Assembly (NCBI GenBank): GCA_002415855.1
Contig: DIAS01000162.1
Span: 3,647 to 67,646 of the forward strand
Direction: 5' to 3'
Source: Bacteroidales bacterium UBA5072
Lineage (GTDB): Bacteria; Bacteroidota; Bacteroidia; Bacteroidales; UBA10428
Length of the DNA: 64,000 nt
Below the pieces are notes generated by a model. That model made no database searches. It saw only the letters and a list, made by a program, of their open reading frames with translations, and was not told where the DNA came from. Positions 1-64,000 of the stretch are shown here, piece after piece; the first letter of the stretch is position 1; the number at the start of each line of letters is the position of its first letter. The position numbers were made by a program, and so were the translations under genes.

Positions 1-1441
1 CATCCTTTACCATGAAATCAAGCTTGGGTCCGTAAAAAGCTGCTTCACCCCTCACAACGGTGGTTTGCATTTCTTTTTCCTGTGTAGCTTCGATAATGGC
101 TTGTTCTGCCTTTTCCCAATTTTCATCAGAACCGATATATTTTTCGCGGTTTTCCGGATCACGTAGTGACACCTGAGCAACAAAATCGTGAAAATCAAAT
201 GCTTTAAAAACAGTATAAATGATATCGATTACTTTGATAAACTCTTCCTTGATCTGATCAGGGCGACAGAAAAGGTGGGCATCATCCTGTGTAAAACCCC
301 GGACCCTGGTTAATCCGTGCAGTTCTCCGCTCATCTCATAACGGTATACTGTGCCAAATTCAGCATACCTGATCGGTAAATCTTTGTATGACCTGGGTTT
401 ACTTTTATAGATCTCGCAATGATGCGGACAATTCATGGGTTTCAGCAGGAACTCTTCACCTTCCTCGGGGGTATGGATCGGTTTAAAGGAGTCTTTTCCG
501 TACTTTTCGTAATGTCCTGAAGTTACGTAGAGTTCTTTTTGACCGATATGGGGAGTTATTACAGGTAAATAGCCATGTTTTGTCTGAATTTTCTTCAGGA
601 AACTTTCAAGCCTTTCTCTCAGTTGTGCTCCTTTGGGGAGCCAAAGCGGAAGTCCCTGTCCCACTTTTTGCGAGAAAGTAAACAATTCAAGCTCCCGTCC
701 GAGCTTACGGTGGTCCCTTGCCTTTGCCTGTTCAAGCATGACCAGGTAATCATCAAGCATTTGCTTTTTCGGGAAGGAGATTCCGTAAATACGGGTCAGC
801 TGTTTCCGTTTTTCATCACCGCGCCAATAGGCACCGGCCACGCTCAGGAGTTTAATGGCCTTGATATGGCTTGTATCGGGAAGATGGGGGCCACGGCAAA
901 GATCCGTGAAGTTACCATGCCGGTAGAGGGTTATTGTACCATCCTCAAGTTCCCGGATCAGTTCGATTTTATATTCGTCTCCCTTGGCACCAAACAGGTC
1001 AAGCACTTCCTTTTTTCCAATTTCTTCCCTTTTGTACGCACTGTTCTTCCTGCTGAGCTCGTACATTTTCTCTTCGATCCTGGGCAGGTCTGTTTCGGTA
1101 ATCACCACACCGTCACCTGGATCAACATCATAATAAAAACCGTTTTCGATGGCAGGGCCGATGCCGAACTTAATACCGGGATAAAGGGCTTCGAGTGCTT
1201 CAGCCATGAGGTGAGCCGAAGAATGCCAAAAGGCATGCCTGCCTTCGGGGGTATCAAACTTATGCAGCACCACGCTGGCATCACTCCTGATGGGCCGCGT
1301 AGCATCCCATATTTCATTGTTGACGCTCACGGCGACCACCTCACGGGCAAGGCTGTTACTAAGATTCCTGGCTATGTCCAGGCCTGTTACACCCTGTTCA
1401 TACTCACGGATGGAATTATCGGGAAATGTGATCCTGATCAT
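1..1441 (-). CDS. thrS: threonine--tRNA ligase (ThrRS), N-terminal ~480 codons; the 3' end runs off the window
   Basis: Absent from the supplied ORF track because its stop is off-window. Reverse-strand translation from the ATG at 1441..1439 reads [28 protein letters not shown]...[28 protein letters not shown]...[22 protein letters not shown]...[12 protein letters not shown]...[14 protein letters not shown] and stays open to position 1. These are the TGS domain, editing-domain HxxxH and class II core motifs of ThrRS. Confidence 0.92.
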
Positions 1442-1466
1442 CACTGATTATTTTGTAAATGAGGTG

Positions 1467-1474
1467 CAAAGATA
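1467..1474 (-). promoter_or_regulatory. candidate Bacteroidota -7 promoter box (TATCTTTG) for thrS
   Basis: The minus strand reads TATCTTTG, matching TAnnTTTG. It ends about 25 nt upstream of the thrS ATG. Confidence 0.4.
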
Positions 1475-1540
1475 AAAAAAAATTAAAAAGCTTTGCTATT
1501 GCCGTGCATGTCAATGATTGTACTGAAAAATATAAAGTTT

Positions 1541-4500
1541 TCAAGAGCTTGTGCGCCTGATGGGGCGGTTTTGTTCCGCAATTTTTATGAGCCTGTTTAT
1601 TCTCATTCGGTTCAACCTGTTCAGCCTGAGTGTCTCCAGGTAGTTGAGCACCCTCCGGATAATATCATAGTACAGCAATGCAAGGAGTAATCCGGTAAAG
1701 ATCCAGATAAGCACAAGGTTATACCAAAAGGTATCGACCTTTTGATGAAACAGGTTCTTGAAAGGTGCATAAAAATGGGCTCTCCAGCTACTCATTCTGG
1801 ATTCCCGGAAAATGGCATCTTTTATGGGAACCATTTCACCGTCATGTACCGAATATTGCTGGATTTCTTTTTCGTTGGTTACAGCCATTGCCAGTTGCTT
1901 GTTGTAATACCTTTGCTTAAACTGCATGAAGTTTTCTTCCCCTCCCAGTTTGGCAACCAGGTCCCGGTATATCCGGTCCCTTTCATCAACAGCCCGGTTG
2001 TACCGACGACGGTAGATGACCAGTGCCTTGTCGAGAATAGCTTGCACAGATTCATTCATGGAAGGATGATAAAGTCCGGGGGTCAGACTGTCGGTGAAGT
2101 CGGGTGGATTTTGTCCGATATCCAGGCAGATGATATTCATCTCAGACCGCATGACACTGAGGTTGTTGGCATACCTGAAAGTGTCGGTAGGATTTTGATA
2201 AAGATCTTTCGTATCCCTGGCAATCTCCGAAAGACCGGAAATTACATAGGATCGGAAATAACCGGCATTCTTTGCCCTCCTTTCAGCCTCGTAAAAATAC
2301 TTTTCATAAGCATTGTCCTTGAACTGAGTAACCGCCAGGGCTTCGTAAGCCCATCTGGATGTCATCAGGTCGCCGATAATCGGAACTGCTTTGTCGTTTG
2401 CAATTTTGTTGTGCATTTTGCTGAAATCAACCACAACACCGCTGAACAATAACTGTGGTACGAGGATCAGTGGTACCAGAATATAGATTGTGACCACTGA
2501 ATTAAAACCCGATGAAATGTTGAGGCCTACCATGTTCGCCCAGCAGGAGGCCGTGAACAGGATTATCCAGTAACGGAATAACATTCCCTGTATTTCAAGC
2601 ATGGAATTTCCGATCAGGACAAAAATAAATGTCTGTAATGCTGAAATCATGAAAAGGATACAGATCTTGGAAAACAGGTAACTGGACCGGCTCAGGTTCA
2701 GAAATTTCTCCCGCTTCAGTATTTTCCTGTCCTTGAAGATTTCCTCTGCGCTGATCACAAGGCCCAAAAACAGCGCAACGATAACCGCCATGAACAGGAA
2801 CGCCGGCATTACAGTGTTTTCGCCGAATATATAACGGGGAACACCATTAACAAAGGTGAAGTTCTTTGAAAAGAAGGCAAGAATAAAAGCCAGTATCGGA
2901 GCCTCAAGTGCCAGAAGCATGAGGTATTGCTTGTTATAATACTTTGCCAGCAAGTCGCGTTTCAGGAATATCCAAAACTGATGGAAGTGATCAGGAATTT
3001 TGAAATTATTCCTTGGAATGGATGAATCATGTTCCCGAACGATCAGTTTGGTATTGACATCAATATTCTCAAGAAACCGCTGATACCATTCCTCCGGGTT
3101 TGTTTTGCGCTTGCGGGTAAGTCTTCCGTTTGCATCCACTTCCCGTGATTCGATGATCCGCAGGATTTCATCTGAGTTGATATTACCACAGGAAAGGCAT
3201 TCTGTTTCCTCAGCATCCGCATAATGGACTTCCTGCTTGAAATAGGTAATGGCACTGATAGGATGGCCATAATACACCACCCTTCCTCCCTGATCCATCA
3301 CCAGGAGTTTGTCAATCATGCGGAAAACATCTGAGGATGGCTGGTGTATGTTGGCGATTATCAATTTACCCTTCAGGGTTTGCCTTTTCAGGAGGGTGAT
3401 GACCTTTTCCGAATCGGCAGATGACAATCCGGATGTGGGCTCATCTACAAAAAGAATGGATGGCTCCCTGATCAGTTCCAGGGCGATATTAAGGCGTTTT
3501 CGCTGTCCGCCGCTCAGGAAAGTGGTAAATGCGTCACCAACGTTCAGGTCACGTGCTTCAACCAGGTCGAAATCAACAAGTGCATCGTCCACAACTTCGT
3601 TAATTTGTTCATGGGTATACCCATCGAAACACAACCTAGCATTGAAGTAAAGGTTTTCATATACGGTTAGTTCCTTGATCAACAAGTCATCCTGTGGAAC
3701 ATAACCGATAATTCCCTTGACCAATTCCTTGTTTTCATGAATGTCCCATCCGTTGATCCTGATTGAACCCTGGCGGGGTTTCAGATTTCCGTTCAGGACA
3801 TTCAGCAAGGTTGACTTTCCTGAACCACTTCCGCCAATTATGCCGACAAGCCGTCCGGATTCCTCGGTCAGATTGAATTTTTTTACGCCATTCTTGCTGT
3901 TGAAATAAGTGAACTGTATATCCTCTGCAGTAAATACAAATTTCACCTCAGCACTGGCTTGGATAAATTTTCCCCGGACCCAGCTGAAGTATATGGAGCC
4001 TATCTTCGGATTTCTCAAAACTGAACCCAAAGACCAGATATAGGAACGACCTGGTTTGATGCGATGCCCGTTCATGAGCAACATCATATTGCCATAATAC
4101 CTGAAGATGTAAGTATCAGCACTTGGAATCCTTAAAACCACGATCTGGCCATCCAGTTTATCAATCCCCAGTTGTTTGATTTCCGGAGAGGATGTTGCAT
4201 TCCGGGTCCTGATGAACAGTAACCAATCGCGATGTACTACACTATTAATCTCTTCGAATGTAAAAGATTTTGCGTCTTTAAACTCGTCTTCCTCTACCTT
4301 CAGGTAGGTGGCGGCTGTTCTTACGAGACTTAATTCGGTTCTTGTATGTTTTTCCCCGCTTTGTATAAAGTCGAGCAGATAAATCAGCACAATGATTTTT
4401 TGCTCATGCTCAAGCTCCTCATTAATCTGGTCGCACAACTGGATGATCCGGTTCTCGGCGTTGATTTTCCTGACAGCCGGATCAGCGATGACCGGATCAT

Positions 4501-4690
4501 TACTGATCTGATGAAGGTATTTTACCTGCTGGTCAAAGAATTCAATGTATTTATGAACTATCTCATAACTGTATTGCCGGTCGAGGTAATCCATGACAAT
4601 ACTGCGCTTGCTATCGGATTGCCCCTCCTTGTTGATATCAGAGACAATCGCAAATAAACGCATCAGCGCCCGTAAAATTGATTCGTTCAT
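1541..4690 (-). CDS. fused ABC transporter: N-terminal regulatory region, ATPase and ABC-2-type permease
   Basis: Walker A is GGSGSGKSTLLNVLNG, the signature is LSGGQRKR and Walker B is ILFVDEPTSGLS. The C-terminal half has about 6 hydrophobic TM segments. The track start at 4723 is a TTG that overlaps a hairpin, so the ATG at 4690 (MNESILRAL...) is preferred. Confidence 0.88.
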   Translation of the reverse strand: MNESILRALMRLFAIVSDINKEGQSDSKRSIVMDYLDRQYSYEIVHKYIEFFDQQVKYLHQISNDPVIADPAVRKINAENRIIQLCDQINEELEHEQKIIVLIYLLDFIQSGEKHTRTELSLVRTAATYLKVEEDEFKDAKSFTFEEINSVVHRDWLLFIRTRNATSSPEIKQLGIDKLDGQIVVLRIPSADTYIFRYYGNMMLLMNGHRIKPGRSYIWSLGSVLRNPKIGSIYFSWVRGKFIQASAEVKFVFTAEDIQFTYFNSKNGVKKFNLTEESGRLVGIIGGSGSGKSTLLNVLNGNLKPRQGSIRINGWDIHENKELVKGIIGYVPQDDLLIKELTVYENLYFNARLCFDGYTHEQINEVVDDALVDFDLVEARDLNVGDAFTTFLSGGQRKRLNIALELIREPSILFVDEPTSGLSSADSEKVITLLKRQTLKGKLIIANIHQPSSDVFRMIDKLLVMDQGGRVVYYGHPISAITYFKQEVHYADAEETECLSCGNINSDEILRIIESREVDANGRLTRKRKTNPEEWYQRFLENIDVNTKLIVREHDSSIPRNNFKIPDHFHQFWIFLKRDLLAKYYNKQYLMLLALEAPILAFILAFFSKNFTFVNGVPRYIFGENTVMPAFLFMAVIVALFLGLVISAEEIFKDRKILKREKFLNLSRSSYLFSKICILFMISALQTFIFVLIGNSMLEIQGMLFRYWIILFTASCWANMVGLNISSGFNSVVTIYILVPLILVPQLLFSGVVVDFSKMHNKIANDKAVPIIGDLMTSRWAYEALAVTQFKDNAYEKYFYEAERRAKNAGYFRSYVISGLSEIARDTKDLYQNPTDTFRYANNLSVMRSEMNIICLDIGQNPPDFTDSLTPGLYHPSMNESVQAILDKALVIYRRRYNRAVDERDRIYRDLVAKLGGEENFMQFKQRYYNKQLAMAVTNEKEIQQYSVHDGEMVPIKDAIFRESRMSSWRAHFYAPFKNLFHQKVDTFWYNLVLIWIFTGLLLALLYYDIIRRVLNYLETLRLNRLNRMRINRLIKIAEQNRPIRRTSS

Positions 4691-4704
4691 GATAAGTACT
4701 CTAT

Positions 4705-4738
4705 ACCAAAACAGCCCTAGCAAATTGCACAGGGCTGT
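4705..4738 (-). terminator. candidate intrinsic terminator after the lipoprotein gene
   Basis: The 8-bp stem ACAGCCCT/AGGGCTGT (4711-4718 and 4731-4738) is followed on the minus strand by TTTT. Confidence 0.4.
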
Positions 4739-4764
4739 AGGTATTTTAAGGAATTAGCAAGATT

Positions 4765-5598
4765 TTAAACCAGGGAATTCCTGACAGATTTGATAGTCTT
4801 TAAGATCAGGTTGTAATCTGCCTCGGACAATCCGGTATCCACTTTATCGTAAACCGGTTTAAGAACCTGCAGTTTTGCTTCCAGGCTTTGGATATCTGCA
4901 TTGGTATTCCTTGCGGTCAGAAGGCTCATAACTTTATCATAGGAAGCCTTCTGCTTGCTGATTATGTCAACCATACCCGTAAAATTGTATGAATTTTCAG
5001 ATATATTGGTAGCAAGGTACATCAGTTCAACCCACATACCGGTAACCATATTGACAGCCAGATCAGGATTGCTTTTCTGATCCAGGTACTGGTAAGTATC
5101 GTAAATCGTATTGGTAACAATAGAAATAAGAGAATCCTTGTTCTCGAATTTGGTTTTGTATTCTTCGGACAGCAATTTCGAATAATCATATGTTACGCCA
5201 AGCTGATCAGCAAGAGTTTTTATGGAATTCAGGTACGTCTGAATATCCTGTTGTTGCTGGTAGGTTGAGGCATAGGCGAGATCTGCGCCGTAAATACCCA
5301 GGTTAATTGCCTTACTTTGTTCGGTAATGTATTTCTCAACCTTTCCCGGAGCATTCAGGTTCTTAGATGAATAAGTTGCACCGATGTCAGTAAGCATCTG
5401 TGTCATTTCAAATGGAGCGGGCAGCGGATATAAAACCTCTTTTATATCGGAGGCCAGTAATTCTTTGCTAAGACTATCTGCGGCCAGTTGGTCCTGGTCG
5501 GCCGATTTGCCTCCTCCCTTGCAGGATGCCACGAAGAATATGGCAACGACTACTATCGCCAGTGAACTGGTTGAACTTAAGAATTTGTTTGTACTCAT
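4765..5598 (-). CDS. hypothetical lipoprotein
   Basis: There is a signal peptide ending in a lipobox-like VASC (MSTNKFLSSTSSLAIVVVAIFFVASCKGG). The rest looks helical and has no motif I recognise. Confidence 0.6.
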   Translation of the reverse strand: MSTNKFLSSTSSLAIVVVAIFFVASCKGGGKSADQDQLAADSLSKELLASDIKEVLYPLPAPFEMTQMLTDIGATYSSKNLNAPGKVEKYITEQSKAINLGIYGADLAYASTYQQQQDIQTYLNSIKTLADQLGVTYDYSKLLSEEYKTKFENKDSLISIVTNTIYDTYQYLDQKSNPDLAVNMVTGMWVELMYLATNISENSYNFTGMVDIISKQKASYDKVMSLLTARNTNADIQSLEAKLQVLKPVYDKVDTGLSEADYNLILKTIKSVRNSLV

Positions 5599-5601
5599 AT
5601 T

Positions 5602-5675
5602 ATTTATTGATTTAATGATTTGTTGATTTATTGATTTAATGATCTGTTCATTTTATGATTTATTGATCCAATGAT
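5602..5675. repeat. three AT-rich direct repeats, ATTTATTGAT(TT/CC)AATGAT
   Basis: Copies start at 5602, 5626 and 5658. They lie immediately upstream of the lipoprotein start codon, which is on the minus strand at 5598. Confidence 0.55.
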
Positions 5676-5785
5676 CAGATGATTCAATATTTTATTAATT
5701 GAATGCAAATATAAGGATTGTAATTTATATTACAGAGGGACCGGGCAATTTTATTATGGTGAGAGGATATCCGTGAAGTCCGTCA

Positions 5786-8700
5786 TCAGTCATTATCAAT
5801 GATCAGCTTCCTGTTGTAGACGGATCCATCAATGTGCACAGTGATATAATATACACCAACTCTCAGTTCATAATCAGAAATCACGATTAAGCGGTTGGTT
5901 CCGTCGGCGATTCTTCTCTGCAACAGATTTCCGCTCTGATCAAACAATTCAATGACTGCTTTCCTGAAATCTTCTCTTCCGAGATCGATGTAAAAATAAT
6001 CATCCCGGACAGGATTGGGAAATACAGTAATGGTAGCATTGTTGCCCGGGAAACCCGTGGTGACTTCCAGGTATTCACAAGTGTCGGAAATATTTCCTGC
6101 TGCGTCTCCGGCACTGACACTCATATAATAGGCTGTATTATACGGCAACTCATTGAAGAATGCTTCTGTTCCGGTTACAGTAGCAACCAGCGAATCATTC
6201 TGGAAAACAAAATACTCTGTAACGCCCACATTATCCGCTGCCGAATTCCACTTCAGTTTAAAGCTTTTGTAGGTAATGTTGACAGCGGTCAGCCCTTCCG
6301 GGATCCCCGGACGCTGTGTATCGGGAGTTATGAGTTGAATCTCCGTACTGGCGGTGGAGGAATTGCCGGCTGCATCCCTGGCTTTCACAAAGACTACGTA
6401 TTGCGTGGAGGAGGCAAGTCCTGTAATCATAATGGAGGTATCAGATGTGATCAGGTCGGGCATGTTGTTACAGTAAACCTCATATTCCACAACGCCAACA
6501 TTGTCGGATGCCGGAGACCAGCTTAAGGTGAACGTGCTGTCGGTAACATTATCAGCAATGACTTCTGCCGGTGCTGCCGGAGATTGCAAATCAAGTGTCT
6601 GTACCTTTATGGCATCACTCACCGGGGAGTAATTCCCCGCTACATCCTTTGCCCTGACTGTCATGACATATTGCTTATAAGCGACCAGTCCGTCAATTTG
6701 AGCAACAGTATCGGTACATATTGTCAATAATGACCCATCCCTGTAAATCTCATATCCATTGATACCAACATTGTCTGACGATGCCTTCCATTTCAGCGTA
6801 AAACCGGTTTCAGTAATGTCGTTAGTTGTCAACGCAGCAGGAACTGTAGGAGGCTCTGTATCAGGCGTGGTAACATTCAGAACAGAACTGACAGCTGAAG
6901 TATTACCGGCTGCATCTTTGGCCCTTACAGTCATGGCATAAGTTCTGAAAGCAGCGAGTCCAACCAGAACAGTGCTATTCCCGGTAACCCTGGTCACCTG
7001 AACGCCATTCTGATACACCAGGTATTCAGTTACCCCTACATTGTCCGTGGAGACAGCCCACCGCAGCGTAAAGCCAGACTGGGTAAGGTTGGTATAATTC
7101 AAACCCGAAGGGACTGTCGGAGCCTCCGTATCAGGTGTTGTAACTTCCAGAACATCACTGGGAGTAGACAGGTTACCCGCACCATCCCTGGCCCTTATGG
7201 TTATGGAATAGGTTCTGGCAGCAGCCAGACCAGTAAGCGTTGCAGCGGTACCTGTAACTGTTCTAGCCAGGATATTATGCTCATAGATCTCATATTCAGT
7301 AACTCCAACATTGTCGGTAGAGCCTGTCCAGTTCAACGTGAAGCCCGATTGAGTCAGGTTGGAATACGTCAGCCCGGTTGGTGTGGTCGGATGTTCGGTG
7401 TCCGGCGTAGTAACTCTCAATACGGCACTTGCAGCAGAGACATTCCCGGCTGCATCCCTTGCTCTCACGGTCATATTATAAGATCTGAAGGCTGACAGCC
7501 CCGTCACCCCTGCTGCAGTACCTCCGACTGTTGCTACAAGAACTCCGTCCCTGTATATATCATAGCCGGTAACATTTACATTGTCGGTTGAAGAACTCCA
7601 GGTAAGCGTAAAGCCTGTTTGTGACAGGTCGGAGAATGATAACCCTGCCGGGACACTCGGTGCTTCGGTATCCGGGGTTGTAACAGGTAGCGGGCTGCTG
7701 AGAGGCGATGTATTACCCACAGCATCTCTGGCTCTGACTGTCATAATATAACTTGCTGAAGCTCTTAAGCCGGTAATGTTAACATAGTTGGTTGTAACCG
7801 TAGCAACCTGAACACCATTCTGGTAAACATCATATCCTGCAACTCCCACATTATCAGTGGATGCGGTCCAGTTCAACCTGAAACCCGATTGTATCAGATT
7901 GCTTATTGATAGTCCTGCAGGGGTCGTTGGGGGTTGGTTATCGAGGGTCCGGACATTTAAAACAGCACTCGCAGAAGAAATATTATTAGCCGCATCCTTC
8001 GCTCTTACTGTCATTGCATATGATGTGTAGGCAGCCAGTCCTGAAATTCCGACGGTATTGCCAGTAACGGTAACAAGGAATACCCCATTCTGATAAACAT
8101 CGTAACCGGTGGTGCCTACATTATCTGCTGATGCCGTCCAGGTTAATGTAAAGCTTGATTGTGAAATATTGCTGGAAGTCAGGCCGGTTGGAACAGCCGG
8201 AGCCTGTGTATCGGGCGTGGTAACCACAAGAACGGAACTGGATGATGATATATTTCCGGCAGCATCAATTGCACTTACCGACATGGAATAAGATACAGAT
8301 GCTGACAAACCACTCACATTTGCTGAAGGAGCGGTTACCGTTTGCAGCAATGTTCCATTCCTGTATACATTGTATCCTGTTACGCCCACATTGTCGCTGG
8401 CGGCGGTCCAGTTCAGCGTGAAGCTTGATTGCGTGAGGTTGCTGCTGGTAAGTCCCGTTGGTGCGGAGGGAGCGTGGGTATCCAGGGTTGTTACATTCAG
8501 GATGCTGCTCACTGGGGAAGTGTTACCGGCTGCGTCTTTTGCCCTGATCGTTATCGCATAGGCTGTGCCTGCATTCAAACCGGTTATAGTCATGGAGGCA
8601 CTGGTGACAGAATTTAACAGACTCCCATTCCGGTAAACATCGTAACCAGTAACACCCACGTTATCGGTTGAGGGCGTCCAGGTAAGGCTAAAGCTTGTTT

Positions 8701-11700
8701 CTGTAATATTTGCAGCAGCCAGACCAGCAGGGACATTTGGTGCATGAAGATCAGCGGTGGTAACATAAAGAATACTGCTGAGGCCAGAAGTATTTCCGGC
8801 GGCATCTCTTGCTCTGACAGTCATTGAATAGGCAGATCCGGCACTAAGCCCGGTAACATTGAAGGATATGCCTGTGATCGTATTCAGCAAGGTACCGTTC
8901 CGGTACACATCATACCCGGTAACACCGGCGTTATCAGTAGAAGCGGTCCAGTTAAAGGTGAAGCTTGTTTCCGTGACAGCAGCGGATGATAATCCGGTAG
9001 GAACCGTAGGGGCTTGAAAATCAGCAGTAGTAACATAAAGTATGTTACTCCGTGCAGAGACATTATTGGCCGCATCTTTAGCGCTGACAGTCATTGAATA
9101 AGTTGCACCGGCATTCAGTCCGGTAATGTTCATGGAAGTACCTGTGACTGTATTCAATAAAATACCGTTTCGGTAAACATCGTATCCGGTGACGCCGACA
9201 TCATCCGCAGATGCAGCCCAGGTCAGTGTAAATCCAGTTTCAGTAACAGATGCTGAGGACAAGCCTGCAGGAACGGTCGGAGCCTGCGTATCAGGAATGA
9301 TCTCATCTAAGGTCCTGACAATGAGTTCGGTACTGGGATCAGAAAGATTGCCTGCTGCATCCTTTGCGATTACGGTCACAGAATAATTTGTGGCAGATGG
9401 AAGATCGCTCAGCGTAGCCGTGGTTGAAACAACTGTGGTGACGTGCGTGCTGTTCAGGAGAATATCGTATCCGGTAACGGCAATATTATCTGTGGAGGCA
9501 GTCCAGGTAAGGGTAAATCCGGTTTCACTGATATCAGATGAAGACAAACCGGTTGGGGCTGTAGGTTTTTCGGTGTCAGGTATAACTACCTCGAGGGTAG
9601 TTACATTCAGGGGCACAGATAAGCCGGATATGTTTCCGGCAGCATCTCTTGCGCTCACTGTCATAGCATAGGTCGCAGAAGCCGTCAGTCCTGAAATGTC
9701 TGCCGAGTTTACTGCCACCGTGGCGATCAGCACTCCGTCCTGGTATACATCGTATCCTGTGACACCCACATTGTCTGTTGAAGCGGTCCAGCCTAAAGTA
9801 AATCCGGTTTGTGTTACATTGGAGAAGGTTAATCCTGTGGGGACCGCCGGTGCCTGGCTATCAACAATCACGGCCTCAGCTGTGGTAACATTCAGAATTG
9901 CACTTGAAACTGAAGTATTGCCGGCTGCGTCCTTTGCCCTAACAGTCATGGCATAACTGGTGGAAGCCGCTAAGCCTGTGATACTTGCCGTTGTGCCGGT
10001 AACCGACGATTCATAAGAACCGTTCCGGTAAACATCATATCCGGTAACACCAACGTTATCCAAGGAGGCTGTCCAGCTTAATGTAAAACCGGACTGTGTG
10101 ATGTTGCTTGCAGATAATGGGCCGGGAGCAGCGGGAGCCTGTGTGTCAGGGGTAGTAACGTTAAATACCGCGCTGGCAATGGAAATATTGCCTGCAGCAT
10201 CTTTAGCCTTAACTGTCATGGCGTAGGTTGTGGATGCGGATAAACCCGTAATATTCGCAGAAGTACCGGTAACTGAAGCTACTCTCGTACCATTCTGAAA
10301 AACATCGTACCCCGTAACACCAACATTATCTGCCGAGGCGATCCAGCTAAACAAAAATCCCGTTTCCGTAAGACTTCCGGATGACAGTCCGGTTGGTGCT
10401 GCAGGAGCTTCGGTATCGGGGGTGGTTAAAGATAACGGACTGCTGACAGCAGAAAGATTGCCGGCCGCATCTCTTGCCCGCACCGTAAATGAATACAAAG
10501 TCGAGACATTCAAACCGGTAATGCTGGCAGATGTACTGGTGACAGTAATTTCCAATACACCGTTCTTATATACAAGGTAACCTGTAACACCAACATTATC
10601 TGTAGACGCTGTCCAGCTCAGAATAAAACTGGTCTGGGTGATGCCGGAGGATGCAAGTGCTGTTGGTGCGGTAGGTGGCTGGCTATCGACTACAACTGGA
10701 TCAAGGGTTTTGACACTGAGGGCAGTGCTTGCTGCCGATACATTATTGGCGGCATCTTTGGCTCTGACCGTCATAACGTAGGTAGTACCGGCAGACAATC
10801 CGGAGATGCCAAAAGTAGTGCCTGTAACGGTCTCCAGATAGGTCCCGTCTCTATAAACATCGTAACCGATAACACCCACATTATCTGTGGAAGCAGTCCA
10901 GCTCAGGGTAAAGCTGGTCTGAGTTATGTTGGCTGATGCAAGTCCAGCAGGAACAGCAGGTGCATGTGTATCGGGAGTAGTAACGTTGAATATCGTGCTT
11001 TGAGCTGAAGCATTGCCTGCTGCATCCCTTGCTCTTACTGTCATGGCATAGGTGGTGGAGGCCGTCAGACCTGATATTACAGCAGATGTACCGGTAACTG
11101 AGCTCAGCAATGAGCCGTTCCGGTAAACATCATATCCTGTAACGCCTACGTTATCCGTTGCGGCAGCCCAGCTTAATGTGAAACCGGTTTCTGTAAGGTT
11201 GCCGGAGGACAAGGCAAGCGGTACTGTAGGAGCCTCGGTATCTGCTGTGGTAACAATTAATGAGGCGCTAAGCGGAGATAGATTGCCAGCACCGTCCCTT
11301 GCTCTGACCGTGAACGTATAAGCGGTGGCGGCACTCAGTCCTGTAATGCTTGCAGTGGTGAGTCTGCCTGTACTAACCTGCACACCATTCATATAGACTG
11401 TATATCCTGATATGCCGACATTATCAGTAGATGCAGTCCAGTTCAATGTCAGGCTTGATTGTTGCACACTTGTAGCATTTAGCCCTGTGGGAGCCGTGGG
11501 AGCCTGAGTATCAGGCACATCATATGCTCCGACGTACCATGTCGCCAGGTTGTTATAAACAACTGCCTTTGCAGCATTCCTGATATTCGCAGCATCAGTT
11601 GCAGACAGTGTATAATTATAGGTAAGAAGCGACGGGTCCTTTCTGAAAATTGCAGCATAGAAAGCGCAAGCTGCAGCGTAGGAGCCTGCTTCGGAAGGAT

Positions 11701-12289
11701 GGCTGCCATCGATATTGTACAATTCAATGGCAGGGAAGTTTTGACGGATATTACGCCAAACGGCACCAACAGGACTAACTTCTGCCTGATTATCGATTGC
11801 CATGTACATATACCTTTCCCTGGTAAGGTCATCCATTCCGATATAAGTACATACTTCAGGGAGCCTGGCACACCTGTCGGCATCACCGTCTCTTCTGCCC
11901 CATGTCATGTAAAACATGGTACGGGCATTAGTATTGTACGAATTAACCTGTGAATGTAAGTTGCGTGCATACGGATATACATATACCTCAACCGTGCTTA
12001 ACGGCTCGGAAGGATACTGGCTGAATTCCTGTAAAATAACATAATCCCAGCCACCCTGTTGTATCAATCCCAGAGTAGTACTGTTTGAGGAGTGCTGCTG
12101 AAGGGTATAACCCGGAAGTGCACTAGACTGCCAGATCAGGGTTGCACCCCCGGAACTAGCCAGATTGGCAACGATCTGTGGCATGTCATTATAAAAGGTG
12201 TAACTGTTCCCGATAAACAATACCCTCCTTGTCTGACTGTTCCCAAACAGATAAAAAAAGATCAGTAACAGGGTAAGCGCTCTTTTCAA
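5786..12289 (-). CDS. giant T9SS-secreted surface protein: SGNH/GDSL-like N-terminal domain, 20 fibronectin type III repeats and a T9SS CTD
   Basis: The signal peptide is MKRALTLLLIFFYLFGNSQ. The N-terminal domain reads RRVLFIGNSYTFYNDMPQ...GGWDYVILQEFSQ. I counted 20 repeats of (L)(T/S)W.AS.DNVGV.GY.VY.NG...TV.A.DAAGN.S by eye. The C-terminus ITVFPNPVRDDYFYIDL...YYITVHIDGSVYNRKLI is a Por sorting domain. The start must be the TTG at 12289, because an in-frame TAG lies two codons upstream. Confidence 0.9.
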   Translation of the reverse strand: MKRALTLLLIFFYLFGNSQTRRVLFIGNSYTFYNDMPQIVANLASSGGATLIWQSSALPGYTLQQHSSNSTTLGLIQQGGWDYVILQEFSQYPSEPLSTVEVYVYPYARNLHSQVNSYNTNARTMFYMTWGRRDGDADRCARLPEVCTYIGMDDLTRERYMYMAIDNQAEVSPVGAVWRNIRQNFPAIELYNIDGSHPSEAGSYAAACAFYAAIFRKDPSLLTYNYTLSATDAANIRNAAKAVVYNNLATWYVGAYDVPDTQAPTAPTGLNATSVQQSSLTLNWTASTDNVGISGYTVYMNGVQVSTGRLTTASITGLSAATAYTFTVRARDGAGNLSPLSASLIVTTADTEAPTVPLALSSGNLTETGFTLSWAAATDNVGVTGYDVYRNGSLLSSVTGTSAVISGLTASTTYAMTVRARDAAGNASAQSTIFNVTTPDTHAPAVPAGLASANITQTSFTLSWTASTDNVGVIGYDVYRDGTYLETVTGTTFGISGLSAGTTYVMTVRAKDAANNVSAASTALSVKTLDPVVVDSQPPTAPTALASSGITQTSFILSWTASTDNVGVTGYLVYKNGVLEITVTSTSASITGLNVSTLYSFTVRARDAAGNLSAVSSPLSLTTPDTEAPAAPTGLSSGSLTETGFLFSWIASADNVGVTGYDVFQNGTRVASVTGTSANITGLSASTTYAMTVKAKDAAGNISIASAVFNVTTPDTQAPAAPGPLSASNITQSGFTLSWTASLDNVGVTGYDVYRNGSYESSVTGTTASITGLAASTSYAMTVRAKDAAGNTSVSSAILNVTTAEAVIVDSQAPAVPTGLTFSNVTQTGFTLGWTASTDNVGVTGYDVYQDGVLIATVAVNSADISGLTASATYAMTVSARDAAGNISGLSVPLNVTTLEVVIPDTEKPTAPTGLSSSDISETGFTLTWTASTDNIAVTGYDILLNSTHVTTVVSTTATLSDLPSATNYSVTVIAKDAAGNLSDPSTELIVRTLDEIIPDTQAPTVPAGLSSASVTETGFTLTWAASADDVGVTGYDVYRNGILLNTVTGTSMNITGLNAGATYSMTVSAKDAANNVSARSNILYVTTADFQAPTVPTGLSSAAVTETSFTFNWTASTDNAGVTGYDVYRNGTLLNTITGISFNVTGLSAGSAYSMTVRARDAAGNTSGLSSILYVTTADLHAPNVPAGLAAANITETSFSLTWTPSTDNVGVTGYDVYRNGSLLNSVTSASMTITGLNAGTAYAITIRAKDAAGNTSPVSSILNVTTLDTHAPSAPTGLTSSNLTQSSFTLNWTAASDNVGVTGYNVYRNGTLLQTVTAPSANVSGLSASVSYSMSVSAIDAAGNISSSSSVLVVTTPDTQAPAVPTGLTSSNISQSSFTLTWTASADNVGTTGYDVYQNGVFLVTVTGNTVGISGLAAYTSYAMTVRAKDAANNISSASAVLNVRTLDNQPPTTPAGLSISNLIQSGFRLNWTASTDNVGVAGYDVYQNGVQVATVTTNYVNITGLRASASYIMTVRARDAVGNTSPLSSPLPVTTPDTEAPSVPAGLSFSDLSQTGFTLTWSSSTDNVNVTGYDIYRDGVLVATVGGTAAGVTGLSAFRSYNMTVRARDAAGNVSAASAVLRVTTPDTEHPTTPTGLTYSNLTQSGFTLNWTGSTDNVGVTEYEIYEHNILARTVTGTAATLTGLAAARTYSITIRARDGAGNLSTPSDVLEVTTPDTEAPTVPSGLNYTNLTQSGFTLRWAVSTDNVGVTEYLVYQNGVQVTRVTGNSTVLVGLAAFRTYAMTVRAKDAAGNTSAVSSVLNVTTPDTEPPTVPAALTTNDITETGFTLKWKASSDNVGINGYEIYRDGSLLTICTDTVAQIDGLVAYKQYVMTVRAKDVAGNYSPVSDAIKVQTLDLQSPAAPAEVIADNVTDSTFTLSWSPASDNVGVVEYEVYCNNMPDLITSDTSIMITGLASSTQYVVFVKARDAAGNSSTASTEIQLITPDTQRPGIPEGLTAVNITYKSFKLKWNSAADNVGVTEYFVFQNDSLVATVTGTEAFFNELPYNTAYYMSVSAGDAAGNISDTCEYLEVTTGFPGNNATITVFPNPVRDDYFYIDLGREDFRKAVIELFDQSGNLLQRRIADGTNRLIVISDYELRVGVYYITVHIDGSVYNRKLIIDND
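6056..11515 (-). repeat. coding tandem array of 20 units averaging ~273 bp (FN3 repeats)
   Basis: The boundaries come from residues ~259-2078 of the 2,167-aa protein. Some units carry 3-5 extra linker codons (VVVDSQ, AVIVDSQ, EVVIPDTEK, DEIIPDTQ). Confidence 0.85.
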
Positions 12290-12608
12290 CGGCTAACTTT
12301 TATAGTTTAGGTTTTTGTGATCAGGCCCTAAAGATAAATCATGGCCTGGGATTCGTTCAAATAATATTGACGGGCAATCTAATTAATTTGATAAAAATCA
12401 TAAAACAGTCAGTGGAAAAACTTATAATTTTTTTTCAACAGGAGTCTATCCGTCAAAGATCAGTAAAGTAACCTTTTTGTTCCCTGGTGTGCGTTACCCT
12501 CCTTTTTCGCACCGTTTACTTTTGGCCAGTTTCTCTTGTAATTTCAAATTAAATGCTTCACCTTTGCATGCTTAAAAAATCCCGGGAGGCTCACTGTAGC
12601 GTATTAAG

Positions 12609-14555
12609 ATGACAAGCAACGGCAAAAGCCATGGCATTAAATTCAGTGCGGCAGGTTTACTCGTTACACTTGGAATAGTTTTTGGCGATATCGGGACATC
12701 CCCGCTGTATGTAATGAAGGCCGTAATCCGAGAGGATTTCCCAATTGAGACCGATTTTATTGTGGGCATTCTTTCCTGTGTGATCTGGACCCTCACCATA
12801 CAGACAACAATCAAGTATGTAATTATTACACTTAGAGCGGATAACAAGGGTGAAGGCGGCATCTTCTCTTTGTTTGCACTGCTGCGTAAAAGCAAGCGGT
12901 GGGTATATATCCTGGCAATCATTGGTGGCAGCACGCTGCTGGCCGATGGGATCATTACTCCCTCTATCACGGTTGTTTCATCCATTGAGGGGCTTCAGCT
13001 GATCAATCCCGCCATCAAGGTAGTGCCGATTGTAATTGCCATTTTAACTGCGCTGTTTTTGGTGCAGCAATTCGGAACCGAGTACATCGGAAAGTTCTTC
13101 GGACCAGTTATGTTTTTCTGGTTTTTAATGCTTGGGGTCCTTGGTCTGCTGGAGATCCATGAGCAGCTCTCGGTACTGAAAGCTTTCAATCCCTGGTACG
13201 CAGTGCATTTATTGTGGAAATATCCGGGAAGTATTCTCCTTTTAGGAGCTGTATTCCTTTGCACCACCGGGGCAGAAGCGCTGTATACTGATCTCGGGCA
13301 CTGCGGAATTAAAAACATCCGGATATCCTGGATCTTTGTAAAAATAACACTGATTCTGAATTATTTAGGACAGGGTGCCTGGTTGCTCAGTCATGGCAAT
13401 GCCATCAACAACCTGACCAATCCATTTTTTGCCTTTATGCCTGCGTGGTTCCTCCCGTTCGGGGTTGCCCTTGCCACGGCAGCAGCCATAATCGCCAGCC
13501 AGGCACTGATCAGCGGTTCGTATACGCTGATCAGTGAGGCCATTTCATTGAATTTCTGGCCCAAGATCAAGATCAAATACCCTACCCTGCAGAAAGGCCA
13601 GATGTACATTTCAAGCATTAACTGGTTTTTATGGTTCTCCTGCATGCTTGTGGTTTTAATATTCAGGGAATCAAACAATATGGAAGCTGCTTACGGACTT
13701 TCCATCACCATCACCATGCTGATCACCACCTTTCTCATGGTATCTTACCTGTCGATAAAACGAACTCCCCTGGTCGTCAGGGTTGCTTTTCTGGGTATTT
13801 ACCTGTTGATCGAGGGGGCTTTTCTGTATGCCAATCTCTTCAAGTTCTCGCATGGTGGCTGGTTTACCATTCTGGCTGCCGGAATTCTTGTCATTGTTAT
13901 GCTTTCGTGGTATCATGGTCGTAGAATTACCAACCGGTTTTTGCGATTCCTTCCTTTGGAACAATATATTGATACCATCAAAGATCTCCGCAATGATACC
14001 AGCATTCCGAAAACTTCCTCCAACCTGGTATACCTTACCAAAGCCAATCGTGTCACAGATGTAGAATCAAAGATCATCCTGTCAATTCTGAACAAGCAGC
14101 CCAAACGTGCCGACCATTACTGGCTGATCCATGTGGACATCATGGACGATCCCCGGACCATGGAATACAAAGTCACGCATATAATTCCTGGTATCCTGAC
14201 CAGGATTGACTTTTTCCTGGGTTTCAAGGTTGAACGGCGGATTCACAGCATGTTCAAACACATTACCAATGAAATGGCAAAAAGGGGAGATATTGATCTC
14301 TTCAGCGGCTATCCTTCACTGCGCAAGCACAATGTGATCACTGATTTCCGGTTTATTATCATCGACAGGTTGAATCTCTCCGACCTGGAATTTAAATTTC
14401 TGGAACGGGTGATCATCAACATCTACCTCTTTTTCGTCCGGCACAGTCTTTCCGATGTGAAGGCCCTCGGATTTGATGCCAGCTCCGTATACGTTGAGCA
14501 GATGGCCTTGGGTTTTGAAGGTGGCACTAACTTCAGGCTGGTCGAAAGATCCTGA
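12609..14555 (+). CDS. kup: KUP/HAK/KT family potassium uptake transporter
   Basis: The N-terminal signature is GIVFGDIGTSPLYV. There are about 12 TM segments and a cytoplasmic C-terminal domain, and 648 aa is typical of Kup. Confidence 0.93.
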   Translation: MTSNGKSHGIKFSAAGLLVTLGIVFGDIGTSPLYVMKAVIREDFPIETDFIVGILSCVIWTLTIQTTIKYVIITLRADNKGEGGIFSLFALLRKSKRWVYILAIIGGSTLLADGIITPSITVVSSIEGLQLINPAIKVVPIVIAILTALFLVQQFGTEYIGKFFGPVMFFWFLMLGVLGLLEIHEQLSVLKAFNPWYAVHLLWKYPGSILLLGAVFLCTTGAEALYTDLGHCGIKNIRISWIFVKITLILNYLGQGAWLLSHGNAINNLTNPFFAFMPAWFLPFGVALATAAAIIASQALISGSYTLISEAISLNFWPKIKIKYPTLQKGQMYISSINWFLWFSCMLVVLIFRESNNMEAAYGLSITITMLITTFLMVSYLSIKRTPLVVRVAFLGIYLLIEGAFLYANLFKFSHGGWFTILAAGILVIVMLSWYHGRRITNRFLRFLPLEQYIDTIKDLRNDTSIPKTSSNLVYLTKANRVTDVESKIILSILNKQPKRADHYWLIHVDIMDDPRTMEYKVTHIIPGILTRIDFFLGFKVERRIHSMFKHITNEMAKRGDIDLFSGYPSLRKHNVITDFRFIIIDRLNLSDLEFKFLERVIINIYLFFVRHSLSDVKALGFDASSVYVEQMALGFEGGTNFRLVERS

Positions 14556-14647
14556 TGACCAATTGTCCCGTCCTCATTTTATGTAAAAAGAAGGATTACT
14601 TGTTATTTTTGGTGTAAGTTTACTCAGGAATCTTTTATGAAATAGAA

Positions 14648-15361
14648 ATGCACATATTCTTCAGCCCCCATATCCACGACAACCAAGCCCTGCTTTCACC
14701 CGAAGAATCAGCGCATTGTATACGTGTGCTTCGTCTCAGGCGCGGAGACAAGATCCGGCTCATTGACGGCCTGGGAGGCATGTACGATGCAACAATTACC
14801 ATACCCGACGCCAAACAATGCGTTTTGAGCATTACGGGAATCGTTGCACATCATAAAGCCAGAAGTTTTTCTCTGCACATTGCCATTGCACCCACAAAAA
14901 ATATTGACCGTTTTGAATGGTTTATCGAAAAGGCAGTCGAGATTGGCGTAGATGTTATCACTCCCCTGCTCTGTCACCGTTCAGAGCGCCATGTACTAAA
15001 AACTGACAGGCTTCAGAAGATGATCATTGCCACCATGAAACAGGCCATGGTCCCTTATTTACCCGTACTTCACGAACTAACGGATTACAGCAGGTTTATT
15101 GAAAGTATTTCCGGGTCTCCTTACAACCGTTTTATTGCACACTGTGAGGAATCAGAGCGAAAAAAGCTATCGGAAGTTGTGGTCACGAGGACCCATGTTC
15201 TCCTGCTCATCGGACCGGAAGGTGATTTTACCCAGGGAGAGATCGACATGGCGCTCAGCCATGATTTCATACCCGTTTCACTGGGGACTAACCGGCTCCG
15301 TACAGAAACTGCGGGGATCATCGCCTGTCATACGGTGAACCTGCTTAATGAAATGCAATAG
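14648..15361 (+). CDS. rsmE: 16S rRNA (uracil1498-N3)-methyltransferase
   Basis: The 237-aa protein has a PUA-like N-terminus (HCIRVLRLRRGDKIRLIDG) and the SPOUT knot motif LLIGPEGDFTQGE...LGTNRLRTETA. Confidence 0.85.
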   Translation: MHIFFSPHIHDNQALLSPEESAHCIRVLRLRRGDKIRLIDGLGGMYDATITIPDAKQCVLSITGIVAHHKARSFSLHIAIAPTKNIDRFEWFIEKAVEIGVDVITPLLCHRSERHVLKTDRLQKMIIATMKQAMVPYLPVLHELTDYSRFIESISGSPYNRFIAHCEESERKKLSEVVVTRTHVLLLIGPEGDFTQGEIDMALSHDFIPVSLGTNRLRTETAGIIACHTVNLLNEMQ

Positions 15362-15564
15362 GTGCAGGGGATCTCATTTGGCCAAAAACCATCGTCCATT
15401 TATCCAAGCAAATGACCCCTTGATAAAAAAAGGACTGCATTTCTTATAAAAAAAAACAACCTTTGCCACCATCATGCAGTATAATGACTTTGCACCAAAG
15501 CGCCGAAATAATGCAGCAATGCACCAATGCTATACAAGAATAATCATCTAACTTCTGATAAATC

Positions 15565-16614
15565 ATGAAAATACTTATTGCAGGAAATTTAGGCTATATT
15601 GGCCCCAGTGTTACCAATCAACTCAGAAAGACATACCCCGATGCAGATCTGATCGGATTTGATATCGGTTATTTTGCCCATTGTTTGTCGAATGCAAGCT
15701 ATTGTCCCGAAACTAAACTGGATATGCAGGTATTCGGCGATATCCGTAAATTTCCTGCCGCAATTCTTAAAGGAGTTGACGTCATCGTTGATCTGGCCGC
15801 CATCTCCAATGACCCCATGAGCTTCAGGTTCGAAGAAATGACGCTGGACATCAATTACCGCTCGGCTGTAAAGCTGGCAAAACTGGCCAAGGACAACGGG
15901 GTGAAATCATTTGTTTATGCCTCTTCCTGCAGTATGTACGGACTGGCCGACGATTCCGAGCGCAAGGAAGGCGACAAACTGAATCCCCTTACTGCCTATG
16001 CACGTTCGAAAGTTATGGCCGAAGAAGAACTGGAACCATTGGCCGACAATAATTTTACCATTACCTGCCACCGCTTTGCAACCGCCTGCGGATGGACAAA
16101 CCGGCTTAGGCTCGATCTTGTATTAAACGATTTTGTAGCGGGCGCTCTGGTTAACAGGGAAATTTCCATCCTGAGCGACGGTTCGCCATGGCGACCCATG
16201 ATCAATACCAAGGACATGGCCCGTGCCATCGACTGGGGCGTTTCAAGGAAAGCCGCAAACGGTGGTAAGTTCCTGGCTGTCAATACCGGGAGCAACCAGT
16301 GGAACAACCGTATCCTGGCCCTTGCCGAGGCCATTGAGACTGTCATACCGGGAGTAAAAATATCGGTCAACCCCGATGCACCTCCTGATAAACGATCCTA
16401 CAGGGCCAATTTTGACCTGTTCAAAAAACTGGCACCCGGTCACCAGCCACAGGAGGACCTGATCAGTACCGTTAAAGAAATCAAGGACAACCTGGTGGCC
16501 ATGGGTTTCAACGATCCCAATTACCGTGAATCGATGTTTATCCGGTTAAAGGTTCTGGATTACCTGATGCAGAACGGACTGCTGAACAATAATCTTGAGT
16601 GGACACATAAATAA
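15565..16614 (+). CDS. NAD-dependent epimerase/dehydratase (extended SDR)
   Basis: The Rossmann N-terminus is MKILIAGNLGYIGPSV and the catalytic motifs are ASSCSMYG...YARSK (S...YxxxK). Confidence 0.8.
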   Translation: MKILIAGNLGYIGPSVTNQLRKTYPDADLIGFDIGYFAHCLSNASYCPETKLDMQVFGDIRKFPAAILKGVDVIVDLAAISNDPMSFRFEEMTLDINYRSAVKLAKLAKDNGVKSFVYASSCSMYGLADDSERKEGDKLNPLTAYARSKVMAEEELEPLADNNFTITCHRFATACGWTNRLRLDLVLNDFVAGALVNREISILSDGSPWRPMINTKDMARAIDWGVSRKAANGGKFLAVNTGSNQWNNRILALAEAIETVIPGVKISVNPDAPPDKRSYRANFDLFKKLAPGHQPQEDLISTVKEIKDNLVAMGFNDPNYRESMFIRLKVLDYLMQNGLLNNNLEWTHK

Positions 16615-16623
16615 CACCTCCCC

Positions 16624-17166
16624 ATGATATTCACTGAAACCAAGCTCAAAGGCGCTTTTACAATCGAAATTAAGAAAATAGGTGACGATCGCGGTTTTTT
16701 CGGACGGTCCTGGTGCAAAAAAGAAATGGAAGAACATGGACTGGAAGGGTCAATCGCCCAGATAAACACATCACTGAGCAAGTTTAAGGGAACACTCAGG
16801 GGACTTCATTTTCAGATTGCTCCCTATCAGGAGTGTAAAATGATCCGTTGTACCCGCGGTGCCATTTTTGATGTCATTGTCGATCTCCGTCCCGGTTCTG
16901 CAACATTTTTACAGTGGGTGGGCGAAGAACTTACTATGGATAACCACAAGGCATTATACTCTCCAAAAGGATTTGCACAGGGATTTATTACCATGACAGC
17001 GGATGCCGAAATCACTTATTTCACCACTGATTTCTACGCACCCGGCATGGACCGGGGTGTCCGATGGAACGATCCGCAGATCGGCATTCAATGGCCACTG
17101 CAACCGGCAATCATTTCGGATAAGGACCAGACATGGCCCGATTTCACATTAGACATACTTAAATAA
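16624..17166 (+). CDS. NDP-4-dehydro-6-deoxyhexose 3,5-epimerase (RmlC-like cupin)
   Basis: FTETKLKGAFTIEIKKIGDDRGFF...GTLRGLHFQ...KMIRCTRGAIFDVIVDLR is the typical RmlC/RfbC fold signature. Confidence 0.8.
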   Translation: MIFTETKLKGAFTIEIKKIGDDRGFFGRSWCKKEMEEHGLEGSIAQINTSLSKFKGTLRGLHFQIAPYQECKMIRCTRGAIFDVIVDLRPGSATFLQWVGEELTMDNHKALYSPKGFAQGFITMTADAEITYFTTDFYAPGMDRGVRWNDPQIGIQWPLQPAIISDKDQTWPDFTLDILK

Positions 17167-17174
17167 GAACACGC

Positions 17175-18344
17175 ATGTTACATACCCATTGCCCGAATTG
17201 CGGCGGTAATCAGATCGAAGGATTCTTTGAAATCAAAAACGCGCCCATTTTCAGCCTGGTGACCGTGAAATCAAAGGAAGAAGCGTTGAATGTACCCAGA
17301 AAGGACATTGAACTGGGCTTTTGTAATACCTGTGGTTTTATCTTCAACCGGCTTTTTGATACCAGCATTGATTATTTTACACTGGGTTATGAAGATCAGC
17401 AGGGTTTTTCCGCCACGTTCATGAATTACCTCAGAAAGATCTCCGAAAACCTGATCCAGAAATATGACCTGAAAGGCAAAACGCTTATGGAGATAGGCTG
17501 CGGAAAAGGTGATTTCATCAACCTGCTTACAGAACTCAGCGCAGGAAAAGGTATCGGCATAGATCCCGCATATCAGGACGGCCGACAGACCAATCCCAAC
17601 CTGACCTTTTACAAGGAATTCTACAAGCTTGATCATGGGAAACTGCCGGCTGATTTCATCTGCTGTCGTCACACACTGGAACATATTCATGGGACGAAGG
17701 CTTTCCTGCAGTTAATCAGGGATTCCTTGGGAAATGATACAAACAAGGTGATCTTCTTCGAGATCCCCCAGATTACAAGGATCCTGGAAGTTCAGGCTTT
17801 CTGGGATATCTATTACGAGCACTGTTCCTACTTCAGTGCCGGCTCACTGGCCCGCCTGTTCAGGAGTACCGGATATGAGATCCAGGATCTCCACCTCGAT
17901 TACAACGATCAATACCTGCTGATTGAGGCCATGCCTGTAAATACGCTTTCTTCAAAAGCTTTCTCCATTGAGGAGGGCATTGGGGAACAGAAGAAACGGG
18001 TGGACAATTTCAGGGTAAAAATCAGGGAACAGCTCGACGATTGGAGAATGAAACTGTCCGCATTAAAAACCAAGGGCCAAAAGACAGTGGTATGGGGAGG
18101 CGGATCGAAATCCGTAGGTTTCCTCACCAATTTTGCAGACCTGGAGTTGATCGAATATGTAGTGGATATCAATCCGCACATGGAAAACAATTTCATTCCC
18201 GGTATCGGCAAAAAATATGTACAACCAAAATTCCTGAAGGATTACAAGCCGGAAGCCGTGATTATCATGAACGGTATTTATAAGGATGAGATCACGAAAA
18301 CCCTTCACGAAATGGATGTTTTTCCCGAAATTTATGCATTGTAA
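17175..18344 (+). CDS. NDP-hexose C-methyltransferase-like SAM-dependent methyltransferase
   Basis: The N-terminal zinc ribbon is CPNCGG...CNTCGF. The SAM motif is LMEIGCGKGDF, followed by RHTLEHI. The C-terminal domain ...VVWGGGSKSVGFL... gives the architecture of TylCIII-type sugar C-methyltransferases. Confidence 0.7.
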   Translation: MLHTHCPNCGGNQIEGFFEIKNAPIFSLVTVKSKEEALNVPRKDIELGFCNTCGFIFNRLFDTSIDYFTLGYEDQQGFSATFMNYLRKISENLIQKYDLKGKTLMEIGCGKGDFINLLTELSAGKGIGIDPAYQDGRQTNPNLTFYKEFYKLDHGKLPADFICCRHTLEHIHGTKAFLQLIRDSLGNDTNKVIFFEIPQITRILEVQAFWDIYYEHCSYFSAGSLARLFRSTGYEIQDLHLDYNDQYLLIEAMPVNTLSSKAFSIEEGIGEQKKRVDNFRVKIREQLDDWRMKLSALKTKGQKTVVWGGGSKSVGFLTNFADLELIEYVVDINPHMENNFIPGIGKKYVQPKFLKDYKPEAVIIMNGIYKDEITKTLHEMDVFPEIYAL

Positions 18345-18356
18345 AATATTGAATCG

Positions 18357-19148
18357 ATGAAAGTTGTTCTTTTTTGCGGTGGTTTGGGAATGCGACTCAG
18401 GGAGTATTCCGATCAAATACCTAAACCCATGGTTCCCATCGGGTATCGTCCGATCATCTGGAACATCATGAAATATTATGCCCATTTCGGACACAAGGAC
18501 TTCATACTCTGCCTGGGGCATAAGGCCGACATGATCAAGAACTACTTTGTAAATTACGATGAAACCATTTCTAATGACTTCGTATTTACACAGGGAGGCA
18601 AGAATATTGAGCTGCTGAACACGGATATCGACGACTGGAGAATAACCTTCGTGGATACCGGCATCAACTCAAACATCGGGATGAGACTTATGGCAGTGAA
18701 GGACCATCTGAAGAATGAGGAAATGTTCCTGGCCAATTACAGTGACGGACTGACCGACCTTGCCTTGCCGGCAATGATCGACTGGTTTGCAGGGCAGATT
18801 GATAAAACGGCAGCTTTCATGGCGTATCAGCCGACACAAAGCTTTCATGTTGTGCAGCGACAGGAGGACGGTCTGGTGAAAAGCATCAACCATATCGGCA
18901 GCTCCGGTTTGTACATCAATACCGGTTATTTCATCCTTCGCCCGGATATCTTCAATTACATGGAATGGGGTGATGAGCTGGTTAATCAGCCATTTCAGCG
19001 ACTGATCAAGGAGAACCGGCTGGTGTCGTGGGAGCACAAAGGCTTCTGGGCCAGCATGGATACTTACAAAGACAAACAGACCCTGGATGAAGCCTATGCC
19101 AAAGGCAAAGCACCCTGGGAAGTATGGCGTGAAAACGGCAGACACTAA
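18357..19148 (+). CDS. rfbF: glucose-1-phosphate cytidylyltransferase
   Basis: MKVVLFCGGLGMRLREYSDQIPKPMVPIGYRPIIWNIMKYYAHFGHKDFILCLGHK is a near-textbook RfbF N-terminus. The C-terminal ...GFWASMDTYKDKQTLDE fits as well. Confidence 0.9.
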   Translation: MKVVLFCGGLGMRLREYSDQIPKPMVPIGYRPIIWNIMKYYAHFGHKDFILCLGHKADMIKNYFVNYDETISNDFVFTQGGKNIELLNTDIDDWRITFVDTGINSNIGMRLMAVKDHLKNEEMFLANYSDGLTDLALPAMIDWFAGQIDKTAAFMAYQPTQSFHVVQRQEDGLVKSINHIGSSGLYINTGYFILRPDIFNYMEWGDELVNQPFQRLIKENRLVSWEHKGFWASMDTYKDKQTLDEAYAKGKAPWEVWRENGRH

Positions 19149-19164
19149 AAAACCTTAATATTTT

Positions 19165-19806
19165 ATGCTGGGCTTTTTACTGGACAACAGGAAACCGATC
19201 AACGTGCTGTGCCTTGGGGCACACTGCGATGATATTGAGATTGGTGCCGGCGGCACGCTGTTGAAATTATTTGACAACTACCAGGTTAACGCAGTAAAAT
19301 GGGTGGTATTTGCTTCCACGGAGGTTCGTAAACGCGAAGCTACCGCAAGTGCCGAGAGGTTTCTGGGTAAAGCCGGAAAATCTGAAATTGTCATCAATTC
19401 TTACCGGGATGGTTTTCTGCCCTTTCTTGCCGCAGAAGTAAAGGACTTTTTCGAGTCGGTAAAAAAGGAATTCCAGCCCGATCTTATTTTCACGCATTAC
19501 CGTGATGACAGGCACCAGGACCACCGGCTGGTCAGTGACCTGACCTGGAACACCTGGCGGAATCACCTGATCCTCGAATATGAAATACCTAAATATGACG
19601 GTGACCTGGGAATACCCAATTTCTATGTTCCGTTAGAAGAGCAGTATATTAACAGGAGAAACACCATCATCATCGAATCTTTTGAATCGCAGCGGGAAAA
19701 GCACTGGTTTGACGATGCCACGTTCAAGGCACTCCCGCGTTTGAGAGGCATGGAATCGACCACGATGTTTGCCGAGGCATTTTATGCCCGGAAGATTATC
19801 TTTTAG
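19165..19806 (+). CDS. PIG-L/LmbE family N-acetyl-sugar deacetylase
   Basis: VLCLGAHCDDIEIGAGGT...HYRDDRHQDH matches the LmbE-type zinc-site motifs. Confidence 0.75.
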   Translation: MLGFLLDNRKPINVLCLGAHCDDIEIGAGGTLLKLFDNYQVNAVKWVVFASTEVRKREATASAERFLGKAGKSEIVINSYRDGFLPFLAAEVKDFFESVKKEFQPDLIFTHYRDDRHQDHRLVSDLTWNTWRNHLILEYEIPKYDGDLGIPNFYVPLEEQYINRRNTIIIESFESQREKHWFDDATFKALPRLRGMESTTMFAEAFYARKIIF

Positions 19807-19828
19807 TTCCTACCATACAAAATAACAA

Positions 19829-19860
19829 AAAACCGGATCTGTATAAGATCCGGTTTTTTG
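19829..19860. terminator. bidirectional intrinsic terminator between convergent genes
   Basis: The sequence is AAAAAACCGGATC-TGTATAA-GATCCGGTTTTTT. A perfect 9-bp stem (19831-19839 and 19847-19855) is flanked by an A-run and a T-run. Confidence 0.8.
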
Positions 19861-19876
19861 CTGATAAGCATTATTT

Positions 19877-20641
19877 CTAAAAGGGTTTCTTAAAATATAC
19901 GGCAGATTGTGTATCAACTTCGGTCCCCTGCTCATAGCAGTCTACCACAAAACCGGCATCGGTAAACATCTTTAAAAAGTAATTCTTTTCAAACCTAACA
20001 ATTTGTCTGGGATAGGTGCATTTCATTACATAGCCTTCTGGATTCTCGGTCATATCCGGAACATTTTCCTCGATGAAATCTGTCAGGAACAAGGTTCCTC
20101 CCGGTTTGAGCAAACGGAAATATTCCCTGGCAAAAATCCGGATCTCCCAGTCAACGCTGTTCGGAAGCACGGATTGGAGATACAGGATGTCGAACGTGCC
20201 GGCTTCGAAATCGAGCCTGAAATTATCGTCCAGCCTGAGCGATCCGTTCGGATTGAATAAGATGTGCCACAGATCGATGTAATGAAATTCGCAGAAATCA
20301 TGTTTGCTGGCAATATACTTGTTGCACCAGTTTACATTTAAGATATTGGCATCCACGCCGACATATCTTTTTATCCTGCCTACTTTTTCAATCAGTCCGA
20401 TCACCGACCGTCCCGATGAACAGCCAATTTCGAGCAGCACGGTATCCTTGTTCACTTTAAGCCGGTTGGCAAACTTGTCGCCTTCACGCAACGATGAATC
20501 GAGATAGAACTGGTCATCCAAAAACTTATCCCCCATGAGCCGCATCCCAAGGGGAGGCAAAATAATGCCTTTGTACTTGCGGTAGTCTAGTTTTAGTGTC
20601 CGTTTGATCTTTCCAATAATTCTTCTGAACAGGTCTTTCAT
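19877..20641 (-). CDS. class I SAM-dependent methyltransferase (paralog A)
   Basis: SAM motif I is LLEIGCSSGRS and the post-I acidic residue lies in VGVDAN. By eye it is about half identical to the 29661..30422 product along its full length. Confidence 0.7.
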   Translation of the reverse strand: MKDLFRRIIGKIKRTLKLDYRKYKGIILPPLGMRLMGDKFLDDQFYLDSSLREGDKFANRLKVNKDTVLLEIGCSSGRSVIGLIEKVGRIKRYVGVDANILNVNWCNKYIASKHDFCEFHYIDLWHILFNPNGSLRLDDNFRLDFEAGTFDILYLQSVLPNSVDWEIRIFAREYFRLLKPGGTLFLTDFIEENVPDMTENPEGYVMKCTYPRQIVRFEKNYFLKMFTDAGFVVDCYEQGTEVDTQSAVYFKKPF

Positions 20642-20661
20642 TGCATTATTCGTTTAGGCAT

Positions 20662-20669
20662 CAAATATA
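20662..20669 (-). promoter_or_regulatory. candidate -7 box (TATATTTG) for methyltransferase A
   Basis: The minus strand reads TATATTTG, which ends 20 nt upstream of the ATG at 20641. Confidence 0.45.
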
Positions 20670-20738
20670 AATACTTTTTTAATCGGTGATTTGCCGGACA
20701 TGGAGTTTATCAACTGTTTTACCGTTGATTACGGGGTG

Positions 20739-20748
20739 TTGGTCAAAT
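20739..20748 (+). promoter_or_regulatory. TTGGTCAAAT motif forming the loop of a hairpin
   Basis: The exact 10-mer is flanked by ACGGGGTG (20731-20738) and CACCCGT (20749-20755). It lies in the intergenic DNA between family member P1 and methyltransferase A. Confidence 0.3.
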
Positions 20749-20772
20749 CACCCGTAAAAATGACGGTAAATG

Positions 20773-23049
20773 CTATTGTTTGATAACCTTGCAGGAGATT
20801 TCCTTTCCATCAGCATCAATAGCCTTCAGAATATACAGTCCGGCAGGAACGTCCTCCATCTCCAATGCAGATTTGCTGGACACCAGTATTTTATGAATGA
20901 CTGCAGCACCACTGCCGTTCAGAATCTTTAAGTCGACTGGTAAGGTAATGTCCCTGGTGATATCCAGGTAAAGAACATGATCAAAGGGACTGGGATAAAC
21001 CAGCAATGACCCGACCGGTCGCTCGATACCGGGACCTGATGATGTCAGTACTTTATAATACGTTTTAAATACATCCGAGGCAAAATTACCCGGGCTCACT
21101 GCATTGGCAACTACCTTGACCGTCACATCGCCGGTGGCAACAGGATCAATTTTAATATTCAAACCGCCAGTATGTGTTACCGTAGCATTGGTGACCTCGA
21201 TATCATCTGCTGCAAAGCCGGTAACTGACTGATGAAAATCAATCGCAGCCGTGAAACCGGCATTTACGGTATCCGTTGCGGCAGTTGTCAAAACGGGCCT
21301 TTGGTCGACAGACAGAAGGAAAACACTGCTGGCAAAAGAAGAAGGCGTGTATTTAACCCGGAAATACAAATCAGTGCCCGGTACAAGTCCGAGTGTGCTG
21401 CCTGATCCGACATTCGGAGCGGACATGTCAGCTGAAGCAGAATATTCTACCGTTACCGGAATACTCTCGGCAGTGTGTTCAATGGAATAGTTCACGGTAT
21501 AAGCCGGGGTTGCAGGACGAACAGGAATAACCAGTGTCTGAACAGCCGAAACAAATTGCGACGAAGTTGCCTTTTTCCTGAAATACAAGGTTGATCCCGG
21601 AGTAAGGGGAATGGTGCTTCCGGTTCCGGAAACAGCCGAGGTCATGCCTGCATTATTGGCATATTCACAATCCGTTGGAACGGCCGTTGCTGTGGATTCA
21701 GTCTGGTAATTTATTGTGAAAGCTGGCGTAGAGGGTCTGGCCGGGACCGTAAGATGTTGTGTAAGGGAGGCAAAAGAGCTTGCGGTTTCCTTTACCCAGA
21801 AGTAAAGATCCTGTCCGGGCGTTAAGGTGACCGGGGCACCTGTTCCGTTGACCGGAGAGGTGTAGGAGGGTGAGGTGGAGTAAGCAACCGTGGTACTTAC
21901 GTTTTCATTGGTTCTTTCATTGACATAATTAATGGTATAGGCTGGCGTGACTGCTGTTCTTGCGGGAACAACAAGATGTTGTATGTTGGATGCAAGATAG
22001 CAATCACCACTGGCTTTGGTACGGAAATAGACATCTGTTCCGGGAGTCAGATACAAATAACTACCGGTTCCGCTGACAGCGCCCGACATGTTGGAACTGT
22101 AAGAATATTCATCCGTGGCGGGAACGGCTTTATCTGTCCTCTCGTAGGAATAATTGATACCATAGGTGGGTGTCGGCAGTTGGGTGGGGGTACAGCCGAC
22201 TCCGACGGTTACGGCCAAACTCCTTGCTGTGCTTGCACCACATCCGTTGTTTGCTGTAACGTAAATCGTTCCGCTGTTACTGCCAACTGTCGTTGTTATT
22301 GATGAGGTAGTTGAGGTTCCGGTCCAGCCTGAAGGCAGGGTCCAGGTATACGATGTGGCTCCCGAAACAGCTGATATGCTGTATGTTTCTGACGCCCCTT
22401 GGGTGGGATTGGCATTTCCGGAGATGGCCCCGGGTTGTGCAGGAGTACTGCAGCCGCCGAGATAGTTGCTCCAGCCTGAGAAGTTATGACCTGAGGCAAC
22501 TGCTACAACCACAACGCGAAGCACCAGGGGAAAGTACAAGGCCTGATTTGCCCATTCCTCCGGATTATCGGTACAAAAGGGTCCATTTCCCATGTTGTGC
22601 CCGTTTACCCACAAGGGAATCCCGTACCGCCATAATTTTGACAGGTCGGTCCAGTCGATCCCTCCATTCCAGGCTGGCAGGACAGGACTACTGAACTGGG
22701 CTGATGAACCGGGCCCTGCAAGAACGCTGCTTCTGTATCCGCAACTTTCCTGCCATGTGGTACCGTCGGTACTACGGTCCGCCCATATGCAGAAATTCAA
22801 TTGAAAAGGGGCACTGGAAGGCTGGTTAATGATCTCAAAATAATAATAAAACAGCCCGTTCTGATAGTCGTATGGATAGGTCCAGTTCATGGTAGGTGCA
22901 TTTCCATGATCGTACCAGTAGCTGTAACCGCCACAGACGTCATCATCCGCATGCCAGGTATACGTTTTGTCGTGTAACAGGAATTCCTGTGACAAGATTG
23001 CCGGCATACCCGACAGGCAGATCAAAATGATGAACAGTATTTTTTTCAT
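20773..23049 (-). CDS. T9SS-secreted family member P1: N-domain, Cys-bracketed Ig/PKD-like domain, 4 'YFR' modules, Ig-like VTNA/VTNG domain and CTD
   Basis: The real start is probably the ATG at 23049 (MKKILFIILICLSGMPAILSQEF, a signal peptide), not the track start at 23160. The N-domain ends ...LRVVVVAVASGHNFSGWSNY. The four modules are PTPTYGINYSYERTD..YFRTKASGDCYLASNIQHLVVPAR and three relatives. The CTD is LLVYPSPFDHVLYLDI...GLYILKAIDADGKEISCKVIKQ. Confidence 0.85.
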   Translation of the reverse strand: MKKILFIILICLSGMPAILSQEFLLHDKTYTWHADDDVCGGYSYWYDHGNAPTMNWTYPYDYQNGLFYYYFEIINQPSSAPFQLNFCIWADRSTDGTTWQESCGYRSSVLAGPGSSAQFSSPVLPAWNGGIDWTDLSKLWRYGIPLWVNGHNMGNGPFCTDNPEEWANQALYFPLVLRVVVVAVASGHNFSGWSNYLGGCSTPAQPGAISGNANPTQGASETYSISAVSGATSYTWTLPSGWTGTSTTSSITTTVGSNSGTIYVTANNGCGASTARSLAVTVGVGCTPTQLPTPTYGINYSYERTDKAVPATDEYSYSSNMSGAVSGTGSYLYLTPGTDVYFRTKASGDCYLASNIQHLVVPARTAVTPAYTINYVNERTNENVSTTVAYSTSPSYTSPVNGTGAPVTLTPGQDLYFWVKETASSFASLTQHLTVPARPSTPAFTINYQTESTATAVPTDCEYANNAGMTSAVSGTGSTIPLTPGSTLYFRKKATSSQFVSAVQTLVIPVRPATPAYTVNYSIEHTAESIPVTVEYSASADMSAPNVGSGSTLGLVPGTDLYFRVKYTPSSFASSVFLLSVDQRPVLTTAATDTVNAGFTAAIDFHQSVTGFAADDIEVTNATVTHTGGLNIKIDPVATGDVTVKVVANAVSPGNFASDVFKTYYKVLTSSGPGIERPVGSLLVYPSPFDHVLYLDITRDITLPVDLKILNGSGAAVIHKILVSSKSALEMEDVPAGLYILKAIDADGKEISCKVIKQ

Positions 23050-23136
23050 GGCCGGAGGAGTTTTGGGTGGAATAATTGTATCAAAATAACGACTTTTTAG
23101 GATAAAGAAAAAAAAACCTGTAGCATAAATACCCTG

Positions 23137-23170
23137 ATTTTGACCCTGAATCCGGTACATTTGTCAAAAT
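23137..23170. promoter_or_regulatory. inverted pair ATTTTGAC / GTCAAAAT in a divergent promoter region
   Basis: The perfect 8-bp arms are at 23137-23144 and 23163-23170, with an 18-bp spacer. Each arm reads GTCAAAAT toward one of the two divergent genes (P1 and the GT4 gene). Confidence 0.35.
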
Positions 23171-23207
23171 TGTGGGATATTCCTGAAGCAGGCGTTTTTT
23201 AAAAAAG

Positions 23208-23215
23208 TAGATTTG
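23208..23215 (+). promoter_or_regulatory. candidate -7 box (TAGATTTG) for the GT4 gene
   Basis: It matches TAnnTTTG and ends 28 nt upstream of the ATG at 23244. Confidence 0.45.
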
Positions 23216-23243
23216 CTGAATATTCCAAAAGCATATCTGAATT

Positions 23244-24407
23244 ATGAACCTGTTGTTCCTTAGCGAAGTGACTCCTTTTCCACCCAACGGAGGTGAAAAG
23301 CTCAGGAGTTACGGACTGTTGAAATTAATGTCGGAATCGGACCTTACAGTACACGCCATTACCGGTAATTCGCCGGTAGAAAGTTCTGATATCAGTGCCT
23401 TCAGGAACATCCGGTTCTACAAGCATGAATTCTGTTATGACCATGAATACTACAAGGCTCCCAGCAGGTTTCAATGGTATATGCGTCTGTTCAGGCAGGA
23501 TGAAAAACTTGTATCCCTTATCAATAACATCCTGGGACAGAACAACATTGATGTGGCCTTTATTGACTATAATTTCTATGGTCAATATATCAGCCTGTTC
23601 CGGAAAAGGAAGATACCAGTAATTTATGGTACCCATAATGCTCAGGCTGAATTGTTAAATCAGACTCCCGTGAAGACCCTGAGGGCAAGAAGATCCAAAT
23701 TAATACAATATTTAACCAACAAACTGCACGAGACCTGGTATTTCAGGAAAGCCAATGCATTACTTGTTGTTTCGGAAAACGATAAAAGATACCACCAGGC
23801 TTTTGTAAGGAAGGAGAAAATATTTGTAATTCCCAATTTTTTAATTGAATCAGCATACGCTGAGACCTCCGCCAAAAAGGAGAATTATATCCTGATGACC
23901 GCCAACTTTTCCGCTTTTCAGAATTCGTGCGGGCTTGAATGGTTCATCCGCGAGATCTGGGACAAGGAATTGTGGGACCGTACGGAACTCCTGGTAGTGG
24001 GCACACATTCCACGGAAGCATTCAACAATATTAAAGGAAGATACAATACTACCCATATCAAAGCAGTCGGACAGGTTGTAGATCTGAAGTATTATATTTC
24101 CAGGGCGCTTGTTTCCATTGTCCCGTTGCTGCACGGAAGTGGATCAAGGCTCAAATGCCTCGAATCCATGGCTTTAAAAACGCAGTTGATCAGTACATCA
24201 AAAGGCGCTGAAGGGATTGACCACAATGATTCGATCATTATTGCTGATACACCGGAAGAATTTAAATCTGCAATCCTGAAAGCGCTCAACAGGGAAGTAG
24301 ATCTTACCGCAAAAGCCTATCAGGCTTTTATCGGAAAATATTCGCTTCCACCGAACAAGAGAATATTTTCCGATATTATACATCGGCTGACTGGTGGAGG
24401 CAAATAA
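23244..24407 (+). CDS. glycosyltransferase, GT4 (GT-B) family
   Basis: The N-terminus MNLLFLSEVTPFPPNGGEKLRSYGL and the C-terminal sequence PLLHGSGSRLKCLESMALKTQLISTSKGAEGI are typical of GT4 retaining transferases. Confidence 0.8.
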   Translation: MNLLFLSEVTPFPPNGGEKLRSYGLLKLMSESDLTVHAITGNSPVESSDISAFRNIRFYKHEFCYDHEYYKAPSRFQWYMRLFRQDEKLVSLINNILGQNNIDVAFIDYNFYGQYISLFRKRKIPVIYGTHNAQAELLNQTPVKTLRARRSKLIQYLTNKLHETWYFRKANALLVVSENDKRYHQAFVRKEKIFVIPNFLIESAYAETSAKKENYILMTANFSAFQNSCGLEWFIREIWDKELWDRTELLVVGTHSTEAFNNIKGRYNTTHIKAVGQVVDLKYYISRALVSIVPLLHGSGSRLKCLESMALKTQLISTSKGAEGIDHNDSIIIADTPEEFKSAILKALNREVDLTAKAYQAFIGKYSLPPNKRIFSDIIHRLTGGGK

Positions 24408-24656
24408 AGAATGCAGCACTGAACTTTATTAACAGCATTAACATGCTGGGGTAATCCGCTGGTAACGTTCCAGGAGCAATCTGTTGAAGAATACCGAGGT
24501 TCTGTCAAACTTCAAAGGCTGTTAATAAAAAATATCGCTGGATATTCCGGGTTTTGCTTTAATTTAGGCCAGCATTTTGCTGAATTTATGTGAACCTTAT
24601 AAGAAATTATACGTAGATAAATAGATCAGAAATTAATAAACTTTAATTACGCCATT

Positions 24657-26804
24657 ATGAAGAAAAAATTACTCTCTGCTCCTAAAATTGCTTTGATAGC
24701 CTTGCTCTTATTATCAGCAAGATTAGCATCCGGTCAGGTGATCTTTACCAGCACGCCTGATTCGATTGCCGTTTTGAACGAACTCTACACCTATGATGTT
24801 GAAGCAGCTTCCTCTCCGAATGCTCCTGTATATTCCCTGGAGGTTGCCCCTGCCGGTATGAGCATCAACGCCTCCTCGGGTCTGATAACCTGGACACCCA
24901 CCAGTCTGACGCTGGGCGGTATGGTTAAGGTTAAAGCGGTTAACAGTGCAGGAACCTATTATCAGACTTATTATATTTATATCACAAACGCAGTATCCTG
25001 TGATGAAGCTATCATTTCATACTGGCCACTGGATGCCAAGACCGCTCAGAAATCGGTAATTGACTATGCCGGTGGTTATAATGGCTTGTGGGAAGGTGCT
25101 CCTGGTCCGGAACCAACACTCACTGATGATGCCATGGTTGACAAGGCCATAGAATTTATTCCCACATCGAACCTTGACTGGGGGTATAACATCAATGATG
25201 AAAACCAGTATGATTTTAAAGGCAACATGCCATTTTCCATATCATTCTGGTTTAAAAACAAGGCAAGCTCGGTTGTCGGTGTTACAAATAAGGAAGTTAT
25301 CGTAGGAAGATGGGCTGGTGCTGCCAGTGGAAACGCAGGTTTTAATGTTCAATGGAATCCGGTTACCTGGCGTTTAGAATTCAGGATGAGGGATACAGGT
25401 GGCACAGATACAACACTTGTCAGTTTGCAGGAAATACCTGATAATGACAACGAATGGCATCATGTTGTAGCTGCATTCTATCCCGATCCGGCAAATGACA
25501 GCTATATGCATCTATTTGTCGATGGTGTTCACACTTCGTTGCGGTATGATTTCTGGTTGGATGATTTTAGCGGTACTGAGGATGCCTACCTTGGTTACAA
25601 TTACAATTATGAATTCCCCTTCTCAGGCTTGCTCGATGAGGTTGCCATCTGGAACAAGGAGCTCGTTTCATCGGATGTCAGCTCGTTGCGTTCAAAAGGA
25701 CTAGCCGGCACACCGCTTTGCCAGGAAGGTGATGTTGCTCCCATTATTACCTCAGTTCCGGTTACGACCGGCACAGAAGACATTGATTATTCGTACAAGC
25801 TTACCTACCGTGCCATGGCTGGACACACAGTAACCATGTCAGCTCCCACGCTGCCTTCTTGGCTTTCCTTTAATTCAAGCACCGGAATGCTGACGGGCAA
25901 GCCCCTCAATGCCAATAGCGGCAATCACAATGTCACCCTGAGGATCACTGAAGGAAGCATCAACGTTGACCAGTCTTTCACCATCAATGTTACCGGTGTT
26001 AACGATCCCCCGGTATTTACTACAACTCCGGGTCTCTCCGCTATCACAAAACAACAATATACTTACATTATAAGCGCAACCGACGAGGAAGGACAAGCAC
26101 TTACCATTACCTGTCCTACCAAACCGGCCTGGTTAGCCTTTTCTGCAACCGCCGGGAATGGCGTACTCATAGGCACACCACAAAGAACTGATGCTGGAAC
26201 GGCAAATGTAACGGTGCAGGTGACCGATGGAACCACTGCGGTTCCGCAGAACTTCTCTATTGTAGTAACGCTTGACAACAACGTTCCGGTGATCACCTCT
26301 ACTGCTGTAACTTCAGGTATGACCGATGTACTTTATACCTATACCATTACGGCAACTGACGCTGATGCCGAAGCACTTACCTATAGTGCACCCACTCTGC
26401 CGGCATGGTTGAATTTCAATAGTTCCACGCATGTACTGAGCGGTATTCCGGCACAGGCTAATCTGGGCACCCATAACGTTGTTCTCGAGGTAACTGACGG
26501 CAAGGATCCGGTTCAGCAATCCTTCACGATCAATGTAGTTGCCAATGGCATTAATGACAAGGTAGGTTCACTGGCCAAGGTTTATCCCGTGCCTTCTTCA
26601 GACTTTGTCATCATGGAATTTGCTGAAAGACTAGGAAAAGCCGATCTGCAAATTCTGAGTACCTCAGGTGAACTGATGAAACGGATCGACATTTCCAACC
26701 TTTCTTCATACCGGTTGGATGTTCGTGACCTGAGACCGACCTATTACATTTACAGGATTGTTACCAGCAATGGTCAACAAACCGGCTCCATTATTGTACA
26801 GTAA
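24657..26804 (+). CDS. T9SS-secreted protein with cadherin-like/putative-Ig repeats and a LamG (concanavalin-like) domain
   Basis: There is a signal peptide. The repeats look like YTYDVEA...APAGMSINASSGLITWTP and APTLPSWLSFNSSTGMLTGKP...FTINVTGVNDPPVFT (4 by eye). The LamG-type segment ends GLLDEVAIWNKELVSSDV. The CTD is KVYPVPSSDFVIMEF...YYIYRIVTSNGQQTGSIIVQ. Confidence 0.8.
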   Translation: MKKKLLSAPKIALIALLLLSARLASGQVIFTSTPDSIAVLNELYTYDVEAASSPNAPVYSLEVAPAGMSINASSGLITWTPTSLTLGGMVKVKAVNSAGTYYQTYYIYITNAVSCDEAIISYWPLDAKTAQKSVIDYAGGYNGLWEGAPGPEPTLTDDAMVDKAIEFIPTSNLDWGYNINDENQYDFKGNMPFSISFWFKNKASSVVGVTNKEVIVGRWAGAASGNAGFNVQWNPVTWRLEFRMRDTGGTDTTLVSLQEIPDNDNEWHHVVAAFYPDPANDSYMHLFVDGVHTSLRYDFWLDDFSGTEDAYLGYNYNYEFPFSGLLDEVAIWNKELVSSDVSSLRSKGLAGTPLCQEGDVAPIITSVPVTTGTEDIDYSYKLTYRAMAGHTVTMSAPTLPSWLSFNSSTGMLTGKPLNANSGNHNVTLRITEGSINVDQSFTINVTGVNDPPVFTTTPGLSAITKQQYTYIISATDEEGQALTITCPTKPAWLAFSATAGNGVLIGTPQRTDAGTANVTVQVTDGTTAVPQNFSIVVTLDNNVPVITSTAVTSGMTDVLYTYTITATDADAEALTYSAPTLPAWLNFNSSTHVLSGIPAQANLGTHNVVLEVTDGKDPVQQSFTINVVANGINDKVGSLAKVYPVPSSDFVIMEFAERLGKADLQILSTSGELMKRIDISNLSSYRLDVRDLRPTYYIYRIVTSNGQQTGSIIVQ

Positions 26805-26820
26805 TTCTATGAACCTAAAC

Positions 26821-26854
26821 AAAAAACCCGCCACAATTAGGCGGGTTTTTTTTA
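26821..26854 (+). terminator. intrinsic terminator
   Basis: AAAAAACCCGCC-ACAATTA-GGCGGGTTTTTTTTT has its stem at 26827-26832 and 26840-26845, followed by a T9 run. Confidence 0.8.
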
Positions 26855-26863
26855 ACAGCCTGA

Positions 26864-26873
26864 TTAGTCAAAT
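26864..26873 (+). promoter_or_regulatory. TTAGTCAAAT motif upstream of the Wzy-like gene
   Basis: This is a one-mismatch variant of TTGGTCAAAT. The flanks tgaTTAGTCAAATaa resemble tgaTTGGTCAAATaa at 50903. The G of GTCAAA lies 45 nt upstream of the -7 box at 26912, the same spacing as at 23163/23208. Confidence 0.35.
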
Positions 26874-26911
26874 AATGCAAATTGTCCGGACGGCAATAGG
26901 GATATTTACAT

Positions 26912-26919
26912 TAGTTTTG
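26912..26919 (+). promoter_or_regulatory. candidate -7 box (TAGTTTTG) for the Wzy/Wzx genes
   Basis: It matches TAnnTTTG and ends 76 nt upstream of the ATG at 26996. Confidence 0.4.
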
Positions 26920-26995
26920 TTTCCGGTATAGATCATCAAAAGGAAACTCAGATCTGAAAATAAAAAATCAATCCTTTGTATAACTGCTGATTAAT

Positions 26996-28222
26996 ATGTT
27001 TAAGAAAGTTGTCATTCTGATAGTAATTTTATCATCAGTATCGCTCTATACACTTATAATTTTTCCTGATCGTTTCATCAATGTCTTACGGCTTGCTGTG
27101 CCTGTAGCCATGTTTTTTCTGTTTCTTGTGTACAGGGTATATGACAATTCCTACCGGTTCAAACCAAAATTCAGAATCGAAGTCGGCCTGATTTTATTCT
27201 CGGTTGTTTTAAGCATGTTCGGCGCTTACTACTTCCACAAACAGGATTTTGCTGTTACTGCAGTGGCTCAAAGGTTCATTTATTTTATCATGTTTTATCC
27301 TTTGCTTCATGTCCTTAAGCCGAAACCTGAATTCCTCATTAAACTCATTATCATTCTCGGTATCTTTTATGCAGTGTTGTACATCATTCAGATTTTGATA
27401 TACCCGACTGAACTGGTCTCTGCTAAAATATTCGTAGACAGGGAGACGCTCAGGATAAGTTTACCCGGTTCAGGATTTCTTATGCTGGCCTATCTCATTG
27501 GTTTGTCGCGCCTTATCAAAACAAATAATCTCAAATACCTTCTGCTCTGCCTGCTTTCATTGATTGTTCTTGCACTCCTGGGTACAAGGCAGGTAATCGC
27601 CCCGGCTGCGCTGGTTACAATACTAAGTGTTCTATTCAGCAAAAGAGTTAAATCAAGACCCTTGATCATTGTTTTGATCGCAATTGCCACCATACCGGTA
27701 TATTTTATTTTCCTGGATATCTTCAACGCCATGTTTGAGGTATCAAAGATGCAAGCCACCAACTATCAAGGAGATATCAGGGTAAAAGCGGCTACCTTCT
27801 TCTTGCTGGATTTCTTCCCCAATACAATGTCTTATATCATCGGGAACGGTGTTCCGAGCGCTCTTTCTCCCTATGGCATAAGAATGAATGCCTATGCTAA
27901 GTTTCTCGGGTATTATCAGTCTGATATCGGGATCATTGGAGATTATACGAAGTTTGGGATATTGATCGTCATTGCCCAGATTTCGATGTATGCCCGTGTA
28001 ATGTCCAAACGTTTGCCACTGGAACTTGACTTTATCAAAAATAATTTTCTGATCGCATTGCTGACTATCTTTTTTGGCAGCTCCTTTGGATATGCCGATT
28101 ACATTGTTATTATATGTATATCACTTTATCTGATCGACACGGCTTCCTATTTCAATCCTCCCGATACAGGTGTTCCTGCTGCCGATATGCCAAATGATGA
28201 GAAGCCGATTCTGATACAGTAA
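26996..28222 (+). CDS. polytopic membrane protein, O-antigen polymerase (Wzy) or ligase-like
   Basis: The 408-aa protein has about 10-11 hydrophobic segments, is AT-rich and sits next to a flippase-like gene in a glycan locus. I recognised no diagnostic motif, so the call rests on context and topology. Confidence 0.5.
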   Translation: MFKKVVILIVILSSVSLYTLIIFPDRFINVLRLAVPVAMFFLFLVYRVYDNSYRFKPKFRIEVGLILFSVVLSMFGAYYFHKQDFAVTAVAQRFIYFIMFYPLLHVLKPKPEFLIKLIIILGIFYAVLYIIQILIYPTELVSAKIFVDRETLRISLPGSGFLMLAYLIGLSRLIKTNNLKYLLLCLLSLIVLALLGTRQVIAPAALVTILSVLFSKRVKSRPLIIVLIAIATIPVYFIFLDIFNAMFEVSKMQATNYQGDIRVKAATFFLLDFFPNTMSYIIGNGVPSALSPYGIRMNAYAKFLGYYQSDIGIIGDYTKFGILIVIAQISMYARVMSKRLPLELDFIKNNFLIALLTIFFGSSFGYADYIVIICISLYLIDTASYFNPPDTGVPAADMPNDEKPILIQ

Positions 28223-28240
28223 TTAATTAGCTTAACCACT

Positions 28241-29674
28241 TTGATAAAAAGGATATTTAATAACGCCACCCTGATGTCCTGGGCTTCCTATTTCGTTCAA
28301 TTTGGAAGCGTGCTTTTTATTTTTCCCTTATTGATCAAGGTATATTCACCACTTGAACAGTCATTCTGGTGGCTGCTGAACACAATCATCGGTTTGGCAA
28401 TGCTTGCCGATTCAGGTTTTGGGGCAGTATTGCTGAGAGGTGTTGCCTATTTCAGCTCCGGTGCAGATTATCTGCCACGCAACAGGGAAGAATTCGAAAA
28501 GAAACAAGATCTCCTTAGTTTCCAGCCGAATGTTAACAAGCTTGCCGACCTTCTGACAACAACAAAAAGAGTATATGCTTACCTCAACCTGGTTCTGATA
28601 GGCATGCTGATCACCCTGGGCCCGCTGATCATGTGGAACGTGATGAAACTTTCACATCACCGGATCGATTTCTGGATTGCTTACCTGTTATTGATCCCAA
28701 ATTGCATGCTGCTGATCATGACAGTGAGATGGAGATCATTTTTGCGGGGATTGGATTATGTTGCCAAGGAAGCAAGAATAAACACCTACCTTGGCGTTGC
28801 CCGGCTGACCGGTTTTATAGTGTTCCTGTCTTTTGGACTTTCTCCCGTGTACCTGATCATCTGTATGCTGGCTGAATCAGCAATCAAGTATTTTATCCTA
28901 AAAGATCTTGTTATCAGATGGTTCAGGGCAAACAACAAAATCATCACAAACAGGAATTATTTTGATAAAGATATATTCAAGTCGCTTTGGACAGCCACCT
29001 GGAAGGAAGGTCTTATCCAATGGGGTAATTACCTGTTGGCTTCGGGAAACTCAATCATTATGGCCCAGATAAGCAATGCACAGCTAATGGCCAACTTCCT
29101 GTTAACCACACGACTACTCACCATTATAGCCAGTGTTTCTGAAATAACGCTCTTCTCGAATATTCCAAGGATCTATAGCTATGCCGCAAAAAACGACCGG
29201 CATAACATGAAGATAACCGCTGCGGGATACATGTTCCTGGGCATGGCCATTATGGTAATATCCTGTTTGTTCATTATTCTTTTCGGCAATACAGCGCTGG
29301 AAATGCTCAATAAGGAATCACAGCTCGTACCCATGGGAATTCTGATCATTATGGTTCTCACCCAAATACTGGACAGTCATTCAACCTTTCATGCCGGCAT
29401 TTATATTTCTACCAACCATATTCCTTTTGTGCTGCCTTCCCTCATTTCGGGTGTTGTAATCCTGGGTGGCGGATTTCTGGTCTTGCCCAGGTATGGCCTG
29501 ATGGGAATAATAATGATGAAATTCGTGGTTCAGCTTGCCTTTAGCAATTGGTACGCAATGGTTTTATCCCTTCGTTTATTGAAATGGCCGATAAAAAACT
29601 ACTTATGGGAATTTCCGGTACTGGGCAGCAAATTCGTATATGCTAAGATCAAATCATTCTTTAACTTATCTTAG
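28241..29674 (+). CDS. polytopic membrane protein, oligosaccharide flippase (Wzx/MOP-like)
   Basis: The 477-aa protein has about 12-14 TM segments and sits in a glycan locus. The track start is a TTG; an ATG 11 codons downstream (MSWASYF) is an alternative. Confidence 0.55.
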   Translation: MIKRIFNNATLMSWASYFVQFGSVLFIFPLLIKVYSPLEQSFWWLLNTIIGLAMLADSGFGAVLLRGVAYFSSGADYLPRNREEFEKKQDLLSFQPNVNKLADLLTTTKRVYAYLNLVLIGMLITLGPLIMWNVMKLSHHRIDFWIAYLLLIPNCMLLIMTVRWRSFLRGLDYVAKEARINTYLGVARLTGFIVFLSFGLSPVYLIICMLAESAIKYFILKDLVIRWFRANNKIITNRNYFDKDIFKSLWTATWKEGLIQWGNYLLASGNSIIMAQISNAQLMANFLLTTRLLTIIASVSEITLFSNIPRIYSYAAKNDRHNMKITAAGYMFLGMAIMVISCLFIILFGNTALEMLNKESQLVPMGILIIMVLTQILDSHSTFHAGIYISTNHIPFVLPSLISGVVILGGGFLVLPRYGLMGIIMMKFVVQLAFSNWYAMVLSLRLLKWPIKNYLWEFPVLGSKFVYAKIKSFFNLS

Positions 29675-30422
29675 TCAGATAATATGCAGATTGGAAATCA
29701 ATTTCCGTTCTGTGTTCAAAACTGTCGATTCTGAAGCCCTGCTCGCTTATTAACTTCTCAAAGAAGTTCTTTTCGTACCTCACAATCTGACGGGGATAGG
29801 TAAAGGTCATCAGGTAGTTTTCAGGATTCTCTTCCATATCTGGAACATCTTCCTCGACAAAAGAGGTAAGAAACAGCCTTCCGCCGATCTTTAACATCCT
29901 GTTGAAATCCTTCAACAGGATCAGCACTTCTGAATCAATATAATTGGGAATTACGCCAGTAGCATATACCAGATCAAAATAACCAGTCTCGTAAGGAAAT
30001 CTGAAGTTCTCATTCATCTCGATCTTACCATTCGGATTGTACATGACATGTTTCAGATCGAAATAATGAAAATTGTAATTCGGGTTCTCCTTTGCCAGGT
30101 ATTTTTTGCACCAGTCAATATTCCACTGGTTAATGTCGATCCCGATATAATAAATATCAGGTACCTTTTGCACAAGGCCGATAAACGACCTGCCGGTGGT
30201 ACAACCAATTTCAAGAATCCTTGTTTTGTCCGTGACGCCCAACCTTTGGGTGAATTTAATACCTTCCATTACCGTAGACTCATAGAACAGTTTATCACTC
30301 CGGTATGCTTCGCGCAGGTACCTGCTGTCGCGTGGCGGCAGTAAAACACCTTTGTAGATATGATAATTTTTCCTCAGTCTCCGCTTAATTGATCCTGCCA
30401 ATTTTGACCATAGTTCTCTCAT
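29661..30422 (-). CDS. class I SAM-dependent methyltransferase (paralog B)
   Basis: SAM motif I is ILEIGCTTGRS, followed by IGIDIN. It is colinear with paralog A, sharing blocks such as YKG..LPP, FHY.DL, YNPNG, DVPDM.ENPE.Y and TYPRQIVR.EKN.F. Its 3' end overlaps the convergent Wzx-like gene by 14 bp. Confidence 0.7.
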   Translation of the reverse strand: MRELWSKLAGSIKRRLRKNYHIYKGVLLPPRDSRYLREAYRSDKLFYESTVMEGIKFTQRLGVTDKTRILEIGCTTGRSFIGLVQKVPDIYYIGIDINQWNIDWCKKYLAKENPNYNFHYFDLKHVMYNPNGKIEMNENFRFPYETGYFDLVYATGVIPNYIDSEVLILLKDFNRMLKIGGRLFLTSFVEEDVPDMEENPENYLMTFTYPRQIVRYEKNFFEKLISEQGFRIDSFEHRTEIDFQSAYYLTKIS

Positions 30423-30446
30423 AGAAGTGTGTTATACGTTTGCTTT

Positions 30447-30454
30447 CAAATGTA
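30447..30454 (-). promoter_or_regulatory. candidate -7 box (TACATTTG) for methyltransferase B
   Basis: The minus strand reads TACATTTG, which ends 24 nt upstream of the ATG at 30422. Confidence 0.45.
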
Positions 30455-30503
30455 AGTTTTTTTGAGCTTTTTTCAAAACCACTGCCGGGAATTACATAAA
30501 TCC

Positions 30504-30511
30504 TATATTTG
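30504..30511 (+). promoter_or_regulatory. candidate -7 box (TATATTTG) for family member P2
   Basis: It matches TAnnTTTG and ends 78 nt upstream of the ATG at 30590. It is embedded in a small palindrome, AAATCCT..AGGATTT (30498-30520). Confidence 0.4.
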
Positions 30512-30589
30512 CAAAGGATTTTAGACTGGTGTGCTTGAAGCAAGGCAATAATTCCAGTAGCCTTCAGTTTATTAATTGATCAGTGATTG

Positions 30590-31480
30590 ATGAAACAAAA
30601 CGTAAAAAATATTGCAGAGCATTATTTCATCGTATTGCTGGGCTTCTTTTCCCTGATATCGCAGTGTGCCCGGAGCGGTGAATTCCTGATCATTGACAAA
30701 GCCATTACATGGGACGAAAATGCCCAAAGTGCTTTCTATATGTTCATGCCCGATGCCACCATGCCTTCCAACTGGATGTACCCGGACGATTATTATAACG
30801 GCATGATATATACCCGTTATGAGATACTGGAAGTAGCCACCCGTATACCCTGTGGAATGCAATTCGGCATATTTCAATGGAAAGATGCCAATCACACGGT
30901 CTGCGGTGAGTTGTGCGAAAACATCAGGTGGCTGGAAAATGGCACCGGTTCGGTAGCCGAAAATGGAAGCAGTCCTTCTACCTGGTGGGAGTCATATGGT
31001 GGTGTCGATTTCTCCAAAATCAGTGATCTTCAGAGTCTGAGCCCTACAATCTGGAGCAAGGATCCAAGATCGCCCATTGCCAGGCCCGGACAGGGAGGCG
31101 ATGATGCAGGTGAAGCCTGGAGATTGCGCTATAACTGGTTCCCGATAACGGTAAGAGTCACTGTTGTGGCTGTTTCCGCAGGTTCTGCCTTCTCAGGCTG
31201 GGATTACTATATTGGAAATACGCCTCCGAATTCCGACGTATTCGAAAAATACTTACTGGTTTATCCTAACCCGGGTTCCGATGGTCTGTTCAACATTCAA
31301 ACGGACATAGAACCTCCATTTACACTGGAAGTCCTGTCAACAGATGGTAAGATACTAAAGAGCACAACAGTACAGGAAACACTGAATCCTGAACTCAGCT
31401 TGCAGGAACTGAACCAGGGGATCTATATCATCAGAGTTTTGGGTAATAACTTCACTGTTGCACGCAAGATCATCCGGTAG
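30590..31480 (+). CDS. T9SS-secreted family member P2 (minimal form: N-domain plus CTD only)
   Basis: The ATG at 30590 lies one codon inside the track's TTG start. A signal peptide is followed by the N-domain GEFLIIDKAITWDENA...MPSNWMYPDDYYNGMIYTRYEI...GIFQW...GELCE...SSPSTWW..GGVDFS...YNWFPITVRVTVVAVSAGSAFSGWDYY. The CTD follows directly: LLVYPNPGSDGLFNIQ...GIYIIRVLGNNFTVARKIIR. Confidence 0.85.
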   Translation: MKQNVKNIAEHYFIVLLGFFSLISQCARSGEFLIIDKAITWDENAQSAFYMFMPDATMPSNWMYPDDYYNGMIYTRYEILEVATRIPCGMQFGIFQWKDANHTVCGELCENIRWLENGTGSVAENGSSPSTWWESYGGVDFSKISDLQSLSPTIWSKDPRSPIARPGQGGDDAGEAWRLRYNWFPITVRVTVVAVSAGSAFSGWDYYIGNTPPNSDVFEKYLLVYPNPGSDGLFNIQTDIEPPFTLEVLSTDGKILKSTTVQETLNPELSLQELNQGIYIIRVLGNNFTVARKIIR

Positions 31481-31628
31481 CAACCAACGTTCAAAATGCT
31501 CTCACAACTGAATTTGCTGCAAACGGTTAAGTACAATTATGCATATTCCGTCAGGAATTTTAGTTGGTTTATCAATAATCTAAATCTGAGGTCCTTATTT
31601 CAGTTATTTTCGGGCAAAAATAGTTCAT

Positions 31629-34433
31629 ATGAAAACTCCTTGCAGAAGCTTTACAAAATTCCTGTTGTCCTCCATGGCGGTTCTCCTGTTATGCGTTCCC
31701 CAGGATGTAAACAGCGCCGAGTTTGTTGTTATCAACAGAATAATCTCTTACGATATCAATGCATCCAGTGGATTCTGGTCATTTGGTATGAATGCCAGCA
31801 TGCCGGCAAACTGGGCATCGCCCAATGACTATTACCACGGGACTTTTTACACCCGTTATGAAATACTGAGTGTTCCGACGAATGTTCCATGCGGGATACA
31901 AATGGGTATTTTTCAGTGGCAGGGAGCCCATAATGATTCCTGCGGTGAGTTATGCGAGAGCATACGTGGTCCGCTGGCAGGTGTCGGAGCTGTTGTTACC
32001 AACAGCAGCAGCCCATCAACCTGGTGGCGTACTGAGGGCGGAGTCGATTTTTCCCGAATGAGCTACCTTGAAAGCATGGCCATTGTCCTCTATTCGTGGG
32101 ACACAAGGTATCCGGTAGCCCAGGCGGGACAAGGTGGTGATGCTGGCGGGATAAGCTGGAACCAGCGCTTCAACTGGTTCCCGATCACCCTCAGGGTTAC
32201 GGTTGTTGCTGTATCGTCAGGTTCCACCTTTTCCGGGTGGGACAATTATATACCCAATCCTGCCCTGCAAAAGCCCACTCCTGCATATGGCATTGATTAT
32301 ATCAATGAAACCACGGACAAGGTGGTTCCCGCAACAGATGAATACGCCCTGTTTCCGACAATGTTTGGCCGAGTAAGTGGCAGCGGTCAGAAAATGACCC
32401 TGATTCCCGGACGGGATGCATACTTTCGTACAAAGGCCGGAGACGGTTTACGCCAATCCGAGATCCAGCATTTTGATGTGCCCTGCAGGCCTGCCACTCC
32501 GAAATTTATTATGGATAAGGTCAACTACCGGACAACAACTACTGTGAGCAGTGAATATGAGTATTCTGATTATTCGGATATGTCTGAGGCTGTTACCGGG
32601 AACGGCACCTATGTTTCAATCCCCGCCGGAACAACCAAGTTCTTCAGAAAGAAGGCCACAGTTACTTCCTTTAAATCAGAAATCCAGGCACTGAACGAAT
32701 CATCCAAATCAGCTATACCACATGAACTTCTTGTTTTCAATGGTGTGATTGACTATCCGAATACAACGGATACCAATGGTTTTTACTATTTCTATTATAA
32801 TGCCGACATGCCCAAAGACTGGACAACGCCTGATAATTATTACAACGGAAATTTTTATATGCGTTATGAAATTATCAGCCAGAAAACTTCTACTCCGGTT
32901 GGTATGCAATTTGGATTGTGGCAGCTTCTGCCACCAGAAACAGGAGAATTGCATGAAACCATGTCTGGAATCACAACACTGAATGGCCCCGGCAGCTATG
33001 CAACTGCCGTCAGTAGTCCAAGTTCCTGGTGGAGACTGGATGGAGGATTTGATTATACCAAGATGGATCTCACCTGGCATATGGGTATAAATCCATGGAA
33101 GTTAGATAGCTATAATGGCAACCTTCAAATCAGGCAGGAAAACGCCAGTGTGTGGGCAGAAAGAAATACATACTGGTTTCCCATGAAGGTATATGTCACC
33201 ATTGTGGCGGTTGCTTCAGGATATTCCTTTTCAGGATGGAACAACTACCTGGGTGTGAAATATCCAACCCCGGCATATACCATCAATTATACAACCGAGA
33301 AAACAAGCCAGGTGGTTCCTGCAACCGACGAGTATTCCTATTCGCCAACCATGTCTCCTGCATATCCGGGCACAGGTGCTACGATAGACCTGTTACCGGG
33401 ACAGAATGTTTATTTCCGTACAAAGGCACAGGGAAGATTCCTGACATCAGATATCCAGCGCCTGGTTGTTCCGGAAAGACCAGCGCCGGTGTATACCGTA
33501 AACTACCAGGAGAAAAAGACCAACGAACCTGTTTCGGTGAACGATGAATATTCGACCAGCCCGGACATGACAGGTGCTTACGTGGGTACAGGTTCCACAA
33601 TCACCATTACCCCGGGTACCGATCTTTATTTCAGAACCAAGGCTACAACGTCTTCTTTCCGATCTGCAATCCAGCATCTGGTTGTACCCACCGTACCAGC
33701 GCCGCCGGCTTTTACCATTAATTATGACTTGGGCACCACGAATGAAACAGCCGGGACCAACATTGCCATTTCAAATTATGCAAATTTCTCCGGCCAGATC
33801 TTTGGCACCGGGACGTTTGTGACACTTGTACCCGGACAGGATTTGTACTTTAAACAGGTTGCCACAGGTTCATCTTTTGGCAGTGATGCTTCACACCTGG
33901 TGGTTCCGGCCTGCAACTTCCTCGGCTATTCCGGTGCAGACACCGTTACGTCAAGCAAGTTCACGGTGTATGCTATTCTCACCGATCAATCTCATGTACT
34001 GACCTTGGCCGATATCCAGGTGACCAACGGAACCGCACAGAACCTGCGTACCGGTAATGTGTTCGACATTTACCCGGCATCAAAGGGTTGGGTTACAGTT
34101 GTTATACCGGCGAATTCCATCAGTGAGAACTCCTTTGCCTCCAATGAAGTACGTGCCTATTACAATGTGGTAACAGGAGTAGATGAAATTACGGACATTG
34201 ATTTCGAAGTTTTTCCCAATCCCAGCTTCGACGGCCTGGTACAAATAAGGAACAATCGGCGAAAGGACTACCAGGTATGCGTTTACAATGTGAACGGGAA
34301 CATGACAAAGACTTTTGAAGTAAATGGAGGCGGCGATCAGCTGATCGACATGCGGGCTTACCCGAAGGGGATGTACTTCCTTCAGATAAGCTCGGATAAT
34401 TACACCCGTTTGCACAAGATCATTTTACAATAA
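31629..34433 (+). CDS. T9SS-secreted family member P3: N-domain, 2 modules, second N-domain, 3 modules, Ig-like VTNG domain and CTD
   Basis: There is a signal peptide. N-domain copy 1 runs AEFVVINRIISYD...FSGWDNY and copy 2 runs HELLVFNGVIDYP...FSGWNNY. The modules are of the PTPAYGIDYINETTD..YFRTKA type. The Ig-like block is CNFLGYSGADTVTSSKFTVYAILTDQSHVLTLADIQVTNGTAQNL. The CTD is FEVFPNPSFDGLVQI...GMYFLQISSDNYTRLHKIILQ. Confidence 0.87.
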   Translation: MKTPCRSFTKFLLSSMAVLLLCVPQDVNSAEFVVINRIISYDINASSGFWSFGMNASMPANWASPNDYYHGTFYTRYEILSVPTNVPCGIQMGIFQWQGAHNDSCGELCESIRGPLAGVGAVVTNSSSPSTWWRTEGGVDFSRMSYLESMAIVLYSWDTRYPVAQAGQGGDAGGISWNQRFNWFPITLRVTVVAVSSGSTFSGWDNYIPNPALQKPTPAYGIDYINETTDKVVPATDEYALFPTMFGRVSGSGQKMTLIPGRDAYFRTKAGDGLRQSEIQHFDVPCRPATPKFIMDKVNYRTTTTVSSEYEYSDYSDMSEAVTGNGTYVSIPAGTTKFFRKKATVTSFKSEIQALNESSKSAIPHELLVFNGVIDYPNTTDTNGFYYFYYNADMPKDWTTPDNYYNGNFYMRYEIISQKTSTPVGMQFGLWQLLPPETGELHETMSGITTLNGPGSYATAVSSPSSWWRLDGGFDYTKMDLTWHMGINPWKLDSYNGNLQIRQENASVWAERNTYWFPMKVYVTIVAVASGYSFSGWNNYLGVKYPTPAYTINYTTEKTSQVVPATDEYSYSPTMSPAYPGTGATIDLLPGQNVYFRTKAQGRFLTSDIQRLVVPERPAPVYTVNYQEKKTNEPVSVNDEYSTSPDMTGAYVGTGSTITITPGTDLYFRTKATTSSFRSAIQHLVVPTVPAPPAFTINYDLGTTNETAGTNIAISNYANFSGQIFGTGTFVTLVPGQDLYFKQVATGSSFGSDASHLVVPACNFLGYSGADTVTSSKFTVYAILTDQSHVLTLADIQVTNGTAQNLRTGNVFDIYPASKGWVTVVIPANSISENSFASNEVRAYYNVVTGVDEITDIDFEVFPNPSFDGLVQIRNNRRKDYQVCVYNVNGNMTKTFEVNGGGDQLIDMRAYPKGMYFLQISSDNYTRLHKIILQ

Positions 34434-34462
34434 CCGGGTATTTTTCGACGGCGGAAACCAAT

Positions 34463-34507
34463 AAAACCTGCAATAGTAAGCACTCACTCAAATTGCAGGT
34501 TTTTTTG
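34463..34507 (+). terminator. intrinsic terminator after P3
   Basis: The 10-bp stem AACCTGCAAT/ATTGCAGGTT (34465-34474 and 34492-34501) is followed by a T7 run. Confidence 0.75.
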
Positions 34508-34538
34508 TTGGCCGGTTACCTGAATAAAAACAATTACA

Positions 34539-37500
34539 ATGAGAAAACCTGTTTACACATTACAACGGTTAATCCTGATACTTCTGTTGTTGCTGTCGAT
34601 GAGATATTCCCAGGGAAGCGAGTTTGTCCTTATGAACAGGATCATATCCTATGATGTCAATGCTTCGGACGGTTTCTGGCTTGTAATGCCTGATGTCACA
34701 ATGCCCTCAAACTGGTTTACACCCGATAATTATTATTACGGTACAATTTACAGCAGGTATGAGATAATAAGCGCTCCCACCAGTGTGCCCTGTGCCATCG
34801 GCTGGGGATTCTTCCAATACAAAAACCCCCAGCAAACCGAACTCGGTGAGCTGTGTGAGCTGGCGCCAACCCTCGCCGGTACGGGAGCGGTTGCCTACAA
34901 AACGAGCAGTCCCTCCACCTGGTGGAGGACCGACGGAGGGGTGGATTTCTCAAAAATCGCTGATATGCAGAGTATGGGGGTTATCCTTTACTCAAAGAAT
35001 CCGGGTGATGGCAACGGCTGGCCGGTTTGCAGGTCAAACAATGGAGGCGATCCGGGAGGTATTACCTGGAATGAACGATTCAACTGGTTCCCGATGACCA
35101 TACGGGTCACTGTGGTAGCAGTATCCAATGGTTCAACCTTTTCCGGCTGGGACAGGTATGTTATTGATCCTTCGCGCAGGCAGCCTAAAACTGCATACGG
35201 AATTGATTTTATCAACGAAACCACGGACAGGGTAGTTCCTTCCACCGATGAGTTTTCAATATATTCGGGCATGGCCTATGCCGTTTCGGGCACGGGACAA
35301 CGGATGCCCATCACCCCCGGGCAGGATCATAATTTCAGGACAAAGGCCGGATCGGGTCTTCTGGCATCGGAAGTACAGCATTTCCGCGCCCCCGTGAGAC
35401 CCGGAACACCTGCTTTTGTATTGGACAAGGTCAACCACCGGACTACTACCGGGGTTTCAGGTGAGTATGAATATTCCGACAATCCGGATTTTACGGGAGC
35501 CGTTACCGGTACCGGAAGCCAGGTCAATATCCCTGCAGGCACTACGATGTACTTTCGCAAAAAAGCCACTGCCATCGCGTTCCGATCAACCGTACAGGCC
35601 CTGAACGAGTCGTCGGAGCTGCCGATTGCACATGAGCTGCTGCTCATCAACGACACCATTGAGTGGCCAAATGCCACCGATACGAACGGATTTTATTATT
35701 TCTATTACAATGCCGATATGCCGGCCAACTGGATAACACCTGACGATTATCATTACGGGGAGATATTTGCCCGTTACGAGATCATCAGTGAAAAAACCGA
35801 GGAAACCGTGGGTCTCCAGACAGGATTTTGGCAGATGCTTCCCCCGGAGACGGGTGAGTTGCACGAAACCATGTCGCCGATGGCCGTAATGAACGGCACC
35901 GGATCGGTAGTTACTGTGCGCAGCAGCCCCTACCAATGGTGGAAACTTACCAGCGGTTTCGATTATACACAGATGGACCGCACCTGGCACCTGGGTATCA
36001 ATCCCTGGAAGGTTGACCCAACCGATAACAGCAGGCTTCAGATCAGGCAGGAAAATTCATCGGTTTGGGCTGAACGCAATTCCAAATGGTTCCCGATGAA
36101 AGTATATGTTACCATTGTTGCTGTGGCTGCCTACCGGGAATTCTCAGGATGGCAGCATTATGTCAATTACAGCGCCAAAAGGAAAAGAGCCATGCCATCC
36201 ATCGGCATTGACTATATAAACGAGCAAACTAACCTGGTAATCCCTGATTCCGTTGAATATGCGTACGACGCCGGAATGTCGGGAGCAAGGAACGGCAGCG
36301 GGCAGAGACTGGCACTGACCCCTGGCAATGATGTGTATTTCAGAACGAGGGCCGGCATTGGGAATTATGCTTCCGACATCCTCCACCTGGTGGTTCCTGC
36401 AAATCCCCCGGCACCCGCAGTGACAATTAATTATGCAGGCGAGACCACAGCTGTACTTACACCCGGCACGGAATGGTCAGTTAACGCAGATATGTCGGGT
36501 GCCGTATCGGGAACGAATACAGCCATCCAGGTTACACCCGGTACGCACCGCTATTTCAGAAACAAGGCAACCGCCTCTGCCTTCAGGTCGGGTATCCAGG
36601 ATCTTTATATTCCGGTCAGGCCCGCAGCACCTGAAATTTCCATAAATTTTGCCGGCAATAGCACCGCTGTCATTCCATCCACCATGGAATGGGCCTTTAA
36701 CGCTACCATGATTCCGGCAGCCCGTGGACAGGGTATTACCGTACCGGTAACTCCCTCTGTAGATATGTATTTCAGGTCAGTCGCAACAGCCTCCGCATTC
36801 CGTTCAGAGATCCAACACCTTGTTGTTCCAGCCCTTCCCGCAACACCGGCCTATGGCATCAACTTCGTGCAACAAACAACCAACATTCCGGTTTCCGCAA
36901 ATGATGAGTATGCTTTTTCAGCGGATATGTCGGGTGCGGTTGCCGGCAGCAACACAGCGGTTAACGTAACACCGGGAATTGACATGTACTTCAGGCGCAA
37001 AGCCTCGGCAACTGCATTCCGATCGCTCATACAAACATTGGATGTACCTGCAAAACCAGCATCCCCGGCATTTACCATAAATTACACGGACGGTACTACC
37101 AACGAAGCGGCCGGAACGGATATAGCCTTTTCGGGTTATGCGGATATGGCTGGTCAGGTTTTTGGAACCGGAGTACCCGTGACGCTGCAGCCGGGTCACG
37201 ACCTGTACTTCAAACAGGTTGCCGGTTCAACATCCTTTACCAGTGATATTTCATTCCTGGCAGTGCCCTTCTGCAACTTCCTCGGCTATTCGGGCGCGGA
37301 TACCGTTACATCAAGCAAGTTCACGCTCTATGCTATTCTCACCGATCAGTCCCATGTACTGACATTAGCCGATATCCAGGTGACCAACGGAACCGCACAG
37401 AATCTCAGGGCCGGAAATGTATTCGATGTTTATCCTTCGGTTAAAGGTCCGGTATCAGTTGTTATTCCTGCAAACACGATTGCCGATAATACATTTGCCT

Positions 37501-37793
37501 CGAATGAGGTAACTGTTTATTACAATGTAGCTACGGGCCTTGCGGAATATGAAAAGGACAATATCAGTATCTATCCGAATCCAAGTGATGACGGGATCAT
37601 CTTCATACAGACCAATCAAAACAGGCCTTATTTGATAGGTATATATTCCCTTGATGGTCACCTGATGAAAACCCTGGAAATGCCTGACGGAGGAACGCGA
37701 CAGATCGATCTCAGCGATTTTCAGAAAGGCATGTATTTCCTGAAAGTAAGTTTACAAAACAATAACCGTATACACAAAATAATCTTGAATTAA
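34539..37793 (+). CDS. T9SS-secreted family member P4: N-domain, 2 modules, second N-domain, 5 modules, Ig-like VTNG domain and CTD
   Basis: It has the same architecture as P3 with two extra modules. The CTD is ISIYPNPSDDGIIFIQ...GMYFLKVSLQNNNRIHKIILN. Confidence 0.87.
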   Translation: MRKPVYTLQRLILILLLLLSMRYSQGSEFVLMNRIISYDVNASDGFWLVMPDVTMPSNWFTPDNYYYGTIYSRYEIISAPTSVPCAIGWGFFQYKNPQQTELGELCELAPTLAGTGAVAYKTSSPSTWWRTDGGVDFSKIADMQSMGVILYSKNPGDGNGWPVCRSNNGGDPGGITWNERFNWFPMTIRVTVVAVSNGSTFSGWDRYVIDPSRRQPKTAYGIDFINETTDRVVPSTDEFSIYSGMAYAVSGTGQRMPITPGQDHNFRTKAGSGLLASEVQHFRAPVRPGTPAFVLDKVNHRTTTGVSGEYEYSDNPDFTGAVTGTGSQVNIPAGTTMYFRKKATAIAFRSTVQALNESSELPIAHELLLINDTIEWPNATDTNGFYYFYYNADMPANWITPDDYHYGEIFARYEIISEKTEETVGLQTGFWQMLPPETGELHETMSPMAVMNGTGSVVTVRSSPYQWWKLTSGFDYTQMDRTWHLGINPWKVDPTDNSRLQIRQENSSVWAERNSKWFPMKVYVTIVAVAAYREFSGWQHYVNYSAKRKRAMPSIGIDYINEQTNLVIPDSVEYAYDAGMSGARNGSGQRLALTPGNDVYFRTRAGIGNYASDILHLVVPANPPAPAVTINYAGETTAVLTPGTEWSVNADMSGAVSGTNTAIQVTPGTHRYFRNKATASAFRSGIQDLYIPVRPAAPEISINFAGNSTAVIPSTMEWAFNATMIPAARGQGITVPVTPSVDMYFRSVATASAFRSEIQHLVVPALPATPAYGINFVQQTTNIPVSANDEYAFSADMSGAVAGSNTAVNVTPGIDMYFRRKASATAFRSLIQTLDVPAKPASPAFTINYTDGTTNEAAGTDIAFSGYADMAGQVFGTGVPVTLQPGHDLYFKQVAGSTSFTSDISFLAVPFCNFLGYSGADTVTSSKFTLYAILTDQSHVLTLADIQVTNGTAQNLRAGNVFDVYPSVKGPVSVVIPANTIADNTFASNEVTVYYNVATGLAEYEKDNISIYPNPSDDGIIFIQTNQNRPYLIGIYSLDGHLMKTLEMPDGGTRQIDLSDFQKGMYFLKVSLQNNNRIHKIILN

Positions 37794-37810
37794 CTGCCAC
37801 AATGCATTCC

Positions 37811-37851
37811 AGATCCTGCAGCTCATGACCATCCTGACTGCAGGATTTTTC
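37811..37851 (+). terminator. intrinsic terminator after P4
   Basis: The stem ATCCTGCAG/CTGCAGGAT (37812-37820 and 37838-37846) is followed by TTTTT. Confidence 0.7.
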
Positions 37852-37948
37852 ATTTCGGTAAATCATTAAAAATCTTTCCTGGTTATCCTTTTCATAAAAA
37901 AAATCAGGGCCTTCATCAAAAATAAAATATCAAAAAAACTTATTTAAA

Positions 37949-37956
37949 TACTTTTG
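37949..37956 (+). promoter_or_regulatory. candidate -7 box (TACTTTTG) for P5
   Basis: It matches TAnnTTTG and ends 72 nt upstream of the ATG at 38029. Confidence 0.4.
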
Positions 37957-38028
37957 TTAACCATGGCATAATCTGCATTGCATATTATGTTGTCATCAAA
38001 AGTATGAAACCTGAAAACTATATGCTTT

Positions 38029-40323
38029 ATGAAACCCCAATTTACACTTTACAGAAAATTCCTTTGCATCCTGTTTCTGGGGATTTTCCCGCTGTTCATT
38101 TATAACGTAAAAAGCGCAGAATTTGCGATCATCAACGGCACTTATTATTATCCATCCAGTGCCAATGCCTTTTACTGTCATGCTTCTCCTCCTTACGCCA
38201 ACTATCCATCTACAAACTGGCTTTCGCCCAATGATTTCTGGAACGGCACATTCTATGCCTATTATGAAGTAATCGATATACCTACTAACGAACCTTTCGC
38301 CATGCAGTTGGGAATTTTTCAATATTACCCCAATGCGGCAAACTGGGATTACCAGAATTTCTATGAGACATGTTCGCTGGTTTTTCCTCAGCTTCAGGGA
38401 GCAGGCTCATATGCTGAGGTAAATTGCGGCTCACCGGCCAACTGGTGGCAGCATCCAAACGGGGCAGTGGATTTTACCAGGGTGTATGACTTTGAAAGCG
38501 TTGGTCCGGTAATGTATAGCCGTACAGCCGGTGCCTATGGAATTTTGTACCCGCCGGATGCTGCTGCATGGGCCGTGCGTGCGAATTATTTCCCATGCAC
38601 CATCCGGGTAATCGTGGTTGCGGTTTCTGCCGGATCACAGTTTTCAGGATGGGCCAATTACATCAACGGCGGTGGCGGAGGCGGTGGTTGTACACCTGTG
38701 CAACAGGCCACGCCAACCTATGCAATCAATTTTGCCACTGAAAGAACCAACAAGGTCGTTCCAACTACAGACGAGTATTCTTACAATTCCAACATGTCAG
38801 GTGCAGTAAGCGGCACCGGGTCCACCCTTTTGCTTACGCCCGGTCAGGATGTATATTTCCGTACCAAGGCCAGTGGTGATTGTTATCTGGCTTCCAACAT
38901 TCAGCATCTTGATGTACCCACCCGGCCTGCAGGCACTCCTTCTTATTCTATTGATTATTACAACGAACGAACCAATGAGACTGTGAGTTCCACTGTCGCC
39001 TATTCAACAACTCCCAATTTTACCTCTCCGGTGAGCGGTACCGGTGCAACGGTTAACTTAACACCCGGACAAGACCTGTACTTCTGGGTGAAAGAAACCT
39101 CCAGCACCTTTGCTTCTGACGTTTATCATCTTCCGGTTCCTGCCCGTCAGCAAACACCTGCAATAACGGTTGATTTTAACAACGAGGTCACCTCAGCCGT
39201 TTCATCTGCGCAGGAATGGTCTACCAGCGCTTCCATGACTTCTCCAACCACAGGTACCAATGCCGCATTACCGGTCTCACCCGGTACGAACCTTTATTTC
39301 CGGACAAAGGCGACAGCAAGTGCATTCTTATCTGCTGTGCAAACCCTGAACGTACCTGCCCGTCCCGCAACTCCGACTTACGGAATCGATTATGCAACGG
39401 AAAAAACATCACAGGCTGTTCCTGCAACAGATGATTATTCTGTACATTCCGATATGTCATCCGCCTCAGCCGGAACCGGAGCTGCTATAACACTGACTCC
39501 CGGCACGGACCTGTATTTCAGAACCAGGAACAGTGCCAGTTCCTTCCGGTCAGCAACTCAGCACCTGACAGTTGCCGCACGACCTGCAACACCATCATTC
39601 CATATCGATTATGGCAATGAAACCACCTCAGAAACAGTAGGTGGCACAATTGAGTATGCTGCCACCGCAGATATGACATCACCAGCGTCAGGTACAGGAG
39701 TAAAACTTCCCCTTACACCGGGTGAGGACCTCTATTTCAGGGTAAAATCAACCGGATCATCATTCGCCAGCCAGAATTACCAGCTGGACGTACCGGCACG
39801 ACCAACCCTGGAATACACAGGGGAGGACACCGTAACCTCCGCAACCATTACCATGCATGCCTTACTGGATGCCGGCATGACAGGATTCGACCTCAATGAT
39901 TTGTCGGTTACCAATGGCATCGCCCAGAATTTAAGGGCCGCAAATTATTTCGACGTCATCGGGCAGAACAAGGGTGATGTCACAGTAATCATTCCGGTTA
40001 ATAAATTTGGTGGAGCAAGCTTTGCTTCCAATGAAGTGGTTGTTTATTACAATAAATCAGCTACCGGGATATCGGAAGAAAATGAGGATGGTTTTATTGT
40101 CTATCCCAATCCGAATGGCAGCGGTATCCTGTATATCCGTGCAAGACAGGTTACCCCCTATTCCATTGAAGTTTTTTCAGCTGACGGTAATCTGGTCAAA
40201 ACTGTCCTCATGGACAAGGGAGAAGAACAACCCCTTGACCTGAAGGAACTGACAAAAGGCATATACTTCCTGAAATTTCAAACAAAAGAAAGTCATTCGG
40301 TGGTAAAGGTTGTCCTGAAATAG
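38029..40323 (+). CDS. T9SS-secreted family member P5: N-domain, Gly7 linker, 5 modules, Ig-like VTNG domain and CTD
   Basis: There is a signal peptide. The N-domain runs AEFAIINGTYYYP...FSGWANY and is followed by GGGGGGGC. The modules are ATPTYAINFATERTNK...YFRTKASGDCYLASNIQHL and four relatives. The CTD is FIVYPNPNGSGILYI...GIYFLKFQTKESHSVVKVVLK. Confidence 0.87.
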   Translation: MKPQFTLYRKFLCILFLGIFPLFIYNVKSAEFAIINGTYYYPSSANAFYCHASPPYANYPSTNWLSPNDFWNGTFYAYYEVIDIPTNEPFAMQLGIFQYYPNAANWDYQNFYETCSLVFPQLQGAGSYAEVNCGSPANWWQHPNGAVDFTRVYDFESVGPVMYSRTAGAYGILYPPDAAAWAVRANYFPCTIRVIVVAVSAGSQFSGWANYINGGGGGGGCTPVQQATPTYAINFATERTNKVVPTTDEYSYNSNMSGAVSGTGSTLLLTPGQDVYFRTKASGDCYLASNIQHLDVPTRPAGTPSYSIDYYNERTNETVSSTVAYSTTPNFTSPVSGTGATVNLTPGQDLYFWVKETSSTFASDVYHLPVPARQQTPAITVDFNNEVTSAVSSAQEWSTSASMTSPTTGTNAALPVSPGTNLYFRTKATASAFLSAVQTLNVPARPATPTYGIDYATEKTSQAVPATDDYSVHSDMSSASAGTGAAITLTPGTDLYFRTRNSASSFRSATQHLTVAARPATPSFHIDYGNETTSETVGGTIEYAATADMTSPASGTGVKLPLTPGEDLYFRVKSTGSSFASQNYQLDVPARPTLEYTGEDTVTSATITMHALLDAGMTGFDLNDLSVTNGIAQNLRAANYFDVIGQNKGDVTVIIPVNKFGGASFASNEVVVYYNKSATGISEENEDGFIVYPNPNGSGILYIRARQVTPYSIEVFSADGNLVKTVLMDKGEEQPLDLKELTKGIYFLKFQTKESHSVVKVVLK

Positions 40324-40375
40324 GGCCTGTCTGCCATTGTGACGATCTCAAAGATCTGTAAAATTCTGAAAATTT

Positions 40376-40413
40376 GACAACTCAAGACACCTGTGGTGTC
40401 TTGAGTTGTCTTT
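40376..40413 (+). terminator. strong hairpin (probable terminator) after P5
   Basis: The 16-bp perfect stem GACAACTCAAGACACC/GGTGTCTTGAGTTGTC has a 3-nt loop and is followed by TTT. Confidence 0.65.
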
Positions 40414-40440
40414 ACCGCAGTAACCCTAAACCAATAACCC

Positions 40441-43400
40441 ATGAAGACATTGTATGCCCATTGCAGGCTTATCCTTGTTTTTGTCAGTGTCTTATTCATG
40501 TTGTTCTCGCACAAAGCCCTGGGAGGTGAGTTCGTGATCATGAACCAGACCTTCACCTATACAGTAAATGCCAATGCCTTCGCCTGTCATGTTTCTCCAC
40601 CGTTTGACAATTCAATTCCAGCAAACTGGTTATCTCCGGAGAATTACTGGACCGGAAGTATTCATGCCTATTATGAAGTTATCAGCGTTCCCACAAGTGA
40701 ACCCTTCGGGTTTCAGATGGGTATTTTTCAATATATGCCCAGCCAGGCGCAATGGGATGGGGTTAACTTTTATGAAACCTGTTCCTATGCCGTCCCCGAA
40801 CTCCGGGGTGTCGGAGATGTGTTGGAATATAACTACGGCTCCCCCTCAAGCTGGTGGCAACACTGGAATGGCGCTGTCGATTTCTCCAGGGTCTACGATT
40901 TTGAAAGTGTAGGACCAGTCATTTACAGTCTTGTACCAGGAGCCAGTGGTGCCTTGAGCACCACTGCCGGAGGAGGTGATGATGCAGCCTGGGCGATTCG
41001 CTATAACTGGTTTCCCTGTACCATACGGGTTATTATCGTTGCAGTGTCAGCAGGATCACAGTTTTCAGGTTGGGCAAATTATGTTAACGGAGGTCCCTGT
41101 ACACCTGTCGCACAGGCAACTCCATCCTATGCGATTGACTATGCCAATGAAACCACGACCTCGGTTGTTCCGAGCACGGATGAGTATTCCGGCAATGCCG
41201 ACATGTCGGGAGCTGTTAGCGGAACCGGACAAAAGCTGGCCCTTACTCCCGGTCAGACGGTTTATTTCCGGACCAAACAACTGGATGAATGTCACCTTGC
41301 CTCTAACATACAGACGCTTGTTGTGCCCCAGCGGCCATCTGCGCCATCCTTTTCAGTTGATTATATTTATGAAACCACTGTGGAGGCAGTGAGCAGTAAC
41401 GTGGAATATTCCACCAGCCCCGGTATGACTTCCACCTCAACCGGAACTGGAGCGACTGTTGCGCTAACACCCGGTCAGGATATGTACTTCAGGATAAAAG
41501 CAACCGGATCTGCATTTGCCAGTCTGAATTTCGTTCTGGATGTGCCGGAAAGGCCTGCTGCACCGGCCGGATATACCATTGATTTTCTCAACGAAAGAAC
41601 CGTGGAGAACGTGGGTTCCAACATAGCCTATTCTACTTCCCCGGTTTATTTAAATCCCGTAAGTGGTTCGGATATTACGGTGTCCGTAACTCCAGGTCAG
41701 GATCTGTACTTTTGGGTGAAGGGTTCTGCCTCGGTATTCAAATCCGCCACCTACCGGCTGATCGTTCCGGCCCGGCCGGCAGCTCCATCCATTGCCATTA
41801 ACTTCATCACCGAGGTCACCTCGGTCATTTCATCAACCCAGGAATGGTCCACCAGCGCCGTCATGGCATTACCCGTTGCAGGTACCAACTCCGGGGTACC
41901 TGTAACTCCGGGAATTGACCTGTATATCAGGAACCTTGCAACTGTGAATGCATTCAAATCCTCCATACAAACCCTTGATGTTCCTGATCGTCCGGCTGCC
42001 CCGGCATACCAGATCAACTACACTACGGAAAGGACTGTGCAGGTTGTCCCGTCTTCTGATGAATACTCGCTCAATCCCGACATGTCCGCGGCTTCATCGG
42101 GTTCAGGTGTTGCTCTGACCTTGACGCCGGGCACAGATGTTTATTTCCGGACCAAAGCATCTCTGGGTTCTTTCATTTCCGGTATTCAGCACCTGACTGT
42201 TGGCCTTCGGCCTGCATCTCCCGAATTTCAGATCAATTATGTGAATGAAACCACCGCGGAAAACGTAAGCAATACTATTGAATATTCTACTGCAGCGAAT
42301 ATGGCTTCCGCCATGACCGGAACCGGAATTCCTGTGACCCTGACACCCGGACAAGACATGTATTTCAGGGTGAAAGCCTCAGCTACTGCATTTGCCAGTC
42401 TCAATTTCGTTCTGGATGTGCCGGAAAGGCCTGCTGCACCAGCCGGGTATACAGTTGATTTCATCAACGAAACGACGGTGGAAAATGTGAGTACTGCCCT
42501 TGCTTATTCCACATCCCCTGCTTATTTGAATCCTTTAAGCGGAACCGGCAACAAGGTCCCGGTGACACCCGGTCAGGACCTGTATTTCTGGATAAAAGGG
42601 TCAATAGGTGTATTCAATTCTTCCACGTTTCGGCTGGCTGTGCCGAACCGGCCTGCTGCGCCTGCCATAGCCATTAACTTCACCACCGAAGTCACCTCGG
42701 CTATTTCATCAACCCAGGAATGGTCCACCAATCCTTCTATGGTTTCAGCCTTTCCGGGTACCAATACAGGGATACCGGTCACCCCGGGTATGGACCTGTA
42801 TATAAGGAACATGGCCACTGCGGGAACATTCAGATCTTCAGTACAAACCCTTGATGTTCCTGACCGGCCATCGGTCCCGGCCTACCAGATCAATTATGCC
42901 ACGGAAAGGACCTCCCAGCTTATTCCTGCAGCAGATGAATATTCTTATTATTCCGACATGTCCTTTGCTACTTCCGGAACCGGCGTGGCATTGTCCCTTA
43001 TTCCTGGTACGGATGTATATTTCAGAACGAAGGCCTCAATCAACTCCTTCATTTCCGGCATACAGCACCTGACGGTAGGTCTGCGGCCCGCATCTCCGGA
43101 GTTTCATATCAACTATGTCAATGAAACGACGTCGGAAAACATAAACAATACCATTGAATATTCTCCTGCAGCGGATATGGCTTCCGCCCTCACCGGAACC
43201 GGAGTGCCTGTGACGCTGACACCCGGCCAGATCATGTATTTCAGGGTGAAAGCTACCGCATCTTCCTTTGCCAGCCTCAACCATCTATTGAATGTACCAG
43301 CACGACCGGCGGCTCCTCCTGGATACACCATTGATTATATCAATGAAAGAACCATAGAAGAGGTCAACACTGACATAACTTTTTCAACCTCCCCGACATA

Positions 43401-44703
43401 CTCAAACCCGGTGAGCGGTACCGGTTCAAGGGTCACCGTAACGCCAGGTCAGGACCTGTATTTCTGGATAAAAGGTTCAACAGGCGTATTCAACTCTTCC
43501 ACCTTCCGGCTGATTGTGCCGAACCGTCCGGTTGCTCCCGCAGTAACCATTGATTTTACCCGGGAAGTTACCTCGACAATTTCATCAGCCGAGGAATGGT
43601 CAACCAGTCCAACCCTGGCTACGGCGATAACAGGCACCAATACCGGCATACCGGTTACCCCGGGTACCGATCTTTATATCAGGAACCTGGCGACAGCCAA
43701 TGCTTTCAAGTCTTTGACCCAAAATCTGAATGTCCCTGACCGGCCGGCTACCCCGAGCTACCAGATCAATTACGTCACGGAGAAAACGTCAAAAGCCGTT
43801 CCCATAACGGATGAATACTCCAGGTACCCGGATATGTCATCTGCTTCATCGGGAACAGGTATTGCTTTGTCCCTTACGCCAGGTACAGATCTGTTTTTCA
43901 GGACCAAAGCTTCTGCGAGTTCTTTCATTTCTGAAATTCAGTATCTGTCTGTCGGCTTCCGTCCTGCTCCGCCAGCGTTCCAGATCAACTTCGAAAACAT
44001 AACCACCCTTGAAAACGTGAATAACACTATTGAGTATTCTTCCTCATCCGATATGGCATCTGCCACAACAGGCAAGGGCGTTCCTGTCAGCCTGTCACCC
44101 GGTCATGATATGTATTTCAGGATCAAAGCAACCGGATCTGCCTTTGCCAGCCTGAACTTTCCTTTGTTGGTACCGGCTGCTCCAATACTCGTTTATACCG
44201 GGAATGACACCACAACATCCGGAACAATAACCGTGCAGGCAGTATTAGAGGAAACCATGACCGGTTTTGATCTGACGGATTTATCGGTCATCAATGGTAC
44301 CGCACAAAACATCCGGGAAAATAACACATTCGACGTTATTGCCGGGGAAAGGGGCCTCGTCACGGTGAACATTCTCAGCAATGCATTTGGAGGAGCCAGT
44401 TTCCCTTCGAATGCCGTAACGGTATTTTACAACAAGAACGCAACAGGAATTTCCCTTTCTGAAGAAAGTCAGTTTATTGTATATCCAAATCCCAGCCACG
44501 ACGGGATCATACACATTAAGGCCGAAAACGGGCTGCCTTTTACAGTTGAAGTCTACTCGAATGAGGGCGCCTTGGTGAAAATCTGGGACATGAATGGAGG
44601 GAAAGACCAAATCATCAACCTGCAGGCACTGGCTAAGGGAATCTACTTCCTTAAGATCAATGCCCGTGGAAAAACTTTTATAAAAAAGGCAGTACTGGAG
44701 TAA
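40441..44703 (+). CDS. T9SS-secreted family member P6: N-domain, 14 modules, Ig-like domain and CTD
   Basis: There is a signal peptide. The N-domain runs GEFVIMNQTFTYT...FSGWANY. I counted 14 ~73-aa modules by eye. The CTD is FIVYPNPSHDGIIHI...GIYFLKINARGKTFIKKAVLE. Confidence 0.87.
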   Translation: MKTLYAHCRLILVFVSVLFMLFSHKALGGEFVIMNQTFTYTVNANAFACHVSPPFDNSIPANWLSPENYWTGSIHAYYEVISVPTSEPFGFQMGIFQYMPSQAQWDGVNFYETCSYAVPELRGVGDVLEYNYGSPSSWWQHWNGAVDFSRVYDFESVGPVIYSLVPGASGALSTTAGGGDDAAWAIRYNWFPCTIRVIIVAVSAGSQFSGWANYVNGGPCTPVAQATPSYAIDYANETTTSVVPSTDEYSGNADMSGAVSGTGQKLALTPGQTVYFRTKQLDECHLASNIQTLVVPQRPSAPSFSVDYIYETTVEAVSSNVEYSTSPGMTSTSTGTGATVALTPGQDMYFRIKATGSAFASLNFVLDVPERPAAPAGYTIDFLNERTVENVGSNIAYSTSPVYLNPVSGSDITVSVTPGQDLYFWVKGSASVFKSATYRLIVPARPAAPSIAINFITEVTSVISSTQEWSTSAVMALPVAGTNSGVPVTPGIDLYIRNLATVNAFKSSIQTLDVPDRPAAPAYQINYTTERTVQVVPSSDEYSLNPDMSAASSGSGVALTLTPGTDVYFRTKASLGSFISGIQHLTVGLRPASPEFQINYVNETTAENVSNTIEYSTAANMASAMTGTGIPVTLTPGQDMYFRVKASATAFASLNFVLDVPERPAAPAGYTVDFINETTVENVSTALAYSTSPAYLNPLSGTGNKVPVTPGQDLYFWIKGSIGVFNSSTFRLAVPNRPAAPAIAINFTTEVTSAISSTQEWSTNPSMVSAFPGTNTGIPVTPGMDLYIRNMATAGTFRSSVQTLDVPDRPSVPAYQINYATERTSQLIPAADEYSYYSDMSFATSGTGVALSLIPGTDVYFRTKASINSFISGIQHLTVGLRPASPEFHINYVNETTSENINNTIEYSPAADMASALTGTGVPVTLTPGQIMYFRVKATASSFASLNHLLNVPARPAAPPGYTIDYINERTIEEVNTDITFSTSPTYSNPVSGTGSRVTVTPGQDLYFWIKGSTGVFNSSTFRLIVPNRPVAPAVTIDFTREVTSTISSAEEWSTSPTLATAITGTNTGIPVTPGTDLYIRNLATANAFKSLTQNLNVPDRPATPSYQINYVTEKTSKAVPITDEYSRYPDMSSASSGTGIALSLTPGTDLFFRTKASASSFISEIQYLSVGFRPAPPAFQINFENITTLENVNNTIEYSSSSDMASATTGKGVPVSLSPGHDMYFRIKATGSAFASLNFPLLVPAAPILVYTGNDTTTSGTITVQAVLEETMTGFDLTDLSVINGTAQNIRENNTFDVIAGERGLVTVNILSNAFGGASFPSNAVTVFYNKNATGISLSEESQFIVYPNPSHDGIIHIKAENGLPFTVEVYSNEGALVKIWDMNGGKDQIINLQALAKGIYFLKINARGKTFIKKAVLE
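41527..44154 (+). repeat. higher-order coding tandem repeat: 3 copies of an 876-bp unit (4 modules, 292 codons each)
   Basis: AATTTCGTTCTGGATGTGCCGGAAAGGCCTGCTGCACC occurs at 41527 and again at 42403, an offset of exactly 876 bp. The third copy starts at 43279. The four module subtypes recur in the same order in each copy. Confidence 0.85.
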
Positions 44704-44720
44704 TATGAGGCGGAGCGTTG

Positions 44721-45731
44721 CTAGCAGCCGGTGATTAACCGGCTGTTCTTCTTGAAAATCAGCTTAAATGGTACAAGAAGCAATATGCTGAATGCAACGA
44801 TCAGCATAAATGAAAAAATCAGGCCCACGCCATTTGAATTAAGAAATCCATCGACTGACAGTTTGACATAAGCATAGGATACCAGGATGATGGTATATTT
44901 ATGGATGAAAAAGATCCCGAAACTGTATTTTGCTACCAGTCCCATGACCGTATCGAGTTTAACCGAGGAAATCTTGTAAAACATAAACAGGCACAAGAAG
45001 GTAAGCGGTAGTTTCTGCAGGTAGCTGAATCGCTCATCCACAAAACAGGCAGCAGTAAGGACAAGTAATGCAACCAGGAGGAGTACCCAGTTTCTGGTGA
45101 GGTAGCTGAAATATCGCTCGGCATAGTGCGAGGTATGCATACCCAGCAAATAAACGGGCAAAAAGTATACAAAGGATTGCAAAGTATTGTCATTCATAGG
45201 CGGTCGATCCACAATCAAGGATATAATTATTAAACCCGGTATAATGGCGTACCACGCAGGATGACGGTCGATATACCGAAGAATTGGTGAGATCAGGTAG
45301 AAAATGCTGATCATGGGAATAAACCAGAACTGCGGCAGGTGTGAGCCGGTAGCATAAAAAAGGATAATTTTTACAAATACTGGTCTACTTTGAAAAGACG
45401 GGGTGTTGATCCAGCTGCTGTCAAGCCATTCTGGCCTGGTCAGCATCAAAAAGATGGCCGGCACCGACATGATAATATAGGGAAGTATCACATTCTTGAA
45501 CTTTTTGCCCAGGTACGATGCGTACGTGTATCTGTCGAGCAGGTACTGGAACAGATAGCCCGAAATGAAGATAAACAGCATGGAGCTGTTTGAAAGCAAT
45601 ATCCTGAGCACATTGAACTCACCGGGACTTGAATCCGCTATTAAATAAATGGTATGTACTGCTACGATCAGCAGCATCGCAAATCCCCTGAAATTGTTAA
45701 TATAATTAAGATAGGACCTTTCTTTCAACAC
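44721..45731 (-). CDS. membrane-bound acyltransferase family 3 (O-acyltransferase)
   Basis: The N-terminus YINNFRGFAMLLIVAVHT and about 10 TM segments are typical of Acyl_transf_3 proteins in glycan loci. Confidence 0.8.
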   Translation of the reverse strand: MLKERSYLNYINNFRGFAMLLIVAVHTIYLIADSSPGEFNVLRILLSNSSMLFIFISGYLFQYLLDRYTYASYLGKKFKNVILPYIIMSVPAIFLMLTRPEWLDSSWINTPSFQSRPVFVKIILFYATGSHLPQFWFIPMISIFYLISPILRYIDRHPAWYAIIPGLIIISLIVDRPPMNDNTLQSFVYFLPVYLLGMHTSHYAERYFSYLTRNWVLLLVALLVLTAACFVDERFSYLQKLPLTFLCLFMFYKISSVKLDTVMGLVAKYSFGIFFIHKYTIILVSYAYVKLSVDGFLNSNGVGLIFSFMLIVAFSILLLVPFKLIFKKNSRLITGC

Positions 45732-45804
45732 TTTAAGAATTTAGGGTTAGAGAATCATAAAATTCATGCAGATCATTGTGCGCTGAAGCGGTGCGTGGTG
45801 CACA

Positions 45805-46725
45805 TTACCTTAAACGATCTCCAAAGCATAACTTATAAATATACCAGTTCATAAAACGGCTGAATAACGGAAGTTTCATCAGAAATCCGGTGAATTTCAT
45901 GTACCCCGGATTTGGATAGGCTGTTGTGATCTCAACATTGGGATACTGATTGACAAAAAATTGTATACCGGTAATCCTCACATATTCGACTGCCAGCCTG
46001 GTCACAATGTTATTCTTAACATTCCTTTCACGAATGAGGCTTAAGCGATATTTATAAACATTGTTGATCATATCATCAATCAGCCTGTTGGTGGACTGAT
46101 TGGGAGATATTCTGTAATAGGCCAGCTCCTGGTCAATGTAAAGCATCAGGGAGTTTTCCGTCAGCCGCCTCCAGAAATCGAGGTCTGCAATAGGATGCAA
46201 GGGCACATTGAAACCATTCAGTTTTAGCCCAAGTTCGCGGTTAAATACAACGCCCGGGAAAGGTGAGAGCTGCCTGAAATAGAAGTACGTAGGCTTTACA
46301 GGAATAAAAACATCCGTGAGGCGGGTCAATTGATTTGCCTCAGGCCATTCCTCCGACCCCACATGATTGTTAACAGCAAACCCGCCAACTTTGCTCTTAA
46401 ACCGGGTCAGGATCTCCCGGGTAAGCTCAACAAACTGGCAATGCAGGTAATCATCGTCATGAAGAATGGTAATCCAGGGCGTTTTAGTAAACCTGATGCA
46501 ATTGTTGAAATTCTCATCCTGGGGTACGGTTTCAGCAGTTTTAATATACGCAATCAATGGACTATTGTAGCTATCAATGATAGCCTTGAACTCATCGTGA
46601 GGAGAATTGTTGTCAACAACCAGAATCTTGCATTTTACGGTTTGATTCAAAGCGCTTTCAATCGCTTTTCTGAAATACTCCGTTCGCTTATAAACAGGCA
46701 AAGCAATCGTTAGGGTATCTACCAT
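45805..46725 (-). CDS. glycosyltransferase family 2
   Basis: LTIALPVYKRTEYFRKAIESALNQT...ILVVDNNSPHD...ILHDDDY shows the GT-A fold and the DxD region. Confidence 0.85.
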   Translation of the reverse strand: MVDTLTIALPVYKRTEYFRKAIESALNQTVKCKILVVDNNSPHDEFKAIIDSYNSPLIAYIKTAETVPQDENFNNCIRFTKTPWITILHDDDYLHCQFVELTREILTRFKSKVGGFAVNNHVGSEEWPEANQLTRLTDVFIPVKPTYFYFRQLSPFPGVVFNRELGLKLNGFNVPLHPIADLDFWRRLTENSLMLYIDQELAYYRISPNQSTNRLIDDMINNVYKYRLSLIRERNVKNNIVTRLAVEYVRITGIQFFVNQYPNVEITTAYPNPGYMKFTGFLMKLPLFSRFMNWYIYKLCFGDRLR

Positions 46726-47145
46726 GGACTTTAATTGTTTAAACCTTCAAAAGTAACTAAAAACAAATTGCCGTGAAAATCGCACCTTTGTTATACCAGC
46801 TAAACCACAATGATTTATGAGCAGTTGAGAACCAAAAATCCTCTGTTTATAACCCGGTGTCAGCATTTTATCAAAATTGGCAATCAACTTAAAAAACACT
46901 ATGAATTATGGCTTTATTGGTGTTGCAGCTTCTTCATGCTATTACGAGATGTCAATTTGAATGGTTACGGTCATGGTGCGTTCACAGCATAGGATTAATT
47001 TTACAGGTGTAATAGCAGGAACAATTTTCAGTTATCCTCGTAAAGGTATTGCATCATTTCGTGCAGGGATACTGGCTGAAATCTGACCGGAAGATGAGCT
47101 TAGCAGATTATCATCCAACTGAATAACCACATTTAATGACTTACC

Positions 47146-48243
47146 ATGGAACCAAAAGTTTTAATTGTTCAACGTTTTTATTACAACTTCAGAGAGGGCT
47201 TTTATGATTACCTGTATGAAAGCAAGGTCAATTTCCGGCTCATTAATTCCACCTGTTCATTGGGCAGGGTCACCGTTCATAAGACGGCCAGGGAGAAGCC
47301 CTATATCAAACAGGTTCCCATGTTTACCTTGGGGCTTAATTATGTCATATTCCCATTTCTCTTTTTCCACATCTGGTTCATAAATCCGGCATGGATCATT
47401 ACCGAAGGGGGACAGAATACGTTCAATAACCTGCAGGTACTGTTATACCATTTCCTGACCCGGAAAAAATACATCATCTGGGACCTGGGGAAAGGGTATG
47501 ATGAATTCCCGGATACCTTTTTGAGGAAGATTTATATGCGTTTTTACAAACTGACGCTCAGAAAAGCATCCTGGATCTATACTTACAACTCTTCGGGTAA
47601 ATTGTATTTTGAATCGCTGGGAATTGACGGCAACAAGGTCCTGGTTTTGAACAATACGGTGGATACGCGGAAAATAAAGCTTTACCGTGAAAAATCAGCC
47701 GGCATGAGACCCGGTGAAACGGATCTTTCAAAGGAGGGGGACAGGATCAACCTGATCTTTGTCGGGGCCCTCCTGCCATCCAAAAATATTGAAGACCTGA
47801 AGCCACTGATGGATTTACTGGGTGAAAAATATTTTCTGATCATGGTTGGTGACGGTGAGCCGGAATACAGGGCACGGTTGCATAAACTTTTTGAGCATAC
47901 CCCGTGCAGGTTCGTCGGTTATAAGAAACTGGATGAAATCGCACCCTACTATAATCTTGCCTCTTTTGCCGTTTTACCCGGTCTTGGGGGATTATCCATT
48001 AACCAGGCCCTGGCGTTTGGATTGCCTGTCATATGCCGGAGCGCAGATGGTGCAGAAAAAGATCTGATCCATGAAAATGAGACAGGTCACATCTATTCAT
48101 CCTTGCAGGATGCAGCAGATTACATCAGGAGTCAAAGTCAGGAAGATTGGGAACGCATGGGGCAATTGTCCCAAAAGCTTATTTATTCTGAGCATAGCCT
48201 GGAATCGATGACTGAGAAATTCCTTTCCAAAATTAAATCCTGA
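47146..48243 (+). CDS. glycosyltransferase, GT4 (GT-B) family
   Basis: The C-terminal half reads LIFVGALLPSKNI...FAVLPGLGGLSINQALAFGLPVICRSADGAEKDLIHENETG, an E(x7)E-type motif region. Confidence 0.8.
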   Translation: MEPKVLIVQRFYYNFREGFYDYLYESKVNFRLINSTCSLGRVTVHKTAREKPYIKQVPMFTLGLNYVIFPFLFFHIWFINPAWIITEGGQNTFNNLQVLLYHFLTRKKYIIWDLGKGYDEFPDTFLRKIYMRFYKLTLRKASWIYTYNSSGKLYFESLGIDGNKVLVLNNTVDTRKIKLYREKSAGMRPGETDLSKEGDRINLIFVGALLPSKNIEDLKPLMDLLGEKYFLIMVGDGEPEYRARLHKLFEHTPCRFVGYKKLDEIAPYYNLASFAVLPGLGGLSINQALAFGLPVICRSADGAEKDLIHENETGHIYSSLQDAADYIRSQSQEDWERMGQLSQKLIYSEHSLESMTEKFLSKIKS

Positions 48244-48325
48244 AATAGTTTATTTGCACTTCAAAATTAAGTATATTCATAGCAGCCAACCCGTGGCACA
48301 ATAACCGGAACATGTCAAACAGTTA

Positions 48326-49345
48326 ATGAATTATTTTATGCTCAGGGGTTTTATCTATCCATACACCGCCAGGGAAGGAGTTATTAAGAATCCATACATC
48401 AGCAATTTCATGAATGCCTTTGAAGGCAGGATTGAATTTGTCAACAGGAACAACACCTCGGTTTTAGGCTTGTTTGACATATTGAAGTATATGCATAAGA
48501 TAGATATTCTCTTTGTGAACTGGCCGGAAGACATCCTTGAAAAACGGGGGGGCTTGCTGCAGATGATCTTCTATTTTTTTCTGATCCATTATTTAAGATT
48601 CAAAGGGATCCTGATCTTTCTGACCTTCCACAACAAAGAATCTCATAACAAGATCAATATCCGGTTGAAGAATTTTTTACGGAATTTCACAGTCCGAAAG
48701 GCAGATTATATTATGACACATGCCCGTGAGGGCGTTAAGATGGTGGAAATGCTTGCCGGAGAAGGTAATGCGAGGATAGGGTTCTTTCATCATCCCGTAT
48801 TGCCCGTCATTACTCTTCCGATTCCGGCTACCAAGAAATATGACCTGTTGATCTGGGGTATGGTTGCTCCCTACAAAGGGGTTGATCATTTCCTGGAATT
48901 CATCAAGGAAGAGAAGCTCGATCATTTGAAAATACTGATCGCCGGGAAGATATCCGGAGAGGAATATCGCAGCAAGATCTTAGCCTACAGCACATCGCAG
49001 ATCGAGATCATGGATAAATTTATATCCACGCAACAACTGGAGGATTTTATCGTGCAAAGCCGGGCCGTATTGTTTACTTATTTGGGAAAAAGCATATTAA
49101 GCAGCGGTGCTTTGATGGACACCCTGCGTTATGGGCCCTTGATTATCGGACCGAATTACGGGTCTTTTAAGGATCTTCATGAAGAAGGGCTAATAGAGGT
49201 GTACGATGATTATGCCCATTTAAAAGTACTTTTAAACAATCTGGACAGGCGACCTGACAGGAACAGAACGGAGAAATTCATTGCTGAACATTCCTGGAGC
49301 AGGTTTGGCGCTGATGTTTATAATTTCATTGCATTGAACCCCTAA
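48326..49345 (+). CDS. putative glycosyltransferase (GT-B-like), family uncertain
   Basis: The call rests on size, context and a C-terminal half with (K/R)GVDHFLEF...ILIAGK...[27 protein letters not shown] saw no clear catalytic motif. Confidence 0.45.
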
Positions 49346-49358
49346 ATTAAATAGGACT

Positions 49359-49895
49359 ATGCGGAAGGCAATCGTGAAGATCCGGGACTTATTGCTTGCA
49401 AAAATCATCTGGCGCAGGCATGCTATCGGGAAAGGCTTTCATGCCGGGGCCCGGGTGCATTTGTGGAGCAAACATACCCTGGTAATCGGCAAGAATTTTT
49501 ACATCGGCAGAGACTCCCTGATCGAGTGTGACGCCATCATTGGGGATGATGTCATTTTTGCAAACCGGGTAGCGCTGATCGGTAGATACGATCATAATTA
49601 CCAACAGATTGGCGTACCGGTCAGAAGGGCTTCACAGATCAGGGATCCTGGTTATGCCTGGAAAGGACTGAATATGAAGGTTGTGATCGGTGACGATGTG
49701 TGGATCGGTTATGGAACGATCGTGTTAAGCGGCGTAACCATCGGCAACGGCAGTATCATTGCAGCCGGTTCGGTGGTTACCAAAGATGTGGAACCCTATA
49801 GTATTTATGCGGGATCTCCTGCAAAAAAAATAACAAACCGGTTTGACTCCGAAGAGGATACGCGAAAGCACATTTCCCTTTACTATCAGAAATAA
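49359..49895 (+). CDS. hexapeptide-repeat (left-handed beta-helix) acetyltransferase
   Basis: [47 protein letters not shown] is a classic LbH O-/N-acetyltransferase C-terminus. Confidence 0.85.
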
Positions 49896-49917
49896 GCAGA
49901 CTCAGCAGGTGCCTGGC

Positions 49918-50796
49918 TTACCTGAAAAGGCTTTTCAACCAGTGTTTGAAGAAACTTCCGAAATACAGTATGTTGCTGTAAAGGAAATAAAAATGAAAGA
50001 CAAAGGATGTGCAATGCCTTTTCCGGAATTTGTAGGCAACAGCAATGTTATAATTTGATTTAATGCTGGTGAGCGTTCGAAGAAACAGACGCCATTGAGC
50101 CTTATGTTCCAGACCTGAACTCGATTTGTCATTCCAGATTTTCAGATCAGGTAAGGCCATGAGGATAAATCCCTTTTCCTTTGCACGGAGAAAGAAATCA
50201 CAATCACCATAATACTGCGGGAAATTTTTTTGGTCGAACAATCCTACCTGCCTGAAGACCTCAACGGGAATCAGCGTGCCCATACCTCCAGTCCAGTCAA
50301 CCTGAACAGGATGATTGAATTCAGCCGAATCGGTCATACCATAACCGTTCATTTTAAGCTTGCCGGTCGTGGGATTGAAGAATGCCCCCATTCCAAAGAG
50401 CACATCCGGTTTTGCCAGGAAGTAAACTTTTGAGGCTATGATTGTTTTGCTGTTATATTTATCAACATTTTTTATCAGGTTGTTGAAAAAATTCTCAGCA
50501 CAAATAGTATCGTGGTTCCAGAGTAAAACATACTGATATTCCTGATCAGCAAGGGCATACCGAACACCCAGGTTTATCCCTCCGCTCCACCACAGGTTAC
50601 CGTCGCCTTTGAGGACAATAATACCGGGATAATTCAAGTTTAACCATTCAGCAGTGCCGTCATTGGAATTGTCATCGGCGACGATGATCGTGAACTTCCG
50701 GTGCTCAATTGCATTGATCTGTGCCATGATGGGAGGCAAAGAATTCTGAAGATATTTAAGTCCGTTGAAAACAGGAATAACAATGGCGATGCTCAT
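49918..50796 (-). CDS. glycosyltransferase family 2
   Basis: MSIAIVIPVFNGLKYLQNSLP...IIVADDNSNDGT...LLWNHD shows GT-A motifs. Confidence 0.85.
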   Translation of the reverse strand: MSIAIVIPVFNGLKYLQNSLPPIMAQINAIEHRKFTIIVADDNSNDGTAEWLNLNYPGIIVLKGDGNLWWSGGINLGVRYALADQEYQYVLLWNHDTICAENFFNNLIKNVDKYNSKTIIASKVYFLAKPDVLFGMGAFFNPTTGKLKMNGYGMTDSAEFNHPVQVDWTGGMGTLIPVEVFRQVGLFDQKNFPQYYGDCDFFLRAKEKGFILMALPDLKIWNDKSSSGLEHKAQWRLFLRTLTSIKSNYNIAVAYKFRKRHCTSFVFHFYFLYSNILYFGSFFKHWLKSLFR

Positions 50797-50905
50797 GTTA
50801 AAAAATTATAATTTATATAGAAGTGATGTATATCATCAGAAAAAAAATAACTTTACGCAATAATTCACGTTATAAGTTTAGTTGTTCGTCACTGATTTTA
50901 GTTGA

Positions 50906-50957
50906 TTGGTCAAATAAATTGATAAGTTGGTCAAATTAATGAAGTTATTAGTCAAAC
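50906..50957 (+). promoter_or_regulatory. three phased direct repeats TT(G/A)GTCAAA(T/C); candidate transcription-factor binding array
   Basis: TTGGTCAAAT starts at 50906 and 50927, and TTAGTCAAAC at 50948. The start-to-start spacing is exactly 21 bp (two helical turns). The array lies 40-90 bp upstream of the ATG at 50997. Confidence 0.45.
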
Positions 50958-50996
50958 CCCCTCAATCAATGAACAATAACTAAACTTATTTTTACA

Positions 50997-53966
50997 ATGG
51001 AGAAGTACATAAATATGATGCGGGCAAAGTTAAATAAAGAAAAGTTTCAACCAAGCAGTTTTTTCAACACACTCTTTCTGTTAGTTCTTGTTATTCTGAT
51101 CAATGGATTAATGCCCGTTGCGGCACAAAATAGTGAGGTAGTTGTATTTTCGGAAAACTGGAATGACAGTTATTTGTTGGAGCCCTGGAAGCCCAACAAT
51201 AGTGCAGGCTGGTTTCTTACATCACCTAAAAACCAGTTGGTTGCACAGGAGAATCGTGGTAATTCTCTGCGGGTAAATTTCGACGCAGGAGACCTGGGTT
51301 CGGCATCGGGTATGGGTAATTACCGGATATACCTTGATTCCATGTATAAGGAGCTTTATATCAGCTGGGAATACTGGCTTACAGCAGATTTCGATTTTGG
51401 GTATGCTGACGGAAATGGCGGAGGCAAATTCTTTGGTGGCGTAAGCGGCGGTAACATGTATGATATTCCGCGGACAGCAATAGATACGGCTGATGGCTGG
51501 GCGTACTTCATGATGTTCCAGAACGGCAGCTATTATACCTACCCTTATTTTTACAATGCTGAATATTGGGGCGGATATCCGGCCGGTTATAAAATTACAG
51601 CTTTAACGCGAGGTGAATGGAGAGAAATTACCGTACGGCTGAAGGTTAATGATCCGCAAGTGGCGAACGGGATTGTTGAGGTTTTCGATAACGGTAAGCT
51701 TGTATTTCAGCAGACAAATGCCCAGATGACATCTCCAACACATCCTGAATGGCTTATCGACGCACTGTATCTGAACAACTTCTTCGGAGGCACCAGCGCC
51801 TGTCCCAAAGCGCAGTATGCCATGTATGACAACCTTGTTGCCTGGTATTACCCCAAAGGAAGCAGTATGTACAGGTCAGGCGTCAGTGAATCGGGAAGAA
51901 CACTATATGCTCCCAGGGTTTCGAATTATCATCCGAAAGTGCCGAATAAATTCACGGAAACTGTTTATTCCGATGCTGCCGGAAAGATATCCAGTCATTG
52001 CGGATTTGAAATGCCTATCTATCATGGCGATGATTATGAAACTTCCACCATTGAAATCAGTAATGCATCCAGAATATCCATTAATGTTTCCGAGTTTACC
52101 TATGACAAGGGCCAAAGTTACACCGGATATAAGCAAATACTTAATATTTATCAGGGAAAAGGAAGCAACAGAACCCTGGTAAAATCTTTCATGTATGGAC
52201 AGAACACCTCTGTTCCATCGCAAATAGAAATATCAGGAAATACGGCCGAAATCGAATGGCAGGCAGGCAATGGGCAGCACAGAGGTTTTACATTGACCTA
52301 CACCTCCAATGGTACCGGCTCCGGGAAGAACTTTACGTGTGGAAAATTTACGGCCACGCAGCGGGGTGCAAATCAAACCACCACACAAACAGAACCTACG
52401 GCATACCCGCCTTATACCCCTTCAAATCTGCAGGTTACGTCGGCGACCACCACTTCGATAGGTATAAAATGGAATGACAATTCAGCCATTGAAACCGCTT
52501 ATGAAATTGAGCGCATGGGACCAGCCGATCAAAGAAAGACAACCCGGGTTGGCGCCAATATAACTACTTATAACGATACCGGGCTGGAATCCAATGCAAC
52601 TTATACATACTGGGTCAGAGCCTATAACACAACCGGCGGGTATTCGGCCTATACAGCGTCAGTTCAGGCCAAAACACAATCCCCTGCGGTGCCCCTGAAT
52701 GCACCAAGCAGCCTGACAAGTACTGGATATACCGAAAAGAGCATCACCATACAATGGAGTGACAATTCCAATAATGAAAACGGATTTATGATTACCCGAA
52801 CGCTGGGCATGAATCCGGACAGCAGTGTCAACATCATTGTTGGAGCCAATGAGACCGGTTTTACCGATGACAGTCTTGCATCCAATACAACCTATATTTA
52901 CACAGTTAAAGCTGTTAACAATAACGGAACCTCGGCTTCCAGTAACAAGAATGTGGCGGCAACGTTATCGATCATTGAAACACAACGTGTTAAGGAAGGT
53001 CTGATCGCTTATTATAATTTCGGATATGATCCTGATTATATTGTTCACGACTTATCAGGATACGGTAATCCTTTAAACCTTAAGATATTGCAGCCATCCG
53101 CAGTTGCCTGGAATGAAAATAACCGGATTGAGATTATCTCAAACACGGCTATCGTATCCGCTTCCTCTGCCAGTAAAATAACCTCAGAGATCAAAAGAAC
53201 CGGGGAAATTACCATGGAATGCTGGATAAGACCTTCAGACCCTGACTTATCAGCAAGCTCCCGGGTGATATCACTGGCTATCAATGATGCAGAGGTAGGT
53301 TTCGTGCTCGATCAGCATTACAGTGATGTGGATGATGGAAAATCATTGAGTTACAGTGTCCGGCTTCAAACAGAGTCAACCAATAAATCAGGGTTCCCCG
53401 AAATTTCCCCGTTGAACAGTATTGCCTATCTCAATATGCAGCATGTGGTATACATACGGGATACACTCGGCAATGAATCCCTTTATGTAAACGGGGAAAA
53501 GTCAGCCGAAGGATTTCGTCCCAGCAACTTCAGCACCTGGAGCAATAACTTTTACCTGAGGCTGGGTAATGAAAATGACCTTACCCACCCCTGGAAAGGA
53601 ACGTTTTATTCCATGGCCATTTATAACAAAGCCTTATCGGTTGGTGAAATCAGTAAGAATTATGCCCTTGGACCCTGTGATAACATCAAGACTGATGGCC
53701 AGGAATTTACAATCAATGTTTACCCCAATCCTATCACCGATGTTGCAAACATTGAGATTGTGCCGGTCAATTTGCAGGATTATATTCCACTTACCACCAT
53801 ACGGTTACTGGACATGTATGGTAAAGTCCATTATCAGACCACGCTGTTTAATCCGGATGACGGGTATCATACGACCATGGATTTTGGCAGGTATTCCAAG
53901 GGTATTTATTTTCTGCAAATAGTATCCGGAAATGATCAGTCAGCTACCAAGCTTATTGTTCAGTAG
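50997..53966 (+). CDS. T9SS-secreted protein: unassigned N-terminal beta-rich domains, 2 FN3 domains, a LamG domain and a CTD
   Basis: The signal/anchor is FFNTLFLLVLVILINGLMPVAAQ. The FN3 domains read PSNLQVTSATTTSIGIKWNDNS..YEIER and PSSLTSTGYTEKSITIQWSDNSNNENGFMITR. The LamG-type end is WKGTFYSMAIYNKALSVGEISKNY. The CTD is INVYPNPITDVANIEI...GIYFLQIVSGNDQSATKLIVQ. Confidence 0.8.
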   Translation: MEKYINMMRAKLNKEKFQPSSFFNTLFLLVLVILINGLMPVAAQNSEVVVFSENWNDSYLLEPWKPNNSAGWFLTSPKNQLVAQENRGNSLRVNFDAGDLGSASGMGNYRIYLDSMYKELYISWEYWLTADFDFGYADGNGGGKFFGGVSGGNMYDIPRTAIDTADGWAYFMMFQNGSYYTYPYFYNAEYWGGYPAGYKITALTRGEWREITVRLKVNDPQVANGIVEVFDNGKLVFQQTNAQMTSPTHPEWLIDALYLNNFFGGTSACPKAQYAMYDNLVAWYYPKGSSMYRSGVSESGRTLYAPRVSNYHPKVPNKFTETVYSDAAGKISSHCGFEMPIYHGDDYETSTIEISNASRISINVSEFTYDKGQSYTGYKQILNIYQGKGSNRTLVKSFMYGQNTSVPSQIEISGNTAEIEWQAGNGQHRGFTLTYTSNGTGSGKNFTCGKFTATQRGANQTTTQTEPTAYPPYTPSNLQVTSATTTSIGIKWNDNSAIETAYEIERMGPADQRKTTRVGANITTYNDTGLESNATYTYWVRAYNTTGGYSAYTASVQAKTQSPAVPLNAPSSLTSTGYTEKSITIQWSDNSNNENGFMITRTLGMNPDSSVNIIVGANETGFTDDSLASNTTYIYTVKAVNNNGTSASSNKNVAATLSIIETQRVKEGLIAYYNFGYDPDYIVHDLSGYGNPLNLKILQPSAVAWNENNRIEIISNTAIVSASSASKITSEIKRTGEITMECWIRPSDPDLSASSRVISLAINDAEVGFVLDQHYSDVDDGKSLSYSVRLQTESTNKSGFPEISPLNSIAYLNMQHVVYIRDTLGNESLYVNGEKSAEGFRPSNFSTWSNNFYLRLGNENDLTHPWKGTFYSMAIYNKALSVGEISKNYALGPCDNIKTDGQEFTINVYPNPITDVANIEIVPVNLQDYIPLTTIRLLDMYGKVHYQTTLFNPDDGYHTTMDFGRYSKGIYFLQIVSGNDQSATKLIVQ

Positions 53967-54014
53967 CAGGTTTACCGGAAATAATTGCTCCTATCCAACT
54001 TCAGAAAAAAAACT

Positions 54015-54022
54015 TACATTTG
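54015..54022 (+). promoter_or_regulatory. candidate -7 box (TACATTTG) for the WecG/TagA-family gene
   Basis: It matches TAnnTTTG and ends 76 nt upstream of the ATG at 54099. Confidence 0.4.
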
Positions 54023-54098
54023 TCCTTTCCTCAGGGATCAATGCATGATTGATCTTACGGAGAGCCAATCATTCATAAAACGATAATTTATTAATTGA

Positions 54099-54836
54099 AT
54101 GGATTTTGTTAATTGCTTGGGATTTAATGTTTTCCCCGGTAATCTGCAAGAGATTACGCTCAGTAAAGAAAACAAGATTCTGAATACAATAAGTCCCATC
54201 TCCTATGGTATATCTACCAGGGATAAACTCTTCAGGCAGGCCCTAAAGTCGTCTGATATACTGGTCCTGGACGGAGTCTATTTTGGTTTGAGCAGTTTGT
54301 TTCTGCATGGAAGGATCATGACGGTAAACCAGGGCCCTGACGTATTTTATCATTTTATGAAGAGAATGAATGCCGTGCATGGCAAAGTCTTTCTGCTGGG
54401 AGCTTCCAATTCCACGCTTGAAAAAATGAAGCTTAGGGCACTGGTAGATTATCCGAATGCAGAGGTTTCGTTCTTCTCTCCTCCTTATAAGGACGAGTTT
54501 ACCGATGAGGATAACCGTATCATGCTGGAAAAGATAAACAGTTTTGAGCCGGATATTCTGTTTGTCAGCATGACATGTCCCAAGCAGGAAAAATGGGCCT
54601 TCAAGAACAAAAACAATATCAAGGCATGCCTGACGTGCGACATAGGTGCCGTTTTTGATTGGTACGCCGGAATAAAACCCATTGCTCCTATTTGGTGGAA
54701 GCTGCGGCTGGCCTGGTTAAAAAGGCTCATCGACAGACCCGAAATGATCAAACGATATCCGAATATTGTGCTGTTTTTCTGGCATTTATTTCTGGCTGTT
54801 ATGGGAATCAAGAAATACAGGAATGGTAACTTCTAA
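54099..54836 (+). CDS. WecB/TagA/CpsF family (GT26) glycosyltransferase, WecG-like
   Basis: VFLLGASNSTLEKMK...FFSPPYKDEFTDEDNRIMLEKINSFEPDILFVSMTCPKQEKW...DIGAVFDWYAG is the GT26 core (G.P.QE.W). Confidence 0.85.
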   Translation: MDFVNCLGFNVFPGNLQEITLSKENKILNTISPISYGISTRDKLFRQALKSSDILVLDGVYFGLSSLFLHGRIMTVNQGPDVFYHFMKRMNAVHGKVFLLGASNSTLEKMKLRALVDYPNAEVSFFSPPYKDEFTDEDNRIMLEKINSFEPDILFVSMTCPKQEKWAFKNKNNIKACLTCDIGAVFDWYAGIKPIAPIWWKLRLAWLKRLIDRPEMIKRYPNIVLFFWHLFLAVMGIKKYRNGNF

Positions 54837-55043
54837 TATCTTTACCTGAAGATTAATTTTTACGGTAATCTTCTGGCAATCCTTGCATTGAAGTTGTCAT
54901 AAATCCGCAAGGTTTATCTTTTATTCAGATCATAAAAAGTTTTATCACAAATAACATGACTTTCATCAAAACGCATTTGAGAGTCAATGCAGCATTATAT
55001 TGCCATAATTCACTGATATAAAGACGATTTCGCTAGGTTCAAC

Positions 55044-55051
55044 TACCTTTG
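55044..55051 (+). promoter_or_regulatory. candidate -7 box (TACCTTTG) for WecA-like copy 1
   Basis: It matches TAnnTTTG about 147 nt upstream of the ATG at 55199, which implies a long leader. The equivalent position in copy 2 does not match. Confidence 0.35.
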
Positions 55052-55198
55052 TATTGATTCCGTTCATCCAAAAAATGTATCCTTGCGTTGATTCATGGAC
55101 TATTTTTACACAGAAAAATAATTGAAAAGACTTAAGGCGAATTTAAAATCTGAACAACCTGAACCACCCAAAATCATAATCTCTATAATTTCACTGAT

Positions 55199-56419
55199 AT
55201 GATTCCCTATCTCAATTATTCCTCACAAGTAATCTCCTTATGGGTTTTGGCAATCCTGGGATTTGCTTTTGCATTGATACTCACCTATGTTTCAATCCCA
55301 TCACTGGTTACTATTGCTAAAAGAAAAAGCCTTCACGCCACTCCCAATGGACGTACTTCTCACACCGGTTCAACTCCGATACTCGGAGGTGTAGCCATAT
55401 TTAACGGTTTCATTTTATCCACTGCCATCGTAGCCGGTACTTTCTTCAAGTTTGACCTGGTATATGTCATTTCAGGGCTCATCATCCTTTTTATTGCTGG
55501 ACTGAAGGATGATATACTCGAGATTCATCCGCGCAGCAAACTTGCTGCAGAAATTACGGCCACGCTGCTGATTGCATTGCTGGCAGATATCAGGATCAGT
55601 GATTTTCACGGCTTGTTTGGTTTGCATGAAATACCTTACCTGCTTAGTATCCTTATTACAGTATTCGTATTTATCGTTATTATCAACGGATTTAATCTGA
55701 TTGACGGAATTGATGGACTTGCTGCCGGGGTGACCATACTTACATCCTCAGTCCTTGGCATCTGGTTCTGGAGAACCGGTAACGTAGCCTATACCATCAT
55801 GAGCTTTGCTCTTGCCGGATCACTTGTAGCCTTCTTCAGGTACAATGTTTTCGGCAAAGAAAATAAGATCTTTATGGGTGATACAGGATCGCTTATCATT
55901 GGCCTTGTCATGTCAATCCTGACGACCCGTTTTCTACAGTTGGATCTGCATGCCGAAGGTACCATGGCCATTCAGTCTGCACCAGCTGTTACTGTTGGTA
56001 TTCTTATCATTCCACTTTTTGACACGCTTCGTGTTTTTTCCATCCGGATCAGTCAGGGCAAATCTCCTTTTTCTGCTGACCGGCAGCATTTGCACCATCG
56101 TCTTTTGCAGCTCGGCCTTACACACTTTCAGACCACCCTCACGCTTCTTGCAGTAAACGTAGCCTTTATTTTAATGTGCTATGCGCTTCAGAATGTTGGG
56201 ATCCTTTGGCTCATGATCATTATTCTGGCGACTGCACTGATGTTATCACGGACCCTGATGTATTTTGTACACAAAAAGACCGCAAGGGAGATTATTGATA
56301 CCAGATTTGTTACCGCCGAGAATCTCGATACTGTATACGGCAAGAGAAAGACCGAGAGGTTGCAGCCTAAGGAACCAACGGTCAAGGAAACCGCCAAAAC
56401 AACTACAGTTGTACCTTAA
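55199..56419 (+). CDS. MraY/WecA family polyprenyl-phosphate N-acetylhexosamine-1-phosphate transferase (copy 1)
   Basis: The motifs are GRTSHTGSTPILGG, AGLKDD, NGFNLIDGIDGLAAG, FMGDTGSL and SPFSADRQHLHHRLL, with about 11 TM segments. Confidence 0.87.
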   Translation: MIPYLNYSSQVISLWVLAILGFAFALILTYVSIPSLVTIAKRKSLHATPNGRTSHTGSTPILGGVAIFNGFILSTAIVAGTFFKFDLVYVISGLIILFIAGLKDDILEIHPRSKLAAEITATLLIALLADIRISDFHGLFGLHEIPYLLSILITVFVFIVIINGFNLIDGIDGLAAGVTILTSSVLGIWFWRTGNVAYTIMSFALAGSLVAFFRYNVFGKENKIFMGDTGSLIIGLVMSILTTRFLQLDLHAEGTMAIQSAPAVTVGILIIPLFDTLRVFSIRISQGKSPFSADRQHLHHRLLQLGLTHFQTTLTLLAVNVAFILMCYALQNVGILWLMIIILATALMLSRTLMYFVHKKTAREIIDTRFVTAENLDTVYGKRKTERLQPKEPTVKETAKTTTVVP

Positions 56420-56480
56420 AGTAATGCTGCTTAGGTTTCCTGAAGCAACAGAAACAGTCTGTTAAGCAAGTCTTGCAATG

Positions 56481-56519
56481 ATCCGTGCATGAAACCTCCG
56501 CGTACATGCACGGATTTTG
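56481..56519 (+). terminator. intrinsic terminator between the two WecA-like copies
   Basis: The 11-bp stem ATCCGTGCATG/CATGCACGGAT (56481-56491 and 56505-56515) is followed by TTTT. Confidence 0.7.
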
Positions 56520-56826
56520 TATATCGGGCTTCATCATTAAAGGTCCCGTCAGGCGCAAAGTCACAAAACGAATTTATCACAGATATGCTGCCTTTCATCA
56601 AATCAGCATTTGGCGCCAAATGCTGAACTGACAAGCATAACCTATTGTATTATAATGCATTTGATCAGAGTTCCCCCTTCCAATATTGATTCCCTTCATC
56701 CAAAACCATTTTATTTTCACTTGGGCAACCATTACTTTTACATTGAAAACGAAACAAAAACGTCTCTGACAAGCGTGATTTTAAAACCTGAAGCATCCAA
56801 AATAGTAAATTAAAATTTTCACTGAT

Positions 56827-58044
56827 ATGATTCCCAATCTCGACATCCTGTCCCCTTCCCTTTCGTTCTGGTTAATGACCATATTGGGATTTGCAATTGC
56901 ACTTTTCATTACACATGCTTCAATCCCGTCGATTGTTTTGATCGCCAGGACAAAAAATCTTAATGCCACACCCAATGGCCGTACTTCCCATACGAATTCC
57001 ACACCGATTCTGGGCGGTGTTGTCATATTTGCCGGTTTTATTTTATCCACCATTATTGTTGCAGGGGGTCATTTCAACCATGAACTTGTTTACATTTTCT
57101 CCGGCCTCTTTATTCTTTTTATTGCAGGGCTGAAAGATGATATATTAGAACTTCATCCACACAGCAAACTTCTGGCACAAATTATAGCCACACTTCTGAT
57201 TGCCGTGCTGGCTGATATCAGGATCAATGATTTCCACGGCTTATTTGGTTTGCATGAAATTCCTTATCTGCCAAGCATTCTCATCACAATATTTGTTTTC
57301 ATTGTCATCATCAACGGTTTTAATCTCATTGACGGCATTGACGGACTTGCTGCCGGTGTTACCATTCTGACATCATCCATACTGGGCATTTGGTTCTGGA
57401 TGACAGGGAACGTTGCTTATACTGTAATGTGCTTCGCACTGGCAGGATCACTGGTTGCTTTCTTCCGTTACAATGTCTTTGGTAAAAAGAACAAGATTTT
57501 CATGGGTGATACTGGCTCACTCACCATTGGTCTCATCATGTCGATTTTAATAACCCGCTTTCTCCAGTTGGATCTTCATGTTGAAGGGAATATGGCCATT
57601 AATGCTGCGCCTGCCGTTGCTTTTGGACTGTTCATCATACCGCTTTATGATACGCTGCGTGTTTTTACGATCCGGATCAGTCAGGGCAAATCACCCTTTT
57701 CCGCTGACCGTCAGCATATCCACCACCGATTGTTGCAGCTTGGTCTTACGCATTTACAGACTACGCTGACACTACTCGCCGCCAACCTGGCATTTGTTGT
57801 GATGTGCTACGCCCTCCAGGGAATCGGAATCCTCTGGCTCATGATCGTTAATTTAGTTACTGCAACTGCATTGTCGTCCATCCTGGTGTATTTTGTCAAC
57901 CGGAAAAATGCAAAGGACATTATCAGCACCAAATTTGTCACTGCTGAAAATCTGGATGATATTTACAGAAAGAGAAAGGATCTGCGGCTACAACCCAATG
58001 TACCTGCTATGATAGGTGAAAGGAAAATAACCACAAGTGCTTGA
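56827..58044 (+). CDS. MraY/WecA family polyprenyl-phosphate N-acetylhexosamine-1-phosphate transferase (copy 2)
   Basis: It has the same motifs as copy 1. By eye it is roughly four-fifths identical in amino acids, diverging most at both termini. Confidence 0.87.
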   Translation: MIPNLDILSPSLSFWLMTILGFAIALFITHASIPSIVLIARTKNLNATPNGRTSHTNSTPILGGVVIFAGFILSTIIVAGGHFNHELVYIFSGLFILFIAGLKDDILELHPHSKLLAQIIATLLIAVLADIRINDFHGLFGLHEIPYLPSILITIFVFIVIINGFNLIDGIDGLAAGVTILTSSILGIWFWMTGNVAYTVMCFALAGSLVAFFRYNVFGKKNKIFMGDTGSLTIGLIMSILITRFLQLDLHVEGNMAINAAPAVAFGLFIIPLYDTLRVFTIRISQGKSPFSADRQHIHHRLLQLGLTHLQTTLTLLAANLAFVVMCYALQGIGILWLMIVNLVTATALSSILVYFVNRKNAKDIISTKFVTAENLDDIYRKRKDLRLQPNVPAMIGERKITTSA

Positions 58045-58126
58045 TTTTACTTACACAAGGCATGTCGTGCCGGCATAAGTACGGTTAATGCAGACCGGAT
58101 GCTTTTTCCCGGCAATACTTATCAAA

Positions 58127-58137
58127 TTGACCAACTT
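58127..58137 (-). promoter_or_regulatory. AAGTTGGTCAA motif in reverse orientation upstream of the wza-like gene
   Basis: The plus strand reads TTGACCAACTT. Its reverse complement, AAGTTGGTCAA, is an exact 11-mer match to 50924..50934. It lies 68-78 nt upstream of the ATG at 58205. Confidence 0.3.
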
Positions 58138-58204
58138 TATTTAATTTAGCACGTAAATAAATTTCAGCATTGCCCATTTCAGATAATTAATAAAATCTTA
58201 TCCC

Positions 58205-58984
58205 ATGAATACCAAAAAACAGTTCATAAAAGCTTTATTCCCTGTCCTATCGGTTGTAGTGCTCCTATTATCATCCTGTGCACCAATTGATAAGCTAAAA
58301 TATGTCGCAGATGTCTCACAAAGCAGTTCAATCAAAAATGATTTTTACAATGACAGAACTGAAAAGACCATCCAGCCTTATGATTATCTGTATGTCAAGA
58401 TCTTCAGTCTCGAAGAAAAAACCAACGCCATATTCAATGACAGAAACACCAACGTTGACAATGAATTATTAAGTTATTCGATAGATGGCAAGGGGAACAT
58501 CAGCCTTCCATTCATCGGTGATGTTTATGTCAAGGATCTTACTTTAAATCAGGCACGGGAAAAGATTGAAGCCGCTCTTGGAAACAGGCTGAATTATATT
58601 TCTGTTATTGTTCGGTTTGTAAGCAATAAGGTGACCGTGCTGGGAGAGGTTCAAATGCCCGGTCAGCATGCCTTTTTTGATGAAAAGATCAGCGTTTTTC
58701 AGGCGTTGGGATATGCCGGAGGCTCCTCAGATTACGGCAATTTATCGAATGTCACCCTGGTAAGAGAAAAAGACAATGTCATTAAATATTTTACTTTGGA
58801 CCTTACGAAAAAGAATATCGCCTCCTCAGAATACTTTTACCTGCTGCCCAACGATGTACTCATTATTAATCCAATTCCGGCAAAGTACAGAGATTTGAAG
58901 GATTATCCGCTGAATATTGCCGCGGTGACATTAACCTCGATATCAGCTTTGCTTTCGATTATTTTAATTGTTAATTCACTGTAA
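58205..58984 (+). CDS. polysaccharide export outer-membrane lipoprotein (Wza-like)
   Basis: The lipobox is LLLSSCAP. The Poly_export-type segment is GNISLPFIGDVYVKDLTLNQAREKIEAAL and the SLBB-like segment is VTVLGEVQMPGQHAF. Confidence 0.85.
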   Translation: MNTKKQFIKALFPVLSVVVLLLSSCAPIDKLKYVADVSQSSSIKNDFYNDRTEKTIQPYDYLYVKIFSLEEKTNAIFNDRNTNVDNELLSYSIDGKGNISLPFIGDVYVKDLTLNQAREKIEAALGNRLNYISVIVRFVSNKVTVLGEVQMPGQHAFFDEKISVFQALGYAGGSSDYGNLSNVTLVREKDNVIKYFTLDLTKKNIASSEYFYLLPNDVLIINPIPAKYRDLKDYPLNIAAVTLTSISALLSIILIVNSL

Positions 58985-59002
58985 AATCAATTAAAAATAC
59001 CC

Positions 59003-61459
59003 ATGAAAGAAGGTCAGGATTTATTTGCGAGCAATTTAGATTATAAGAAGCTGTTTCAAAAACTGTATTCTTACAGGAGAGCATACATAACCCTTGTTTT
59101 GGTTTTCCTTTTTGCGGCATTCCTCATGAATCGTTATTCAACCGTTAAGTACCGGAACACCACGATCTTAAATCTCAGTGATAAGAACAATGCGAGTTCT
59201 TTCAATTCCTCTGAAGATCTTTTTCAAAGTTTTGGATTGTTTAACACCAAGGAAAATATTGATAATGAACTGGAATTGCTGAAGTCCTTCACGCTCATCA
59301 AGAAGGTTATTTCCGAGACCGATATGGGAGTCACTTATTATGCTTATAGAAATACACCGCTTTCAGAATTTCTTTCGAAAACACCCCTTGTAAGAAAAAC
59401 TGAGTTATATACCCTTTCGCCGATTGAGGTTATTATTGATCAATCAGTTCCGCAGGCTTCGCTTGTGAACTTTCATGTTACCATATTAAATGATAACGAA
59501 TTTACGCTCAATGCTGATGGTGAAGATGTACCGCTTTATAATTACATCGATGACCAGATCGTATCCTATGTTGACAAGCTTACCTTCCGGCAGCGGTTCA
59601 AATTTGGTGATGAAATCAAAACGAGGTATTTCAACTTCCGGATACAAAAAACCAAAAACTTCTCGAAAGATTTTACCGATAATAACAACCTTTGTTTTTA
59701 TTTAAACAATATCAATTATCTCACATTGCAGTTTCAGGATGCGCTGAAGACCGAAACCATTAATGAAAGAGCCACACTGATCAAGATTTCGGTTACAGGT
59801 TCCAATCCTCATATGATTATTGATTTCCTGAATAATCTCACCGCTGCTTATCTGGGTAAAAGCCTTGAAAGAAAGAACAAAACAGCCCTCAGCACAATAG
59901 ATTTTATTGATTCACAAATTTCAGAAGTAGCAGATTCCCTGAATTATGCCGAATCATCCTTAAAGACCTTCCGCTCTGCACAGGGAGTGATGGACCTTAA
60001 TTTTCAGGGTCAGCAGGTATTTGAGCAGTTAGGCAAACTAGAAAATGACCGTGCGGCACTACAGGTGCAAAAGAGGTACTATGAAAGTTTAAGCACTTAT
60101 CTGGCTACGAATTCAGAAATATCGGATGTCATGGCACCCTCTTCGATGAACGTAGTTGATCCCATTCTTACCGGCCTCGTAACACAATTGATTGCTTTGA
60201 ACTCCGAGCGGGCCAGTTTGCTGAAGAATTCGACCAACCAGCAGAATCTTTATCTTTCTGATATCAACGTACGAATTGACAACATCAGGCAAACCATCAG
60301 AGAGACTGTAAAGAATAATCTCAATACAATCAACATGTCTCTTAATGAGATCAATTACAGAATGAACAGGGCCTCCGGTCAGATCGCCCAGATGCCAAAA
60401 ACTGAACTTCAATTGCGGGGTATTGAACGCAAGTTCAAACTCAGCGACGCAATGTATACCTTCCTGCTGCAGAAGCGTTCGGAAGCGCAAATAGCCAGGG
60501 CCTCCAGCATGCCCGATTATGAAGTGGTTGATCCTGCTATCCTGGCCATGTCGCGCGAGGTATCTCCCAAAAGAACGCTGAATTATTTGGGCGCCCTGGT
60601 TCTGGCATTTTTACTTCCTACGTTATTGATACTCATGAAAGACTTCATGAACAACAATATCACGGATGCCGATGAGGTTGAGCATCTAACCAATTACCCG
60701 ATACTGGGTCGGATTTTCCATAATTTCCACCGGTCCAAACAGATTGTCAATGATCACCCGAATTCATCGGTTACAGAATCGTTCCGGGCCGCCCGCACAA
60801 ATTTCCAATTTTTCTCCGAGGGCGGAAAGCGCCAGGTATTGTTGATCACCTCGTCAACCAGTGGTGAAGGAAAGACATTCTGTTCCATTAACCTGGGAAC
60901 GGTATTTGCTTTGAGCGGTCACAGGACCGTGTTGTTGGAGTTCGATCTCCGTAGGCCGAAGATCCACCAGGAATTTGGCTCGAGCAATATCATAGGGATC
61001 AGTTCATTTTTAATTGACAAAGCCAATATCGAGGATATCGTTCTGCCCACGCACATCGAAAACCTTGATCTGATCTCCGCAGGTCCGGCAGCTCCCAATC
61101 CGGCCGAATTGATCAACTCCGAACGTACAGGTGAGCTTATTGACAAGCTTAAGGAAATGTATGATTACATAATTATCGACTCAGCTCCGGCAGGTATTTT
61201 AACTGAAACCATGCTGCTGATGAAGCATACTGACCTGAATATTATGGTTGCCAGGATGGATAAGACCAACAGGGAGGCCTTCAAGACCGTTCTCAAATCA
61301 TTTGAAAACAGCCGGATCAATAATATATCTGTATTAATCAACGACCTGAACGTTAGGCGGGATTCCTACAAATATGGGTATGATAATAAATATTATACCG
61401 ATGACAGAAATGTCGGACTCCTTTCCAGACTTTTCCGTCGGAATAAGAAAGCTTCCTAA
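59003..61459 (+). CDS. polysaccharide co-polymerase / BY-tyrosine kinase (Wzc/GumC-like)
   Basis: There is an N-terminal TM segment, a long coiled periplasmic region and a second TM segment. The kinase domain has Walker A ITSSTSGEGKTF, A' VLLEFDLRRP and B IIIDSAP. The C-terminal Tyr cluster is SYKYGYDNKYYTDD. Confidence 0.87.
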   Translation: MKEGQDLFASNLDYKKLFQKLYSYRRAYITLVLVFLFAAFLMNRYSTVKYRNTTILNLSDKNNASSFNSSEDLFQSFGLFNTKENIDNELELLKSFTLIKKVISETDMGVTYYAYRNTPLSEFLSKTPLVRKTELYTLSPIEVIIDQSVPQASLVNFHVTILNDNEFTLNADGEDVPLYNYIDDQIVSYVDKLTFRQRFKFGDEIKTRYFNFRIQKTKNFSKDFTDNNNLCFYLNNINYLTLQFQDALKTETINERATLIKISVTGSNPHMIIDFLNNLTAAYLGKSLERKNKTALSTIDFIDSQISEVADSLNYAESSLKTFRSAQGVMDLNFQGQQVFEQLGKLENDRAALQVQKRYYESLSTYLATNSEISDVMAPSSMNVVDPILTGLVTQLIALNSERASLLKNSTNQQNLYLSDINVRIDNIRQTIRETVKNNLNTINMSLNEINYRMNRASGQIAQMPKTELQLRGIERKFKLSDAMYTFLLQKRSEAQIARASSMPDYEVVDPAILAMSREVSPKRTLNYLGALVLAFLLPTLLILMKDFMNNNITDADEVEHLTNYPILGRIFHNFHRSKQIVNDHPNSSVTESFRAARTNFQFFSEGGKRQVLLITSSTSGEGKTFCSINLGTVFALSGHRTVLLEFDLRRPKIHQEFGSSNIIGISSFLIDKANIEDIVLPTHIENLDLISAGPAAPNPAELINSERTGELIDKLKEMYDYIIIDSAPAGILTETMLLMKHTDLNIMVARMDKTNREAFKTVLKSFENSRINNISVLINDLNVRRDSYKYGYDNKYYTDDRNVGLLSRLFRRNKKAS

Positions 61460-61540
61460 TTCCTCATCCTGAATGATGTATGCAACAAAGAGGCGTGTAT
61501 TTTTCCGATATCTTCAGCAAATAAATAATCACGATATAAA

Positions 61541-62749
61541 ATGGAAAATTCAAAAGTATGCGTACTGGGCCTGGGTTATATAGGATTGCCGACGGCAGCC
61601 CTGCTGGCCACCAAAGGTTACAAAGTTCATGGTGTGGATGTCAAGCCTGATGTTGTTGAGACCATTAACAAAGGTTTGATTCATATCGTTGAACCGGAAC
61701 TGGATGCTTTTGTTAAATCAGCCGTGCAATCAGGAAACTTAAAGGCTTCCCTAAAACCTGATTTTGCAGATATTTTTATTATTACTGTACCCACCCCGGT
61801 TGAGGAAAACAATGATCCTGACATCTCATTTGTTATGGAGGCCGCAAATGCAATTATTCCCTATGTAAAGGAAGGCAATTACGTCATACTTGAATCTACA
61901 TCACCTATTGGAACTACGGAAAAACTGGTAAAGCTTTTTAAGGAAAAAGGCCTCGACACCGATGGTCTTCATTTCGCTTATTCACCTGAGCGTGTGCTTC
62001 CCGGACAAACCATGCGGGAACTCGTTGAAAACGATCGCATAGTCGGGGGTATAACCAAAGAAGCAGCCTTGCATGTAGCTTTGTTTTATGAATCATTTGT
62101 TCAGGGGAATGTGATCATCACCAATTCCAGAACGGCAGAAATGTCAAAGCTTACAGAGAATGCATGCCGCGATGTGAATATAGCTTTTGCCAACGAATTG
62201 TCCATTTTATGCGACAAGTTTGGGATTGATGTCTGGGAACTGATCAGCCTGGCCAATCGTCACCCGCGCATTAATATCCTAAAACCCGGCAGTGGTGTAG
62301 GCGGTCACTGCATTGCCATTGATCCCTGGTTTATTGTGGCTGAAGGAAAAGAAGATGCCCGGATAATCCGTACCGCCAGAGAAATCAACAACAACAAGCC
62401 CTTATGGGTAATAAACAAGGTTGAAAAAGCGGCAGCTGAATTCAGGCAAAAGAACAACAGGGATCCAAAAGTTGCCTGTATGGGTATAGCCTTCAAGCCA
62501 AACATTGATGACCTGCGGGAATCACCCTCGTTGTTCATCGTCAATAGTCTGATCAAAAGAGGATTGGATATTCTTGTGGCTGAGCCCAATGTTAAGAAGC
62601 ATAATAATCTGAAACTCACTGAATATCAGGAGGCTATTAAACAAGCAGATATCATACTCTTCCTTGTAGCCCACAAAGAATTCAAGACGGTTCTGGTACA
62701 AGAAGGAAAAACAGTCCTTGATATTTGTGGTATCAGGAGTAATTATTAA
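61541..62749 (+). CDS. wecC: UDP-N-acetyl-D-mannosamine dehydrogenase
   Basis: KVCVLGLGYIGLPTAALLATKGYKVHGVD, ...GGHCIAIDPWF... and the ~400-aa UDP-sugar dehydrogenase layout support the call. Adjacency to wecB favours ManNAc specificity. Confidence 0.82.
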   Translation: MENSKVCVLGLGYIGLPTAALLATKGYKVHGVDVKPDVVETINKGLIHIVEPELDAFVKSAVQSGNLKASLKPDFADIFIITVPTPVEENNDPDISFVMEAANAIIPYVKEGNYVILESTSPIGTTEKLVKLFKEKGLDTDGLHFAYSPERVLPGQTMRELVENDRIVGGITKEAALHVALFYESFVQGNVIITNSRTAEMSKLTENACRDVNIAFANELSILCDKFGIDVWELISLANRHPRINILKPGSGVGGHCIAIDPWFIVAEGKEDARIIRTAREINNNKPLWVINKVEKAAAEFRQKNNRDPKVACMGIAFKPNIDDLRESPSLFIVNSLIKRGLDILVAEPNVKKHNNLKLTEYQEAIKQADIILFLVAHKEFKTVLVQEGKTVLDICGIRSNY

Positions 62750-62757
62750 GCAGTTTC

Positions 62758-63903
62758 ATGAAGAAGATACTCATTGTTTTTGGAACAAGGCCCGAGGCTA
62801 TCAAAATGGCCCCGCTGGTTAAAGAATTTCAAAAACATCCTGATGCTTTCCTTACCAAAATATGTATAACCGCGCAGCACCGTGAGATGCTGGATCAGGT
62901 CCTGTCGATATTCGAAATTGTACCGGATTATGACCTTAACATCATGAAAGCCGGCCAGGATCTTTACGATATAACAAGCCGCGTTTTGATGGGCATGCGT
63001 GACGTATTGCAGGAATACAAACCTGACCTTCTCCTTGTTCATGGTGATACCACAACTTCATCCACCGCGGCCCTGGCTTCATTCTATCAGCAGATTCCTG
63101 TTGCACATATTGAAGCAGGACTCAGAACCGGCAATATATTTGCTCCCTGGCCCGAAGAGATGAACCGGATGCTAACACGCTGCCTGACGCAATTTCATTT
63201 TTCACCTACACCAACGTCGAGGGAGAACCTGTTAAAGGAGAATGTAAAAGCAGAAAACATCATCATTACCGGTAATACTGTAATTGACGCCCTCCATCTG
63301 ATACTTGAGAAGATACGGCTGAATCAGTCCCTGCATGATTATATTGCTAAGATCCTAACTGAAAAAGGCATTGAGATCAAAAAAGACAGAAAGATCATTC
63401 TTATCACCGGTCATCGCAGGGAAAACTTTGGACCCGGTTTTATCAACATATGCAATGCCATCAGGGAGATCGCCGTTTCACATCCTGATGTGGATCTTAT
63501 ATATCCCGTGCATTTGAATCCCAACGTGCAAAAGCCCGTCCATGACATACTCAATGGCCAGCCTAACATACTTCTGACTGATCCTTTGGAATATCTGCCA
63601 TTCATTTACCTGATGGAAAGATCGGACATCATCCTCACAGACAGCGGAGGTATTCAGGAGGAAGCGCCCAGCCTGGGTAAACCCGTACTGGTCATGCGCG
63701 ACACCACCGAACGTCCGGAGGCTGTTGAGGCAGGCACCGTAAAACTGGTAGGTACAGATAAGGAAAAGATCGTTGAAGAGTTAACCCTGCTCCTCGAGAG
63801 ATCAGCTTATTACCAGGCAATGGCAAAAGCACATAACCCTTACGGGGATGGTCTGGCATCAAAAAGGATAGTGGACTTTTTCATCAGCCATTTCTCCCTC
63901 TGA
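62758..63903 (+). CDS. wecB: UDP-N-acetylglucosamine 2-epimerase (non-hydrolysing)
   Basis: MKKILIVFGTRPEAIKMAPL...LLVHGDTTTS...HIEAGLRT...TDSGGIQEEAPSLGKPVLVMRDTTERPE are canonical WecB/MnaA motifs. Confidence 0.92.
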   Translation: MKKILIVFGTRPEAIKMAPLVKEFQKHPDAFLTKICITAQHREMLDQVLSIFEIVPDYDLNIMKAGQDLYDITSRVLMGMRDVLQEYKPDLLLVHGDTTTSSTAALASFYQQIPVAHIEAGLRTGNIFAPWPEEMNRMLTRCLTQFHFSPTPTSRENLLKENVKAENIIITGNTVIDALHLILEKIRLNQSLHDYIAKILTEKGIEIKKDRKIILITGHRRENFGPGFINICNAIREIAVSHPDVDLIYPVHLNPNVQKPVHDILNGQPNILLTDPLEYLPFIYLMERSDIILTDSGGIQEEAPSLGKPVLVMRDTTERPEAVEAGTVKLVGTDKEKIVEELTLLLERSAYYQAMAKAHNPYGDGLASKRIVDFFISHFSL

Positions 63904-64000
63904 TCCCCTTGTACAACTGGTCAACCTGATCGCTCTGATAGTATTGCCGGCTGTCAATATCCATCATGCTCAATACCCCGCCGGACCAACCGGCACCGGT
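63894..64000 (-). CDS. possible 3' end of an unidentified convergent gene (fragment)
   Basis: The minus strand is open from the window edge to a TGA at 63896..63894 and reads ...TGAGWSGGVLSMMDIDSRQYYQSDQVDQLYKGIRGRNG*. It overlaps the wecB 3' end by 10 bp. Only ~35 codons are visible, so this could be chance. Confidence 0.2.

Follow-up and report, generated by a model that had tools for sequence, protein, structure and literature searches.

Gene family and domain layout

The window, a stretch of 64,000 nucleotides from contig DIAS01000162.1 of the Bacteroidales bacterium UBA5072 assembly (GCA_002415855.1), contains six paralogous genes, P1 to P6, five of which carry tandem copies of a repeat unit that we call the YFR module (Table 1). 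[quoted passage not shown] By eye, the N-terminus of each paralog shows a hydrophobic stretch and then, immediately ahead of a conserved "EF", an A/S-x-(A/S/G) site. A protein identical to P1, P0113, has a precomputed match to PF19408. Between the last module and the sorting domain lies a penultimate domain of ~100 aa, and in 157 of 211 family members an HMM of this domain has its match immediately behind the last module. The penultimate domain of P6 has a faint match to Big_12.

Table 1. Features of the six paralogs; positions are those of the window.
Feature	Position	Strand	Description	Basis
P1 gene	20773..23160	-	head, PKD_6-like domain, 4 modules (21304-22185), penultimate domain, sorting domain; likely start at the MKKILF methionine near 23049	
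P2 gene	30587..31480	+	297 aa; head joined straight to T9SS sorting domain	
P3 gene	31629..34433	+	934 aa; head, 2 modules (32262-32702), second head (32703-33254), 3 modules (33255-33908), penultimate domain, sorting domain	ORF, Pfam, module HMM
P4 gene	34539..37793	+	1084 aa; head, 2 modules (35175-35612), second head (35613-36179), 5 modules (36180-37268), penultimate domain, sorting domain	ORF, Pfam, module HMM
P5 gene	38029..40323	+	764 aa; putative signal peptide, jelly-roll head, Gly-rich linker, 5 modules, penultimate domain, T9SS type A sorting domain	ORF list
P5 N-terminal head	38116..38673	+	predicted jelly-roll beta sandwich, aa 30-215	AF2 model
P5 module 1	38698..38919	+	type B, "SGDCYLASN" subtype	HMM, clustering
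P5 module 2	38920..39141	+	"YFWVKE" subtype	HMM, clustering; in three-module AF2 model
P5 module 3	39142..39357	+	"EWST" subtype	HMM, clustering; in three-module AF2 model
P5 module 4	39358..39576	+	clusters with P6.5, P6.9, P6.13	clustering; in three-module AF2 model
P5 module 5	39577..39795	+	nearest relative P6.10 (0.62 identity), of P6.2/6/10/14 type	
P5 penultimate domain	39796..40098	+	~100 aa, last module to sorting domain	HMM of domain
P5 sorting domain	40099..40320	+	T9SS type A, C-terminal	PF18962 and TIGR04183 above cut-offs
P6 gene	40441..44703	+	1420 aa	ORF list, Pfam, NCBIfam
P6 array	41107..44175	+	14 modules: B, one module, three 876-bp blocks (41548-42423, 42424-43299, 43300-44175)	

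A repeat family outside the current domain libraries

An HMM built from the five P5 modules was used to count modules in the paralogs. It found 35 of them in five proteins (four in P1, five in P3, seven in P4, five in P5 and 14 in P6) with domain E-values of 1e-17 to 1e-40 per module, and none in P2. These are exactly the numbers counted by eye in the preliminary description, which had placed the P5 array at 38689–39801, where the HMM gives 38698–39795. Its consensus likewise agrees with that derived from a MAFFT alignment, xRPAxPxYxINYxxExTxxxVxxTxEYSxxxxMxxAxxGTGxxxxLTPGxDxYFRxKATxxxFxSxxQxLxVP. At the invariant or near-invariant positions stand T, S, G, P, Y, F and L, a set in keeping with a role in structure and not in catalysis.

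No described repeat family was found to match the module. There was no module match above the curated cut-offs in Pfam or NCBIfam, no genuine match of the module profile among PDB sequences, and no family covering the modules in the precomputed matches of 120 homologs to a newer Pfam release. The sub-threshold matches to TOBE and OspG_kinase, together with ATP_sub_h, were treated as noise, since a re-scan showed short fragments with zero or one weak matched stretch; Zona_pellucida and DnaJ_C, present only as precomputed listings on single homologs, were dismissed likewise. A Kelch or beta-propeller identity was suggested by designed "SAKe" Kelch proteins in the PDB, which reach E 2.5e-18 with the module profile. 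This is an artefact: the design has perfect six-fold symmetry, so that the one 23-residue match in the alignment, of 10.4 bits (i-Evalue 6.1), is counted six times over. The YFR unit is a real repeat of ~73 residues that had not been catalogued before: the sequence family is new, the kind of building block familiar.

The family is rare, with 407 members among 1.84 billion representative proteins, and a search for related loci with a five-sequence alignment found four genome loci only, all in Bacteroidales MAGs. Its members appear to be cell-surface proteins of uncultured Bacteroidales. They carry 2 to 34 modules, and the array always lies between a head and a tail of ~170–190 aa that includes the sorting domain. 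Modules also occur behind unrelated heads, namely Peptidase_C25, FG-GAP and beta-helix domains. We do not claim a fixed cassette of modules, penultimate domain and sorting domain: the tail of ~170–190 aa is general, but the penultimate-domain HMM matches only 3 of 39 proteins with other heads.

Predicted fold of the module and the head

The AF2 model of P5 modules 2–4 is all-beta, with pLDDT 96.5, pTM 0.84 and about seven short strands per module. Among Foldseek matches to this three-module model, the best were successive Ig-like stem domains of GhpA, the grappling hook protein of Aureispira sp. CCB-QB1 (PDB 9g8b, 9flx, 9flw, 9flu and 9fls), at E 1e-5 to 7e-4 and probability 1.0, with query-normalised TM-scores of 0.37–0.43 and 13–18% identity in the structural alignment. 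They were followed by triple arrays of fibronectin type III (Fn3) domains (E 4e-5 to 1e-3). Each module is thus predicted to be a compact seven-strand Ig/Fn3-like beta sandwich, in line with the earlier guess that a fragment of two or three modules would fold into Ig-like or beta-sandwich beads. A rod-like geometry and some stiffness are suggested by the pTM and by the matches to extended arrays, with global TM-scores of only 0.4. The P5 head (aa 30–215) is modelled as a jelly-roll with pLDDT 92.0 and pTM 0.88. Its comparison with PDB folds yielded no significant relative; the best match had E 0.014, and the weak matches to capsid jelly-rolls and to CBM30, CBM11 and CBM16 all had E > 0.01.

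Module subtypes and their order

Four subtypes had been named by eye, and clustering recovered all of them as clades with bootstrap support: the SGDC type (P1.1, P5.1 and P6.1; 0.80), the YFW type (P1.2 with P5.2, 0.93; the three P6 copies, 0.99), the EWST type (P5.3, P6.4, P6.8 and P6.12; 0.73) and the YFKQVA type (P3.5 and P4.7; 1.00). P1 and P5 do both open with a module of the SGDC type and continue with one of the YFW type. The preliminary description had set its subtypes against recent tandem duplication, and they turn out to be real and old. When all 35 modules are compared, every non-P6 module has its nearest relative in a different protein, so that the subtypes predate the paralogs. 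Recent tandem duplication is further opposed by Tandem Repeats Finder, which reported nothing over 20000–45000, by the identity of adjacent modules, ~40–45%, and by the P6 blocks, which share only 70–75% DNA identity. Nor are the subtypes an artefact of ragged module edges, since types B and D still separate when core columns only are used.

Type B, which is the SGDCYLASN subtype, and type D are distinguished by their surroundings as well. Across ~120 homologs, 145 of the 150 modules behind a head domain are of type B, where 2000 shuffles gave a mean of 40 and a maximum of 58, and 43 of the 43 modules ahead of an internal head domain are of type D; this rule persists when clustering is restricted to core columns. 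Type F terminates arrays of the P3/P4 type. Among independent representatives, the array starts with B in 38 of 38 proteins with the head domain versus 6 of 40 with other heads, and B is therefore no generic N-terminal cap for any array. Two cysteines of the first P5 module, C221 and C285, lie 64 residues apart, and a Cys pair of this spacing is present in about a quarter of the B modules (41 of 168) versus 7 of 641 other modules. The D modules, for their part, have a C-terminal end distinct from that of the other types.

Inside the arrays, duplication of several modules at a time is evident. Head, B and D behave as a duplicating unit, as seen in the architectures BDB and BDBDBD. The array of P6 consists of B, one module and a four-module block present three times; modules at offsets of four or eight are 55–79% identical, versus 29–53% at other offsets, and the blocks share 67–74% protein identity among themselves. 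P5 modules 2–5 are collinear with each P6 block at 57% identity. Adjoining modules are ~40–45% identical to each other, and neighbours at least 60% identical make up 3.9% of pairs versus ~7% at offsets 2–4, a weak depletion.

The conserved order had been read both as a sign of position-specific roles and as an argument against a generic spacer. The former reading holds at the domain junctions, where B, D and F keep their places. The latter does not, because the interior order is explained by common descent with multi-module block duplication, and because the same modules stand between unrelated heads and the sorting domain, as is expected of a generic stalk element. Subtype order is in part tied to position, and the order within arrays stems mostly from old multi-module block duplications. 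It probably has two causes. One is junction modules, with B accompanying the head, D preceding a second head, and F or C preceding the penultimate domain; the other is inheritance, as whole genes and multi-module blocks were duplicated, and block duplication also keeps the identity of neighbouring beads as low as it is. Interior subtypes such as EWST are more conserved across species than a passive spacer strictly needs. The head and the B module of P1-type proteins are set apart by a PKD_6 domain, which means that the link between B and head may reflect co-inheritance rather than physical packing.

A stalk model and its alternatives

We consider it probable that the YFR arrays are stalks that hold a head away from the outer membrane in T9SS type A cargo. 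Such a protein would be exported by Sec via its putative N-terminal signal peptide and would cross the outer membrane through the T9SS via its type A C-terminal sorting domain. In Porphyromonas cargo, PorU is known to cleave off the sorting domain, and the cargo is attached to A-LPS (PMC8545088, PMC4804311); by analogy, the sorting domain would then be removed here too and the new C-terminus bound to anionic LPS. The C-terminus would thus be cell-proximal, with the N-terminal jelly-roll head, possibly glycan-binding, outermost. The modules, joined head to tail by short Pro-rich linkers (VP-x-RP-A-x-P), may form an extended, fairly stiff stalk whose length would be set by module number: 0, 4, 5, 2+3, 2+5 and 14 in the six paralogs. 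At roughly 3.5–4 nm per bead, the stalks would span ~0 to 50 nm.

Within such a stalk, the order of subtypes could be purely historical, the beads being interchangeable spacers whose order was inherited from ancestral head-B-D and four-module units with no positional constraint. We regard this account as rather unlikely. The duplication of head-B-D as a unit, the collinearity of the P6 blocks with P5 and the PKD_6 domain that separates head and B in P1-type proteins all speak for it, as do arrays behind other heads, which open with A or C types and so show that an array needs no B cap. It is harder to reconcile with the placement of B and D, very strict for a neutral trait among proteins that share only 30–70% identity, with the Cys pair concentrated in B modules, which suggests a specific structural feature, and with the distinct C-terminal end of D. 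Another possibility is that the modules are themselves binding units of an adhesin or lectin array, each subtype having its own ligand, so that the order would create a multivalent surface for binding in place of a stalk. In other bacterial adhesins, Ig-like repeats do bind ligands, and the interior subtypes (YFW, EWST and others) are kept between paralogs and between MAGs. On the other hand, the conserved positions are of the core type, the same modules occur behind enzymes and other heads and adjoining the anchor, and no carbohydrate-binding module family was matched in Pfam or among PDB sequences, which renders this reading improbable.

The arrays might also associate laterally as a fibre of several strands, similar to the heptameric stem of GhpA, with the subtypes setting the lateral register. 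The closest structural matches are fragments of just that stem, GhpA is likewise a T9SS substrate built of Ig-like repeats, and a pTM of 0.84 suggests a fixed inter-domain geometry. Nevertheless, the arrays are short (4–14 beads), no GhpA chain was among the matches of the module profile to PDB sequences up to E = 10, and the PorP/PorE families had no match among the 23 window ORFs scanned, with 17 other ORFs of at least 150 aa left out, so that such a fibre seems to us very unlikely. More speculative still, and slightly less credible, is the idea that the ordered subtypes constitute an assembly code: type-specific lateral contacts at a given height would let the six paralogs, with heads at 0, 4, 5, 7 and 14 beads, co-assemble into a layered, register-defined coat or multi-stranded fibre, for which the polysaccharide genes next door would supply the anchor. 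If true, the GhpA grappling hook would have a short relative made from several gene products.

The data show the repeat, its subtypes, the rule of their order, the predicted fold and the T9SS signal; surface anchoring, stiffness, the setting of height and glycan binding by the head are inferred. Whatever the function of the stalk, a high-confidence Ig-like repeat family missed by current domain libraries is now defined, which would allow the annotation of ~400 large "hypothetical" T9SS surface proteins from Bacteroidales of sediments and wetlands. The domain grammar is simple and testable (head-B, D-head, block duplication), and a paralog set in which one kind of head sits on stalks that range from 0 to 14 beads offers a natural system for studying how stalk length and junction modules affect display.

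Comparison with known systems

GhpA and the window proteins are both Bacteroidota T9SS substrates in which successive small Ig-like domains carry a functional distal part. In the published description (10.1101/2024.01.29.577165), the stem of GhpA has 52 Ig-like repeats, behind which comes a T9SS sorting domain. GhpA, however, measures 5,898 aa, forms a heptamer and is thought to be anchored via PorP/PorE homologues, whereas the window proteins combine far fewer repeats with a type A sorting domain. SprB and the giant repeat adhesins of gliding Bacteroidota are also T9SS surface substrates made of many Ig-like repeats, but the window proteins are much shorter and have type A, not type B, sorting domains; in the Pfam scan, the modules matched neither SprB-type nor other Ig-like repeat families.

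With the Fn3 arrays of fibronectin, contactins and titin (PF00041), the modules share beta-sandwich beads in extended tandem, a likeness at the fold level only. By eye, the module stretch "PG-x-x-Y-F-R-x-KA" resembles the E-F loop and F strand of Fn3, although the module has 73 aa versus ~90 for Fn3. The fn3 profile had no match at E <= 1 in the five paralogs P2–P6, and hhalign of the module against 20 by-eye Fn3-like repeats of a neighbouring 2167-aa protein gave a probability of 0.2.

Gingipain-like T9SS type A cargo has the same overall plan of an N-terminal functional domain, one or more Ig-like domains and a Por_Secre_tail, preceded by a signal peptide that in the window proteins is putative. 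Here the Ig-like part has grown into a long array whose family is uncatalogued and whose subtypes are ordered, and anchoring to A-LPS is presumed. YFR modules also occur in a Peptidase_C25 protein. The family leaves the present view of T9SS cargo and Ig-like stalks unchanged.

Six paralogs and their module arrays

The five P5 modules were turned into an HMM to search six paralogous secreted proteins (P1–P6) for the 'YFR' module, a repeat of ~73 aa. The module was found 4, 0, 5, 7, 5 and 14 times in P1–P6, respectively, with domain E-values of 1e-17 to 1e-40. This confirms the preliminary description, in which 35 modules in five proteins had been counted by eye; its consensus agrees with that obtained by MAFFT, and the P5 array lies essentially where it had been placed. 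All six paralogs possess a hydrophobic signal-like N-terminus (read by eye), followed by a conserved N-terminal domain of ~185 aa (the head), and end in a type IX secretion system (T9SS) type A sorting domain scoring above the curated cut-offs. Eight head copies are present in the window, because P3 and P4 have two each. A conserved penultimate domain of ~100 aa, which separates the last module from the sorting domain, recurs in 157 of 211 family members, and P1 carries a PKD_6 domain between head and modules. Six glycines (GGGGGG, aa 215-220) link the head of P5 to its first module, and 'NGGP' occupies the equivalent position in P6. The architecture strings combine head positions, [N], with module cluster labels A–F.

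Table. Positions of genes, domains and sites in the window
Feature	Position (nt)	Strand	Remarks
P1 gene	20773-23160	minus	[N]BCDA
P2 gene	30587-31480		[N] only
P3 gene	31629-34433		[N]BD[N]BAF
P4 gene	34539-37793		[N]BD[N]BAAAF
P5 gene	38029-40323		[N]BCAAC
P6 gene	40441-44703		[N]BCCAACCAACCAAC
Head, P5	38116-38673
Head, further copies	40522-41085, 30677-31252, 31713-32261, 32703-33254, 34617-35174, 35613-36179
Head, further copy	about 22450-22989	minus
P5 glycine linker	38671-38688
P5 module array	38698-39795
P5 C221, C285	38689-38691, 38881-38883		bracket first (type B) module
P6 C220/C284; P1 C323/C387			equivalent to P5 pair
2167-aa T9SS-type protein	5786-12289	minus
Polysaccharide-biosynthesis genes	15565-30422, 44721-48243
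Wzx-like flippase	28241-29674
Acyl_transf_3 acyltransferase	44721-45731
408-aa ORF	26996-28222		in polysaccharide locus
389-aa ORF	17175-18344		in polysaccharide locus
Two other T9SS type A cargo genes	24657-26804, 50997-53966

The head domain

The AF2 model of the head (pLDDT 92, pTM 0.88) is a jelly-roll sandwich. It has no significant relative in the PDB, the best matches being viral capsid jelly rolls, CBM30, CBM11 and CBM16 (E 0.014-0.14, TM-scores 0.3-0.4), and no Pfam or NCBIfam match was found for the domain. The head may represent an undescribed carbohydrate-binding-like domain family; that it binds glycan is a guess.

Subtypes and their order

Each of the four subtypes named by eye (SGDCYLASN, YFW, EWST and YFKQVA) was recovered by clustering of the window modules, with bootstrap clade support of 0.73-1.00. 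All 21 modules outside P6 have their nearest relative in another protein, as in the pairs P1.1–P5.1 (the first modules of P1 and P5; identity 0.80) and P3.5–P4.7 (0.67). The subtypes are therefore older than the paralogs, and the outcome that would have refuted the preliminary description, an absence of structure beyond recent tandem duplication, was not observed.

Order was analyzed on 836 clustered modules from 125 proteins, in combination with head positions. Type B, which includes the SGDCYLASN subtype, accounts for 145 of 150 modules directly after a head, as against a mean of 40 and a maximum of 58 in 2000 shuffles, while all 43 modules ahead of an internal head are type D, and in two-head proteins the last position is taken by type F more often than by any other type (19/42). 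The B and D clusters persist when core columns only are used. One explanation of these figures is that type B is a general array cap. Among 114 further representatives, the first module is B in 38 of 38 proteins with this head domain vs just 6 of 40 with other heads, which rules out a general cap and shows type B to be linked to this head domain in particular. A Cys pair with 64-residue spacing occurs in 41/168 B modules (the SGDCYLASN subclass) vs 7/641 other modules; the two residues are probably joined as a disulfide staple where head and stalk meet.

P6 is a higher-order repeat, in which identity is 55-79% at offsets of four or eight modules vs 29-53% at other offsets; its three 876-bp blocks share 67-74% identity in protein and 70-75% in DNA, and each of them is collinear with P5 modules 2-5 (57% identity). 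No DNA-level tandem repeats were found by Tandem Repeats Finder, and the block duplications are old. The module strings contain repeating units, for example (CCAA)n, (ECC)n and head-B-D, and high identity between adjacent modules is just mildly depleted. Interior order looks inherited, and its conservation is explained by descent together with block duplication. The earlier interpretation, that conserved order signifies position-specific roles and not a generic spacer, holds in part. The subtypes and their order are genuine, and modules at the junctions are specific to their position, but the conserved interior order has the explanation just given; the module itself acts as a reusable stalk element.

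The family beyond the window

A search with P5 returned 154 homologs. Their annotations read 'hypothetical' or 'T9SS type A sorting domain-containing' throughout, and metagenomes and Bacteroidales MAGs are their only sources; the window is also matched by a 130-kb JGI contig and GCA_002380925.1. An exhaustive search of 1.84 billion representative proteins with the module profile gave just 407 at E <= 1e-3 and 269 at E <= 1e-10. The genome loci retrieved are all Bacteroidales MAGs, some with tandem paralogs as in the window. Between 2 and 34 module copies occur per protein, and the modules also follow unrelated heads, namely Peptidase_C25 with GEVED, FG-GAP repeats and beta-helix. In several distant members (P0139, P0152, P0192, P0214, P0212, P0232), inserts of ~150-161 aa lie between single modules that are frequently of type B, as in P0139 with its pattern B-(161)-B-(161)-B and so on. 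These inserts may represent head-like domains too divergent for the head HMM.

Proposed function and neighbouring genes

In nearly all full-length members, the modules are followed directly by a tail of ~170-190 aa, of which the sorting domain is part. In Porphyromonas, T9SS type A cargo is cleaved and its new C-terminus attached to anionic LPS (PMC8545088, PMC4804311). By analogy, this anchoring and the placement of the modules make a surface stalk, which would set the distance of the head from the outer membrane, the best-supported mechanism. The six paralogs, presumably anchored at the surface, would display the same kind of head, with a putative function, at the end of presumably stiff stalks that are 0 to 14 beads long.

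Polysaccharide-biosynthesis genes surround the paralog cluster, and include GT4, GT2 and GT1 glycosyltransferases, two methyltransferases and an epimerase/dehydratase-like gene; a connection with the glycan anchor or with surface-protein glycosylation is possible. The 408-aa ORF of this locus has no Pfam or NCBIfam match, and the 389-aa ORF no match in the NCBIfam scan. Two further genes for T9SS type A cargo, different in kind from the paralogs, encode a He_PIG x4 and Laminin_G_3 protein and a 989-aa protein whose sole recognised part is the sorting domain. The N-terminal domain of the 2167-aa protein looks like an SGNH/GDSL-type hydrolase; behind it come ~20 tandem repeats of ~91 aa, Fn3-like by eye.

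Module fold and comparison with known repeats

No Pfam match was found for the module in P2–P6, nor any NCBIfam match in the six paralogs, and by sequence comparison it is unrelated to the Fn3-like repeats, 20 in number, of the 2167-aa protein nearby (hhalign probability just 0.2). From a 45-row alignment of module triples, AlphaFold2 modelled P5 modules 2-4 as an all-beta structure (pLDDT 96.5, pTM 0.84) in which each module has about seven short strands. A match to a designed Kelch protein was rejected as a repeat artefact. No sequence link to a known family emerged: the module forms a new family by sequence, and its fold is a familiar one. No chain of GhpA, the Aureispira grappling-hook protein, was among the PDB sequence matches; in Foldseek searches of the PDB with the three-module model, GhpA stem fragments rank at the top (E 1e-5, probability 1.0, identity 13-18%), ahead of Fn3 triple arrays. 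The best structural likeness of the predicted model is therefore to the stem of another T9SS substrate, which consists of 52 Ig-like repeats (10.1101/2024.01.29.577165).

Follow-up and report, generated by a model that had tools for sequence, protein, structure and literature searches.

Several proteins with stalks or filaments made of repeated domains have been described. In titin and nebulin, blocks of 7 or 11 Ig/FN3 domains were amplified as units; domains that occupy the same position in different copies resemble each other more than they resemble their neighbours, and these old copies are maintained by purifying selection. In Gram-positive adhesins such as alpha C/Rib, SasG/Aap (G5-E) and Bap, in-frame tandem domain repeats set the length of the stalk. 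Their repeats are near-identical in DNA and variation of copy number between strains is documented, the unit in SasG being composed of two modules (G5-E). The repeats of variable surface proteins are typically above 90-95% identical, and RecA-dependent exchange in E. coli has a minimum length of roughly 23-27 bp. SprB and RemA of Flavobacterium johnsoniae use the C-terminal sorting domain route and have large, repetitive, beta-rich ectodomains with a putative binding head. The grappling hook protein GhpA of Aureispira (Bacteroidota; PDB 9flu, 9flp, 9g8b; bioRxiv 10.1101/2024.01.29.577165) is a surface appendage with long runs of small Ig-like stem repeats. Moreover, divergence between neighbouring tandem Ig-like domains is an established principle (PMC4660218).

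Here we describe a repeat of this kind in the uncultured Bacteroidales bacterium UBA5072. The window analysed comprises 64,000 nt of contig DIAS01000162.1 (assembly GCA_002415855.1); positions are those of the window and all features lie on the + strand. Gene 40441..44703 encodes a T9SS cargo protein of 1420 aa, P0001, which was recognized from the list of open reading frames, its translation and Por_Secre_tail/TIGR04183 matches at aa 1347-1418, and the whole repeat lies inside it. A glycosyltransferase cluster surrounds the gene.

Organization of the repeat

The 876-bp period reflects a real tandem repeat of higher order, contained in a single gene. When the array was compared with itself, identity was 67% at an offset of 876 (over 2184 nt) and 61% at 1752, and about 32-38% at other module-multiple offsets. 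A repeat search recovered 300-nt families with spacings of 876 and 876 at 70-77% identity, and Tandem Repeats Finder, with a longest period of 500, reported nothing, the copies being too diverged. A preliminary description of this DNA had claimed an in-frame, higher-order repeat of 876 bp with four ordered subtypes and had proposed a search for the corresponding diagonal. This diagonal is present through ORF 40441..44703, and offset identity, repeat search and module trees all agree with the claim.

The period corresponds to four modules of 216-222 nt and is present in three full copies. The complete array has 14 modules of 72-74 aa in the order S-D0-(A-B-C-D)x3, beginning at 41104, and lies within a single ORF whose frame stays open across all joins. 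Amino acid identity is 64-79% within a subtype, 35-50% between different subtypes and 38-47% between neighbours.

The starter module S (41104..41322, aa 222-294) groups in the module tree with the module that comes first in each of the five paralogs, and the S subtype always adjoins the head domain. The idea that it is an S/C hybrid left by a deletion was ruled out, as it is S-type over its full length. It is followed by an orphan module, D0 (41323..41541, aa 295-367), which is the outgroup to D1-D3 and bears at its 3' end the first copy of an identical tract discussed below; the identity of D0 to D1 climbs along the module from about 0.5 to 1.0. According to the module map, cassette K1 (41542..42417) consists of A1 (41542-41763), B1 (41764-41979), C1 (41980-42198) and D1 (42199-42417). 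Cassette K2 (42418..43293; A2, B2, C2, D2) is 74.7% identical to K1 in nucleotides, with a dS of 1.08 and a dN/dS of 0.15. Cassette K3 (43294..44169; A3, B3, C3, D3) runs colinear with the one A-B-C-D set that the neighbouring paralog has, and blastn aligns positions 2968-4052 of the gene with positions 1000-2084 of that paralog.

The array had been presented as a triplicated cassette, and three full cassettes do exist, but it is not a simple triplication, having in addition the orphan D0 and the starter S and an earlier start at 41104. In the same way, a third cassette is present, but not from 43279 as had been proposed: the junction at that position has 16 mismatches to the 38-nt tract over its 38 positions, and the module register places the start of K3 at 43294.

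Protein architecture and predicted fold

The hydrophobic N-terminus of P0001, MKTLYAHCRLILVFVSVLFMLFSHKALG, was seen in the translation at the position of a putative signal peptide. It is followed by an aromatic-rich head domain of about 190 aa (40528..41103, from the translation), which has no Pfam or NCBIfam match and is kept across family members. Downstream of the array are a membrane-proximal Ig-like region (44170..44478), with a weak Pfam Big_12 match (E=0.0016, under the family cut-off), and a T9SS type A C-terminal sorting domain (44479..44694), matched by PF18962 with 47.2 bits (cut-off 27) and by TIGR04183 with 46.9 bits (cut-off 23). The T9SS machinery is represented in the same genome by PorV (NF033710, 490 bits against a cut-off of 250). 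The models GldM_gliding (TIGR03517) and SprA_N (PF14349) had no match in this genome nor in any control genome, and are therefore uninformative. With a sorting domain above the curated cut-off and PorV in its genome, P0001 is a T9SS type A cargo protein, and it is probably anchored at the cell surface. No RNA runs holding gene 40441..44703 were found.

An AlphaFold2 model of two modules is all-beta with a pLDDT of 97, and its top Foldseek matches are tandem FN3 pairs and the Ig-like stem repeats of GhpA (TMq 0.44-0.50, with weak E-values of 0.003-0.04). The modules are thus predicted to be tandem Ig/FN3-like beads, the fold class being clear in the model, with no specific homolog. Among the curated repeat families, neither fn3 (PF00041) nor any Big family reaches its cut-off. 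Two other matches were discarded as artefacts of scores summed over the repeats, namely TOBE, for which 0 stretches individually pass the E-value, and the designed Kelch-like SAKe proteins found in a profile search of solved structures (E=1e-13), for which no single stretch passes.

P0001 would be composed of five parts in the order signal peptide, head of about 190 aa, 14 Ig/FN3-like beads of about 73 aa each, further Ig-like region and T9SS C-terminal sorting domain. With 14 beads against 5, its stalk would be about three times longer and would hold the head further from the outer membrane than in the four neighbouring paralogs. Judging from the model and by analogy, the triplication may function in stalk length and reach.

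Age, selection and gene conversion

The cassette pairs are 69-75% identical in DNA, slightly lower than the ~75-80% first estimated. Identity at third codon positions between cassettes is 0.45-0.55, and as this is far over the 0.256 +/- 0.019 expected by chance, the similarity is due to descent. The dS between cassettes ranges from 1.08 to 1.63, and values above 1 indicate that the amplification is old, one of the two alternatives that the preliminary description had given. The calculation of dN/dS that it had proposed gives 0.13-0.15; a ratio of about 0.14 points to purifying selection on every copy, which argues that all 14 beads are in use.

The 38-nt string reported as identical at 41527 and 42403, 876 bp apart, is exact at both positions and occurs exactly twice, with 0 matches expected from shuffles. 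Its first copy (41527..41564) is placed at the D0/A1 junction, inside a 55-nt tract with one mismatch (41510-41564), and the second (42403..42440) at the D1/A2 junction; in runs X1, X4 and X5 the string forms a 38-nt unitig of double depth. An identical run of this length exceeds the codon-shuffled expectation, being reached in 15-28 of 5000 shuffles, and further identical tracts of 28, 29, 22 and 21 nt are found between adjacent cassettes. Moreover, the closest cassette pair shifts along the unit (permutation p<=0.0002), also when third positions alone are considered. This mosaic pattern indicates patchy gene conversion between cassettes, the 38-mer being the longest such tract, and together with the excess over shuffles it bears out the other of the earlier alternatives, that homogenisation is only local.

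Origin of the cassettes

In the module trees A1-3, B1-3, C1-3 and D0-3 are each monophyletic, and the adjacent 764-aa paralog, P0019 and P0023 each have one module of each of these subtypes, all of which fall outside the subtype clades of P0001. Copies 1 and 2 are sisters with copy 3 outside, and D0 is outside D1-3, in trees built on 73 columns in which several forks are poorly supported, including the order within the B clade and the C clade of the larger tree. The adjacent paralog (gene 38029..40323) has the unexpanded arrangement, with five modules S-A-B-C-D at 38692..39789, each of which branches as sister to the corresponding subtype clade of the 1420-aa gene or outside it. The genome has 35 modules, and all of them fall in five clustered genes.

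Single-cassette S-A-B-C-D proteins (P0019, P0023, P0032) also occur in other metagenomes. Searches of 18 genomes from the same genus and of 5.8 billion clustered proteins gave no ortholog with the triplication. Since the adjacent paralog and the metagenome relatives have one S-A-B-C-D set, the expansion is lineage-specific. Other members of the family, which include T9SS cargo proteins of Bacteroidales/Bacteroidota MAGs and of soil, wetland and sludge metagenomes, bear repeats of their own in blocks of 1-4 modules, and gain and loss of blocks across species has clearly happened in this family.

We hypothesize that the ancestral stalk was S-A-B-C-D, an arrangement that the adjacent paralog and the related metagenome proteins would have retained, and that in the lineage of gene 40441..44703 the A-B-C-D block underwent two or more duplications as a whole. 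The mechanism was likely to be unequal exchange or replication slippage between related modules. The leftover D0 can be explained as an extra, older copy that was partly deleted, although this is one of several possible histories. Later, short patches of gene conversion swapped sequence among the cassettes and gave rise to the mosaic, the 38-nt tract being the longest surviving patch. Taken as a whole, the explanation by an old duplication of the A-B-C-D block, purifying selection on the copies and patchy conversion, resulting in a longer Ig/FN3-like stalk on a T9SS protein, is in our opinion very probable.

Alternative explanations

The gene could instead be an active length-variation locus in which alleles of 2, 3 and 4 cassettes coexist and vary the reach or the antigenic display of the protein, which we consider unlikely. 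The 38-nt tract and those of 28, 29, 22 and 21 nt are at or above the RecA minimum, gene conversion between cassettes has occurred and gain and loss of blocks is frequent across the family. However, the cassettes differ at 25-31% of their bases, and the near-identical DNA (above about 90-95%) of known length-variable surface proteins is not seen here, where cassettes are 69-75% identical and the longest identical tract has 38 nt. The cassettes had been regarded as substrates for unequal recombination, but at this divergence and with identical tracts of at most 38 nt they are a poor substrate for homologous unequal exchange in comparison with the repeats of classic variable surface proteins.

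The locus is present at 100% identity in eight metagenome runs, for which the population data are Logan contigs at k=31, a length that cannot resolve the 38-nt repeat. A search for long-read runs (Nanopore, PacBio) found none. These contigs contain an 898-nt unitig (41535-42432) with the 38-mer at both ends, and in independent runs the layout of the unitigs and their depth are consistent with K1 being passed once. In X2 and X6 contigs join 41526 to 42403 (one cassette fewer), one contig of X10 joins 42402 to 41527, and in some runs the depth of K1 is 0.7-0.9 times that of the flanks (0.7-0.8 in X1, X2 and X6). However, both joints are exactly the alternative walks of the k=31 graph through the 38-nt repeat and are confined to low-coverage runs without K1 ends, the contigs of X2 and X6 are identical and count as one observation, and the depth of K1 equals that of the right flank in X4 and X5. 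As 876-bp joints were seen only in k=31 Logan contigs, where they are ambiguous walks through the 38-mer, those of X2, X6 and X10 were not accepted as alleles. In a scan of metagenome contigs neither an IUPAC pattern of the junction nor the 38-mer alone had a match, and the 38-mer had none in genome contigs either. Moreover, an activated-sludge strain about 97% identical (~3% diverged) keeps K1-, K2- and K3-specific sequence, and the 90% protein cluster consists solely of the full-length form, the single one in the protein collection, and of a mis-called truncated form. Nevertheless, given the two K1-skipping Logan contigs and the lowered depth of K1, a minority allele without K1 may exist.

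It is slightly less likely still that the cassette was selected as a structural super-repeat, in which four unlike beads keep neighbours below 50% identity and so avoid misfolding, or register with a periodic partner, as in titin. Every adjacent pair is indeed 38-47% identical, compared with 64-79% four positions apart, different species have kept the subtype order S-A-B-C-D, and the divergence of neighbours would follow the principle known for tandem Ig-like domains (PMC4660218). However, 26 proteins of the same family contain 36 adjacent module pairs that are at least 60% identical, 14 of them at least 70%, and single-module duplicates are as common in the family as block duplicates. Such similar adjacent pairs being common, dissimilarity of neighbours is not enforced, and we give it only minor weight as an account of why selection would favour the duplication of blocks. 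In addition, the blocks of relatives comprise anything from 1 to 4 modules, and no periodic partner is known. We give even a little less credit to a more elaborate form of this idea, to which the conserved subtype order and the triplication of the block in one piece could point, in which the stalk is a true super-repeat whose four-bead period registers with the polysaccharide layer made by the glycosyltransferase cluster or with laterally packed paralogous stalks, the 38-nt tract keeping the cassettes in recombinational contact and the length shifting by whole periods.

Finally, an assembly artefact, with a wrong cassette number due to a short-read assembler that looped or collapsed the repeat, is hardly credible: GCA_002380925.1, another public assembly from this population, does break at the 38-mer (copy 42403..42440) with a 214-N gap, and the k=31 unitigs break there too, but the 25-31% of differing sites make each cassette unique, neither collapsible nor inventable, the reading frame is open through all joins, eight runs independently yielded contigs specific to K2 and K3, and only the count of K1 passages is ambiguous, for which a K1 depth of 0.8-1.0 times the flank and the double-depth 38-mer unitig fit one.

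Implications

Under the preferred explanation, that of an old block duplication, gene 40441..44703 is a datable case of a surface protein that grew by an ordered multi-domain block and not by single domains. It is also a clean but ordinary block duplication, which raises no new biological question by itself. Within the family, blocks of 1-4 modules have been amplified on repeated, independent occasions, which explains the wide spread of protein lengths. Short-read assemblies break at the 38-nt tract, which has already caused the gene to be called in truncated form in a public MAG, and summed weak matches lead to misleading TOBE labels for the family in precomputed annotation.

Comparison with known systems

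P0001 shares with SprB and RemA of F. johnsoniae the sorting domain route, a putative binding head and an ectodomain that is large, repetitive and rich in beta structure. SprB differs in having a type B sorting domain and different repeats, and P0001 had no sequence-family match to it in profile searches. The model of two modules superposes best on GhpA (TMq 0.44-0.50), a likeness of fold only: sequence identity is 12-17%, and GhpA is far larger and forms hooked fibres. As in the Gram-positive adhesins, in-frame tandem domain repeats would set the length of the stalk, but in place of near-identical repeats with documented variation between strains, P0001 has cassettes of 69-75% identity and no variation was seen. 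Unlike titin, with which it has no sequence homology, P0001 is bacterial, extracellular and T9SS-exported, and its unit has four modules in three copies. Nevertheless it resembles titin and nebulin in the amplification of an Ig/FN3-like block as a unit, in the closer relation of same-position domains than of neighbours and in the age of its copies and the purifying selection on them, and the bead model matches FN3 pairs that include titin A77-A78.

Repeat architecture of the 1420-aa protein

The whole array lies inside the single open frame 40441..44703 (+), which encodes a T9SS cargo protein of 1420 aa (P0001). The 38-nt tract AATTTCGTTCTGGATGTGCCGGAAAGGCCTGCTGCACC was found in two exact copies in the window, at 41527 and 42403, as the preliminary description had reported, with 0 expected in shuffles. 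The 876-bp diagonal for which it had called is present, since self-identity by offset (41100-44160) shows sharp peaks at 876 nt (67% over 2184 nt) and 1752 nt (61%), against about 32-38% at other module-length multiples. A repeat search recovered three 300-nt families of 3 copies each, spaced 876 + 876 nt apart with 70-77% identity, and a 36-nt motif with 13 occurrences, one per 216-222 nt. The array was missed by Tandem Repeats Finder because of the period limit of this program and the divergence of the copies.

By cutting the protein at a recurring V-P-x-R-P-x-x-P linker, 14 modules of 72-74 aa each were delimited (aa 222-1243, nt 41104-44169), with 64-79% identity within a subtype and 35-50% across subtypes. 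They are ordered S-D0, A1-B1-C1-D1, A2-B2-C2-D2 and A3-B3-C3-D3, the starter module being S-type over its full length. The four subtypes thus keep the constant order noted before (A-B-C-D) in all three cassettes, K1 to K3. There are indeed three full cassettes, but the array is not the plain triplication first described, as an orphan D (D0) and the starter module precede them. Likewise the register 41527, 42403 and 43279 is correct but precedes the module boundary by 15 nt; the third junction (43279) mismatches the 38-mer at 16 of 38 positions.

Protein type, predicted fold and surroundings

The only domain recognised by Pfam and NCBIfam above cut-off is a T9SS type A sorting domain (aa 1347-1418), directly preceded by a sub-threshold Pfam match to Big_12. 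The genome encodes the T9SS component PorV (490 bits, cut-off 250). A module profile search of the 4.5-Mb genome gave 35 copies, all in five genes within the window (4, 5, 7, 5 and 14 modules), each of the five with a sorting domain. TOBE (PF03459) matched the 1420-aa protein with E=6e-8, yet no single stretch passes alone; this identity was dropped, and the score was attributed to an artefact of summing over the repeated 'TPGxDLYFR' strand. The designed Kelch-like SAKe proteins returned by a PDB sequence search behave like TOBE and were rejected as the same kind of artefact. TOBE also appears in the precomputed annotation of several relatives (family members P0004, P0005, P0011, P0012 and P0021).

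A C-D module pair was modelled with AlphaFold2 from 16 own-window sequences, and the model is all-beta (pLDDT 97, pTM 0.82). Foldseek against the PDB matched it, with weak E-values (0.003-0.04), to the tandem FN3 pairs of neogenin, NCAM and titin A77-A78. It superposed best on GhpA, the grappling-hook protein of Aureispira, whose Ig-like stem repeats gave TMq 0.44-0.50. Taken together, the confident model and these matches allow the modules to be read as predicted serial Ig/FN3-like beads, and the protein as a putative head domain followed by a stalk and a sorting signal.

Directly after the gene, positions 44721-48243 encode an acyltransferase_3, a GT2 and a GT1/GT4 glycosyltransferase, which places the paralog cluster within a polysaccharide-synthesis region. 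The window also holds a giant T9SS cargo protein of 2167 aa (5786-12289, minus strand) with 19 FN3 matches (E=4e-195), DUF4886 and a T9SS sorting domain; its repeat type is unrelated to the 876-bp array.

Age of the cassettes and local homogenisation

Between K1 and K2 DNA identity is 74.7%, with Nei-Gojobori estimates of 1.08 for dS and 0.15 for dN/dS; the corresponding values are 69.2%, 1.55 and 0.14 for K1 and K3, and 69.6%, 1.63 and 0.13 for K2 and K3. Third-codon-position identity between cassettes is 0.45-0.55, compared with a chance level of 0.256 +/- 0.019 at out-of-register offsets. From these values we infer that the cassettes share common descent, are old and have each been under purifying selection. 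The dS range of 1.08-1.63 bears out the earlier suggestion of an old amplification, and the per-cassette dN/dS proposed with it came to 0.13-0.15 for cassette pairs, pointing to purifying selection.

No exact run in the 876 register exceeds the 38-nt one, which lies within a 55-nt tract bearing one mismatch; others between adjacent cassettes are 29, 28, 22 and 21 nt long. A 38-nt run was reached in 15 of 5000 trials of codon-column shuffling, and in 28 of 5000 when the identical-amino-acid pattern was held fixed. The strongest test of homogenisation was the distribution of sites at which two cassettes agree against the third. At cassette positions 146-218 there are 14 K2+K3 sites and 0 K1+K2 sites, at 584-656 the K1+K3 pairing prevails, and at 657-802 there are 34 K1+K2 sites against 15 for the other two pairings. 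By permutation, this unevenness has p <0.0002 with all sites included and p = 0.0002 when third positions alone are counted. Such a mosaic is what short gene-conversion patches postdating the duplications leave behind; homogenisation that acts only locally, as previously proposed, agrees with a nearest cassette pair that shifts along the unit (p <=0.0002).

Origin of the cassette array

The 764-aa paralog directly upstream (38029..40323) is S-A-B-C-D in module trees, and its modules branch beside, never within, the matching clades of the 1420-aa gene. A1-3, B1-3, C1-3 and D0-3 are each monophyletic, with copies 1 and 2 as sisters, copy 3 outside them, and D0 outside D1-D3. Three relatives from other metagenomes (P0019, P0023 and P0032) are also S-A-B-C-D, with 62-81% identity to the subtype references, and in a larger tree P0019 and P0023 cluster with the 764-aa paralog, outside the 1420-aa clades. 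No triplicated ortholog was found in 18 same-genus genomes, and among 5.8 billion clustered proteins the sole near-identical entry was this same gene, called in truncated form. The single-set paralog and relatives, with the cassette clades standing apart from them, show that the triplication is restricted to the lineage of the 1420-aa gene. Family members occur in only 6 of the 18 same-genus genomes, a patchy distribution even inside the genus.

At the DNA level the paralog and the 1420-aa gene are colinear over the head and S, and again over K3 and the C-terminus, so D0-K1-K2 looks like inserted material. D0 predates D1-D3, and this suggests a remnant of a still older cassette that has lost A-B-C.

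Cassette number in populations

The population data comprised 16 runs, all in the form of Logan k=31 contigs; long-read and RNA runs were sought and none was found. The locus occurs at 100% identity in eight soil and wetland runs. In runs X1, X4 and X5 the left contig terminates, and the right contig begins, in the 38-mer, which forms a 38-nt unitig at double depth; an 898-nt contig (41535-42432) has the 38-mer at either end, and K1 depth is 0.8-1.0x that of the flanks. This layout fits the arrangement in the window, where K1 is passed once. In X2 and X6, whose identical contigs were counted as one observation, 41526 is linked to 42403 in one contig, and another, at 0.7x depth, contains the K1 interior. 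In run X10, a contig links 42402 back to 41527. Both joints are alternative walks through a 38-nt repeat that are open to a k=31 graph at thin coverage; they do not demonstrate alleles, and a minority allele without K1 is possible.

Activated sludge from 2025 (runs X10-X12) contains a strain with about 97% identity to the window. The strain keeps K1-, K2- and K3-specific sequence, seen in X10 and X11, and the 38-mer; apart from it, the locus comes from soil and wetland samples. The junction pattern and the 38-mer had zero matches in contig collections. In GCA_002380925.1, from the same population (DFWN01000109.1, 667-942), a 214-N scaffold gap lies exactly at the 38-mer (window 41527-41564), with contig ends that overlap by 24 nt; because of this gap the gene was mis-called as a 1030-aa fragment starting at V391 (P0002).

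In E. coli about 23-27 bp of identity suffices for RecA-dependent exchange. As the identical tracts are at most 38 nt, at or just above this length, gain or loss of whole cassettes is mechanistically possible yet should be rare, and none was observed in the k=31 contigs.

Block repeats across the family

Mean module identity by lag was surveyed in 120 relatives, and independent higher-order repeats were found with period 3 in P0011, P0012, P0014, P0021, P0088 and P0093 and with period 4 in P0028. Such independently amplified cassettes occur in members from unrelated metagenomes. In the tree the repeat copies of P0028, and likewise those of P0093, cluster only with copies from their own protein; P0004 has a duplicated A-B pair and P0013 a single duplicated C. 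Module pairs at least 60% identical number 36 at lag 1, 40 at lag 2, 29 at lag 3 and 15 at lag 4, so that between species block gain is common, with blocks of 1-4 modules. Unlike neighbours have been described as a principle for tandem Ig domains (PMC4660218), and block duplication might have been selected because it keeps neighbouring domains unlike. This explanation is weakened by the 36 pairs at lag 1, since the family does not avoid similar neighbouring modules.

The paralogs of 934 aa (31629-34433) and 1084 aa (34539-37793) have two separated module groups (aa ~211-356 and ~542-908). This arrangement would imply internal duplication of the head domain plus two modules, unlike the 876-bp block type.

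Comparison with known systems

Block duplication followed by purifying selection and patchy gene conversion is the best-supported explanation. An ordered four-bead unit would have been duplicated as a block within a T9SS surface protein, after which long-term purifying selection and patchy conversion among cassettes would have acted, the net result being a stalk lengthened from 5 beads to 14. In its evolution the 1420-aa gene resembles the super-repeats of the titin type, and in its predicted structure the protein resembles the Ig-bead stalks of bacterial adhesins and GhpA. Classic length-variable repeat adhesins are defined by near-identical repeats, whereas those of the 1420-aa gene are only 69.2-74.7% identical, which sets it apart from that class.

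Follow-up and report, generated by a model that had tools for sequence, protein, structure and literature searches.

The window analysed here, a 64,000-nucleotide stretch of DNA (C142:3647-67646) from a 4.5-Mb Bacteroidales assembly of 195 contigs with 45% G+C, represents a locus for polysaccharide synthesis and export. Pfam assignments in this locus include sugar-nucleotide enzymes, glycosyltransferases of the GT1, GT2 and GT4 types, WecG, Wza and Wzc, and many genes for T9SS cargo proteins are interspersed among them. We focused on a 218-bp intergenic region located between a GT2 glycosyltransferase gene on the minus strand (49918-50796) and a gene on the plus strand coding for a secreted protein with PL14-like, FN3 and LamG domains and a T9SS C-terminal sorting domain (51015-53966; both assigned by Pfam). 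The divergent arrangement of these two genes is kept in a syntenic sister species (G049), whose proteins are 55-93% identical to those of the window across the locus. While the ORF finder placed the start of the lyase-like gene at position 50997, an in-frame ATG at 51015 precedes a signal peptide and, in the alignment, coincides with the gene start of the sister species. Judged from these sequence features, the ATG at 51015 is the likely start of this 989-aa gene, and the annotation should be corrected to this position. Two short contigs from wetland metatranscriptomes cover parts of the coding sequence only (51207-51353 and 51662-51825) and show that the gene is expressed in wetland samples.

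Upstream of the lyase-like gene, four copies of an aTTnGTCAAa element follow each other on the plus strand in exact steps of 21 bp, starting at 50884, 50905, 50926 and 50947. Using a position weight matrix, we obtained scores of 7.1 for the distal copy 1 (GTTCGTCACTG, 50884-50894), 16.0 for copy 2 (ATTGGTCAAAT, 50905-50915), 14.8 for copy 3 (GTTGGTCAAAT, 50926-50936) and 12.8 for the proximal copy 4 (ATTAGTCAAAC, 50947-50957), which leaves 57 nt to the ATG at 51015, the likely start, a distance matching the 58-59 nt at orphan SiaC promoters. The first-pass annotation of the window had reported three of these copies as a triplet with 21-bp phasing, and its strings and coordinates all proved correct upon rechecking. 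The 10-mer TTGGTCAAAT is present at 50906, 50927 and 20739, the variants TTAGTCAAAC, TTAGTCAAAT and TTTGTCAAAA are found at 50948, 26864 and 23160, respectively, and the reverse complement of AAGTTGGTCAA is located at 58127-58137. As claimed, all of these sites are outside of ORFs, the one at 23160 touching a start codon with its first base alone. The phasing near 50.9 kb is exact and is extended by copy 1, which had been missed and was revealed by the position matrix. Tandem Repeats Finder did not detect the array because the repeat units are too divergent beyond their cores.

The array is followed by two potential promoter elements on the plus strand. A TCAATC block at the -33 position (50962-50967) starts 4-5 nt after the proximal repeat and may be functional; its CAATC also follows the proximal repeat in 36 SiaC promoters of the genus. 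The sequence TATTTTTA (50987-50994) is a putative degenerate -7 box (consensus TAnnTTTG) located 36 nt downstream of the G in copy 4, and falls within the block AACTAAACTtATTT that is conserved with the sister species. A scan for sigma-70 promoters yielded weak matches only, which are not meaningful for Bacteroidota. On its other side, the array approaches the divergent gene, with copy 1 lying near the inferred GT2 promoter. In the same direction, an imperfect palindrome, TGATGTATATCATCA (50824-50838), which had also escaped the first-pass annotation, is conserved in the sister species and is found again upstream of the arrays at PL14-like genes of four further species (G016, G013, G050 and G043). 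It is probably a second, separate conserved element serving as an operator for another factor.

The array is bracketed by an inverted repeat with two 26-nt arms of 85% complementarity (50872-50897 and 50964-50989), which had not been noticed before and is probably incidental. With these arms flanking the array and a DNA fold z-score of -2.3, we considered that they might define an invertible or cruciform element in which the direct repeats are the incidental part. We rejected this highly improbable explanation because the arms enclose a segment of 66 bp only, the inverted repeat is not kept in the sister species while the direct repeats are, the DNA contigs from two metagenome runs containing the locus show a single orientation, and a Pfam scan of the window ORFs of at least 100 aa (all but one ORF of 2167 aa) detected no recombinase. 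The inverted-repeat element is also unique in the genome. A MITE or REP family was tried as well and dismissed after short-word BLAST searches of the genome with the intergenic region, the inverted-repeat arm and the triplet as queries returned no other copies.

Because the motif is AT-rich, we analyzed whether its copies exceed chance expectation. In the whole window, the count of TTNGTCAAA (6 vs. 4.5 in dinucleotide shuffles) and that of the 10-mer with one mismatch (11 vs. 9.1) were not above those of shuffled sequences. The exact 10-mer TTGGTCAAAT occurs six times in the whole 4.5-Mb genome, three of them inside the window. In the genome-wide comparison of coding and non-coding DNA proposed in the first-pass annotation, 25% of the genomic copies of the motif were assigned to non-coding sequence, which makes up 9% of the genome (according to a crude ORF mask with 91% coding). 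A sharp signal came from the spacing of copies in non-coding DNA. Applying an 11-mer matrix with a score of at least 6 and spacings of 9 to 40 bp, we found 14 motif pairs at 21 bp, compared to a mean of 1.2 at the other spacings; the matrix was seeded partly from the window locus, and eight of these 14 pairs had not been used in building it. A second peak was observed with the same matrix at 41-43 bp, and simple non-coding GTCAA pairs also peaked at 21 bp (6 vs. about 0.8). The view that the repeats are chance AT-rich intergenic strings without function can draw on the whole-window counts, on the base composition of the motif and on the 25% share of its copies in non-coding DNA, but it is contradicted by the sharp 21-bp peak, by the conservation of the repeat positions across diverged spacers and by the recurrence of the motif, in about 25-35 species, in front of the same gene families. 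We regard it as practically negligible for the array, which already contradicts it, but it may apply to the copies at 23160 and 58127.

The single copies scattered over the window differ in their standing. The copy at 26863-26873 (ATTAGTCAAAT, plus strand) lies upstream of a gene at 26996-28222, and the G of its core precedes the -7 box TAGTTTTG (26912-26919) by 45 nt. The sister species keeps this copy at precisely the 45-nt distance to TAGTTTTG, although the spacer is only about 29% identical, and the counterpart there has a phased partner; in more distant homologs of gene 26996, the promoter lacks the motif. The copy at 23159-23169 (ATTTGTCAAAA, plus strand), upstream of a GT1 gene (23244-24407), shows the same 45-nt distance to its box TAGATTTG (23208-23215), but has no counterpart at this position in the sister species, and its status is uncertain. 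The two 45-nt offsets noted before (23163 to 23208 and 26867 to 26912) were thus exact. Genome-wide, we observed a small excess of motif-to-box distances of 45 nt (seven vs. about 1.3), two of the seven being these same sites, and the offset differs from the 34-37 nt to the -7-box position observed at the arrays. A third copy, again GTTGGTCAAAT (20738-20748, plus strand), resides in a hairpin loop between two minus-strand genes and is directed at the 3' end of a convergently oriented gene, not toward a gene start. It is kept in the sister species as the 16-mer TGGTCAAATCACCCGT, while the hairpin is not. The reverse-oriented copy GTTGGTCAATT upstream of wza (58125-58135, minus strand) is not conserved there and is probably due to chance. 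In a post hoc test with the matrix partly built from the window locus, the 4.7 kb of non-coding DNA in the window contained four strong single copies besides the array vs. 0.46 expected (P about 1e-3). Together with the excess of 45-nt distances, this suggests that the locus may hold one or two extra sites. The earlier description of the motif as recurrent across the locus was therefore overstated: the copies at 26864 and 20739 are conserved, whereas those at 23160 and 58127 are not and should not be over-interpreted. Only the array, a genuine conserved phased element, is beyond doubt among the copies in the window.

To follow the array into related species, we had to use protein-anchored synteny, because a DNA-level search in 40 relatives matched the coding flanks only. 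The sister species contains four phased copies at the corresponding place, namely ATTCGTCACCA, ATTCGTCAAAG, ATTAATCAAAA and the degenerate ACTCGTTATTG. In the alignment, copy 2 is paired with ATTCGTCAAAG and copy 3 with ATTAATCAAAA, and the distance from copy 1 to the ATG is 132 nt compared to 131 nt in the window. The spacers have diverged between both species, while the cores, the palindrome and a AACTAAACTnATTT block are retained. The variant TTCGTCAC is kept at the position of copy 1 in the sister species as well as in G016 and G050. Phased pairs to quartets were also found before PL14-like homologs of eight other members of the genus (G045, G048, G010, G013, G016, G019, G024 and G050). 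The suggested check for conservation in relatives was thus positive for the array, which is present in the sister species and at least eight more congeners, but not for the copies at 23160 and 58127, which the sister species lacks. Taken together, phasing and conservation support the initial proposal that the repeats constitute a promoter-proximal, protein-binding cis-element on one face of the helix.

The element is not specific for this locus, but marks a genome-wide and genus-wide regulon. Elsewhere in the window's own genome, phased pairs or triplets are located upstream of further genes, at a distance of 57-61 nt from the ATG in the two SiaC paralogs named first below, and nearly all of them point toward the gene. 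Two of the genes concerned are orphan SiaC/DUF1987 paralogs (C40:12092 and C91:11806-12180; PF09345, E about 1e-26), with the last repeat 59-60 nt before the ATG. A third SiaC paralog was identified on contig C89 by tblastn and has a single strong copy, 58 nt from its ATG; another one, at C148:30663 (Pfam E = 2e-37), has a site 245 nt upstream. The remaining genes preceded by phased sites code for a PAS protein (C40:33782), a SpoIIE/PP2C phosphatase (C179:30526-31377, with a triplet at a distance of 59 nt) and an adhesin of 1923 aa (C115:56213, site 61 nt upstream), the last of which is followed by a PorP/SprF-like gene. Two downstream blocks are common to the promoter of the lyase-like gene and the SiaC promoters, namely the CAATC, which is separated from the proximal repeat by 4-5 nt, and a TA at about 34-36 nt from the G of this repeat; over the genome, the TA of the -7 position is found 34-37 nt after the proximal G at six of 11 arrays. 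The SiaC family is expanded in these organisms, with 12 matches in the window genome and 5-16 per genome, and several of the paralogs are orphans equipped with their own operator. The literature we found on DUF1987 does not treat Bacteroidota.

The same promoter layout is repeated in the genus. We compared the upstream regions of 43 orphan SiaC genes, consisting of 40 fetched from about 25 species and three from the window genome, and observed in 36 of them a proximal repeat of the ATTCGTCATAA type at the same place, preceded by GTCAA 21 bp further upstream and followed by the CAATC and TA blocks. Among the 40 fetched regions, 13 pass the strict threshold for pairs. As read from the alignment, the consensus of these promoters has the TA of the -7 position about 34 nt after the proximal G. 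A strict pattern scan over 35 genomes of the genus yielded a median of three arrays per genome compared to one in the reversed control, the control totals being inflated by repeats in a few genomes. Outside of the genus, the order-wide count showed the strict pattern not clearly more often than the reversed control. According to Pfam, the genes following the arrays in the genus code for SiaC, an adhesin, PP2C, PL14-like proteins, right-handed beta-helix and cadherin-domain secreted proteins, a sugar transferase and DUF6913, and this gene set is a coherent surface and matrix programme. Two conserved array families point into the 3' ends of convergent genes. One of them, at C179:28038, was found in about 19 species and has a T-rich box resembling a -7 element directly abutting its last repeat.

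These data also bear on the level at which the repeats act. Because they are nearly always oriented in the sense direction of the downstream gene, and because the distance between array and ATG varies from 11 to 256 nt, they might be regarded as binding sites for a protein or an sRNA in the 5' leader of the transcript. We consider such a function very unlikely, since the exactness of the 21-bp spacing over dozens of unrelated loci and species indicates helical phase in DNA, and since some arrays are located beyond the 3' ends of genes. Neither an Rfam family nor a notable fold was detected; a scan with the Rfam covariance models gave a single match attributable to chance (E = 0.74).

Regarding the array as a DNA operator, we then considered the sign of regulation. 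At the window promoter, in the sister species, at the SiaC genes and at the loci linked to LytTR genes (see below), the proximal copy lies 34-37 nt before the -7 position, which is the usual place of an activator, and the promoters lack good -33/-7 consensus elements, as is typical of activator dependence. Both features favour activation, and the suggestion of an upstream activator made in the first-pass annotation remains plausible at this geometry. It may not extend to all members of the regulon, because the last copy ends only 11-25 nt before the ATG of a secreted-protein gene in four congeners (G016, G013, G050 and G022). An array in this position must overlap the core promoter or the leader, which is a misfit for a simple upstream activator and allows repression. 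In combination with the arrays running into convergent 3' ends, this leaves room for repression or dual action. Therefore, we also weighed the alternative that the array serves as an operator for a repressor, a roadblock or a dual regulator, whose occupancy shuts off the lyase-like gene, the GT2 gene or both. Such a function would agree with the congener arrays close to the ATG and with the -7-like box abutting the last repeat of the conserved array at C179:28038. We judge it to be improbable in view of the activator-like placement and the poor core promoters at the loci named above.

Which factor might recognize the array was evaluated by comparing it to the operators of known regulator families. 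Operators of LytTR regulators consist of 9-bp direct repeats with 12-bp spacers located 4-11 bp upstream of the -35 element (PMC6193735). The textbook consensus [TA][AC][CA]GTTN[AG][TG] is loose, and the operon repeats given in PMC6193735 diverge from it as well. The array corresponds to this architecture in having four imperfect direct repeats of about 9 bp of the type TTnGTCAAA, where at least two are expected, and in their period of exactly 21 bp, which is within the range of 20-22 bp resulting from separations of 11-13 bp. The TCAATC block at the -33 position follows the proximal repeat after 4-5 nt, with the already described congener arrays ending closer to the ATG. Compared by eye, the repeat agrees with the LytTR consensus at about six of nine positions and thus falls short of a full match.

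The window itself does not contain a candidate for the regulator, as had been stated before: Pfam scans of the window ORFs of at least 100 aa (all but the one of 2167 aa) detected no gene for a transcription factor. The window genome codes for 15 LytTR proteins, but none of their genes has an array nearby, and, in contrast to classical LytTR systems, an autoregulatory array was not found. The regions upstream of these 15 genes, including the four best candidates named below, showed weak single copies or pairs at C81 and C143 only. No LytTR gene was present in 370 kb of loci fetched from the genus, either. The situation is different in other families of the order, where we collected 20 loci with the same phased repeat (186 kb). 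Four of them contain a gene with Response_reg and LytTR domains within 3.6 kb of the array, compared to about 0.6 expected, and three of these four genes are within 1.2 kb. At the first locus (G075), the gene for the LytTR regulator is divergent from the array; at the second (G055), a gene for a Y_Y_Y sensor kinase is followed by that for the LytTR regulator, the array and a T9SS-cargo gene. The third (G093) consists of an operon for a LytS-type kinase and a LytTR regulator, which is divergent from an efflux operon, and at the fourth (G121), an operon begins downstream of the array and closes with genes for a kinase and, in the last position, a LytTR regulator. At the third and fourth loci, the proximal repeat is followed at 34-35 nt by a perfect TAnnTTTG box, in the same geometry as in the window. 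For three of the four linked regulators, the best-matching proteins of the window genome are the same four paralogs, with 35-44% identity. These candidate LytTR response regulators are encoded at C182:3025-3741, C143:106932-107636, C81:24743-25453 and C145:17626-18393, and two or three of them have an adjacent ORF of the size of a kinase gene. A membrane-bound LytTR protein encoded 4 kb from the SiaC site on contig C91, beside a FabK-like gene, is not favoured as the regulator.

A real operator could also be served by a factor of another type, such as an AraC/XylS-type regulator (including hybrid two-component systems), an OmpR/PhoB-type winged-helix protein or an undescribed family of DNA-binding proteins. 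AraC at araI1-I2 and XylS at Pm recognize direct repeats that are 21 bp apart from centre to centre, with the proximal one overlapping the -35 element, and the individual sites are 15-17 bp long and contain two separated recognition boxes per monomer. The half-site of the pho box is CTGTCAT, which is resembled by the GTCAT(A)A core. Both the AraC/XylS spacing and placement are similar to those of the array, a degenerate TCAAT is present 9-10 bp after the proximal copy, and no LytTR gene is adjacent within the genus. The internal structure of the repeats argues against these families: in the information-content profile, each 21-bp unit contains a single uninterrupted block of 9-10 bp, which differs from the two-box layout of AraC/XylS-type sites, and the 10-11-bp half-sites of winged-helix proteins are likewise absent. 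The distal units do not contain any half-site at +10/11, and the only trace of one is the degenerate TCAAT at +9/10 of the proximal copy. In its layout, the array thus fits neither AraC/XylS-type half-sites nor OmpR/PhoB-type boxes. As the same repeat moreover adjoins LytTR regulators in four other families, a factor outside of the LytTR group appears unlikely to us. We infer with moderate confidence from the sequence data that the array is an operator and that its factor is most likely a LytTR-type response regulator acting in trans.

According to the model derived from this assignment, the array at 50884-50957 would represent head-to-tail binding sites for one transcription factor, with cores of about 9 bp (TTnGTCAAA) separated by gaps of 12 bp. 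With these gaps, successive copies are two helical turns apart and share one face of the DNA. The array would abut the core promoter of the gene for the PL14/FN3/LamG T9SS cargo protein and also be near the divergent GT2 promoter. A LytTR-family response regulator would bind cooperatively and activate weak promoters without good -33/-7 consensus elements. The same factor would act in trans on the genes for orphan SiaC/DUF1987 phospho-switch proteins, the operon of the PP2C phosphatase and the genes for the PAS protein, the 1923-aa adhesin and its PorP/SprF partner; genus-wide, its targets would also include the genes for PL14-like, beta-helix and cadherin-type secreted proteins and the sugar transferase. 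The most far-reaching version of this model, in which a single trans-acting regulator coordinates an extracellular-matrix programme across the genus, including antisense promoters at 3' ends, is rather doubtful, and we propose it only tentatively. If it is true, the regulator would be a LytTR protein without the usual local and autoregulated wiring, or possibly a member of another DNA-binding family. SiaC-type switches and a PP2C phosphatase would be coupled to genes for lyase-like T9SS cargo, an adhesin and exopolysaccharide synthesis, forming a counterpart of the Sia/AlgR biofilm circuitry of Pseudomonas without an output via cyclic di-GMP. The operator would in addition fire convergent antisense promoters at conserved 3' ends such as that at C179:28038.

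To our knowledge, almost nothing is known on the regulation of polysaccharide coats, T9SS surface proteins and the expanded SiaC/DUF1987 family in non-Bacteroides Bacteroidales from soil and wetlands. The operator provides a concrete sequence handle for this purpose, since the regulon can be read directly from the genomes. It connects matrix enzymes and adhesins with SiaC-type switches, and the candidate regulators are narrowed to four LytTR paralogs.

Compared to known systems, the kind of switch is ordinary, while the regulon is new. With respect to its content, the regulon resembles the SiaABCD partner-switch module of Pseudomonas aeruginosa in combining SiaC-family proteins (PF09345), a SiaA-like PP2C phosphatase and genes for matrix and adhesion functions (PMC8457831). 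It differs in that we did not see a SiaD diguanylate cyclase partner, that SiaC is expanded to 5-16 matches per genome, and that the Sia system is not known to be controlled at the transcriptional level by a phased operator. With respect to its architecture, the array is similar to the LytTR operators of AgrA at agr P2/P3, ComE, PlnC and HdrR/BrsR, which also consist of 9-bp direct repeats with a 21-bp period (PMC6193735). These operators are placed a few bp upstream of the -35 elements of weak, activator-dependent promoters (PMC6193735), as may hold for the array. The array differs from them by containing four copies instead of two, by its core TTnGTCAAA instead of ACCnCTTA or ACAGTTAAG, and by its association with Bacteroidota promoters of the -33/-7 type; furthermore, the regulator in this genus is not adjacent, no autoregulation was seen, and the regulon is dispersed and large. 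A functional parallel is provided by AlgR, a LytTR response regulator controlling exopolysaccharide and surface functions, which recognizes the sites CCGTTCGTC at algD and other promoters of P. aeruginosa. The organisms and promoter types are unrelated to those described here, and the AlgR sites are mostly single 9-mers located far upstream in either orientation, compared to the 21-bp phased arrays of this regulon. The AlgR 9-mer contains the TTCGTC core that is common to most copies of the regulon (ATTCGTCAA).

Expression of the lyase-like gene (51015-53966, plus strand) was indicated by contigs in two wetland metatranscriptome runs, which are 100% identical to window positions 51207-51353 and 51662-51825 within the gene; we therefore conclude that it is expressed in situ. 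The locus was also found in soil, wetland and activated-sludge metagenomes. In the syntenic sister species (G049), the full-length match of the 989-aa gene to its ortholog (L073, 1495-4467) runs through stop codons, and the reading frame is open for 878 aa only. The C-terminus of this ortholog may be frameshifted, or else the assembly may be in error at this point; a true frameshift would mean the loss of the T9SS sorting domain.

Between the start of the divergent GT2 gene and the array of four 21-bp-spaced repeats (50884-50957), we detected the imperfect palindrome TGATGTATATCATCA at 50824-50838. Comparison with the sister species showed that it is kept there, and it recurs just upstream of the arrays of the PL14-like genes in four further genomes (G016, G013, G050 and G043). 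The palindrome is likely to be an operator in its own right, distinct from the array, for a dimeric factor. The array itself is flanked on both sides by a 26-nt inverted repeat of 85% complementarity (50872-50897 and 50964-50989), part of which is a mirrored degenerate repeat copy. This bracketing repeat occurs once in the organism's own genome and has no conserved counterpart in the sister species. A hairpin (ACGGGGTG...CACCCGT, 20732-20759) has as its loop the exact 10-mer which the first-pass annotation had placed at 20739; at the equivalent site, the sister species carries a direct repeat in place of the hairpin and retains TGGTCAAATCACCCGT.

Outside the window, a three-copy array of the own genome (C179:28038-28090; loci L079-L086 in relatives) is conserved in about 19 species, including the spacer AAAGTTGCAyG. 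Its neighbours are always, on one side, a gene for an amino-acid permease and, on the other, a convergent gene for an AAA-ATPase of about 780 aa with its 3' end towards the array; the ATPase gene forms one operon with a PP2C gene that has its own array upstream. A divergent 31-aa hydrophobic ORF starts about 50 nt from the C179 array, which may represent an antisense or sRNA promoter.

The SiaC/DUF1987 family (PF09345) has expanded to 12 paralogs in the own genome, and members of the genus have 5-16 matches each; it is absent from 14 well-known control genomes, among them that of Bacteroides thetaiotaomicron. Some of the paralogs are located behind a SiaB-like ORF, and others are orphans equipped with the operator.

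In several congeners (L138, L156, L162, L148, L149 and L151), just 11-25 nt separate the start codon of genes for secreted PL14-like, beta-helix or cadherin proteins from the array in front of them, so that the final repeat must overlap with either the core promoter or the leader. At a locus from another Bacteroidales family (L177, G055:C1), a Y_Y_Y/Reg_prop sensor kinase gene is followed by a LytTR regulator gene, a phased GTTCGTCAA pair and the gene for a 1048-aa T9SS cargo protein. Judging from this gene order, the locus appears to be the same control in a compact, locally wired form.
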